Shown: positions 1 to 32,000 of the stretch, in pieces | How positions within the stretch are numbered: position 1 is the first letter of the stretch | How the letters are laid out: each line of letters starts with the position of its first letter | DNA from: Jiangellales bacterium | Lineage (GTDB): Bacteria; Actinomycetota; Actinomycetes; Jiangellales; Jiangellaceae | Direction of reading: 5' to 3' | DNA: 32,000 nucleotides | Assembly: GCA_038246785.1 (NCBI GenBank) | Contig: JBBRVP010000006.1 | Coordinates: forward strand, 73,304-105,303 | Notes under the pieces: model-generated | What the model was told of the DNA's origin: nothing | Seen by the model: only the letters and a program-made list of their open reading frames with translations | Database searches by the model: none | Position numbers and translations under genes: made by a program

Positions 1-1611
1 GCGTCGGCTCACGGCGGCATCGGCCGCGGAGCGCCGCGGCGCGGACCCGGCGAGCACGGCGAGAAACGTCGCCCGGTCGAGCGCATCGACGACGAGCGGC
101 CCGTCAGCGGTCACCGTCGCCGTGCGCGGGACGTCGCGGAGCAGGGCGATCTCGCCGAAGCCGTCGCCGCGGCCGAGCTCCCGGAGCCGCCGGCCGTCCT
201 GGGTCACCCGCGCCGTGCCGGACCGGATGAGGTAGAAGTCCGCTCCAGGCTCGCCCTGCCGCACGACCGCCCGGCCCGGCGCGACCGTCAGCGGTCGCAG
301 CCGCTGGTCGAGGCGTTCGAGCGCCCGTGGCGGCAGGCCGGCGAACAGCGGGTGCGCCGCCAGCCGGTCGTAGCCGTCGCCCGGGACGAGGGCCGCTGTG
401 TCGAGCCGGCGGATCCACGGCCACGCCGCGAGCCCGGCCGCCGGCAGCACGAGCCCGGCGAGGAGGAAGGCGCCGGTCACCCCAGCGAACGAGACGAGCA
501 GCCGGGCGAGGACGGCGCCCAGCGCCAGGGCCGCGGCCATCAGCGCCTCCTGCACGCCGAAGATCCGCGACATCACCTCGTCGCGCACCGAGCGTTGCAG
601 CAGCGTGCGGGCGCAGACGTCGAAGAAGGCCATGCCCGCTCCGGACGCCGCGAGCAGCGCCGCGGCTGATGCGACGAAGGAGCCCACCGGCAGGCTCAGG
701 GCGGCCAACGGAAGCCCGGTGGTGCACACCGCCACCGCGATTGCCGGTGCGAGCCGATCCCGGCGGACCAGGACGACGGTGGCGGCCCCGCCGGCGAGGG
801 CGCCGAGTCCCAGCGCGGACGTCAACGTCGCAGGACCCGCCGTGCCGGTGCCGAGCACCTCCAGGGCGAGCACGACGACCAGGACGTCGAGCATGCCGAG
901 CACGACGTAGCGTCCGGTGACCATGGCGATGAGCAGGGCCGCCGCCGGGTTGCGGGTCACCTCGCGGGCGCCCTGCAGGGCGTCGGCCAGCACCCGGGGG
1001 TGCCCGGCCGGGGGCAGCGCGTGCGGCACGCGTACGCGTCCGGCGACCAGGGCGGCACCGACGCACAGCACTCCCATCAGGGCGAAGACGGTGCCCGCGC
1101 CCGCCACCGCCAGGAGCACCGCACTCAGGGCCGGCCCGACGAAGGCCGCCGCGCCCTCGACCGTGCTCGAGCCCGCGTTGGCGGCGACGAGCTCGCCCGG
1201 CGTACCGGCGATCTCCGGCAGCAGCGCGGAGTGCACGGGGCGGGTCAGTGTCACCGCGCAGGTCACTGCCGCCCCGCCCGCCGCGACGAGCGCGAACGGC
1301 GCGTCGAGGACCAGCGCGAGGGCGGTCAGGACCATCGTGGCGCCCTGGAGGGCGTATCCGATCCGCAGCGCCGCCACGCGCGGCAGCCGGTCGCCGAGCG
1401 AGGCACCCACCGGCGCCACGACGATCGCCGGGAGCAGCTGGACGACGGCCACGGTGGCCGTCGCCGAGGCGCCGCCCTCCCCGTAGGCCCACACCAGCAG
1501 GGCGACCCAGGTGCTCCACTCGGCGGTGGTGAACACGGCGTACGCGAGCAGGACCCGGCGCAGCGCCGGGCTGGCCAGCCCGAGGCGCAGCGGTCTCCGT
1601 CTGCGGGTCAC
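1..1611 (-). CDS. MFS-type transporter fused to a C-terminal cyclic-nucleotide-binding domain (partial; the C-terminus lies beyond the left window edge)
   Basis: Absent from the supplied ORF track, because no stop falls inside the window. My reverse-complement translation from GTG at 1611-1609 reads VTRRRRPLRLGLASPALRRVLLAYAVFTTAEWSTWVALLVWAYGEGG... A series of hydrophobic helices typical of MFS follows. At roughly nt 340-1 it reads LAAHPLFAGLPPRALERL...GEPGADFYLIRSGTARV...GRGDGFGEIALLRDVPRTATV, a cNMP-binding signature (FGE.AL...R[ST]A). The frame stays open to position 1. Confidence 0.8.
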   Translation of the reverse strand, partial: MTRRRRPLRLGLASPALRRVLLAYAVFTTAEWSTWVALLVWAYGEGGASATATVAVVQLLPAIVVAPVGASLGDRLPRVAALRIGYALQGATMVLTALALVLDAPFALVAAGGAAVTCAVTLTRPVHSALLPEIAGTPGELVAANAGSSTVEGAAAFVGPALSAVLLAVAGAGTVFALMGVLCVGAALVAGRVRVPHALPPAGHPRVLADALQGAREVTRNPAAALLIAMVTGRYVVLGMLDVLVVVLALEVLGTGTAGPATLTSALGLGALAGGAATVVLVRRDRLAPAIAVAVCTTGLPLAALSLPVGSFVASAAALLAASGAGMAFFDVCARTLLQRSVRDEVMSRIFGVQEALMAAALALGAVLARLLVSFAGVTGAFLLAGLVLPAAGLAAWPWIRRLDTAALVPGDGYDRLAAHPLFAGLPPRALERLDQRLRPLTVAPGRAVVRQGEPGADFYLIRSGTARVTQDGRRLRELGRGDGFGEIALLRDVPRTATVTADGPLVVDALDRATFLAVLAGSAPRRSAADAAVSRR

Positions 1612-1630
1612 GCTCAGATGGTGCTCTCGG

Positions 1631-1663
1631 CCGCACGCGTGCGGTGGACTCGTTACGGTGGAC
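1631..1663. promoter_or_regulatory. Candidate operator in the 85-nt divergent MFS-cNMP / helD intergenic region
   Basis: Perfect 14-bp palindrome CCGCACGCGTGCGG at 1631-1644. Direct repeat CGGTGGAC at 1642-1649 and 1656-1663. The whole gap between the two start codons (1611 and 1697) is only 85 nt. Palindromes with 7-bp arms are expected a few times per window by chance at this GC, so the support is positional only. Confidence 0.25.
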
Positions 1664-1696
1664 GGCCGGCCGGTACGCAGCCCGGGAGGAGCGCAG

Positions 1697-4003
1697 GTGG
1701 AGCCAGGAGGCGTACGACCGGCCCCGGAAACGGTCGCCGACGAGATCGCCCACGAGCAGGGCGTCGTCGACGTGCTGTACGCGCGGCTCGACGAGCTGCG
1801 CACCCAGGCGGCGTCGCGGCTCGCCGAGGTGCTCCGCTCGCGGGCCGGCGGCAACGCGCAGAACCAGTCCGAGCGCGACTCGCTCGCCACGACGTACGAG
1901 GCCCGGGTGGCCCGGCTGTCCGCCGTGGAGGCGCGGCTCGCCTTCGGCCGGCTCGACCTGCGTGATGACGAGACCCGTTACATCGGCCGGATCGGGCTCT
2001 CCGACGACGACCAGCGCCAGCTGCTGCTGGACTGGCGGGCACGCGCGGCCGAGCCGTTCTACCAGGCCACCGCGGCCGCCGCCGGCGACGTGGTGCGTCG
2101 CCGACACCTCGCCCTGCACGAGCGCCGCGTCACCGGCGTCGAGGACGAGCTCCTGGACCTCGAGCGGGCCGGCCGCGCCGACGGCCTGGTGCTCAACGGC
2201 GAGGGCGCCCTCATGGCCGCGCTCGGCGAGCATCGTACGGGGCGCATGCGCGACATCGTCTCCACCATCCAGGCCGAGCAGGACTCGATCATCCGGTCCC
2301 CGATGGCGGGCGTGCTCGTCGTGCAGGGCGGTCCGGGCACCGGCAAGACCGCGGTGGCGTTGCACCGGGCGGCGTACCTGCTCTACACCTATCGCGAGCG
2401 GGCCCGCAGCGGTGTGCTCGTCGTCGGCCCGAGCCGGGTCTTCCTCCGCTACATCGAGCAGGTTCTCCCGTCGCTGGGGGAGACCGGGGTGGTGATGACC
2501 ACCCCGGGCCGGCTGTTCCCCGGGGTCGACGCCACGGCGAGCGAGGACCCGCGGGCGGCGCGGCTCAAGGGCGAGCTGCGCATGCTCCGCGTGCTGCGCC
2601 GGGCGGTGGCCGCCCGTCAGCGGGTGCCGTCGGCTCCTCGTCCGCTGCTGGTCGACGGGACGCGCATCGAGCTGGCCCCGACTGCCGTGGCCCAGGCGCG
2701 GGCCCGGGCCCGCCGGTCGCCGCGCCCGCACAACGCCGCCCGCGCCGGCTTCGTCGGTGACGTACTGCTCGAGCTGGCGCAGGCGCTGGCCGCGGCACGT
2801 GGCCGCGCCTTCGACCCCGAGGAGTGCGAGGACATGCTCGCCGACCTGCGCGAGAGCCCCGACGTTCGCCGCGAGGTCAACCTGTGCTGGATGCCGCTGA
2901 CGCCGCAGCGGCTGCTCGGGGAGCTGTGGGCAGACCCGGTGGCGCTGGCCGCGGCGGCGCCGTACCTGTCCGCCGATGACCGCCGACGGCTGAGTCGGCC
3001 GCGGGAGGCACCCTGGACCGCCGCCGACGTCCCGCTGCTCGACGAGCTGGCGGAGCTGCTCGGGGAGGACGACGCGGCGGCGCGCGCAGCGCGGCGCCGG
3101 GCGGCGGCGGAGCGCGGCGCCGAGCTTGCCTATGCCCGGGAAACGCTCGACGTCGTCGGCGCCGGCGGGCTGGTCGCCGCAGAGGTGCTCGCCGACCGGT
3201 TCGCCGAAGCCCACGAGGTGCCCAGCGTGGCCGAGCGCGCCGCGGGCGACCGCCGGTGGGTCTACGCCCACGTGGTCGTGGACGAGGCGCAGGAGCTGTC
3301 CCCGATGACCTGGCGGCTGCTCGTGCGGCGCTGCCCGAGCCGGTCGATGACGGTGGTCGGCGATCCTGCCCAGACCGCGTCGGAAGCGGGGGCCGGCTCG
3401 TGGGCGGAGGCGCTCGACCGCAACGCCCCCGGCCGGTGGCGGCTTGCCGAGCTCACCGTGAGCTATCGCACCCCAGCGGAGGTGCTGGCGGTGGCCTCCG
3501 ACGTACTCGCCGCTGCCGGGATCACCGTCCGGGCGCCGCGCTCCGCGCGCTCCGGCGAACCCCCGAGCGCAGTGCGCGCGACGAGGATTGGTCCGGGCGA
3601 CGACACCGGTGCGCTCGCCGAGGTGGTCAAGACCGAGTTGCAGGCCCTCGGCGAGGGCCGGCTGGCGGTCGTCGTCCCGCGCCACGGGTACCAGCCGCTG
3701 GCCGAGCGGCTGGCCGGCTCGCTGCCCCCCGGCGCCGTCGGCGCGGATCTCACCTCTCCGGTCACCGTGCTCGACGTCGAGCAGGTCAAGGGACTGGAGT
3801 TCGACACGGTGGTGCTCGTCGAGCCGGCCGCGGTCCTCGAGCAGTCGCGACGCGGCGCCAACGACCTCTACGTCGCCCTCACCCGCCCGACGCACCGGCT
3901 CGTCGTCGTCCACGCCCACCCGCTCCCGCCGGGGATGGGTGCCGTGAACCGCAGCGACGTCACTGTCCGGGTGGTCGAGAATCCGGCCGGAACCGGCCCA
4001 TAG
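1697..4003 (+). CDS. helD: HelD-like UvrD/Rep-superfamily helicase (RNA-polymerase-associated, actinobacterial type)
   Basis: Track ORF 1511..4003. I place the start at GTG 1697, which is in frame and sits 6 nt after the SD-like GGGAGGA at 1684-1690. Walker A is VVQGGPGTGKTAVALHRAAYLLY. Motif II-like is VVVDEAQELSPMTWRLL. The C-terminal helicase motifs are VEQVKGLEFDTVVLVEP and DLYVALTRPTHRLVVVH. The N-terminus IAHEQGVVDVLYARLDELR matches the HelD N-terminal coiled-coil region as I remember it. Confidence 0.85.
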   Translation: MEPGGVRPAPETVADEIAHEQGVVDVLYARLDELRTQAASRLAEVLRSRAGGNAQNQSERDSLATTYEARVARLSAVEARLAFGRLDLRDDETRYIGRIGLSDDDQRQLLLDWRARAAEPFYQATAAAAGDVVRRRHLALHERRVTGVEDELLDLERAGRADGLVLNGEGALMAALGEHRTGRMRDIVSTIQAEQDSIIRSPMAGVLVVQGGPGTGKTAVALHRAAYLLYTYRERARSGVLVVGPSRVFLRYIEQVLPSLGETGVVMTTPGRLFPGVDATASEDPRAARLKGELRMLRVLRRAVAARQRVPSAPRPLLVDGTRIELAPTAVAQARARARRSPRPHNAARAGFVGDVLLELAQALAAARGRAFDPEECEDMLADLRESPDVRREVNLCWMPLTPQRLLGELWADPVALAAAAPYLSADDRRRLSRPREAPWTAADVPLLDELAELLGEDDAAARAARRRAAAERGAELAYARETLDVVGAGGLVAAEVLADRFAEAHEVPSVAERAAGDRRWVYAHVVVDEAQELSPMTWRLLVRRCPSRSMTVVGDPAQTASEAGAGSWAEALDRNAPGRWRLAELTVSYRTPAEVLAVASDVLAAAGITVRAPRSARSGEPPSAVRATRIGPGDDTGALAEVVKTELQALGEGRLAVVVPRHGYQPLAERLAGSLPPGAVGADLTSPVTVLDVEQVKGLEFDTVVLVEPAAVLEQSRRGANDLYVALTRPTHRLVVVHAHPLPPGMGAVNRSDVTVRVVENPAGTGP

Positions 4004-4079
4004 ACCGCCACCAGGACAGTGACGTCGGACCTAGGATCGGGGTGCCTCGACCGACGTCAACGATCACCGGGAGTAGCCC

Positions 4080-4541
4080 ATGTCCGCCGACACACCCGCA
4101 GCCGCAACCACGACCGGTCCGGCTCGGACCGTCCGTGTCCTCGCCGTCCTCGTCATCCTCGCGGGGCTCGTGCTGGCCGCCGGCGGCGTGGTCACCTGGT
4201 TTGCCGTGCAGAACACGCTGGCCGACGAGAAGGTCACCGTCTCCGCGGACGCGGCGCACTTCGCCGGCCAGCCGGTCAACAGCGCCTGGACGGCGTACTC
4301 CGAGGCGCAGACCATCGAGAAGCACGCGCTGGAGGCCAGCGGCGGCAAGACCTACGCCGAGCTCGACCGCAATGACCCTGTCCGGGCGACCGTGGCGACC
4401 GGTTCGTTCCTGCGCGCCTCGCTGTTCACCTCCGTCGTGTCCTTCGGCGTGGCCGCGATGGCGATAGGCCTCGGTGTGGTCTTCGTGCTGATCGGCATCG
4501 CCCTGCTCCGCCTGGCGCGACCGCTGGCCGTGCGGGCCTGA
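4080..4541 (+). CDS. Small two-TM membrane protein, function unknown
   Basis: ATG at 4080 is preceded by GGGAG at 4068-4072. One N-terminal TM helix (VRVLAVLVILAGLVLAAGGVVTWF) and one C-terminal TM helix (VVSFGVAAMAIGLGVVFVLIGIALL) flank a soluble loop of about 90 aa. Confidence 0.75.
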   Translation: MSADTPAAATTTGPARTVRVLAVLVILAGLVLAAGGVVTWFAVQNTLADEKVTVSADAAHFAGQPVNSAWTAYSEAQTIEKHALEASGGKTYAELDRNDPVRATVATGSFLRASLFTSVVSFGVAAMAIGLGVVFVLIGIALLRLARPLAVRA

Positions 4542-4575
4542 CCAGGTCCGCGGTCCGGGCCGCGGTGCCCCGGGC

Positions 4576-5376
4576 CTAGTGCCCGAGCAGCTCCCGGACC
4601 TGCTGCGGGCCGAGCGCCCGTGCTGGCACCGCACCCGCGACGATCCGGCGGGTGAGCTCGCGGACCGGCAGCGGGCCGTCCGACGCGACGAGGACCACGT
4701 TGCCGAACCGCCGCCCGCGCAGGTGGGCGGTCTCCCCGACGAGCATGACCCGGCGGAAGGCGTCCAGCGCGGTGCGGGCCTCCGCGCGCACGAGCCGTAG
4801 CCCGGGCTTGTCGGCGACGTTGGCGACGTAAACACCGCCGCGCCGGAGGACGCGCACCACCTCGGCCAGGAACTGCGGGGTCGCCAGGTGGGCGGGGATG
4901 TCCTCGCCGAGGAACGTGTCGCGGACGACGACGTCGAAGCCGTCGGCGGGCAGCGTGCGCATGCCGTCGAGCGCGTCGGTCGCCTGGATGCGGAAGCCGG
5001 CGTCGCGCCGGCGCAGCGCGAACGCCTGTCGCGCCAGGTCGACGAGCGCGGCGTCGTGCTCGAGGACCAGCTGCCGCGAGCCGGGGCGGGTGGCGGTGAC
5101 GTAGCGGGGGAGGGTGCACCCGGCCCCGCCGAGGTGGAGCACCGACAGCGGCTCGCCGCGCGGAGCCAGCACGTCGAGCAGATCCCCGATCCAGCGGACG
5201 TACTCGAACTCCAGCCGGGTCGGGTCAGCCACGTCGACGTAGGAGGACGGGACCCCGTTGACGGTGACGAGCCAGCCGTCGGGGTCGTCGCGCAGGCCCT
5301 CGATCTGCGTCGTGCCGGTGTCGACGTCGTGGCTGCCGGCGAAGGCGGCCGGCTGCGGGTGAGGCTGCCGCGGCAT
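4576..5376 (-). CDS. Spermidine-synthase-like class I SAM-dependent methyltransferase/aminopropyltransferase family protein
   Basis: Track ORF of 266 aa. It carries the SAM-fold glycine-rich motif VLHLGGAGCTLPRY. FDVVVRDTF and LRRGGVYVANV match the spermidine-synthase-like fold pattern. Confidence 0.75.
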   Translation of the reverse strand: MPRQPHPQPAAFAGSHDVDTGTTQIEGLRDDPDGWLVTVNGVPSSYVDVADPTRLEFEYVRWIGDLLDVLAPRGEPLSVLHLGGAGCTLPRYVTATRPGSRQLVLEHDAALVDLARQAFALRRRDAGFRIQATDALDGMRTLPADGFDVVVRDTFLGEDIPAHLATPQFLAEVVRVLRRGGVYVANVADKPGLRLVRAEARTALDAFRRVMLVGETAHLRGRRFGNVVLVASDGPLPVRELTRRIVAGAVPARALGPQQVRELLGH

Positions 5377-5505
5377 GAGCAGACGCTAGAGCAGCCGTCA
5401 GCCGGCGGGCAGAGCAGACTGGGGACTGCGCCCCGCCCGGAATACTTGTCTGCGCAACCACTGTTGAGATGGTCGTCACGACCGTTCCAGCTCGAGGAGA
5501 CTCCC

Positions 5506-6510
5506 GTGCCCGCCGTCACCGTGCCCGATGTCACCGTGCTGGATCGCGTCCCCGCACCCGACCCCGCGACGGCCCTCCCGCGCCCGGTGCGCGGGATCAC
5601 CTCGGCCCCCAGCGGACTGGAGGGGGAGGGCTTCCCCGTACGCCGGGCGTTCGCCGGCGTGGACCTGCGCGCCCTCGACCCGTTCGTGCACATGGACCAG
5701 ATGGGCGAGGTGGAGTACGCCCCCGGCGAGCCGAAGGGCACACCCTGGCACCCGCACCGCGGCTTCGAGACCGTCACCTACATCATGGACGGGATCTTCG
5801 AGCACCAGGACTCCAACGGCGGGGGCGGCGTCATCACCGACGGCGACACCCAGTGGATGACCGCCGGTTCGGGCCTGCTGCACATCGAGCGGCCGCCGGA
5901 GCACCTCGTGGCGAGCGGCGGGCTGTTCCACGGCATCCAGCTGTGGGTCAACCTGCCGCGGGCGCTCAAGCTCGCGCCGCCGCGCTACCAGGACCTGCGC
6001 GGCCGGGAGAGCGCCCTGCTCAGCTCGGCGGACGGCGGCGCCCTGCTGCGTGTCATCGCCGGTGAGCTCGTCGGGCACACCGGTCCGGGCCGCACACACA
6101 CCCCGATCACGTTCATTCACACCACGATCAGCCCCGGCGCCTCGCTGCGGCTGCCGTGGCGCCCCGACTTCAACGCCCTCGTGTACGCGCTGTCCGGCAG
6201 CGGCACGGTCGGTGAGCAGCGGCACGCGATCCGCACCGGGCAGCTCGCCGTCCTCGGCGACGGCGGGTCGGTGACGATCGCCGCCGACCAGGCGCCGGAC
6301 AGCCGTACGCCGGCACTGGACGTGCTGCTGCTCGGCGGCCAGCCGATCCGCGAGCCGGTCGCCTGGGCCGGCCCGTTCGTCATGAACACCAAGGCGGAGG
6401 TCCTGCAGGCGTTCGAGGACTACCAGGCCGGGCGGCTCGGCACGATCCCGGCCGTGCACGGCGACATCCATGGGGCGCCGACTGGCATCGTCGAGGCGGA
6501 CCGCAGCTGA
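5506..6510 (+). CDS. Pirin family (bicupin) protein
   Basis: This is the 3' part of track ORF 4888..6510. The start is set at GTG 5506, 6 nt after GAGGAG at 5494-5499. Pirin signatures are FPVRRAF, DPFVHMDQMG, PWHPHRGFETVTYIMDG.FEHQDS.G and QLWVNLP. Confidence 0.9.
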   Translation: MPAVTVPDVTVLDRVPAPDPATALPRPVRGITSAPSGLEGEGFPVRRAFAGVDLRALDPFVHMDQMGEVEYAPGEPKGTPWHPHRGFETVTYIMDGIFEHQDSNGGGGVITDGDTQWMTAGSGLLHIERPPEHLVASGGLFHGIQLWVNLPRALKLAPPRYQDLRGRESALLSSADGGALLRVIAGELVGHTGPGRTHTPITFIHTTISPGASLRLPWRPDFNALVYALSGSGTVGEQRHAIRTGQLAVLGDGGSVTIAADQAPDSRTPALDVLLLGGQPIREPVAWAGPFVMNTKAEVLQAFEDYQAGRLGTIPAVHGDIHGAPTGIVEADRS

Positions 6511-6590
6511 GTCCCGCCGTCCGCGGCCTCGCGATCGACACGAGGCCGCTGCGCCACCTGCCGTTCCGGCGGCTGTTCGTCGGGCAGGGC

Positions 6591-7736
6591 GTGTCGGCCG
6601 TGGGCTTCCAGCTCACGGCCGTCGCCGTGCCCGTGCAGATGTACGCGGTCACCCGCTCGTCCTTCATGGTGGGGACACTCGGGCTGGCGGCCCTCGTGCC
6701 GCTCGTGCTGTTCGGCCTGTGGGGCGGCTCGGTCGCCGACGCGGTCGACCGGCGCCGCCTGCTCCTGGTCGCGTCCGCGGTCACCTGGTCGGCCACCCTG
6801 GGGCTGGTCGCGCAGGCCCTGCTGCTGTCCCGGAGCCCCGCCGTCCTGCTCGGGCTGACGGCTGTGCAGTCGGCCGGCTACGCGGTGTCGGCACCGACCC
6901 GGGCGGCGGTCGTCCCGCGGCTGGTGCCGATCGCCGAGGTGCCCTCGGCGAACACGCTGACGTTCACCGCCACGAGCCTGGGCTGGGTGGCGGGGCCGCT
7001 GCTCGCGGGGGTGGTCATCGCGCGCTTCGGCTACGCGGCGGCGTACGGCGTGGACGCGGCGCTGTTCACGGCGGCCCTGTACGCCGCGTACCGACTCCCG
7101 GCGCTGCCCCCACACGGGGAGACGACGGCGCCGGGCTGGCGCTCCGTGCTGGCCGGGCTGCGCTATGCGCTCGTGACGCCGGTGCTGCTCATGTCCTTCC
7201 TCGTCGACATCGTGGCCATGGTGCTCGCGATGCCGCGGGCCCTGTTCCCGCAGGCGGGCCAGCAGTGGTTCGGCGGCGGGGTGGCCGTCGGGTGGCTCTA
7301 TGCAGCCATCGCCATCGGGTCGCTGCTCGGCGGCCTGGTCTCGGGTTGGATCGGGACGGTCCGCCGGGTCGGCGTCGTGCTCACCGGCGCGATCGTCGTG
7401 TGGGGGCTCGCCGTCGCCGCGGCCGGGCTGACCCGCACGCTGTGGCTGTGCGTCGCGCTGCTGGCCGTGGCCGGAGCGGCCGACCTCGCCTCGGCGGTCT
7501 TCCGGCAGACGATCCTGCAGACCTACGCGCCAGACGTCATGCGCGGGCGGCTGCAGGGCATGTTCATCGTCGTCGTGGCCGGCGGACCTCGGCTCGGCGA
7601 CGTCCGAGCAGGGGCGAGCGAGGCGGCGTTCGGGCTGACCTGGGCGTGGGTGGGTGGCGGGCTGGCCTGCGCGGCGCTGGTCGTCGCGCTGGCACTTGCC
7701 GTCCCCACATTCCGCCGCTACGAGCGCCCGGCCTGA
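6591..7736 (+). CDS. MFS transporter (EntS/enterobactin-exporter-like); the true start is probably upstream of the first canonical start codon
   Basis: Track ORF of 381 aa with multiple TM helices. The same frame stays open upstream and encodes ...IDTRPLRHLPFRRLFVGQGVSAVGFQLT. That is the conserved N-terminal box of this MFS subfamily, yet the stretch has no ATG, GTG or TTG. A CTG at 6507-6509 overlaps the pirin TGA stop (CTGA). Confidence 0.8.
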   Translation: MSAVGFQLTAVAVPVQMYAVTRSSFMVGTLGLAALVPLVLFGLWGGSVADAVDRRRLLLVASAVTWSATLGLVAQALLLSRSPAVLLGLTAVQSAGYAVSAPTRAAVVPRLVPIAEVPSANTLTFTATSLGWVAGPLLAGVVIARFGYAAAYGVDAALFTAALYAAYRLPALPPHGETTAPGWRSVLAGLRYALVTPVLLMSFLVDIVAMVLAMPRALFPQAGQQWFGGGVAVGWLYAAIAIGSLLGGLVSGWIGTVRRVGVVLTGAIVVWGLAVAAAGLTRTLWLCVALLAVAGAADLASAVFRQTILQTYAPDVMRGRLQGMFIVVVAGGPRLGDVRAGASEAAFGLTWAWVGGGLACAALVVALALAVPTFRRYERPA

Positions 7737-7772
7737 GGCCCCGTCGTCAGGCCACGGCTCGACAGGAGACCC

Positions 7773-7804
7773 CGGTACGACACGCGGTACGGCGCGTCGT
7801 ACCG
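7773..7804 (+). terminator. GC-rich hairpin downstream of the MFS gene (possible intrinsic terminator, no U-tract)
   Basis: Left arm CGGTACGACACGC at 7773-7785, loop GGTACG at 7786-7791, right arm GCGCGTCGTACCG at 7792-7804. That gives a 13-bp stem with one A/C mismatch, starting 37 nt after the stop at 7736. Actinobacterial terminators often lack a T-tail. Confidence 0.4.
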
Positions 7805-7912
7805 CAGCCTCCACTCGGTCGTGGGGACCGGTGACCCCTGCGCCGGCCGAGCGTAAGGTCACGAGGAAGCGCGCGCAGGCCACAGCGAAACACGACGGCG
7901 AGGTGAGCGGTC

Positions 7913-8716
7913 ATGGGGACGGCACCCCCGCCGGCAGCACCGCCGTCCGCGACGCGCACCCCCGGTCCGACGCTGTTCGTGCGCTACGCCTACCCCCCCA
8001 ACGAGCGCGGTTCGTGCGGCCCGCCGCAGCACCGCACCCTGTTCGAGTACGGCGTCGCCGCCGAGGTCGACCCCGGCCTTGAGCTGCTTGCCCGCCAGTT
8101 CGCCGGGGCCTGGCCCTACCTCGAGTTCATCGCGGGCGTCAGCGGCATCCCGGACCCGCTCGACGCCCGCGTGGTCGAGGCGTACTGGCTCGGCAACGAC
8201 CTGCTCGACCGCATCGACATGACCACGTTCGGCAACGCGTTGATGGACCGCTTCCGCCGGGCGGCCGGCCGCTCATGGACCCACCTCGCCGAAGCGATCC
8301 CGGCCGGTGTCGTGCCGCACCACAGCTTCCACGTGTTCCACGTCTACCCGTGGGTCGGGCTGCTCGGCAACGGCCGCGGGGAGCCGCTGGAGGTCCTGCA
8401 GCGCTGCCGGATCCGCTGGGGCCGGGTACTGAGCGTCGAACGCGACCAGGTGGTGGTGGCGTCCCGGCCGCTGCGCTACGTCGACGGCAAGCTGCTGCTG
8501 GGAGAGCCGGAGCCGGAGACCGCGACCAGCGGGATCGACGGGGTCGGGCTGGCCGCCGGTCTGCGACCCGGCGAGTGGGTCGGGCTGCACTGGGGCTGGG
8601 TCTGCGACCGGCTCACGGCGAGCCAGCTGACCAACCTGCGCCGGTTCACGCTGCGACACGTGGAGATCGTCAACAGCCGGCTGGCGCACTCGGGCCCGGC
8701 GCTCACCCTCGGCTGA
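7913..8716 (+). CDS. Conserved hypothetical protein (I recall this family as DUF6390; unverified)
   Basis: ATG 7913 is preceded by GAGGTG. Conserved-looking boxes are FVRYAYPPNERGSCGP, AWPYLEFIAG, VVEAYWLGNDLL and HHSFHVFHVYPW. Its 3' end overlaps the convergent ABC ATPase gene by 14 nt (8703-8716). Confidence 0.75.
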   Translation: MGTAPPPAAPPSATRTPGPTLFVRYAYPPNERGSCGPPQHRTLFEYGVAAEVDPGLELLARQFAGAWPYLEFIAGVSGIPDPLDARVVEAYWLGNDLLDRIDMTTFGNALMDRFRRAAGRSWTHLAEAIPAGVVPHHSFHVFHVYPWVGLLGNGRGEPLEVLQRCRIRWGRVLSVERDQVVVASRPLRYVDGKLLLGEPEPETATSGIDGVGLAAGLRPGEWVGLHWGWVCDRLTASQLTNLRRFTLRHVEIVNSRLAHSGPALTLG

Positions 8717-9812
8717 CCGGGTGCGGGGCCGCCGCGCTCGCCGGTCCGGGCAGCAATCCCACCCGCTGCATGGCCCACCCGCAGCGCTCTCCGATCGCGG
8801 CCCGCGGGGCGCCACCGCCGCGGACCTCCACCTGGCCCGCCGGGGTGTCCAGCCGGTAGATCGTGTCCGGACCCCGGTAGCGCACCGCCAGCACCCGACC
8901 GGGCAGCGGGCCCCCGAGACCGCCCCACTCGGGGCGCAGCAGCAGCGCCGCGCGTCCGGCCGGCGGCTCCCGCCCGCCCGCGACGGCAACGGTGGCCGCC
9001 ACCTCGCCGACCCAGACCTCGATCGAGCCGGGACCGGCGGGGGCCACGGGGAGGTCGAGCGCGCAGGCCGGCCCCGTCAGCCGGGCGGCCCACAGATCCA
9101 CCGGATGCTCGTAGACCTGCTGTGGTGACCCGATCTGCGCCACCGCGCCGCCGCGCAGCAGCGCCACCCGGTCGGCGACTGTGAAGGCCTCCGCCACGTC
9201 GTGGGTCGCGTAGAGCACGGCCGCTCCGAGGGCCGTCCGCTGGGCCGCCAGCTCCTCCTGCAGCACGGTGCGCAGCGGCGCATCGAGGTGCGCGGTCGGC
9301 TCGTCGAACAGGTAGAGCGCGGCGCCTCTGGCCAGGGCCCGCGCGACACCGACCCGCTGCTGCTCACCGCCGGAGAGCTCGGCCGGCCGGCGGTCGGCCA
9401 GCGCCGCGACACCCATCCGTTCCAGCAGCACCATCGCCCGCTGGCGAGCCTCGGCCCGCGGCTGGCCGGCCCGGCGGATCGGGTACGCGACGGTGTCCAG
9501 CGCCGACAGATGCGGCCACAGCGCGTAGTTCTGGAACACCACCGCGACGTCACGGTCCTCCGGTGGATGGCTGCGCGGGCCGTCGACCACGACTCGGCCG
9601 TCGATCCGGATCAGACCGGAGTCCGGGGCGGTGAAGCCGGCCACCGTGTAGAGCAGTGTGGTCTTGCCGCACCCGGACGGCCCGAGCACCGCCATCGCCT
9701 CACCGGCGCACACGGCGAGGTCCAGGTCCCGCAGCACCGGCCGCCGGCCGTAGGACACGGTCAGCCCCACCGCCTCGAGCGCCGGGGCCGGCTCGCGACC
9801 GGCGGCCGTCAT
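8703..9812 (-). CDS. ABC transporter ATP-binding protein, FbpC/PotA-like with a C-terminal TOBE-like domain
   Basis: This is the C-terminal 369 codons of track ORF 8703..11417. The start is ATG 9812 (MTAAGREP...). Walker A is GPSGCGKTTLL, the Q-loop is VFQNYALWPHL, the signature is LSGGEQQRVGVARAL, Walker B is LYLFDEPTAHLD and the H-loop is ATHD. An ATGA overlap joins it to the permease stop (9809-9812). Confidence 0.9.
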   Translation of the reverse strand: MTAAGREPAPALEAVGLTVSYGRRPVLRDLDLAVCAGEAMAVLGPSGCGKTTLLYTVAGFTAPDSGLIRIDGRVVVDGPRSHPPEDRDVAVVFQNYALWPHLSALDTVAYPIRRAGQPRAEARQRAMVLLERMGVAALADRRPAELSGGEQQRVGVARALARGAALYLFDEPTAHLDAPLRTVLQEELAAQRTALGAAVLYATHDVAEAFTVADRVALLRGGAVAQIGSPQQVYEHPVDLWAARLTGPACALDLPVAPAGPGSIEVWVGEVAATVAVAGGREPPAGRAALLLRPEWGGLGGPLPGRVLAVRYRGPDTIYRLDTPAGQVEVRGGGAPRAAIGERCGWAMQRVGLLPGPASAAAPHPVSRG

Positions 9813-11461
9813 GTCGGCACCGACCGCCGGCCGGCGGCCCGGCGGGCCACCAGCAGCAGGCCGGCGGCGGCGGCGATGAGCAGGGTCAACAGCACCGACA
9901 GTGCCGAGGTCACGGCGACGTCTCCGAGCTGCTGGCGGTCGAGGATGACCACGGCCAGTGTCTTCGTGCCCGGCCCGTAGAGCAGGCTGGAGATGGTCAG
10001 CTCGTGCACGGCGAACAGGAAGACCAGCAGCCAGGCCGCGCCTAGGGCGGGCCGCAGCAGCGGCCCGACGATGGTGCGCACCGCCGTGGCCGCCCCGGCG
10101 CCGCTGACCCGGCCGGCGCGGACCAGGTCGGCGGGCAGGCGTTCGGCGGCGCCGGCGAGCGGACGGTGCCCGAGCGCCCAGAACTTCGCGAGGTACGCGA
10201 CGAGGATGATCGCCAGCGTGTCGCGGAGCGACCCTCCGTAGGCCAGCAGCACGGCCACCGCGAGCGTGGAGCCGGCCACCGCGAACGTCATCGTCACGGC
10301 GGTGCCGAGCACCCGGCCCACCCCGGCCCGGCCGAGCGCCGCGCTCAGCGCGCCGATCAGCAGGACGCCGGTGGCCGCGCCGGCGGCCAGCAGGACGGAG
10401 TTGGACAGGGCCTCGTACGTGTGCCCGTCCAGCGCCGCGGCGAAGTTGGCCAGCGTCCAGTTGGCCGGGACCGGGGCGAGCCCGACCGCCCTCGTCAGCG
10501 CCACCAGCACCAGCGCGAGCATGGGCAGCGCGACGGTGATGGCGAGGAACGTCCACAGCGCGGCAGCCAGACCCCACGACCGTCGCCCCGCCGCAGTCGC
10601 TGCGCCGGCGGCACCGCCGGTGCGCGGTGCCCGGCCCGCCCCGGCCAGCGCGTCGACGGGGGCGATGGCGATCACTGCGATCACGACCAGTCCCACCGCC
10701 AGGGCGGCCGCCGCCGCGAACGCCGCAGGGTCCACGGCCAGGGTCAGGTCCTGGTAGATCCGGGTGGTCATGGTGGGGAAGCCGGCTGGGATGCCGAGCA
10801 CCGCGGGCACCTCGAACGCATTGAGCCCGGTCACGAACACCAACGCCGCGGCGGCGGCGATGCCCGGGCGGGCCAGCGGCAGCGTCACGCTGCGGGCGGC
10901 CAGCCCGGCCGTGGCCCCGCAGGCGCGGGCCGCCCGCTCCAGGTCGGGCTCGACTCGGCTGGCCAGGCTCGCGGCGATGACGAGGTAGCCCACCGGCACC
11001 GCGCCGGCGGCGCCCACCACGACGATGCCGGCCGGGCCGTACAGCCCGTCCCAGTGCAGGCCGACCAGTCGGTCGAGCAGGCCGCCGGGCCCGTACGCGC
11101 GTGTCCAGCCGATCGCGCTCACCAGCGGCGCCCCGAGCAGGGCGGCCAGCAGCGCGCCGCGCAGCCAGCCCCGGCCGGGGGCCCGGCTTCGCTCGGTGAC
11201 GAAGGCCGCGGCGGCGCCGCCGAGCAAACCGAGGACCGTGACGGCGAGTGAGGTCCACACGGTGTTGACCACCGCCTGTCCAGTGGCGCCGGTGCGCAGC
11301 GTCCGGCCGACCGCGGCCGGCCCGTCCTCGAGCGCCACCGCGAACAGCCGGACCAGCGGGATGCCGACGAGCAGGACCAGCAGCGCGCTCACCAGCACCA
11401 GCCCGGCCGGCGTCCACGAGGTCGGGCGCCGCAACGACGGGGCCGCGACCGGATCAGTCAC
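9809..11461 (-). CDS. Iron(III)-type ABC transporter permease, two fused permease domains (FbpB-like)
   Basis: Track ORF of 550 aa. It is strongly hydrophobic throughout, with about 12 TM segments in two repeated halves. The size and duplicated architecture are typical of FbpB/ThiP-type permeases. Its GTG start at 11461 overlaps the SBP stop by 8 nt (GTGACTGA). Confidence 0.85.
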   Translation of the reverse strand: MTDPVAAPSLRRPTSWTPAGLVLVSALLVLLVGIPLVRLFAVALEDGPAAVGRTLRTGATGQAVVNTVWTSLAVTVLGLLGGAAAAFVTERSRAPGRGWLRGALLAALLGAPLVSAIGWTRAYGPGGLLDRLVGLHWDGLYGPAGIVVVGAAGAVPVGYLVIAASLASRVEPDLERAARACGATAGLAARSVTLPLARPGIAAAAALVFVTGLNAFEVPAVLGIPAGFPTMTTRIYQDLTLAVDPAAFAAAAALAVGLVVIAVIAIAPVDALAGAGRAPRTGGAAGAATAAGRRSWGLAAALWTFLAITVALPMLALVLVALTRAVGLAPVPANWTLANFAAALDGHTYEALSNSVLLAAGAATGVLLIGALSAALGRAGVGRVLGTAVTMTFAVAGSTLAVAVLLAYGGSLRDTLAIILVAYLAKFWALGHRPLAGAAERLPADLVRAGRVSGAGAATAVRTIVGPLLRPALGAAWLLVFLFAVHELTISSLLYGPGTKTLAVVILDRQQLGDVAVTSALSVLLTLLIAAAAGLLLVARRAAGRRSVPT

Positions 11462-12464
11462 CGAAGATGGCGCGGTAGCCCGCCCGCAGCTCTGCCTGCC
11501 GCGCGAAGATCGCGGACCAGTCGGGGACGACCTCCGGCAACGGAGCCGACATGGCCGGTACGTCGGCGCGGATCGGGTGCCGGTCGAGCTCGGCGAGCGC
11601 TCGCTGCGCCGGCGGGGTCAGCAGGAAGTTCGCCAGGGCCTCGGCGGCCTGCGTCGCGCGGCTGTCGGCGAAGACCGCCACCGGGGCGTACAGCCGCACC
11701 GCACCCGGCGCCGGGGCCGAGATCTCTAGCGGCGAGCCCTTGGTCACCGCTGCCCGGGCGAGGAAGTCGAGGGTCATGCCGGCAGTGAACCGGCCCTCCG
11801 CCACGCCGGAGATGACGTCACCGGGGGACTGCACCTGCACGGCGCCGTTTGCCTTCAGCCGGCGGTAGTAGTCCAGCCCGTAGCCGTCGGCCAGCGCGAA
11901 GTAGCCGAGCGCACCGAACGCTGACCCGGCGAAGCTCGGGTCGGGCAGCGCGACGGCGTCCCGGTACCGCGGGCCGGCCAGGTCCTGCCAGTTCTTCGGT
12001 GCCGCCCCAGGCTCGGACACCACCACCACGTCACTGGTGGTCACGCCCCAGAAGGTGTCGGTGTGGGCCTCGGCCGGTACGGCGGCCGCCGCCGCTGGTG
12101 ACCAGCGGCGGAGCAGCCCCTGGGCGGCGAACTGCTGCATCGACAGCGGATCGGACAGCAGGAGGACGTCGCCGCGGATCCCGCCGGAGCGCTGCTCGGC
12201 GGCCACCCGCGCGGTTATCTGCCCGGTGGGAGCCCGGAACAGCTCGACCCGGGTGCCGGGGGCGCTGGCGTGGTAGGCGGCCAGCAGCGCGTCGACCTCG
12301 GGCTGGCTGTAGGAGGTGTACAGACGCACCGTCGAGCCCGCGGAGGTGCTGCCGGCCGCACCGGGTGCACCGCCGGACGAGCTGCCGCAGCCGGCGAGCA
12401 GTCCGGCCACGAGCAGTCCGGCCACGAGCAGGGTCGCCGGGACGGCCCGCGCCGGCCGCCTCAC
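11454..12464 (-). CDS. ABC transporter substrate-binding lipoprotein, Fe(III)/FbpA-AfuA-like family
   Basis: Part of track ORF 11454..12719, with the start set at GTG 12464. The signal peptide VRRPARAVPATLLVAGLLVAGLLAGC ends in a lipobox (LAGC). The mature part reads TVRLYTSYSQPEVDALLAAYHA..PGTRVELFRAPTGQITARVAAEQRSGGIRGDVLLLSD, like family-1 Fe3+ binding proteins. The GTG overlaps the hypC stop (GTGA, 12461-12464). Confidence 0.85.
   Translation of the reverse strand: MRRPARAVPATLLVAGLLVAGLLAGCGSSSGGAPGAAGSTSAGSTVRLYTSYSQPEVDALLAAYHASAPGTRVELFRAPTGQITARVAAEQRSGGIRGDVLLLSDPLSMQQFAAQGLLRRWSPAAAAAVPAEAHTDTFWGVTTSDVVVVSEPGAAPKNWQDLAGPRYRDAVALPDPSFAGSAFGALGYFALADGYGLDYYRRLKANGAVQVQSPGDVISGVAEGRFTAGMTLDFLARAAVTKGSPLEISAPAPGAVRLYAPVAVFADSRATQAAEALANFLLTPPAQRALAELDRHPIRADVPAMSAPLPEVVPDWSAIFARQAELRAGYRAIFGD
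12396..12431 (-). repeat. In-frame 15-nt tandem duplication (2.4 copies) inside the SBP signal peptide
   Basis: On the plus strand, GAGCAGTCCGGCCAC occurs at 12396-12410 and again at 12411-12425, followed by a partial GAGCAG. It encodes the repeated LLVAG-LLVAG-LL in the h-region of the signal peptide. Confidence 0.9.
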
Positions 12465-12721
12465 GCCGGCGCCCCGTCCGGCCCGTCGAGCGGGCGGCCC
12501 ATCAGCTGCAACCCCTCCAGTGCCTCCCGGGCCGCCGCCTCGTCGACCTTCTCCATGGCGAAGCCCATGTGGATGAGCACCCAGCTGCCCGGCTCGACAC
12601 CCGCGTCCTCGAGCATCCCGATGTTGACCTTGCGCTGGCCGCCGACGACGTCGACGAGCGCAAGCTGGTCGCCGTAGCCCTCGACGAGCTCCACCACCTG
12701 GCCGGGAATCCCGAGGCACAT
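12461..12721 (-). CDS. hypC: HypC/HybG/HupF-family [NiFe]-hydrogenase maturation chaperone
   Basis: Track ORF of 86 aa. The N-terminus MCLGIPGQVVE is the invariant HypC signature (Cys2). VNIGML....PGSWVLIHMGFAME is typical of the family. Confidence 0.95.
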   Translation of the reverse strand: MCLGIPGQVVELVEGYGDQLALVDVVGGQRKVNIGMLEDAGVEPGSWVLIHMGFAMEKVDEAAAREALEGLQLMGRPLDGPDGAPA

Positions 12722-12725
12722 GGGC

Positions 12726-13229
12726 TCAGCCCCCTTCGACGGTGACGCCGGACGGTTCCAGCAGCCGCTCCAGCTGCTGGCGGACGAGCTGCACCGCTGG
12801 TTCTACCGCGGACTGCACCGGCTCGGACATACCGATGCCCTCCGCGCAGCCGGCCGGCTGGCATCCGACGACGACGGTACGCGGAAGGGTGCCGCCCAGC
12901 GTCTCGAGCCCCGCCAGTACCGCCACCGGGTCCATCCCGTGCGCGTCCAGCTCCCCGCCCCCCAGGTCGGCGGCGCTCACCTCGATCACCCGCAGCTCCC
13001 CGGGCCGGCCGGGCCTGTCCTCGACCGGTGCCGGCACGGTGTCGACGAGCACGAGCGCGTCGTAGCCGTCGAGCAGGTCGTAGGCCAGGTGCGCCCCCCT
13101 GATGCCGTAGTCCACGACCCGCACACCGTCCGGCAACGGCCGGCCGGCCAGCCGGCGGGCCACCTCCGGACCGAAGCCGTCGTCGCCGAGGAACAGGTTG
13201 CCGACGCCGGCCACGAGGATGCGCGGCAC
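12726..13229 (-). CDS. [NiFe]-hydrogenase maturation endopeptidase (HyaD/HybD/HupD family)
   Basis: This is the C-terminal 167 codons of track ORF 12726..13892. The GTG start at 13229 sits 6 nt after GAGGAGG. The N-terminus is VPRILVAGVGNLFLGDDGFGPEV, carrying the GN...GDDG.G protease signature. DAHGMDP lies further downstream. Confidence 0.92.
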   Translation of the reverse strand: MPRILVAGVGNLFLGDDGFGPEVARRLAGRPLPDGVRVVDYGIRGAHLAYDLLDGYDALVLVDTVPAPVEDRPGRPGELRVIEVSAADLGGGELDAHGMDPVAVLAGLETLGGTLPRTVVVGCQPAGCAEGIGMSEPVQSAVEPAVQLVRQQLERLLEPSGVTVEGG

Positions 13230-13258
13230 GTGCTTCCTCCTCGCTGTTCCGGGCTCGC

Positions 13259-13378
13259 TCACATGCTGCGCATCTCGAGGTAGCGCTTGATGTCGGGGAT
13301 CGAGCGCAGGCCGATCACAGCGGCGCCGGCGACGGCCGCCGCGAGCAGCGCAGTGGTGAAAACTCCTACTGCCTTCAC
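13259..13378 (-). CDS. 39-aa single-TM microprotein (I recall the family as DUF6893; unverified)
   Basis: It is hidden as the last 39 codons of the spurious track ORF 13259..14629. It reads VKAVGVFTTALLAAAVAGAAVIGLRSIPDIKRYLEMRSM. The GTG start at 13378 overlaps the stop of the upstream 475-aa gene (GTGA, 13375-13378). The protease SD follows within the next 30 nt. One hydrophobic helix is followed by a basic amphipathic tail. Confidence 0.65.
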   Translation of the reverse strand: MKAVGVFTTALLAAAVAGAAVIGLRSIPDIKRYLEMRSM

Positions 13379-14802
13379 GGGTCCTCCTCCTCCCGGCGGG
13401 TGCGGGACGGTCCGGCGTCCGCGAGGGGCTCCAGCTCCTCGGGGGCGAAGTGCAGGTAACGGCCGTACCAGTCGTGGAGGTCGGCAGCGGGGTCGTCGTC
13501 GAGGACGACGGCGACATGCGTGCCGCCGTCGACGTCGCGCTGCACGGCGGCCACGCGAGCGGTGCGTCCGGCGAAGAAGAGGTCCTGCGCATCGGCCCGG
13601 CGGGACGGCCGCAGTCGCACCAGGCTGCCCTTGCCGACGACGGCGGCACCGACCTGGACCGTCTCGCGCTCCGGGTCGACGGCGGCGTCGACCCCGGGGT
13701 CCCACCACGGGGTGCCGGGAAGCGGGAACTCCGAGATCGGGACCTCGGGGCGCGGGAACTCGGCTGGCGGCAGCTCGGCGCTTGCCGTGGGGCTCCAGGT
13801 CGCCGCGCCGTGCGGGTCGCGCAGCACGCCGTGCAGCCGCTGCAGGTCGGCCGGCGACATCGCCTCGACCCGGTCGAGGATCGCGGCGGCATGGGCGTCG
13901 GTTGCCCGGGCCGCCGCCTTCTCCTCCTCGGTGAGGGTCAGCACCCGCAGGGTCAGGATCTCGTCGATCTCGGTGGAGTCGAACAGCGCTCCAACGCTCT
14001 CGGGCGCTATCGCCGGGTGGTCGTACAGGATGATCGGCGAGAGCAGGGCGATGTCGGTCTCGCCCTGCTCGCCGGCCAGCACGGGCCAGCAGCGGTGCTG
14101 CGCGCACCGCTCCGCGGCGTCGACGGCGTCCGCCGGGGGATCGATCACCGACACGAACTCCGCGTCGGTCACGGCCAGCAGCACGTGCGCACCGATTAAC
14201 GACGCCTGGATCGCCGCGTCCTTGGTGCCGTCGGCGGGGACGAGGTTGTGCACGGTCGTCCGCAGCCGGAGCAGGGAGCCGTCCTGCTCGGCACGCAGCC
14301 CCAGCTCTCCCCGCAGCGCCCGGCGACGGCGCAGCAGCCGCCCGGCGAGCGCGCCGGCAGCGTCGCGCAGCGGCTCCGTGTCCGCTCCGCCAGCCACCGC
14401 GATCGGCGTCCGCCACCCCGCCCGGAGAGCCTGGACGTCGACCGGTCCGAGCTCGAGCTCCCGCTCGACGGCCTCGTCCCAGGCAACCCAGCTGGTCCCG
14501 CCGACGGTGAGCTCGTCGACGGGGGTCGTCGAACCGTCGGGGTCGACCCGCTCGAGCCCGCGCCGCTGCAGCTGTAGGAAGCGGACGAAGACCCGGACCC
14601 GCGCCTGTCCGCCCGCGCGCAGCAGGCACTGCGCGGACATCTCCGATTCCTCACCGACGCCGGCCTCGGCCGCACCGACCGGCCCGAGGACGCCGAACTG
14701 CCAGCGCACCTGGTTCTTGCGCGAGGTCGACCGGTACGGATAGAGCAGGTAGCCCTCGTAGAGGACCGCGTCGGCCACCGCGCGCGCCAGGGCGAGGCTC
14801 AC
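13375..14802 (-). CDS. Conserved hypothetical protein, 475 aa, hydrogenase-linked, function unknown
   Basis: Track ORF 13375..14802. Boxes that look conserved are LYEGYLLYPYRSTSRKNQVRWQFGVLGP, HRCWPVLAGE, LSPIILYDHP and FDSTEIDEILTLRVLTLTEEEK, plus a C-terminal beta-rich part GSLVRLRP..ADAQDLFFAGRTARV. It has GTGA overlaps at both ends (14799-14802 and 13375-13378). Confidence 0.85.
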   Translation of the reverse strand: MSLALARAVADAVLYEGYLLYPYRSTSRKNQVRWQFGVLGPVGAAEAGVGEESEMSAQCLLRAGGQARVRVFVRFLQLQRRGLERVDPDGSTTPVDELTVGGTSWVAWDEAVERELELGPVDVQALRAGWRTPIAVAGGADTEPLRDAAGALAGRLLRRRRALRGELGLRAEQDGSLLRLRTTVHNLVPADGTKDAAIQASLIGAHVLLAVTDAEFVSVIDPPADAVDAAERCAQHRCWPVLAGEQGETDIALLSPIILYDHPAIAPESVGALFDSTEIDEILTLRVLTLTEEEKAAARATDAHAAAILDRVEAMSPADLQRLHGVLRDPHGAATWSPTASAELPPAEFPRPEVPISEFPLPGTPWWDPGVDAAVDPERETVQVGAAVVGKGSLVRLRPSRRADAQDLFFAGRTARVAAVQRDVDGGTHVAVVLDDDPAADLHDWYGRYLHFAPEELEPLADAGPSRTRREEEDP

Positions 14803-15440
14803 CGGACGACCTGACCCGCCTCGGCCAGCAGCGCCTCGACCGTGGCGTCCCAGCTGAGCAGGCCGCGCTCGGACTTGAAGCGGGCGAGCGCAGCGAGGGT
14901 GTCACGGTCGAGTCGCAGCCACGAGCTGCCGGGGAAGTAGCGGTCCATCAGCTCGCGCCACACCCGTACGGGCAGCCGATAGCTGCACTCGCGGTCCCAC
15001 GGGACCTGGGCCACCGAGAAGCCCGTCGTGCCGCGGGTGAACACGGTCCCGCTGAACAGCAGCACGAGCGGGATCTCGCCGTCACGCAACGCCTGCAAGT
15101 AGTTCGTGCCGGCGACCTCGAAGTCGTACGTGCACGGCAGCGCCAGCTCGACCTCGGTGCCGCCGGTGAAGCCCTGCACCATCGCGGTGGCGTGCAGCCA
15201 CAGGAACGGCTTGACGGTGTCGCCCCAGCGCGGGCGAGGTCCGAACAGGTCGGCCAGCCCGGCCGCCTCCGCGTCGTCGTAGCGGCGCCGCTGCGGCTCG
15301 ATGCGGACCTGGGCGCGCAGCGCGAGCGCGTGGACGACCTCGCCGGTGGTCTCCTCGACCCGGAGCCGGGCGACCAGCGTCGGGACGGCGGCGTACGGCT
15401 CGGCGGCGATGTCGAGGACGGAGAACGTGAGCGCGCTCAT
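14799..15440 (-). CDS. Conserved hypothetical protein, 213 aa (I recall the family as DUF6084; unverified)
   Basis: This is the C-terminal 213 codons of track ORF 14799..16688, with the start at ATG 15440 (MSALTFSVLDIAAEPYAAVPTL...). An ATGA overlap joins it to the upstream gene's stop (15437-15440). The sequence is protein-like and non-repetitive. Confidence 0.8.
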   Translation of the reverse strand: MSALTFSVLDIAAEPYAAVPTLVARLRVEETTGEVVHALALRAQVRIEPQRRRYDDAEAAGLADLFGPRPRWGDTVKPFLWLHATAMVQGFTGGTEVELALPCTYDFEVAGTNYLQALRDGEIPLVLLFSGTVFTRGTTGFSVAQVPWDRECSYRLPVRVWRELMDRYFPGSSWLRLDRDTLAALARFKSERGLLSWDATVEALLAEAGQVVR

Positions 15441-16135
15441 GCCGGCGCCCCCGCCCCGGGTGCAGGCCGGCTGCGCGCGGCCACCGACGTGAAGAAGTCC
15501 TCGATCGTGTCCCGCGCGTCCTGGCCCCCGTCGAAGCCGCGCCACACCTGGCGCAGCCGGCCGACCAGCTCGTAGCAGGCGTCGATCGGCACCAGGTAGC
15601 ACTGTGGCGGGTCGCCGGGACCGCTTCGCGACGCGTCCGGCACCCGCACGATCAGGGCCTCGACGTCGGGGGCCAGTGCCCCCAGCCCGGGGTTGCCCGC
15701 GACCACCTCGGCCCACGCCTCGAGCGCGAGCTCGGACTCGGCGGCTCCCGCCGGGCCCGGGTAGAACGCGACGGTCCGTCCGAGCACGGAGTTGTCGAAG
15801 AAGAAGGCGAGCCCGACCGGGATCTGCAGCTGCTCCCAGAGCCCCGGCTCGAGCCGGAACTGCGGGAAGGACAGGTAGCGGTCCGGGACGGCGCGATAGC
15901 GCAGCTGCGCCCCCTCGGCGGTGAAGAGCAGGTAGCAGGCCCGGCAGGTGCACATCAGCCCGCGGCTGGTGAGGTCGACGACGTGGGAGTGGGGCTCGGC
16001 GATGGGCGTCGCGCACATCTCGCAGCGCTCCCCGGGCGAGGGTGCAGGCCGGTTGGTCGTGATCCGGCTGAGTACCGCCAGGGCGGCGGCGTCCGGGCCG
16101 GTCCCGCCCGGCCGCGATGTCGCTGCCGGCTTCAC
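15437..16135 (-). CDS. Conserved hypothetical Cys-rich protein, 232 aa (I recall the family as DUF5947; unverified)
   Basis: Track ORF 15437..16135. It has a Cys cluster, CEMCATPIAEPHSHVVDLTSRGLMCTCRACYLLF (CxxC...CxCxxC), that looks like a metal site. The GTG start at 16135 overlaps the upstream stop (GTGA, 16132-16135). Confidence 0.8.
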   Translation of the reverse strand: MKPAATSRPGGTGPDAAALAVLSRITTNRPAPSPGERCEMCATPIAEPHSHVVDLTSRGLMCTCRACYLLFTAEGAQLRYRAVPDRYLSFPQFRLEPGLWEQLQIPVGLAFFFDNSVLGRTVAFYPGPAGAAESELALEAWAEVVAGNPGLGALAPDVEALIVRVPDASRSGPGDPPQCYLVPIDACYELVGRLRQVWRGFDGGQDARDTIEDFFTSVAARSRPAPGAGAPA

Positions 16136-17094
16136 GTACCGACCGCCCGCGGTACGGCGAGGCGGACGACACCGTCGCGGACCAGCAGCGGCACCGGGTC
16201 GAGGTGCTCAACCTCCCCGTCGGCGCCCGGGCCGTCGAGCCCGGCCCCCGCGTGCCGGACGTCGAAGTGGGACCGGCAGGCCGGGCAGCGCAGCACCGCG
16301 TCGTCGGCGGCGCCGCCGAGGCGGCGCTCGAGCCGCGCGCCCGACAGCGCCGCCGAGCAGTGCGGGCAGGAGTCGCGGTAGGCGTAGTACACCGAGCCGG
16401 CCCGGGCCACGACGACCGCGATCCCGGCGACGTCGACGCCGCACAGCTCGCCGGAGCCGAGGCCGGCGAGTTCGGGTACAGGCTCCCAGCCGGTCCCCGG
16501 GCTGACCGCGGGCGCGTCCAGCCGCACTCGAAGCGCGGCGACGGGGATGACCGGCTCCTGGCTGGGAGCGGGCGCCGGGTCGTGCGCGGGCGCCTCCACC
16601 TCGATGCCGGTGACCTCCGGGGCCGCCGCCTCCACGGCGTCCTTGACGGCGAGCTGAAGGGTGACCGCCGACGACGGGCAGCCGTCACAGCTGCCGAGCA
16701 GCGCTAGCCGGACCACGCCCTGCGCCGTGACCTCGATCAGCTCCACGTCCCCGCCGTGCGAGCCGAGGTAGGGCCGCACCCGGTCCAGGGCCCGGCCGAC
16801 CCGGGTCGAGACGTCGTGGGGGTGCAGACCGTGCACCAGCAGCAGGCTGGCCACCAGGTCGTCGTCGGCCAGCGCGTCGAGGGTCGCCGCGTCGAGCCGC
16901 CCCCGCTCGTGCACGATGTCGAGCACCCGCTCCAGGCCGGCGCCGTAGAGGTCGGCGGTCAGCCGGACGAGCTCCTCGGCCCGCTCTCGGGCCACCGCCC
17001 CGCCGGCCGCGCTGGCGTCGAGCAGGGCCTCGATCCGGGCGCCGGTGGCCCGCAGGTCAGGCGCGCCGCCGTCGGCAGTCTCCGGCCCGCTCAC
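16132..17094 (-). CDS. hhyE: Hydrogenase-associated Fe-S protein: NifU/Nfu-type domain fused to a C-terminal Rieske-like domain (HhyE-like)
   Basis: Track ORF of 320 aa. The central part, LGSHGGDVELIEV...VVRLALLGSCDGCPSSAVTLQ, is the Nfu/NifU C-terminal CxxC scaffold motif. The C-terminal part, YRDSCPHCSAAL...(x)...LRCPACRSHF, contains CxH and CxxH spacing reminiscent of Rieske [2Fe-2S] ligands plus two extra Cys. The position directly after the large subunit matches the putative Fe-S proteins HucE/HhyE reported for mycobacterial uptake hydrogenases. Confidence 0.8.
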   Translation of the reverse strand: MSGPETADGGAPDLRATGARIEALLDASAAGGAVARERAEELVRLTADLYGAGLERVLDIVHERGRLDAATLDALADDDLVASLLLVHGLHPHDVSTRVGRALDRVRPYLGSHGGDVELIEVTAQGVVRLALLGSCDGCPSSAVTLQLAVKDAVEAAAPEVTGIEVEAPAHDPAPAPSQEPVIPVAALRVRLDAPAVSPGTGWEPVPELAGLGSGELCGVDVAGIAVVVARAGSVYYAYRDSCPHCSAALSGARLERRLGGAADDAVLRCPACRSHFDVRHAGAGLDGPGADGEVEHLDPVPLLVRDGVVRLAVPRAVGT

Positions 17095-17104
17095 GTGGCA
17101 CGGC

Positions 17105-18895
17105 TCACTCGGCGGTCAATGACTGGGTTGGGCTGTGCGTCTTCTCCAGGACCTTCCCGCCGCCGAGGTACATGTGCACGCCGCAGGGCAGGCACGGGTC
17201 GAAGCTGCGGACGGTGCGCATGATGTCGATGCCCTTGAAGTGTTCCCGGTCGTTCTCCTCGAAGATCGGCTGGCCCTGCACGGCGTCCTCGTACGGGCCC
17301 GGGGTGCCGTAGGAGTCACGCGGGTTGGCGTTCCACGGGGTCGGCGGGTACGGGTGGTAGTTGGCGATCTTGCCGTCGCGGATCACCATGTGGTGGGAGA
17401 GGACCCCGCGCACCGCCTCGGTGAAGCCGCAGCCGATCGCCTCGTCGGGGACCTCGAAGCGCTCCCACGTCTTCGTCCGCCCGGCCCGGATCTCGACGAG
17501 CGCCTGCTCGGCGAAGTGCAGGGCGCAGGCGGCGGCGTAGGCCTGGAAGTAGGTCCGGGCCCGGTTGCGCTCGATGGTGTTGCTCCACTGCGGAATCTTC
17601 CACTCCATCGAGACCGGCCCCTTCAGCGCGGTCTTGGGCAGGTTGATCTGGACGCTGCTGCCGGTGGCCTTCACGTACCCGATGTCGACCAGGCCGGCGA
17701 GCGCCGTCGACCACAGCCGGGCCAACGGGCCGCCGCCGGTGTCCAGGGCGAGGTGGTCCTTGCCGTCGAACCAGCGCGGAGACATCACCCAGCTGTACTT
17801 GTCGTCCAGGTCGCGCTTCTGCGGCCTGGGATTGGTGTGCTGGTTCCACGGGTGCCGGCGGTCGACCGGGTTGCCGAGCGGGTCGTGGGTGACGAAGGTC
17901 TCCTGGTCCTCCCAGTCCTCGTAGTAGGAGCTGCCGAGCAGGATCCGGATGCCGAGGTTGATTGCAACGAGGTCGGTGGTGACGAGCTTCCCGTCGACGA
18001 TGACGCCGGGGGTCACGAACATCTTGCGGCCCCACTCGGTCATGTCCCGGTAGGCGAAGTTGCAGTGCTCCGGGTCCTGGAACGAGCCCCAGCAGCCGAG
18101 CAGCGTGCGGCGCAGCCCCACCTGCTCGTAGCCGGGCAGTGCCTCGTAGAAGAAGTCGAACAGGTCGTCGTGCATCGGCACGACCTTCTTCATGAACTCC
18201 ACGTAGCGCATGAGCCGGCTCATGTAGTCGGTCATGAGCTGGATCGTCGCCACGGTGCCGACGCCGCCGGGATACAGCGTCGAGGGGTGCACGTGGCGCC
18301 CCTCCATCAGGCAGAACATCTCCCGTGTCGACCGGCTGACCGCCAGCGCCTCGCGGTAGAACTCGCCGGTGAACGGGTTGAGCGAGCGCATGATGTCGCC
18401 GATGGTGCGGTAGCCGTGCTCGCCGGCGTGCGGCGCCTCGGTCCCGTTGGCCCGTTCCAGGACGCCCGGGTTGGTCTCGGCGACCATCTTCTCGCAGAAG
18501 TCGACCCCGACGAGGTTCTCCTGGAAGATGTTGTGGTCGAACATGTACTCGGCGGCCTCGCCGAGGTTGACGATCCACTCCCCGAGGTGCGGCGGCTTCA
18601 CGCCGTACGCCATGTTCTGCGTGTAGCACGAGCAGGTCGCATGGTTGTCGCCGCAGATGCCGCAGATGCGGCTGGTGATGAAGTGGGCGTCGCGGGGGTC
18701 CTTGCCCTTCATGAAGATGGAGTAGCCGCGGAAGATCGAGGACGTGCTGTGGCACTCGACGACCTCACGCTGCTTGAAGTCGATCTTCGTGTAGATGCCG
18801 AGGCTGCCCACGATCCGGGTGATCGGGTCCCACGCCATCTCGACGAGCTCGGTGTCGGTGCTCGTCGAGGTCCGTCGCGACGTGGTCGCCGTCAT
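17105..18895 (-). CDS. hhyL: [NiFe]-hydrogenase large subunit, group 1h (formerly group 5), high-affinity type
   Basis: Track ORF of 596 aa. The N-terminal Ni-Fe ligand motif is FITSRICGICGDNHATCS. The C-terminal motif is VRSFDPCLPCGVHMY. These are the L1/L2 signatures I recall for group 5/1h. A protease-cleavable tail follows the final His. Confidence 0.97.
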   Translation of the reverse strand: MTATTSRRTSTSTDTELVEMAWDPITRIVGSLGIYTKIDFKQREVVECHSTSSIFRGYSIFMKGKDPRDAHFITSRICGICGDNHATCSCYTQNMAYGVKPPHLGEWIVNLGEAAEYMFDHNIFQENLVGVDFCEKMVAETNPGVLERANGTEAPHAGEHGYRTIGDIMRSLNPFTGEFYREALAVSRSTREMFCLMEGRHVHPSTLYPGGVGTVATIQLMTDYMSRLMRYVEFMKKVVPMHDDLFDFFYEALPGYEQVGLRRTLLGCWGSFQDPEHCNFAYRDMTEWGRKMFVTPGVIVDGKLVTTDLVAINLGIRILLGSSYYEDWEDQETFVTHDPLGNPVDRRHPWNQHTNPRPQKRDLDDKYSWVMSPRWFDGKDHLALDTGGGPLARLWSTALAGLVDIGYVKATGSSVQINLPKTALKGPVSMEWKIPQWSNTIERNRARTYFQAYAAACALHFAEQALVEIRAGRTKTWERFEVPDEAIGCGFTEAVRGVLSHHMVIRDGKIANYHPYPPTPWNANPRDSYGTPGPYEDAVQGQPIFEENDREHFKGIDIMRTVRSFDPCLPCGVHMYLGGGKVLEKTHSPTQSLTAE

Positions 18896-18922
18896 GGGGT
18901 GCCGCCTCTCTGCGGTCGTGGG

Positions 18923-19978
18923 CTACCAGGTCCGGCGGGCGCCGGTGACGAGCTCGGAACCCCGGGTACGCCACTTGGGCTCCTTGTCCAGCGTGCGCAT
19001 CGTGATCTGGCGCAGGTTGCGGATCGTGGAGCCGTAGAGGCCGACCGCGGTCGTCGACAGCTTGCCGCCGGGAGGCTCGTCCATGAACGGCATGAACTTG
19101 TCGGGGAAGCCGGGCATCGTGCAGCCGATACAGATGCCGCCGACGTTGGGGCAGCCGCCGACACCGTTCATCCAGCCGCGCTTGGGCACGTTGCACTTCA
19201 CGACCGGCCCCCAGCAGCCCAGCTTGACGATGCACTTCGGCGAGCCGTACTCGGTGGCGAAGTCGGCCTGCTCGTAGTAGCCCGCGCGGTCGCAGCCCTC
19301 GTGCACGGTGGCGCCGAAGAGCCAGGTCGGCCGCAGCGCCTCATCGAGCGGGATCATCGGCGCCTGGTCGGTGGCCATGTAGAGCAGGTAGGTCAGGGTC
19401 TCGGACAGGTTGTCCGGCTGGATCGGGCAGCCCGGCACGCAGACGATCGGGATGCCGGCCTTGGACTTCCAGTCCCACCCGAGGTAGTCGGGTACCCCCA
19501 TTGCGCCGGTCGGGTTGCCGGCCATGGCATGGATGCCGCCGTACGTCGCGCAGGTGCCGGCCGCGACGATCGCGGTCGCCTTCGGGGCGAGGCGGTCCAG
19601 CCACTCGCTGGTCGTCATCGGCTGGCCGGTGGCGGGGTCGTTGCCGAACCCGCACCAGTAACCCTCGTCCTTGATCTTCTCGTTCGGGATGGAGCCCTCG
19701 ACGACCAGCACGAACGGCTCCAGCTCGCCCCGGTCGGCCTTGAAGAACCACTCGAGGAAGTCGTCGGCGCCGCCGGCGGGACCGCACTCGAAGTCGATGA
19801 GCGGCCAGTGCACGGCGATCTTCGGCAACCCCGGCAGGGCCCCGAGCGCGATCTCCTCGATGCTGGGCTGGGTGGCGGCCGTGAGGGCCACCGAGTCCCC
19901 GTCGCAGCTGAGCCCCGCGTTGATCCACAGAACATGGATCAGGGTCTCCTCGGCCTTGGTCGCAGCCGCAGTCGGCAT
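18923..19978 (-). CDS. hhyS: [NiFe]-hydrogenase small subunit, group 1h, no Tat signal
   Basis: Track ORF 18923..19999. I prefer ATG 19978 (MPTAAATKAEETLIHVLWINAGLSCDGDS...). TTG 19999 is the alternative. Fe-S ligand boxes are GTCATYGG, VPGCP, HEGCDRAGY, KLGCWGP and GGCPNVGGICIGCTMPGFPD. There is no RRxFxK twin-arginine leader. Confidence 0.95.
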   Translation of the reverse strand: MPTAAATKAEETLIHVLWINAGLSCDGDSVALTAATQPSIEEIALGALPGLPKIAVHWPLIDFECGPAGGADDFLEWFFKADRGELEPFVLVVEGSIPNEKIKDEGYWCGFGNDPATGQPMTTSEWLDRLAPKATAIVAAGTCATYGGIHAMAGNPTGAMGVPDYLGWDWKSKAGIPIVCVPGCPIQPDNLSETLTYLLYMATDQAPMIPLDEALRPTWLFGATVHEGCDRAGYYEQADFATEYGSPKCIVKLGCWGPVVKCNVPKRGWMNGVGGCPNVGGICIGCTMPGFPDKFMPFMDEPPGGKLSTTAVGLYGSTIRNLRQITMRTLDKEPKWRTRGSELVTGARRTW

Positions 19979-20058
19979 GCCCACCGCTTCCCGGGGCAAC
20001 GCCCGCCCCTGGTGCCACCGGAGCCGGGCATCGGCCCACCTGCGTGGCCTGGACCCCG

Positions 20059-20088
20059 GGTCTACAGCGGGCCGATCCGCGGTGTCAA
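20059..20088 (-). promoter_or_regulatory. Candidate sigma-70-type promoter for hhyS-hhyL inside the 164-nt hypB-hhyS gap
   Basis: Read on the minus strand: perfect -35 TTGACA (20088-20083), an 18-nt spacer, then TAGACC (20064-20059). The latter matches the TAGA part of the actinobacterial -10 but lacks the final T. It lies about 80 nt upstream of ATG 19978. Confidence 0.3.
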
Positions 20089-20163
20089 GGCACGCCGGGG
20101 ATCTCGGCCGGCGATGTGCGCCGAGGCGCTCCCCGAGGCTGCCACCGGCGGGTCACGACGCCG

Positions 20164-20895
20164 TCACCGAGCGTCGATCCACGCGTACCAGGCGGCGATC
20201 CCGGTCCCGTGGGTCGCCGACAGCGCCAGCACCTCGACGCCGGGGTTCACCGAGCGCGCGTGCGTCGCACAGACCCCGACGTCGAAGTCGACGTAGGGCA
20301 GCAGGTCGGTCTTGTTGACCAGGACCAGGTCGGCTGCGGCGAACATGTGCGGGTACTTCAGCGGCTTGTCCTGGCCCTCGGTCACCGAGACGACGACCAC
20401 CCGGGCGCGCTCACCGAGGTCGAACAGCGCCGGGCAGACGAGGTTGCCGACGTTCTCCACGAGCACGAGGGCGCCCCGGGGCGGGTCGAGGGCGTCCAGC
20501 GCCCGCTGGGTCATGTCGGCGTCGAGGTGGCAACCGGCCCCGGTGTTGACCTGGACGACGGGTACGCCGGTGGCCCGGATCCGCTCGGCGTCCAGCGCGG
20601 TCTCCTGGTCGCCCTCGACGACGGCGACCGGCCGCTGCCGCGCCAGATCTCGCACCGTCCGCTCCAGCAGCGTCGTCTTCCCCGAACCCGGGGAGCTCAT
20701 GAGGTTGAGCGCGACCACGTCGCGCTCGGCCAGCCAGGCCCGCGTACGCGCCGCCAGCCGATCGTTCTTGGCCAGCACGCGCTGCTCCAGCGACACGACG
20801 TTGCCGTGCGCGTGCTCGTCGTGGTCATGGTCGTGGACGCCCACACCGTCGAGCCGGGGGCCGGCGTCCTCGCCGCAGCCGCACGTGGCGCACAC
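20164..20895 (-). CDS. hypB: Hydrogenase nickel-incorporation GTPase HypB
   Basis: Part of track ORF 20164..21009. The start is GTG 20895, giving VCATCGCGE (the HypB N-terminal CxxCGC metal site). There is a His-rich stretch, HDHDHDEHAHG. The GTPase P-loop is SSPGSGKTTLL. ENVGNLVCP and NKTDL are also present. The start lies 1 nt after the hypA stop. Confidence 0.95.
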   Translation of the reverse strand: MCATCGCGEDAGPRLDGVGVHDHDHDEHAHGNVVSLEQRVLAKNDRLAARTRAWLAERDVVALNLMSSPGSGKTTLLERTVRDLARQRPVAVVEGDQETALDAERIRATGVPVVQVNTGAGCHLDADMTQRALDALDPPRGALVLVENVGNLVCPALFDLGERARVVVVSVTEGQDKPLKYPHMFAAADLVLVNKTDLLPYVDFDVGVCATHARSVNPGVEVLALSATHGTGIAAWYAWIDAR

Positions 20896-20896
20896 C

Positions 20897-21226
20897 TCAG
20901 GCCACCTCCATCGCCGAGATCGCCAGCTCGCGTCCGGCGAGCACCTCGACGTCGCTGCTGCCGCACGGGCAGAGCAGCACGAGGTTGGGCAGGTCGAAGG
21001 TCGCGGCACAGGACCGGCAACCGGCCCGGCCGGCCGGCTCGTCGATCCGCAGGGCCGCCCCCTCCGCCGGCGTGCCCGCCGCCACCAGGTCGAAGCTGAA
21101 GCGCAGCGCGTCCGGGACGACCCCCGACAGCCGACCGACCCGCAGCCGGACCTCGACGATGCGTCGCCCGGCGGCCCGCTCGGTCACGGTGTCCACGATG
21201 CTCTGCGCGATCGACAACTCGTGCAC
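20897..21226 (-). CDS. hypA: Hydrogenase nickel-insertion/maturation factor HypA
   Basis: This is the C-terminal 109 codons of track ORF 20897..21583. The start is GTG 21226, giving VHELSIAQSIVDTV (the HypA MHE Ni-binding N-terminus). The Zn-site cysteines are CRSC ... CPCG. GGGTGG lies 5 nt upstream of the start. Confidence 0.92.
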   Translation of the reverse strand: MHELSIAQSIVDTVTERAAGRRIVEVRLRVGRLSGVVPDALRFSFDLVAAGTPAEGAALRIDEPAGRAGCRSCAATFDLPNLVLLCPCGSSDVEVLAGRELAISAMEVA

Positions 21227-21262
21227 CGGCCACCCATCGACGTCGAGTGCAGGCCCCACTGC

Positions 21263-21314
21263 GGGCAGCTGCCCGGACCGCGACACGGTAGGTCGCTGCC
21301 CGGACCGCGGACAA
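21263..21314 (-). promoter_or_regulatory. Tandem direct repeat (18/19 nt, 27-nt period) overlapping a promoter-like element upstream of hypA
   Basis: On the plus strand, GCTGCCCGGACCGCGACA is at 21268-21285 and GCTGCCCGGACCGCGGACA is at 21295-21313. They share an identical 15-nt core and differ by one inserted G. The 12-nt palindrome GGGCAGCTGCCC is at 21263-21274. Read on the minus strand: TTGTCC (21314-21309), 18 nt, then TACCGT (21290-21285, fitting TAnnnT). One repeat covers the -35 and spacer. The other starts immediately after the -10. Confidence 0.4.
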
Positions 21315-21332
21315 GCGCGGGAGCGGCGTACC

Positions 21333-21869
21333 TCAGTGCGACCAGGTGCCGACGACCACGGCACGGGCCAGCGCGTGCATGCCCACCTGGAAGCTGAGCA
21401 CGGCCGGGCTGGTGTCGCGGTCGACATCCAGATGGTCGGTGTCGAGGGCGTGCACGACGAAGAAATAGCGGTGCGGGCGGTCGCCCGGCGGCGGGTAGCA
21501 GCCGGAGTAGGCCCAGGTGCCGTCGTCGTTCTTGAGGTGGAAGCCCCCGTCGGGCAGCGTGTCGTCCGAGGCGCCGGCGCCACGGTCGAGCGCGGTCACC
21601 GACGCCGGCAGCCCGACCACCACCCAGTGCCACCAGCCGGACGGAGTGGGGGCGTCGGGGTCGAAGCAGGTGACGACGTATCCGCGAGTGCCCTCGGGAG
21701 CACCCGACCAGCGCAGCTGCGGCGAGACGTCGCCGCCGCCCGCACCGCTGTTGGCGTGCTCGTCGGGCAGCGGCTCGCCGTCTCGGACGTCGTCGCTGGT
21801 CACCGAGAACGTGCCAACGGCGGGGAGCAGGGCGTAAGGGTCGGGCGCGACCGGACGTTCGAGGTCCAC
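21333..21869 (-). CDS. YbhB/YbcL-family PEBP (Raf-kinase-inhibitor-like) protein
   Basis: Track ORF 21333..21920. I prefer GTG 21869, preceded by GGAGGA. That gives VDLERPVAPDPYALLP..., which aligns with the N-termini of about 176-aa actinobacterial homologues as I remember them. Family boxes are SPQLRWSG.P, CFDPDAPT.SGWWHWVV..LP and GPPPGD-like PPPGDRPHRYFFVVHALD. Confidence 0.85.
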   Translation of the reverse strand: MDLERPVAPDPYALLPAVGTFSVTSDDVRDGEPLPDEHANSGAGGGDVSPQLRWSGAPEGTRGYVVTCFDPDAPTPSGWWHWVVVGLPASVTALDRGAGASDDTLPDGGFHLKNDDGTWAYSGCYPPPGDRPHRYFFVVHALDTDHLDVDRDTSPAVLSFQVGMHALARAVVVGTWSH

Positions 21870-22007
21870 GGATCCTCCAGCTGCGACGACGACTCGGGCG
21901 GACAACTCGTACCGCGACACTTCCCCGCACCCGCGCGGATAGTCCGGCGGCGGCCGGAGCCTAGGACATCGCGTCCCGCGCCACCAGGACAGAGGCCAGC
22001 CGCGTCC

Positions 22008-22574
22008 TCAGTCGTCGCCAGGCATCTGCAGCGATCCGGTCCCCTGGTTGCAGCCTGGCGGCAGGGAGTTGCCGCTCACCGCGAAATCCTGGCAGCTGAG
22101 GAAACGCGCGTTGGCCTCTCCGAGAGCGAACGCCCCGGCCACCACGACCAGCACGGCGACCGCGGCCGCGAACCGGTCCCGCCGGCTCACCAGCTCGCGC
22201 ACGTCCGGCAGAGCGACCAGGAGCAGCACCCAGCCCATGAGGGGTATCCCCAGCACGGTGATCACTGCGCCCGTCCAGAACACGGCCTGACCGCGGGCGC
22301 CCTGCTCGTGGCCGAACGCGAACGCGAGGGCGATCCATAGGCTTGGCAGCAGCAGCGCAGCCGCCATCCAGCGACGGATGGCGACTGCGCGCGATCGCAG
22401 CAGGACGACGATGAAGGACGCGGTCGCCGCCGCCCACAGGGCCAGCACCTGTGTGAAGAACACCTGATGCCAGGCGCCGAGCGTGAACGCCGGCCACCAG
22501 GCGAAGACCGACACGCTGACGGCCACGGCACCGACCAGGCGACGCGGCTGGCGGGCTCCGTTCGCTTGCTCCAC
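22008..22574 (-). CDS. Integral membrane protein, function unknown
   Basis: Track ORF of 188 aa with 4-5 hydrophobic helices (e.g. LVGAVAVSVSVFAWWPAF, VLALWAAATASFIVVLL, AVITVLGIPLMGWVLLLVAL). The C-terminal tail has two Cys (FLSCQDF...PPGCNQG). Confidence 0.7.
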   Translation of the reverse strand: MEQANGARQPRRLVGAVAVSVSVFAWWPAFTLGAWHQVFFTQVLALWAAATASFIVVLLRSRAVAIRRWMAAALLLPSLWIALAFAFGHEQGARGQAVFWTGAVITVLGIPLMGWVLLLVALPDVRELVSRRDRFAAAVAVLVVVAGAFALGEANARFLSCQDFAVSGNSLPPGCNQGTGSLQMPGDD

Positions 22575-22611
22575 ACGCGCACTCTAGGCAGGGTCCTGAG
22601 CCCCCTGGCCG

Positions 22612-25722
<3,111 letters not shown>

Positions 25723-25734
25723 GGGGTCGCGACG

Positions 25735-25953
25735 CTATCCCGCCCGGGCGCTGGGCAGCACGAGAGTCTCCAGCAGCCGCTGGGTGGACGCGCTGATCTC
25801 GCCGACCGCCGCGTCGAACGCCGCGCGGTTGCGCGCCGCCGGAGCGCGGAAGCCCGAGACCTTGCGGACGTACTGCAGGGCGGCTGCGCGGACGTCGTCG
25901 TCGGTGACCGCGTCCTCGTACGGCGGGCGCAGCGTCTTGATGCTCCGGCACAT
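25735..25953 (-). CDS. DUF2277-like small protein
   Basis: Part of track ORF 25735..26004. I start at ATG 25953, giving MCRSIKTLRPPYEDAVTDDDVRAAALQYVRKVSGFRAP... This is the MCR.I..LR / QYVRKVSG pattern I associate with DUF2277. Its stop lies 12 nt upstream of the ABC-F start. Confidence 0.7.
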   Translation of the reverse strand: MCRSIKTLRPPYEDAVTDDDVRAAALQYVRKVSGFRAPAARNRAAFDAAVGEISASTQRLLETLVLPSARAG

Positions 25954-26082
25954 GCGCCCAGGATGCCCGCGGCACACGGCACCGACCAAACCGGATGCCC
26001 GCACGGGTGGCGCAGCCGGGCCAACCCGTCGCAGACTGTCCGCAGGTCACGCACACCGGCTCGCACCCAGGGGAGCGATTCC

Positions 26083-26775
26083 ATGACCGATCTCGACCTG
26101 CGCACGCCCGACCTCCTGCCGGTGCTGTCGCGCGGCAAACACCGCAACCCCCGCTCGGGAGCCTGCTTCATGGAGCTGGCCTCCTTCCTCGCCGGCGAGC
26201 GGTGGAGCGATCACCCGTCCTGCACCCACCCGCTGCTCGCGGCGTTGGCGCGCTCGGTCAACGACCACACCTCCGATGCGGGACGTTCGCGGCTCGCGCC
26301 GCTGGTGCCTTCGGTGATCGGGCTGCGCAGCGACGACCTGCACGTCGACGTCCGCATCGCGCTTCGCGCCTCGCGCGCGGCGCTGCCCGTGGTCGCGGAG
26401 GAGCGCCAGCGAGTGATGGCGGTCTCGCTGCTGTCCGCCGAGCGGATGCTCGACGGCCTCGACGGGCGGCCGGTCGGCACCCTCGAGCCGGCCAGCGTCG
26501 AGGCGCTGGACAGCGCCCCGCTCGCGGCGCAGTGGGCTCGCCGGTTCTCCCGGCTCACCTCGACGCGGCCCAAGGGCTTCCGCAAGCACGCGGCGCCGGC
26601 CACGGTGGCCTACGCCGTCGACGGCATCGCCCGCGCCGCCGTGCCCGACACCGACGCAGCGCTCGCCGATCTGCTGGAGGCGACCGTTGCCGAGTGCGTC
26701 GAGCTGGTGGGTGCGGGGCGGCCCCGCGTCGACACCGAGCAGTGGCAGGCGGCCTGCGCGCTGACGGTGCGCTGA
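26083..26775 (+). CDS. Conserved hypothetical protein, 230 aa
   Basis: This is the only credible part of the 1371-aa track ORF 22660..26775. ATG 26083 is preceded by GGGGAG at 26070-26075. The N-terminal box is LSRGKHRNPRSGACFMELASFLAGERWSDHPSCTHPLLAALA, and the remainder is helical and Ala/Leu-rich. Confidence 0.7.
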   Translation: MTDLDLRTPDLLPVLSRGKHRNPRSGACFMELASFLAGERWSDHPSCTHPLLAALARSVNDHTSDAGRSRLAPLVPSVIGLRSDDLHVDVRIALRASRAALPVVAEERQRVMAVSLLSAERMLDGLDGRPVGTLEPASVEALDSAPLAAQWARRFSRLTSTRPKGFRKHAAPATVAYAVDGIARAAVPDTDAALADLLEATVAECVELVGAGRPRVDTEQWQAACALTVR

Positions 26776-26780
26776 GCCCT

Positions 26781-27716
26781 TCAGCGCCGGGGCGGCCACC
26801 AGCCGGCACGCCCCAGCAGCGCCGGCGGCCTGTCCTTGCCGAGCTCGCCGCAGATCCACGCGCCGGCCGCGGCCACCGCCATGGCATCGACGCCGGTCGG
26901 GTAGCCGCTGCGCTCCAGCGCGTAGCCGAGGTCCTCGGTGGCGATGTTGCCGGTGGCGTTGGGGGCGAACGGGCAGCCGCCGATGCCTCCGGCGCTCGCG
27001 TCGAGCACCCGCACGCCGGCGTCGGCTGCGGCGAGCGCGTTGGCGTACCCGGTGTTGCGGGTGTTGTGGAAGTGCGCGCGCAGCGCCACCCCCGGGGCGG
27101 CGTCGCGGGCGCCCGCGACGAGCGCGCGCACCTGCACCGGCACGGCCACCCCGATGGTGTCGGCGAGCGCGATTTCATCCGGCGCTCCGGCGGCGACGTC
27201 GGCCACCACCCGCAGCGTCCGCTCGGGCGCGACCTCGCCGTCGAACGGGCAGCCGAACGCAGCCGAGACCGTCACCGAGGTGCGCAGCCCGCCGGCCCGG
27301 GCCGCCGCGACGATCTCCAACGCTGCGTCGACGAGCTCGGCGGCCGAGGCACCCTGGTTGGCCCGGGCGAAGGAGTCGGTCGTGATGACGACGACGTTGA
27401 CCTCGTCGACGCCCGCCGCCAGCGCCCGGTCCAGGCCGCGCCGGTTGAGCACAAGCCCGATGAAGGACACCGCCGCGGTGCGCGGCACCGCGGCCATGAC
27501 CGCCTCGGCGTCGGCCATCTGCGGGACCCGCGCTGGGTGGGCGAAGGACACCGCCTCGATGCGGCGTACGCCGGCGGCCACGGCCCGCTCGATGAGCTCG
27601 ACCTTGGTCTGCGTCGGCAGCAGCGTGGCCTCGTTCTGCAGGCCGTCGCGGGGGGCGACCTCGACGATCTCGACAGCCGGCATGGGCAGCACTCTGCCAC
27701 GCCGAGCGGGCCTCAT
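26781..27716 (-). CDS. Hydroxymethylglutaryl-CoA lyase
   Basis: Track ORF of 311 aa. ATG 27683 (MPAVEIVEVAPRDGLQNE) is an alternative start. Family boxes are EVAPRDGLQNE, the catalytic and metal-binding region HFHNTRNTGYANALAA, and GGIGGCPFAPNATGNIATEDL. Confidence 0.9.
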   Translation of the reverse strand: MRPARRGRVLPMPAVEIVEVAPRDGLQNEATLLPTQTKVELIERAVAAGVRRIEAVSFAHPARVPQMADAEAVMAAVPRTAAVSFIGLVLNRRGLDRALAAGVDEVNVVVITTDSFARANQGASAAELVDAALEIVAAARAGGLRTSVTVSAAFGCPFDGEVAPERTLRVVADVAAGAPDEIALADTIGVAVPVQVRALVAGARDAAPGVALRAHFHNTRNTGYANALAAADAGVRVLDASAGGIGGCPFAPNATGNIATEDLGYALERSGYPTGVDAMAVAAAGAWICGELGKDRPPALLGRAGWWPPRR

Positions 27717-27744
27717 CCCGTCCGCGTCTCACCCGATCGCGACG

Positions 27745-28752
27745 TTACGACGCAGCGCCGCCGTGGTGCGCGAGCAGCGTGCCGGCGAGGTCGCGGCTGG
27801 CGTCTGCCAGGGTTGCCGGCTCCATGACGTAGGCGTCGGGGCCGGCCGTGATGAGCACCAGCCCGAGCCGCTGCGCCACCGGTGGCAGCAGCTCGGCGCG
27901 CAGCTTGACGTCGGCCTCGTCCTCCTGCACCACCTCGACCCGTTCGGCGAAACGCTCGACGGCCCACCGGCGGTCCTGGGGCACAACGAGCTCGACCGCA
28001 GTGACGGCGCGGTTGGCGGCCACCAGCGCGTCGAGGTCGTCCGGCGGGTCGAAGGTCTCGGCGAGGACGTCCACCGACGTGATGCCCGAGACCAGGTACG
28101 TGCGCAGCCGCCGCCGCTCGTCGGGCGGGCCTGCATCGAGCTCCCAGCCCCGGCGGGTGTGGACGAGCCGGTAGGGCTCGACGACCCGTCCGGCGGTGCC
28201 CGGGCGCCAGGCCCGCGCATAGCCCAGCCGTACCCGGCGGTGCTCGGAGACCGCCCGGGCGAGCTCCCGGGCCACGGCCGGCCGGGTGCTCACGGCCGGG
28301 TCGGCGGCGGCGCCCTCGGTGCCGGTCTCGACCGGGAGCAAGGACACCTCGAGCGCGTGGACGGCGTCCGCGAGCCCGGCGTTGGCCGGCTCCAGTGCCA
28401 GCAGCGCGGTGCCCGCCTGGTGCAACGCGGCCAGCTCGGCGGCCGAGACGTGCTCGACCCCGAGCTCACGCTCGGGCCGGGCCGAGGTCACCCGCAGCAC
28501 GTCCGCCGTCTGCGGGTCGTCGTCGCCGTCGCCACCGACGAACTCGACCACCGGCTGCGACCAGCTCTCGATGCCGTACTCCACGAGGTCGACGCGGTAG
28601 TAGGCGAGCACCGTGTCGCGCAACTGCTCGGCGTCGACGCCGAGCTCGCCCGCCAGCACGCTCAGCGGCAGGCCGTCGGGGTGGTGAGCGAGGACGTCGA
28701 GCACCTGGGGGAGCCCGACCACCCGCCGCAGGTAGCGGCTCGGCCCGCTCAC
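27745..28752 (-). CDS. HTH + WYL-domain transcriptional regulator, PafC-like
   Basis: Track ORF of 335 aa. The N-terminal wHTH is LPQVLDVLAHHPDGLPLSVLAGELGVDAEQLRDTV. The WYL-type core is RVRLGYARAWRPGTAGRVVEPYRLVHTRRGWELDA. The GTG start at 28752 overlaps the stop of the upstream WYL gene (GTGA, 28749-28752). Confidence 0.85.
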   Translation of the reverse strand: MSGPSRYLRRVVGLPQVLDVLAHHPDGLPLSVLAGELGVDAEQLRDTVLAYYRVDLVEYGIESWSQPVVEFVGGDGDDDPQTADVLRVTSARPERELGVEHVSAAELAALHQAGTALLALEPANAGLADAVHALEVSLLPVETGTEGAAADPAVSTRPAVARELARAVSEHRRVRLGYARAWRPGTAGRVVEPYRLVHTRRGWELDAGPPDERRRLRTYLVSGITSVDVLAETFDPPDDLDALVAANRAVTAVELVVPQDRRWAVERFAERVEVVQEDEADVKLRAELLPPVAQRLGLVLITAGPDAYVMEPATLADASRDLAGTLLAHHGGAAS

Positions 28753-29687
28753 GCCGAACCGCCTGCGATCGCAGTCAGCTCGTCGAGCACCTCGCGGCGC
28801 ACCTCGTCGGGTCCCACCAGCCGCACGCGCAGCCCGAGCTCGTAGAGCCGCCAGCGGAACGCCGCCCGGTGTGTGACACGGAAGGTCAGCCGCACGTCAT
28901 CGCCCTCCCCGGCCGCGGTGGTCGGCGGTCCGAGCAGGTGCTCGACGAGACTGCGGTGCTCGGGCGAACTGGCCACGACCACGTCGACCGGCGGATCGAC
29001 CCGCCACGACAGCGGGTCGAGTCCGCTGCGCGGGGCGTCGGGCGCCGGCTCGGCGGTGCCGGGGTGCTCCAGCACAACCCCTGCCATCCGGCCGACCACA
29101 AACTCCTTGACGAGCGCGGAGCCCTCCTCCCGCCCGCGCAGGTACCACCCCGAGGGGCCTGGGTGCACGGCGTACGGGTGCACGACGCGAACCACCTCCT
29201 TGTAGCCGAAGTGCAGCAGGCAGTGCCGGGACACCGCGCGCAGCACGCCGTCGAGCGCGGGTGGCGAGTCCGCGTCAACGACGCCCGTGGGTGCGGCGGC
29301 CGGTCGGGCCCCGGGGGTGCCCAGCTGCGCTGCCAGCGCCGGACGCCCGGCTGCCACGGCCGCCCGCACGAGCTCGGCGCGTTGGGCGGGCGACAGGGCG
29401 ACCTGCAGCCGGTTGTCCCGGGCGCGCAGGCGGTAGCGTCCGGCCTCGCCGGCGGGCGCGACGTTGCGGATGTCCCAGCCCTGCCGGTTCAGCTGCTCGA
29501 GGTCGCGGTTGAGCATCCGCTTGGCGTCCTCGGCCGCTGCCGTGCGGTAGCCGCCGACCTGGACCAGTCGCTGCGTCGGCACCGGTGCGTCGCTCGCCGC
29601 GAGCAGGGTGAGCAGGCGGACGACCCGCTCGGTGGGGGAGAGTTGGTCCCGGCCGCCGGCCGTTGCGCGGCGCTGTGGACGGCTCAT
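28749..29687 (-). CDS. HTH + WYL-domain transcriptional regulator, PafB-like
   Basis: This is the C-terminal 312 codons of track ORF 28749..30509, with the start at ATG 29687 (MSRPQRRATAGG...). The N-terminal wHTH is ERVVRLLTLLAASDAPVPTQRLVQ...AAEDAKRMLNRDLEQLNRQGWDIRNV. The WYL-type core is LLHFGYKEVVRVVHPYAVHPGPSGWYLRGRE. An ATGA overlap joins it to the GT4 stop (29684-29687). Confidence 0.85.
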   Translation of the reverse strand: MSRPQRRATAGGRDQLSPTERVVRLLTLLAASDAPVPTQRLVQVGGYRTAAAEDAKRMLNRDLEQLNRQGWDIRNVAPAGEAGRYRLRARDNRLQVALSPAQRAELVRAAVAAGRPALAAQLGTPGARPAAAPTGVVDADSPPALDGVLRAVSRHCLLHFGYKEVVRVVHPYAVHPGPSGWYLRGREEGSALVKEFVVGRMAGVVLEHPGTAEPAPDAPRSGLDPLSWRVDPPVDVVVASSPEHRSLVEHLLGPPTTAAGEGDDVRLTFRVTHRAAFRWRLYELGLRVRLVGPDEVRREVLDELTAIAGGSA

Positions 29688-31126
29688 CCGACCAGGGCGC
29701 CCCGCTTGAGCAGGGCGAACAGGTCGGCGTACTGGATGAGGTGGCGGTCGCCGAGGAACGCGTCCTGGACGCGCTGGCGGGCCGCGAGGCCCATCCGCTC
29801 GGCAAGCCCCTCGTCCTCGAGTAGCCGGCGCAGAGCCACCGCGACGGCCTTCAGGTCGCTGGGATCGTGCAGCAGCAGCCCCTCGCGGCCGTCGGCGATC
29901 TGGTCGACGATCCCGCCGACGGCGCTGGCGACGAGTGGGCGCCACTTCCACATCGCCTCGGTGACCGTGAGGCCGAAGCCCTCCATGAGGCTCTTCTGCA
30001 CGACCACGGCGGCCCGCCGCTGCAGGGCGTTGACGATGACCGCGTTCTCGTCGGCGTCGTCCATCGGCACGCAGACCAGGTGCACCCTCTCCTGCAGCCG
30101 CCAGCTCAGCGCCCGCCATAGCCCCACGCAGTCGGCGAGCACGGCGGCGCCCTCCGGGTCGTCGCTGACCCCGGCGACGTCGGGCCCGGCGAGCACGAGG
30201 TGCACGTCGTCGGGTGGGTCGAGGTGCTCGGTGAACGCGCGCAGCACGCCCTGCATGTCCTTGAGCTTGTCCCAGCGGCTGACCTGCAGGATGTAGCGCG
30301 CGTCCGTCGGCACCGGGTCGCCGTCGACCAGCAGGTCGGTATGGTGCCGCACCTCGCCGCCGGAGCCGTCGCGCCGGGTGAAGGCGACCGTCGCGGCGGT
30401 GCCGTCGTGGCCGATGACGCCGACCCGGCGCAGGATCGACTTCACCTGCTGCGGTCCGAGCGCGACGTTCTTCAAGGCGAAGGGGTCGATCGACGGCGGG
30501 ATCATCCACAGCCGCTCCGAGGGCACCCAGGAGGGGGCGTACTGCCGCCGGGTGAAGATGAAGCCCTGCGCGCGCTGGGTGTAGCGGCGGAGGAACTCCC
30601 AGCCGGCTTCGCTCAGCGGGTGCGCGTCGTCACGGCCGATGTGGCAGCGCCACACCACGTGCGCGCCGGTGCCGAGCAGGCCCTCGACGAGGCCGGCGGT
30701 CTGCGGGTCGTGCAGCAGGACGACGTCGCCGGGGCGCACCCGCTCGGCCATGGTCGCCAGGTTGGCGTCGAGCACCTCCTGGTAGTGGGCGTGCTCGGCC
30801 GCTCCCAGCAGCCCACCGTCGCCGGGGTCGCCGTGCAGGAAGTTGTGCAGCCGCTTGGTGAGGGCGAAGAACTCCGGGTCGCCGTCGAGGACCAGCCAGC
30901 GAGTGTCGACCCCCGCTCCGCGGCCGTACGCCAGCAGCGTCTGCAGCATCTCCGCGACGCCGCCGCCATGAGCGGTGGCGTTGACGTTCCACACCGCGTG
31001 GTCGCCGAGCACGTCGCGGGCCTGCGCCGCGGCGGTGGCCAGCCGACCGGTGCGCTCGGGGGTGAGCAGGGCGACGAGCCGCTCGAGCGGCACGGGGCTG
31101 ATGTCGACGTCCTGCATGGGCGCCAT
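29684..31126 (-). CDS. GT4-family glycosyltransferase, TreT (trehalose glycosyl-transferring synthase)-like
   Basis: Track ORF of 480 aa. The N-terminal block is WNVNATAHGGGVAEMLQTLLAYGRGAGVDTRWLVL.GDPEFFALTKRLHN.LHG, which I associate with TreT-type enzymes. The C-terminal GT-B block is VQKSLMEGFGLTVTEAMWK.RPLVASAVGGI.DQI.DG..GLL, carrying the E-x7-E-like region. Confidence 0.8.
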   Translation of the reverse strand: MAPMQDVDISPVPLERLVALLTPERTGRLATAAAQARDVLGDHAVWNVNATAHGGGVAEMLQTLLAYGRGAGVDTRWLVLDGDPEFFALTKRLHNFLHGDPGDGGLLGAAEHAHYQEVLDANLATMAERVRPGDVVLLHDPQTAGLVEGLLGTGAHVVWRCHIGRDDAHPLSEAGWEFLRRYTQRAQGFIFTRRQYAPSWVPSERLWMIPPSIDPFALKNVALGPQQVKSILRRVGVIGHDGTAATVAFTRRDGSGGEVRHHTDLLVDGDPVPTDARYILQVSRWDKLKDMQGVLRAFTEHLDPPDDVHLVLAGPDVAGVSDDPEGAAVLADCVGLWRALSWRLQERVHLVCVPMDDADENAVIVNALQRRAAVVVQKSLMEGFGLTVTEAMWKWRPLVASAVGGIVDQIADGREGLLLHDPSDLKAVAVALRRLLEDEGLAERMGLAARQRVQDAFLGDRHLIQYADLFALLKRGALVG

Positions 31127-31166
31127 CGTGCCGGGTCCGGGCCTGGCTGGATACGCCTCGAACGGA

Positions 31167-32000
31167 TCAGGTCGTGAGCCGCTCGACGTGGCGCAAGGCG
31201 AGGACGCTGTCGTCGTGCTCGTCGAGCACCGCGGTCTCGAAGCGCGCCGTAGCCTTGCGCCCGCGCAGCTCGAGCTGGCCGAGCCCGTTGCCGTAGGTCG
31301 GTCCGTACGTCACCTCCCACGACACGCCGAGGGGCGCGAGCCGGGCGGAGCGGCGCAGCGTCCGGCCGAGCCTCCGGGCGGCACGGGTGTGCGCGAAACG
31401 GAACATCCGCCTCGCCGACCGGGGAAAGGCGTTGCGCAGCGGCGAGCTCGTCAGCTGCACGACCGCAGCCCGTACCGGCAGCGACGGCGGAAAGCGCAAC
31501 GGCGCGACGTAGCTGTGGTGCACGTCGCCCGACAGCAGCACGACGCTTGCCGGCGGCTCACCGTGACGGCCGGCCGCGACCTCGCCGAGCCGGGCGACGA
31601 GCCGGCGGAACGAGTCCTCGAAGGCTGGCCAGTGCTCGAGGTCGATCGCCTGCCGGAGGCGTTCGGCGTACGCCGCGGCGCGGCGTCCCCACGCCGCGGA
31701 GCTGGCCAGCGCCTCGTCCCAGGCCTCCAGGTCGTGGATCGCCGGCTCGAGCACGACCGGCAGGGACGCTGCGACGAGCAGGTGGTCGACGTCGCCGGTG
31801 AGCTGAGAGTCGACGAAGTCCCACTCGTAGGCGCTGAGCATCTCCCGGCGCTGGTCGTCGAGCAGCCGGCCGGAGCGGGTGTCCACGACCACGAGCCTCG
31901 TGCGCCCGAGGTGGCGCACGTAGGAGAACATCGAGGGGTTGGCCGAGTTGACGTCCCGGTCGGCCCGCGCGGCGAAGTCCCGCAGCGCCGCGGTCAGGTC
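31167..32000 (-). CDS. PhoD-like (alkaline phosphatase D family) metallophosphatase, partial (the N-terminus lies beyond the right window edge)
   Basis: Track ORF 31167..31931. The frame stays open upstream to position 32000 (DLTAALRDFAARADRDVNSANPSMFSYVRH...), so the gene is 5'-truncated by the window. VVLLSGDVHHSYVA and LTSSPLRN resemble the C-terminal metallophosphatase motifs of PhoD-like proteins. This assignment is weaker than the others. Confidence 0.65.
   Translation of the reverse strand, partial: DLTAALRDFAARADRDVNSANPSMFSYVRHLGRTRLVVVDTRSGRLLDDQRREMLSAYEWDFVDSQLTGDVDHLLVAASLPVVLEPAIHDLEAWDEALASSAAWGRRAAAYAERLRQAIDLEHWPAFEDSFRRLVARLGEVAAGRHGEPPASVVLLSGDVHHSYVAPLRFPPSLPVRAAVVQLTSSPLRNAFPRSARRMFRFAHTRAARRLGRTLRRSARLAPLGVSWEVTYGPTYGNGLGQLELRGRKATARFETAVLDEHDDSVLALRHVERLTT

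What the first reader, a model, noticed from the sequence alone, without database searches (positions are those of the whole stretch)
8703..12721. hypC is translationally coupled to a complete Fe(III)-type ABC importer, and hypD/hypE/hypF are missing from the locus
The hypC stop and the start of a lipoprotein SBP share GTGA (12461-12464). The SBP, a fused double permease and the ATPase then overlap each other (GTGACTGA at 11454-11461, ATGA at 9809-9812). The importer is therefore the 3' end of the hydrogenase transcription unit.

The position after hypC is where hypD-hypE (and often hypF) normally sit. None of these is present anywhere in the 32-kb window. The locus therefore has the Ni-insertion (HypAB), chaperone (HypC) and protease functions, but not the Fe(CN)2CO synthesis machinery.

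A metal importer wired into a hydrogenase operon suggests dedicated Fe supply for an enzyme carrying 12 or more Fe atoms per heterodimer. Ni or another ligand is possible, because SBP specificity cannot be read from the sequence alone.
Basis: partly seen in the sequence, partly recalled or inferred. Interest (0 to 1): 0.62.

Follow-up and report, generated by a model that had tools for sequence, protein, structure and literature searches.

The report
Hydrogenase importer module replacing HypDEF
An uptake pump and a HypC-like protein of unknown function are attached to an air-hydrogen hydrogenase operon in a genome that lacks three assembly genes thought indispensable, and the same pairing recurs in dozens of soil bacteria, so these microbes may build the enzyme's iron centre in an undescribed way.

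Summary
The hypC stop and the start of the lipoprotein binding protein share GTGA (12461-12464). The binding protein, fused double permease and ATPase overlap as described. hypD, hypE and hypF are missing from the window and from the whole 97.5%-complete genome.

The interpretation needs revising.

1. The importer and the convergent DUF6390 gene (7913-8716) form one conserved four-gene module. It lies beside [NiFe]-hydrogenase loci in Actinomycetota, Chloroflexota and Dormibacterota: 69 of 80 related loci carry DUF6390 and 53 of 80 carry hydrogenase or hyp genes.
2. The module goes with absence of HypDEF. Of 45 module genomes, 41 lack HypD. In a 401-genome class sample, all 7 module carriers have HhyL and lack HypD, while none of 81 genomes with both HhyL and HypD has the module.
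3. The hypC-importer coupling here comes from an inversion of the module. It is rare: 2 of 80 loci, plus one more.
4. "Fe(III)-type" is not supported. The binding-protein family has no conserved Tyr-Tyr or His, and its profile scores organophosphate binders above ferric binders.
5. DUF6390 ends in a HypC-like domain that keeps the HypC Cys and His.

The hydrogenase is under purifying selection and its active-site cysteines are intact. How its Fe(CN)2CO unit is made is unknown.

This scan has already reported the same pattern on other DNA (for example e1-5251248 and e1-3327422).

The parts
12461..12721 (-). hypC (86 aa; MCLGIPG N-terminus with Cys2; His in LIHMGFA)
   Evidence: PF01455 at 80 bits; TIGR00074 at 75 bits against a cut-off of 48. 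Sequence.
11454..12464 (-). Lipoprotein substrate-binding protein of the importer (336 aa; FbpA/AfuA/PhnS-like cluster-D fold). Its GTG start overlaps the hypC stop.
   Evidence: AlphaFold model with pLDDT 90. Foldseek TM 0.73-0.78 to PhnS-like, FutA, FbpA, AfuA and MctA. Profile against PDB.
9809..11461 (-). Fused double permease (550 aa); overlaps the binding-protein stop by 8 nt
   Evidence: BPD_transp_1. PhnU2 model aligned over residues 20-537, at 116 bits against a cut-off of 593, so it is not a member of that equivalog.
8703..9812 (-). ABC ATPase with a C-terminal TOBE domain (369 aa); ATGA overlap with the permease stop
   Evidence: ABC_tran at 112 bits and TOBE_2. The best NCBIfam hits (PotA, UgpC, PhnT) are all below their cut-offs.
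7913..8716 (+). DUF6390 protein (267 aa): a new helical N-domain plus a HypC-like C-domain. It is convergent with the ATPase gene and overlaps its 3' end by 14 nt. It is the fourth member of the module.
   Evidence: PF19927 at 309 bits. AlphaFold pLDDT 88.9. Best PDB match is HypC 2z1c, probability 1.0, TM on target 0.61. hhalign matches the GxWVxxHxG box of HypC. Invariant residues are C35, H137, C165, H226 and C231.
12726..13229 (-). Hydrogenase maturation endopeptidase (start approximate)
   Evidence: TIGR00072 at 116 bits over residues 226-374 of the long ORF.
13375..17094 (-). Four uncharacterised group-1h accessory genes: a 475-aa protein with no family, DUF6084, DUF5947 and a NifU-Rieske protein
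   Evidence: They are also present in HypDEF-positive relatives.
17105..19999 (-). hhyL (596 aa; RICGICGDNH and DPCLPCGVH motifs plus a 22-aa C-terminal extension) and hhyS (358 aa)
   Evidence: This is the only [NiFe] large subunit in the genome.
20164..21226 (-). hypA (about 20897-21226) and hypB (20164 to about 21009)
   Evidence: PF01155 at 100 bits. TIGR00073 at 275 bits against a cut-off of 121.

Best explanation
The binding protein, fused permease, ATPase and convergent DUF6390 gene form one conserved module that serves [NiFe]-hydrogenase maturation. In this genome an inversion of the four-gene block has placed the importer directly behind hypC, so it is expressed as the tail of the hydrogenase operon.

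The module is the signature of a maturation genotype that keeps HypA, HypB, HypC and the endopeptidase but has no HypD, HypE or HypF.

Proposed working (inferred): the importer brings in a metal chelate or an anionic small solute needed for the iron half of the active site. DUF6390 receives or carries it in the cytoplasm. DUF6390 keeps the Cys and His of HypC in its C-domain and adds an invariant Cys and His in a new N-domain. It then hands the iron unit to HypC and HhyL, taking over at least the scaffold role of HypD.

Shown here: gene identities and overlaps; genome-wide absence of HypDEF; conserved linkage of the module to hydrogenase loci; its near-exclusive occurrence in HypD-less genomes; purifying selection on the hydrogenase and the module.

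Inferred: co-transcription; the substrate; the role of DUF6390; and that the module compensates for HypDEF.
For: Linkage to hydrogenase loci:
- Of 80 loci encoding relatives of the binding protein, 69 carry DUF6390 and 53 carry hydrogenase or hyp genes in the fetched stretch. They span Actinomycetota, Chloroflexota and Dormibacterota. Gene order falls into at least four arrangements, yet adjacency is kept.
- Of 14 genomes where no hydrogenase was in the flank, 13 have one elsewhere, often on the same contig.

Absence of HypDEF:
- 41 of 45 module genomes have no HypD.
- HypE and HypF are also absent in all 9 module genomes tested: G000, G021, G009, G063 (the isolate Modestobacter sp. DSM 44400), G071 (the assembly of record OY969553.1, titled 'chromosome: 1'), G101, G191 and G393; and also G027, which has DUF6390 but a different importer class.

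Class sample of 401 genomes at least 90% complete:
- 91 have HhyL.
- 7 carry the binding-protein orthologue (E <= 1e-113). All 7 have HhyL within about 10 kb and all 7 lack HypD.
- None of the 81 genomes with both HhyL and HypD carries it.

Relatives show a clean replacement. G039 reads hypC-hypF-hypC'-hypD-hypE-DUF6390, while G021, G009 and G027 read hypC-DUF6390 on one contig.

G027 has no HypDEF and carries a non-homologous Peripla_BP_2/FecCD importer next to DUF6390 at the same site.

On the HhyL tree, the HhyL sequences of module/no-HypD genomes do not form one clade. The AU test rejects one clade at p = 0.005. The tree needs 7-8 state changes, at least 3 of them on well-supported branches.

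The hydrogenase looks functional:
- HhyL dN/dS is 0.12-0.18 among HypDEF-less genomes at dS 0.4-0.6.
- Both NiFe cysteine motifs are intact in every HhyL match that covers them.
- The module genes have dN/dS of 0.19-0.27.

DUF6390 has a HypC-like fold with the Cys and His retained. It is found in 7 of 35 genomes with both HhyL and HypD, in 69 of the 80 module loci, and in all 3 module genomes searched genome-wide.
Against: - There is no experimental or transcript evidence.
- The association could partly reflect shared descent or transfer of one locus type. Only 3 phylogenetically independent contrasts sit on well-supported branches, so the sign test cannot reach significance.
- Four genomes carry both the module and HypD, so the two are not strictly exclusive.
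- DUF6390 also occurs in some HypDEF-positive loci.
- One 267-aa protein plus an importer cannot obviously replace the carbamoyl-transfer, dehydration and reduction chemistry of HypF, HypE and HypD.
- The substrate is unresolved.
- Most genomes are metagenome-assembled. I know of no demonstration that an organism of this genotype oxidises H2.
Confidence: 0.55

Rival explanations
1. This is a plain iron (Fe3+) uptake operon that feeds the high iron demand of the hydrogenase. HypDEF loss is unrelated and is covered by unknown, unlinked genes.
For: The binding protein has the FbpA/FutA fold. Public names of relatives say 'Fe3+ ABC transporter'. G027 has a FecCD-type importer, a class that often carries iron chelates, at the same site.
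Against: - No conserved Tyr-Tyr pair or His is present in the family.
- Ferric binders score far below organophosphate binders.
- No ferric equivalog is hit in NCBIfam.
- None of 81 genomes with both HhyL and HypD has the module, although they have the same iron demand.
- Neighbourhood clustering found no other conserved gene that could stand in for HypDEF.
Confidence: 0.15
2. The importer is a nickel-chelate uptake system that supplies HypA and HypB.
For: G000 has no NiCoT/HoxN-type nickel permease. Peripla_BP_2/FecCD importers such as the one in G027 include nickel-chelate systems (an earlier scan note, e1-2491459, compared such a pump to NiuBDE). MctA-like metal-citrate binders are among the best structural matches.
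Against: No cluster-D binding protein is known to me to bind nickel. Earlier first-reader notes on other genomes (e1-2648338, e1-2454745; not checked here) report hoxN or NiCoT in the same locus as the module. Nickel supply does not explain the exclusive association with HypDEF loss.
Confidence: 0.12
3. The hydrogenase locus is decaying or the assembly is incomplete. hypDEF were lost or not assembled, the enzyme is inactive, and the importer is a chance neighbour.
For: G000 is a draft of 84 contigs. Two other genomes with HhyL but no HypD (G168, G318) are fragmented and lack DUF6390, so they look like assembly gaps. L088 shows a broken HhyL.
Against: - The hypC-importer and hypC-DUF6390 junctions are contiguous inside long contigs.
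- The isolate Modestobacter sp. DSM 44400 (G063), the assembly of record OY969553.1 (titled 'chromosome: 1'; G071) and several assemblies of 6-20 contigs show the same genotype.
- HhyL dN/dS is 0.12-0.18 with the active-site motifs intact.
- Linkage is conserved in three phyla.
Confidence: 0.04

Closest known systems
Canonical Hyp maturation system (HypABCDEF plus endopeptidase) of group 1h/5 hydrogenase loci, such as the G039-type locus hypC-hypF-hypC'-hypD-hypE
   Same: Same structural genes (HhyL 88% identical), the same four uncharacterised accessory genes, and HypA, HypB, HypC and the protease.
   Different: HypD, HypE and HypF are absent genome-wide. At their site lie an ABC importer and a DUF6390 gene.
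AfuABC / VcA0625 sugar-phosphate importers, P5PA (PLP) and PhnS-type phosphonate binders
   Same: These are the best profile matches to the binding protein (E 3e-24 to 9e-17). They share the fused double permease plus PotA-like ATPase architecture, and the anion-binding loop DPxxxG(S/T)A aligns.
   Different: Identity is only 15-20%. All NCBIfam equivalog scores are far below cut-off (PhnS2 at 67 bits against 393). None of these systems is known to be linked to hydrogenases.
FbpABC / FutABC / HitABC ferric-ion importers and the MctA metal-citrate binder
   Same: Same fold (TM 0.73-0.78) and the same operon architecture.
   Different: The Tyr-Tyr (plus His/Glu) iron ligands are not conserved. 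Profile E-values are only 1e-13 to 1e-10.
HypC/HybG/HupF chaperones (PF01455; T. kodakarensis HypC, 2z1c)
   Same: The DUF6390 C-domain has the same OB fold followed by a helix. It keeps a Cys at the position of HypC Cys2 (C165, CRIRWG against CLGIPG) and the His of the GxWVxxHxG box (H226).
   Different: The Cys is internal, not N-terminal. A 160-residue helical domain with its own invariant Cys35 and His137, and no PDB match, precedes it. PF01455 itself is not hit.

Membership tests
HypC/HupF family (PF01455, TIGR00074), for the gene at 12461-12721 | Model score above the curated cut-off; N-terminal Met-Cys; conserved His in the GxWVLxHxGFA box | tested here: met
   80 bits against 28.5 and 75 bits against 48. 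MCLGIPG and WVLIHMGFA are in the sequence.
Complete Hyp maturation set (HypABCDEF) | HypD (PF01924), HypE (TIGR02124) and HypF (TIGR00143) present in the genome | tested here: not met
   No hit above cut-off in G000. tblastn with a relative's HypD/E/F gives nothing better than ThiL.
Binding-protein-dependent (type I) ABC importer | Secreted or lipidated binding protein; permease with two BPD_transp_1 halves; ABC ATPase | tested here: met
   LAGC lipobox; SBP_bac_11, BPD_transp_1 and ABC_tran+TOBE_2; PhnU2 aligned over residues 20-537.
Ferric-ion binding proteins (FbpA/FutA/HitA) | Adjacent Tyr-Tyr iron ligands in the C-lobe (plus His/Glu or further Tyr); a hit to a ferric binding-protein family model | tested here: not met
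   No two adjacent alignment columns both have Tyr in at least 30% of the 44 sequences, and no His column exceeds 50%. No ferric binding-protein model appears among the NCBIfam hits. That Tyr-Tyr is common to all ferric binders is from my own knowledge.
AfuA/P5PA/PhnS organophosph(on)ate binders | Equivalog score above cut-off; ligand-contact residues | tested here: not met
   PhnS2 at 67 bits against 393 and PhnS at 46 bits against 395. Ligand-contact residues were not compared in 3D.
DUF6390 (PF19927), for the gene at 7913-8716 | Model score above cut-off | tested here: met
   309 bits against 25, covering 3-243 of 244 model positions.
Group 1h (Hhy, actinobacterial-type) [NiFe]-hydrogenase | L1 and L2 motifs of the TSRICGICGDNH / SFDPCLPCGVH type; small subunit without a Tat leader; accessory gene set | tested here: met
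   Both motifs are present. No RRxF leader is in HhyS. The DUF5947, DUF6084 and NifU-Rieske set is present. That these motifs are diagnostic is from memory; no classifier was run.

The most novel reading that the evidence does not exclude
Dozens of aerobic soil bacteria in at least three phyla mature [NiFe]-hydrogenases without HypD, HypE and HypF. A transporter imports a precursor, either an iron complex or a ligand donor. DUF6390, a HypC-like protein with an added Cys/His domain, acts as the scaffold on which the iron-carbonyl-cyanide unit (or a functional equivalent) is assembled or received and then passed to HypC. This would be a second, undescribed route to the [NiFe] active site.
Probability: 0.3. 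Interest if true: 0.95.

Novelty: new variant of a known kind. Interest (0 to 1): 0.8.

Why it matters
HypC, HypD, HypE and HypF are treated as universally required to build the Fe(CN)2CO half of every [NiFe]-hydrogenase. Here a well-conserved atmospheric-H2-type hydrogenase persists under purifying selection in many genomes that lack three of the four. These genomes always carry a transporter plus a HypC-derived protein at the vacated site.

If these enzymes are active, there must be another way to make or obtain the iron-ligand unit. That bears on hydrogenase biochemistry, on heterologous production of O2-tolerant hydrogenases, and on reading trace-gas metabolism from metagenomes, where 'hyp genes incomplete' is often taken as a sign of a non-functional enzyme.

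The question is directly testable. At least one isolate of this genotype (Modestobacter sp. DSM 44400) is among the public genome records.

Tried and rejected
- Promoter and terminator scan: no promoter-like site, and one terminator-like site inside the permease gene. The scan is uninformative at 74% G+C.
- Literature: searches for DUF6390; for hhyL plus hypD plus ABC transporter; for phrases on lack of hypD; and for Modestobacter hydrogenase found no paper on HypDEF-less group 1h loci or this importer. The Frankia hydrogenase-loss paper (PMC11879354) holds none of the search terms.
- Other known routes in G000: no HydG; no NiCoT; the HypE-like hit is ThiL.
- Search of the class sample for the FecCD-type binding protein of G027: only G027 and one genome without a hydrogenase. 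This is too rare to test its association.
- Unbiased clustering of all ORFs in the 80 loci: no further conserved neighbour that could stand in for HypDEF.
- hhalign of DUF6390 against HypC: only a 23-column local match (probability 29%). The HypC relationship rests mainly on the fold search.
- Independent-pairs test: 3 well-supported contrasts, all concordant, but too few for significance.
- G168 and G318 (HhyL present, HypD absent, no module): set aside as probable assembly gaps (220 and 390 contigs, no DUF6390).
- Ligand assignment from the AlphaFold model: model coordinates cannot be read in the Python box, so no pocket analysis was done.


Full report
**What is in the window**

The window is G000:C6:73304-105303. 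It lies inside a 132-kb contig of a 3.4-Mb actinobacterial draft with 73% G+C and 97.5% completeness. Same-family relatives are labelled Jiangellales.

On the minus strand the locus reads, in order:

| Gene | Coordinates |
|---|---|
| hypA | about 20897-21226 |
| hypB | 20164 to about 21009 |
| hhyS | 18923-19999 |
| hhyL | 17105-18895 |
| NifU-Rieske | 16132-17094 |
| DUF5947 | 15437-16135 |
| DUF6084 | 14799-15440 |
| 475-aa protein, no family | 13375-14802 |
| endopeptidase | 12726 to about 13229 |
| hypC | 12461-12721 |
| lipoprotein binding protein | 11454-12464 |
| fused double permease | 9809-11461 |
| ABC ATPase with TOBE domain | 8703-9812 |

A DUF6390 gene (7913-8716, plus strand) converges on the ATPase gene and overlaps it by 14 nt.

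**Check of the observation**

GTG at 12464 gives a good lipoprotein signal peptide (RRPAR, a hydrophobic core, then LAGC).

No HypD, HypE or HypF gene is in the window or in the rest of the assembly. This rests on family models and on tblastn with the HypD, HypE and HypF of a relative. The only HypE-like hit is thiamine-phosphate kinase. hhyL is the only [NiFe] large subunit in the genome. It keeps RICGICGDNH, DPCLPCGVH and a C-terminal extension for the protease.

**Relatives: the importer belongs to a four-gene module**

G021 is in the same family, is 99% complete, and has HhyL 90% identical to the window's. Its order is hypC > DUF6390 > then convergent ATPase < permease < binding protein. 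G009 has the same order next to a different hydrogenase type (about 37% identical; L2 motif DPCMPCTTH).

The window therefore equals that order with the block [DUF6390 ... binding protein] inverted. Pirin supports this. It lies on the DUF6390 side in the window and on the binding-protein side in L104 and L112.

A scan of one genome per species found 80 loci encoding relatives of the binding protein at 38-75% identity.
- 69 also carry DUF6390, 53 carry hydrogenase or hyp genes, and only 3 carry hypD/E/F in the fetched stretch.
- The loci come from Actinomycetota (Sporichthyaceae, Jiangellales, Nocardioidaceae, Geodermatophilaceae, Euzebyales, Nitriliruptorales, Acidimicrobiia), Chloroflexota (Limnocylindria, Chloroflexia) and Dormibacterota.
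- 30 loci have hypC > DUF6390 > < importer.
- 28 have DUF6390 > importer co-directional. In 10 of these a co-directional hypC was seen upstream, so they read hypC > DUF6390 > importer.
- 2 (L043, L045) have the window's order. G121 (L159) adds one more.

In L043 the hypC/binding-protein GTGA overlap is conserved. In L159 a 13-nt spacer with GGGAGG separates the two genes.

Of 14 genomes whose module had no hydrogenase in the flank, 13 have [NiFe]-hydrogenases elsewhere, often on the same contig. Unbiased clustering of all ORFs in the 80 loci found no other conserved neighbour.

**The module goes with absence of HypDEF**

HypD is absent from 41 of 45 module genomes. These include the isolate Modestobacter sp. 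DSM 44400 (G063) and G071, the assembly of record OY969553.1, titled 'chromosome: 1'. HypE and HypF are also absent in every module genome tested.

An evenly drawn sample of 401 genomes of the class, each at least 90% complete, gave the following:

| Group | Count |
|---|---|
| Genomes with HhyL | 91 |
| ... of these, with HypD | 81 |
| ... of these 81, with the binding-protein orthologue | 0 |
| Genomes with the binding-protein orthologue (E <= 1e-113) | 7 |
| ... of these 7, with HhyL within about 10 kb | 7 |
| ... of these 7, lacking HypD | 7 |

Three further genomes have HhyL but no HypD and no module.
- G027 carries DUF6390 next to a non-homologous Peripla_BP_2/FecCD/ATPase importer at the same site.
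- G168 and G318 are fragmented assemblies without DUF6390, and are probably assembly gaps.

In G039 the site reads hypC-hypF-hypC'-hypD-hypE-DUF6390. The HypDEF-less loci therefore look like clean replacements. L085 and L117 carry both the module and hypF-hypC'-hypD-hypE, and may be intermediates.

DUF6390 is in 7 of 35 genomes that have both HhyL and HypD. It is enriched in the HypDEF-less genotype but not exclusive to it.

**Is this one event or several?**

On an HhyL tree of 60 sequences, the HhyL sequences of module/no-HypD genomes are scattered (7-8 state changes, at least 3 forced by well-supported branches). The AU test rejects their forming one clade (p = 0.005).

Only 3 independent contrasts sit on well-supported branches. 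All are concordant, but too few for a sign test. The association is strong in counts yet not proven independent of descent.

**Is the hydrogenase alive?**

HhyL dN/dS is 0.12-0.18 between HypDEF-less genomes at dS 0.4-0.6, and 0.008 between two close ones. Both cysteine motifs are intact in every HhyL match that covers them; L088, where HhyL is broken into four pieces, keeps both motifs as well.

The binding protein, permease, ATPase, DUF6390, HypC and the protease have dN/dS of 0.17-0.27 against L043. Decay is therefore unlikely.

**What the parts look like**

Binding protein:
- The AlphaFold model (pLDDT 90) has the FbpA/AfuA/PhnS/MctA fold, with TM 0.73-0.78 and 15-20% identity to all of these.
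- The family profile scores VcA0625 (a glucose-6-phosphate binder) at 3e-24, AfuA at 7e-22, P5PA at 3e-19 and a PhnS-like protein at 9e-17. Ferric binders score only 1e-13 to 1e-10.
- The family has no conserved adjacent tyrosines and no conserved histidine.
- The anion-binding loop (DPxFAGSA) aligns with that of the phosphate-group binders.
- No NCBIfam equivalog cut-off is reached by any of the three importer proteins.
- The substrate is therefore open. An anionic solute or a metal chelate is the best guess. The FecCD-type pump in G027 points towards chelates.

DUF6390:
- The model (pLDDT 88.9) has a helical N-domain without a PDB match and a C-terminal OB fold plus helix. The best PDB match of the C-domain is HypC (2z1c, probability 1.0).
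- Invariant C165 (CRIRWG) sits where HypC has Cys2 (CLGIPG). Invariant H226 aligns with the HypC His.
- The N-domain adds invariant C35 (in a CGP box) and H137.

**Known alternatives excluded in G000**

There is no HydG. There is no NiCoT either, so nickel uptake by the importer cannot be excluded for this genome.

**Relation to earlier notes of this scan**

The same pattern has been reported on other DNA: hyp A/B/C and the protease, no hypD/E/F, DUF6390, and a transporter. Follow-ups e1-5251248, e1-3327422, e1-4316779 and e1-4596262 reached a similar reading, some with a DMT/EamA permease in place of an ABC importer. I did not test that variant.

**Verdict**

It is wrong or incomplete on iron specificity, on the extent of the unit, and on the significance.

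The most likely reading (0.55) is a hydrogenase-maturation module of importer plus HypC-like DUF6390 that characterises, and probably enables, a HypDEF-less genotype. Here it has been joined to hypC by an inversion. The chemistry remains unknown.

Noticed in passing
L037 (G009), L055, L059, L062, L064, L070: A second [NiFe]-hydrogenase type (about 37-43% identical to HhyL; L2 motif DPCMPCTTH) also sits next to the same DUF6390-importer module. The module is therefore not specific to group 1h enzymes. The group of this second type was not assigned.
   Followed up: partly
L039:5921-9939 (G027): A genome with no HypDEF carries a Peripla_BP_2 binding protein, a FecCD permease and an ATPase next to DUF6390 and hypC, in place of the cluster-D importer. 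PEP carboxylase lies just beyond.
   Followed up: partly
window 12390-12431: CTGCTCGTGGCCGGA is duplicated in tandem within the signal peptide of the binding protein. This adds LLVAG to the hydrophobic core just before the LAGC lipobox.
   Followed up: no
window 5469-8716: Pirin, an MFS transporter and DUF6390 are co-directional on the plus strand. Pirin is also next to the module in L104 and L112, but on the binding-protein side. This fits an inversion of the four-gene block in the window's lineage.
   Followed up: partly
L085:13593-20000 and L117:4264-9700: Two genomes carry both the module and hypF-hypC'-hypD-hypE, followed by a second, more divergent DUF6390 copy (45-47% identical). They may be intermediates between the two maturation genotypes.
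   Followed up: no
L088:18806-20548; G157, G249 and G291: HhyL, and in three HypD-positive genomes also HypD, appear split into several frames. These are either pseudogenes or long-read indel errors.
   Followed up: no
G047:C3:359474-390085 (L058 and beyond); also G059 and G463: In Chloroflexia the module lies within about 20 kb of two further [NiFe] large-subunit genes. One matches the Pfam model full-length at 780 bits. G047 and G059 have no HypD; G463 was not searched for HypD.
   Followed up: no
window 20897-21226 and 20164-21009: The longest hypB ORF overlaps the 3' end of hypA by about 110 nt in another frame. The true hypB start is probably further downstream and was not determined.
   Followed up: no

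Follow-up and report, generated by a model that had tools for sequence, protein, structure and literature searches.

The five genes that lie between the large subunit gene (hhyL) and the maturation protease gene of a group 1h hydrogenase operon in this Jiangellales genome seem best explained, with modest confidence, as a lineage-specific accessory set for aerobic maturation or assembly of the enzyme, rather than as its electron acceptor. The set itself is not new, as it is the known PHG066-PHG069/HhyE/putative "hhaABC" set. What is new are intact natural fusions among its members, the loss of NifU cysteines from the first gene product (g1) versus the invariant cysteines and histidines of the second (g2), and the conserved tail and locus restriction of the fifth (g5).

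Layout of the hydrogenase operon

Open reading frame (ORF) analysis and profile searches of the window (the whole 32,000-nucleotide stretch of DNA analyzed) gave an operon of order hypA-hypB-hhyS-hhyL-g1-g2-g3-g4-g5-protease-hypC, all on the minus strand, in which g1 to g5 are the five ORFs between hhyL and the protease gene. Maturation genes form both ends (hypA/hypB upstream and protease/hypC downstream); hypA is the first gene as far as the operon can be traced, and hypC is the last hydrogenase gene. The features are:

20900..21226, minus strand: hypA, Ni metallochaperone (tblastn: C. necator HypA, E=7e-28; L083 HypA, E=9e-19)
20164..21009, minus strand: hypB (Pfam cobW/HypB/UreG, E=2e-25; tblastn C. 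necator HypB, E=1.5e-86); coordinates of the longest ORF, the true start being probably just below the hypA stop
18923..19999, minus strand: hhyS, group 1h small subunit (Pfam Oxidored_q6 and NiFe_hyd_SSU_C)
17105..18895, minus strand: hhyL, group 1h large subunit (L1/L2 motifs, homologue identity, 5AA5 match)
16132..17094, minus strand: g1, HhyE-like, NifU plus Rieske-fold (Pfam NifU 71 bits, Rieske 29 bits)
15437..16135, minus strand: g2, DUF5947 (Pfam 242 bits)
14799..15440, minus strand: g3, DUF6084 (Pfam 324 bits)
13375..14802, minus strand: g4, 475 aa, no Pfam family (homologues, AF2 model, fusions)
13259..13378, minus strand: g5, DUF6893 micropeptide, 39 aa (Pfam 60 bits)
12726..13262, minus strand: maturation endopeptidase, HupD/HycI type (TIGR00072 and Pfam HycI)
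12461..12721, minus strand: hypC (Pfam HupF_HypC 80 bits; tblastn)
7913..8716, plus strand: DUF6390 gene, beyond an ABC transporter (Pfam 309 bits)

The DUF6390 gene, on the opposite strand in this window, is another conserved gene of unassigned function tied to Hhy loci; homologues are present in 37 of 82 HhyL-anchored loci and several immediately follow hypC.

Assignment of the enzyme to group 1h rests on several observations. The HhyL L1 motif TSRICGICGDNH and L2 motif SFDPCLPCGVH, both in invariant alignment columns, are those quoted for the group (PMC5364354). By alignment, HhyL shares 75-78% identity with the large subunits of C. necator and Methylocystis, and its best relative of solved structure is HofG (5AA5, 1091 bits). 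The HhyS N-terminus lacks an RRxF motif and thus a Tat signal, and no cytochrome b gene turned up when every gene of the operon was scanned against Pfam. A tblastn search of the 32 kb window found no hypDEF genes. HhyL has a 22-residue C-terminal extension beyond the CGVH motif, and the 5AA5 large subunit chain terminates at the residue aligned to HhyL His574, which suggests that group 1h enzymes are processed by an endopeptidase. The endopeptidase of the operon scored 118.9 bits against TIGR00072 (cut-off 47.45), which places it in the HupD/HycI family.

The coordinates and order of the five genes were as the original prediction gave them, as supported by the ORFs, the Pfam matches and the base composition (GC3 of 0.82-0.95 versus GC2 of about 0.5 across all ORFs, the coding signature expected in a 75% GC genome). 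So were the four 4-nt stop/start overlaps: GTGA at 16132-16135 (g1/g2), ATGA at 15437-15440 (g2/g3), GTGA at 14799-14802 (g3/g4) and GTGA at 13375-13378 (g4/g5). A fifth (GTGA, 13259-13262) joins g5 to the protease gene; hence six genes are chained. Among 82 related loci the overlap is kept at g1/g2 in 59, at g2/g3 in 69 and at g3/g4 in 73 of about 80, whereas the flanking junctions differ (hhyL/g1 overlap in 16, protease/hypC in 7), and thus coupling at these junctions is itself conserved. In high-GC operons, however, no type of overlap is commoner than the 4-nt one, which alone is no proof of fixed stoichiometry; to derive obligate co-translation and a fixed stoichiometry from it is to read too much into an ordinary operon feature.

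Conservation and known counterparts

The exact order hhyS-hhyL-g1-g2-g3-g4-(g5)-protease-hypC was found in 67 of the 82 loci, the exceptions being mostly truncated contigs, loci having no g5 match or loci with g5 after the protease gene. Order of the set was kept in 80 actinobacterial loci, and C. necator pHG1, Methylocystis and one Gemmatimonadaceae MAG have the same gene order. Co-occurrence and order are therefore conserved across phyla, and the possibility that the genes are absent or scattered elsewhere fails in most lineages.

In C. necator H16 the PHG066-PHG069 region of pHG1 encodes, in identical order, the small and large subunits, a NifU-family protein, DUF5947, DUF6084, a 476-aa hypothetical protein (38.5% identical to g4 over 94% of its length) and the protease, and the annotated coordinates also overlap at the junctions. 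The differences are that PHG066 is short (192 aa) and, unlike g1, has neither a Cys4 Rieske-fold domain nor a CxxC in its NifU part, that the locus lacks the DUF6893 micropeptide and that hypFCDEAB are directly downstream, whereas hypAB are upstream in the window. M. smegmatis HhyE (MSMEG_2718) has the same NifU CxxC and two C-terminal CxxC motifs as g1, and MSMEG_2717, downstream of hhyE, is described as a homologue of PHG067 (PMC6883350); the genes after hhyE correspond to g2 onwards. In T. roseum the putative counterparts, hhaABC, are co-regulated with hhyLS (PMC6776052).

A proposed parallel in role is the group 1d HoxL/O/Q/R/T/V (HupF/G/H/I/J/K) set, hydrogenase-specific extra maturation genes that also lie between the structural and protease/hyp genes, are needed for assembly in air and include a rubredoxin-like member. 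However, g1 to g5 have no sequence or profile similarity to that set, and the Tat signal peptide that HoxO/Q-type chaperones would bind is absent from group 1h enzymes; hence the two sets are comparable in role but do not belong to one family. Nor did Pfam and NCBIfam searches give any similarity of g1 to g5 to HypA-F (g1 matched only NifU and Rieske), in agreement with the original view that none is a Hyp protein or a cytochrome b. Four of the five products matched Pfam families with scores far over the threshold (NifU/Rieske, DUF5947, DUF6084 and DUF6893), the exception being g4.

It had also been correctly noted that only the first gene has a reported phenotype, that of M. smegmatis HhyE (PMC6883350), and that the other four lack an assigned role. 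We found no published function for g2 to g5: g2, g3 and g5 are DUFs in Pfam, and a July 2026 paper (PMC13332983) still labelled the genes other than HhyE "hypothetical".

Domains, motifs and natural fusions

The g1 protein begins with a helical region, followed by a NifU-fold domain with its CxxC at C136/C139 and by a Rieske-fold domain with CxxC...CxxC (C243, C246, C270, C273), and matches HhyE in this architecture as well as in the position of its gene directly after hhyL. The Rieske match (PF00355, residues 203-290) scored 29.2 bits versus a cut-off of 20.3. However, the C-x-H...C-x-x-H ligand set of true Rieske proteins is absent: box II is C270-x-x-C273, and His245 of box I is replaced by R, A or V in orthologues. 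A true Rieske [2Fe-2S] center was therefore rejected in favor of a Cys4 site lacking a conserved histidine. The three cysteine pairs are kept in 66-76 of 83 orthologues (the NifU CxxC in 73-76), but the NifU cysteines are lost outside most Actinobacteria, the CxxC being missing in C. necator, Methylocystis, Acidimicrobiia, Actinoplanes and the lineage with fused genes. Hence, a redox function does not seem to be what the g1 orthologues have in common.

In contrast, the g2 motif of five cysteines and two histidines (C38-x2-C41-x7-H49-x-H51-x10-C62-x-C64-x2-C67, followed by an alpha/beta domain) is invariant across phyla in the alignment. The DUF5947 match (PF19372) was 242 bits versus a cut-off of 25, and the AF2 model (pLDDT 76.5) gave no structural match in the PDB by Foldseek. 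A public gene call (P0409, 193 aa) begins at Met40 and drops the invariant Cys38; judged from conservation, the 232-aa GTG start of the original prediction is the better fit.

The g3 protein (DUF6084, PF19562; 324 bits versus a cut-off of 25) lacks a metal motif. No Pfam or NCBIfam family matched g4, although its homologues form more than 7,000 clusters at 90% identity (3,964 representatives at 50%). In the AF2 model of g4 (pLDDT 76), a helix at the N-terminus precedes a large beta domain (54-255), which is followed by a helical region, a disordered linker and, at the C-terminus, an SH3-like barrel (380-460). The protein has no universally conserved metal motif, and Foldseek gave only weak PDB matches that were uninformative as to fold. 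By sequence no PDB chain was matched by g2, g3 or g4, including those of 5AA5, which HhyL matches.

Natural fusions have arisen in independent lineages between g4 and the maturation protease, between g3 and g4, and between g1 and g2. Proteins in which g4 and HycI are fused with both halves intact (at least 10 among 120 listed relatives) are found in many Acidimicrobiia and are present in independent NCBI, JGI, ENA and Logan assemblies. A 765-aa DUF6084-g4 fusion (P0236, 28 cluster members), found in one lineage, adjoins a g1-DUF5947 fusion in a locus having intact hhySL. The protease fusion shows functional linkage of g4, but does not give its biochemical role.

The DUF6893 micropeptide g5 (PF21833, 60.1 bits versus a cut-off of 24.6) consists of one hydrophobic helix and a basic C-terminal tail, S-I-P-D-x-x-R-Y-x-x-x-R-x-M, conserved in the alignment of 76 orthologues. 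It is almost confined to the Hhy locus: in 78 of 80 g5-anchored metagenome loci the gene adjoins g4, the protease gene or hypC.

Maturation versus electron transfer

Given these data, we lean toward a maturation or assembly module over an electron-transfer link, since the fusions, the loss of g1 cysteines, the failure to rescue ΔhhyE strains, the two-subunit crystal structure of a group 1h enzyme (5AA5) and the behavior of the Methylacidiphilum SolV enzyme all point that way. In M. smegmatis deletion of hhyE abolished activity and nitroblue tetrazolium, an artificial acceptor, failed to compensate; the authors listed maturation as a plausible HhyE role (PMC6883350). Methylacidiphilum SolV has an active group 1h enzyme that is coupled to respiration despite the absence of these genes (PMC7174314).

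A maturation pathway might consist of two units. The first, g1 plus g2, would handle a metal or Fe-S cofactor or shield it while the enzyme is made in air, HhyS being the plausible recipient, with g2 supplying the invariant putative metal site and g1 adding, in Actinobacteria, its Nfu-type CxxC and Cys4 Rieske-fold domain. The second, g3 plus g4 together with the endopeptidase, would hold the Ni-loaded HhyL precursor, or present it, so that its C-terminal extension of about 22 residues can be removed or so that HhyS can join it. In Actinobacteria g5 would be a single-pass membrane micropeptide, its basic tail probably cytoplasmic, that recruits this maturation apparatus, or the completed enzyme, to the membrane.

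Some data cut against a maturation role. The proposed roles of g2 to g5 are read from sequence, the Foldseek searches were uninformative for g2 and g4, and linkage to a protease does not specify chemistry. In M. smegmatis, hhyE is assigned to the structural operon, and on native gels HhyE is reported to co-localize with both HhyL and HhyS (PMC6883350), which would also fit a subunit. The g2 Cys/His cluster could be a redox Fe-S site. Moreover, as the SolV enzyme is active without these genes, any maturation role must be replaceable there.

The leading idea of the original prediction, that the genes provide the missing electron link to the respiratory chain, seems unlikely; its alternative of an O2-tolerance or Fe-S assembly module was closer to the evidence, in the form of a maturation module. 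As an electron link, g1, g2 and perhaps g3 and g4 would carry electrons from HhyS to menaquinone with g5 as the membrane anchor. This would fit the lack of a cytochrome b gene and of a Tat signal, the g1 and g2 motifs, the HhyE requirement for H2 uptake and the proposal that PHG067, the DUF5947 gene, is the acceptor (PMC6883350), as well as the association of Hhy with membranes through no known anchor (bioRxiv 10.1101/769216; PMC13332983). However, an artificial acceptor should not then fail to rescue ΔhhyE, the g1 Fe-S ligands should not be lost in C. necator and Acidimicrobiia, and g4 would not be expected to be fused to a maturation protease in many lineages. Also contrary are the lack of g2, g3 and g4 matches to 5AA5 or any other PDB chain, the migration of active Hhy at low molecular weight in native gels (bioRxiv 10.1101/769216), and the coupling of H2 oxidation to respiration by SolV. 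Finally, purified Huc, composed of HucS, HucL and HucM only, reduces menaquinone analogues directly; HucE, the HhyE homologue, is not mentioned in that paper (PMC10017518).

Less probable still is a scaffold, in which g3 and g4 would organize HhySL into oligomers and dock them via g5, having no catalytic or chaperone role. The size and multidomain structure of g4, its lack of a universal metal motif, the locus-specific g5 and the apparent importance of membrane association for high affinity (PMC7174314) are consistent with this, and a candidate analogy, for g5 only, is HucM, the membrane-associated stalk subunit of the group 2a enzyme Huc, a small locus-encoded protein that links a hydrogenase lacking transmembrane segments and a Tat signal to the membrane, as g5 might. 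However, HucM is a 189-aa tetrameric scaffold with a lipid-filled tube (PMC10017518), dissimilar to a 39-aa single helix, and the low-molecular-weight form of Hhy, a g4 fusion partner that acts transiently on a precursor, and the retention of g1-g4 without g5 in C. necator, where the enzyme is reported to be cytoplasmic (PMC7174314), all argue against it. Protection or repair after assembly, by which the [NiFe] site or Fe-S clusters would be kept functional in air (e.g., by reductive reactivation or cluster repair), is quite improbable despite the Nfu-type and rubredoxin-like g1 motifs, the precedent of a rubredoxin-related factor that helps the R. eutropha group 1d hydrogenase to mature in air (cited in PMC6883350) and the loss of activity of isolated SolV enzyme upon H2 depletion in traces of O2 (PMC7174314), since the endopeptidase fusion suggests action no later than C-terminal processing and the g1 cysteines are dispensable in several lineages.

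Within the maturation module, g5 could tentatively be assigned as the membrane tether of actinobacterial Hhy, although we would not count this as likely. Its variable helix would lie in the membrane and its basic tail would form a cytoplasmic docking site for the hydrogenase or for the maturation unit of g3, g4 and the protease. If so, g5 would account for the membrane association and high affinity of actinobacterial Hhy, in contrast to the C. necator enzyme, the locus of which lacks g5 and which is soluble and of low affinity.

The Hhy operon and its gene products

The window has a G+C content of about 75%, and its hydrogenase genes read as one minus-strand operon running from hypA to hypC. 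The genes on either side of the five overlapping ORFs, g1 to g5, that lie between the large subunit gene and the maturation protease gene are as follows.

20900-21226, minus strand, hypA
20164-21009, minus strand, hypB
18923-19999, minus strand, hhyS, small subunit; a Tat motif was looked for and is absent
17105-18895, minus strand, hhyL, group 1h large subunit
12726-13262, minus strand, HupD/HycI-type endopeptidase
12461-12721, minus strand, hypC

HhyL shares 75-78% identity with the large subunits of C. necator and Methylocystis and contains both motifs, L1 and L2, given for group 1h (PMC5364354); its sole close solved relative is HofG of 5AA5. Judged by its sequence, it is a genuine large subunit of this group. 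No hypD, hypE or hypF was found within the 32-kb window, and promoter and terminator scans were uninformative.

The positions originally predicted for g1 to g5 were borne out exactly, as were the sequences of the 4-nt stop/start overlaps at their four junctions. A fifth 4-nt overlap, GTGA at 13259-13262, joins the 39-residue g5 to the protease and thus the translationally coupled chain consists of six genes (g1 to the protease) rather than five. GC3 exceeds 0.8 in all these ORFs, as expected for real genes of this genome.

Profile searches, proposed at the outset as a check on the five products, gave a divided outcome: Pfam families were found for g1, g2 (DUF5947), g3 (DUF6084) and g5 (DUF6893), but the 475-residue g4 matched no Pfam or NCBIfam model. 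The g1 protein (320 residues) has a NifU domain plus a Rieske-fold domain and fits the published HhyE architecture of a NifU CxxC and two C-terminal CxxC motifs (PMC6883350). A true Rieske protein was ruled out, since the box II motif is CxxC and the histidine of box I varies among orthologues. In the public annotation of this sequence (P0409, NCBI/Logan), g2 is a 193-residue protein starting at Met40, which loses Cys38, a residue invariant in the family. The 232-residue reading from a GTG start that overlaps g1 (15437-16135) fits the conservation better. Homologues of g4 form more than 7,000 clusters (3,964 representatives at 50% identity) and, where named, are nearly all called hypothetical protein. 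One of them, P0398, is named phage head-tail adaptor in an NCBI MAG annotation. This label is probably a spurious transfer, perhaps by way of the small C-terminal beta-barrel; when the model was compared with viral models by Foldseek, the only matches were weak ones to small barrels.

Conservation of the locus and natural gene fusions

A HhyL-anchored scan using one genome per species gave 80 actinobacterial loci, to which two proteobacterial plasmid loci were added. The exact order hhyS-hhyL-g1-g2-g3-g4-g5-protease-hypC was found in 67 of these 82 loci, and most of the others had truncated contigs, an undetected g5 or a g5 placed after the protease. The -4 overlap was kept at g1/g2 in 59 loci, at g2/g3 in 69 and at g3/g4 in 73, but was much rarer at the flanking junctions (16 for hhyL/g1 and 7 for protease/hypC). 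The order is identical on C. necator pHG1, where the genes are annotated as NifU-family, DUF5947, DUF6084, hypothetical and protease, and both a Methylocystis plasmid and a Gemmatimonadaceae MAG have the gene order of the window. Co-occurrence and order are thus conserved in most lineages, and the shared order identifies the window genes as the known set called PHG066-069 in C. necator, MSMEG_2718 and downstream genes in M. smegmatis, and hhaABC in T. roseum (PMC6883350, PMC6776052). A July 2026 paper still calls these genes hypothetical proteins and states that the enzyme has no known membrane anchor (PMC13332983). A full-text literature search with the four DUF names returned one paper, which was unrelated.

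Many g4 homologues of 600-680 residues bear a C-terminal HycI domain, and such natural g4-HycI fusions were seen repeatedly in Acidimicrobiia, in independent assemblies from NCBI, JGI, ENA and Logan. In one protein (P0323) a linker of about 40 residues separates an intact g4 C-terminus from an intact protease N-terminus, and at locus L083 the fusion stands in the usual place after DUF6084. A second lineage has a 765-residue DUF6084-g4 fusion (28 cluster members) that is preceded by a 375-residue g1-DUF5947 fusion, with hhySL intact in the same locus. The reliable fusions sort the genes into two units, one made up of g1 and g2 and the other of g3, g4 and the endopeptidase.

Other fusions were set aside. 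Three DUF6084-g4 proteins (P0293, P0294 and P0307) are frameshift artefacts in which an Arg-rich out-of-frame stretch replaces part of one domain, and apparent same-ORF fusions in MFD-series MAG loci (e.g., L005 and L015) were left out because several genes there are split. The DUF5947-g4 fusion P0249 was discounted because its locus looks decayed (a hypB fragment and neither hhySL nor g3). A seemingly decayed Hhy locus (L086/L087, 8268-11339) retains part of hypB, a short g1, DUF5947 fused in frame to g4 without DUF6084, and the protease; hhyS or hhyL was sought within 9 kb and not found. A Pirin gene lies nearby, as it does in the window (4888-6510).

Several neighboring genes were also surveyed. 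A DUF6390 gene (7913-8716, plus strand; 309 bits) has homologues in 37 of the 82 loci, in several of them directly after hypC on the hydrogenase strand, and is a sixth conserved unknown tied to Hhy loci, outside the original five. Directly downstream of hypC lies an ABC importer (8703-12419, minus strand) composed of a substrate-binding protein, a fused double permease and an ATPase. Its similarity to Fe(III) or 2-aminoethylphosphonate-type systems is weak and falls below all curated cut-offs, and its binding protein is present in only 3 of the 82 loci. The PEBP gene and a 188-residue ORF upstream of hypA were rejected as Hhy-linked since neither is conserved at Hhy loci. Hhy loci of Acidimicrobiia have a YceI-domain gene after the protease and g5 (L083, 8310-8831; L084, 4361-4873; L079, 5764-8839); the window lacks a homologue. 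The YceI family is annotated as polyisoprenoid-binding, and the protein might be a partner, specific to this lineage, that handles quinones or lipids.

Metal sites, structure models and the g5 micropeptide

Of 83 g1 orthologues, 73-76 retain the NifU CxxC. Those of C. necator, Methylocystis, Acidimicrobiia and the fused lineage do not, nor do the short forms from Actinoplanes, and about 15 orthologues have lost the C-terminal Cys4 domain. The g2 residues C38, C41, H49, H51, C62, C64 and C67 are present in all sequences examined, across phyla. In g4 no Cys or His motif is conserved throughout, and a proposed metal motif (C233/C238) was dropped because fused and Acidimicrobiia homologues lack it. 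Given an invariant g2 site, lineage-specific loss of the g1 cysteines and the lack of a universal motif in g4, g2 is the only universal candidate metal-binding site.

In the AF2 model of g4 (pLDDT 76) a large beta domain is predicted with confidence; a helical segment and a disordered linker come next, and the C-terminus forms an SH3-like barrel. In that of g2 (pLDDT 76.5) the alpha/beta domain is confident and the metal-motif region is of low confidence. Both models were compared with PDB and BFVD by Foldseek, which assigned no function to either. For g4 the DrmA match was statistically notable (E=2e-5) but geometrically poor (TM 0.19), and the barrel gave SH3-like matches to PetP and nitrile hydratase beta; g2 had no match. 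No solved relative emerged for g2, g3 or g4, as their profiles matched nothing among PDB sequences below E=0.19. By hhalign, g3 and g4 are unrelated, as are g2 and g4.

The 76 g5 orthologues combine a variable hydrophobic helix with a near-invariant C-terminal tail, S-I-P-D-x-x-R-Y-x-x-x-R-x-M. A metagenome scan anchored on this tail motif alone gave 80 loci, in 78 of which g5 adjoins g4, the protease or hypC, which argues that the family is specific to the Hhy locus. The C. necator, Methylocystis and Gemmatimonadaceae loci gave no g5 hit, and tblastn of g5 against plasmids gave no match. That g5 tethers actinobacterial Hhy to the membrane is conceivable but doubtful. Some metagenome loci have two g5 copies (L104, 4199-5090; L098, 3879-4400; also L096, L109, L111, L125, L149 and L152), and some have short acidic Pro/Ser/Thr-rich ORFs, probably disordered, between g5 and the protease.

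Possible roles of the conserved genes

We somewhat favor g1 to g5 as a dedicated maturation or assembly module, given the fusion of g4 to the endopeptidase and the apparent reality of large-subunit processing (the 5AA5 chain stops at the position that aligns with His574 of HhyL). The two physical units predicted from the fusions, g1 with g2 and g3 with g4 and protease, would act at this processing step. The original prediction had put the genes forward as candidates for the link between enzyme and respiratory chain or, alternatively, for a dedicated O2-tolerance or Fe-S assembly module. An electron-transfer role now seems unlikely, and an obligatory electron acceptor is disfavored by several observations. 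The ΔhhyE defect is not rescued by nitroblue tetrazolium (PMC6883350), active Hhy is a low-molecular-weight species on native gels (bioRxiv 10.1101/769216), and purified Huc lacks HucE, the homologous protein, yet reduces menaquinone analogues directly (PMC10017518). Moreover, g2, g3 and g4 have no match in the PDB, not even among the chains of the crystallized group 1h enzyme 5AA5, and several lineages have lost the g1 cysteines. Finally, the Methylacidiphilum SolV genome reportedly lacks these genes, but its group 1h enzyme is still membrane-associated and respiration-coupled (PMC7174314). The SolV case also shows that a maturation module is not universally indispensable; this organism has Hox/Hup-type accessory genes (PMC5364354), which could take its place. 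A purely structural or docking scaffold is less probable still, and post-assembly protection or repair is the most improbable of these roles.

Both the gene set and its conservation are already in the literature, as is the lack of an assigned function, and the window is one further orthologous copy. New, and computational, are the fusion chain, the contrast of dispensable g1 cysteines with an invariant g2 site, the locus-exclusive micropeptide with its conserved tail, and the corrected g2 start. This evidence sharpens an acknowledged functional question without answering it. Group 1h hydrogenases account for a large share of atmospheric H2 uptake and are attractive O2-insensitive catalysts, and g1 to g5 are obvious candidates both for attachment to the membrane or respiratory chain and for the assembly needs relevant to heterologous production. 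The fusion pattern (g1 to g2, g3 to g4 and g4 to protease) groups these hypothetical proteins into two putative physical units and predicts where they act; together, the fusion and metal-site data single out the g2 metal site and nominate the locus-specific micropeptide as a candidate membrane anchor.
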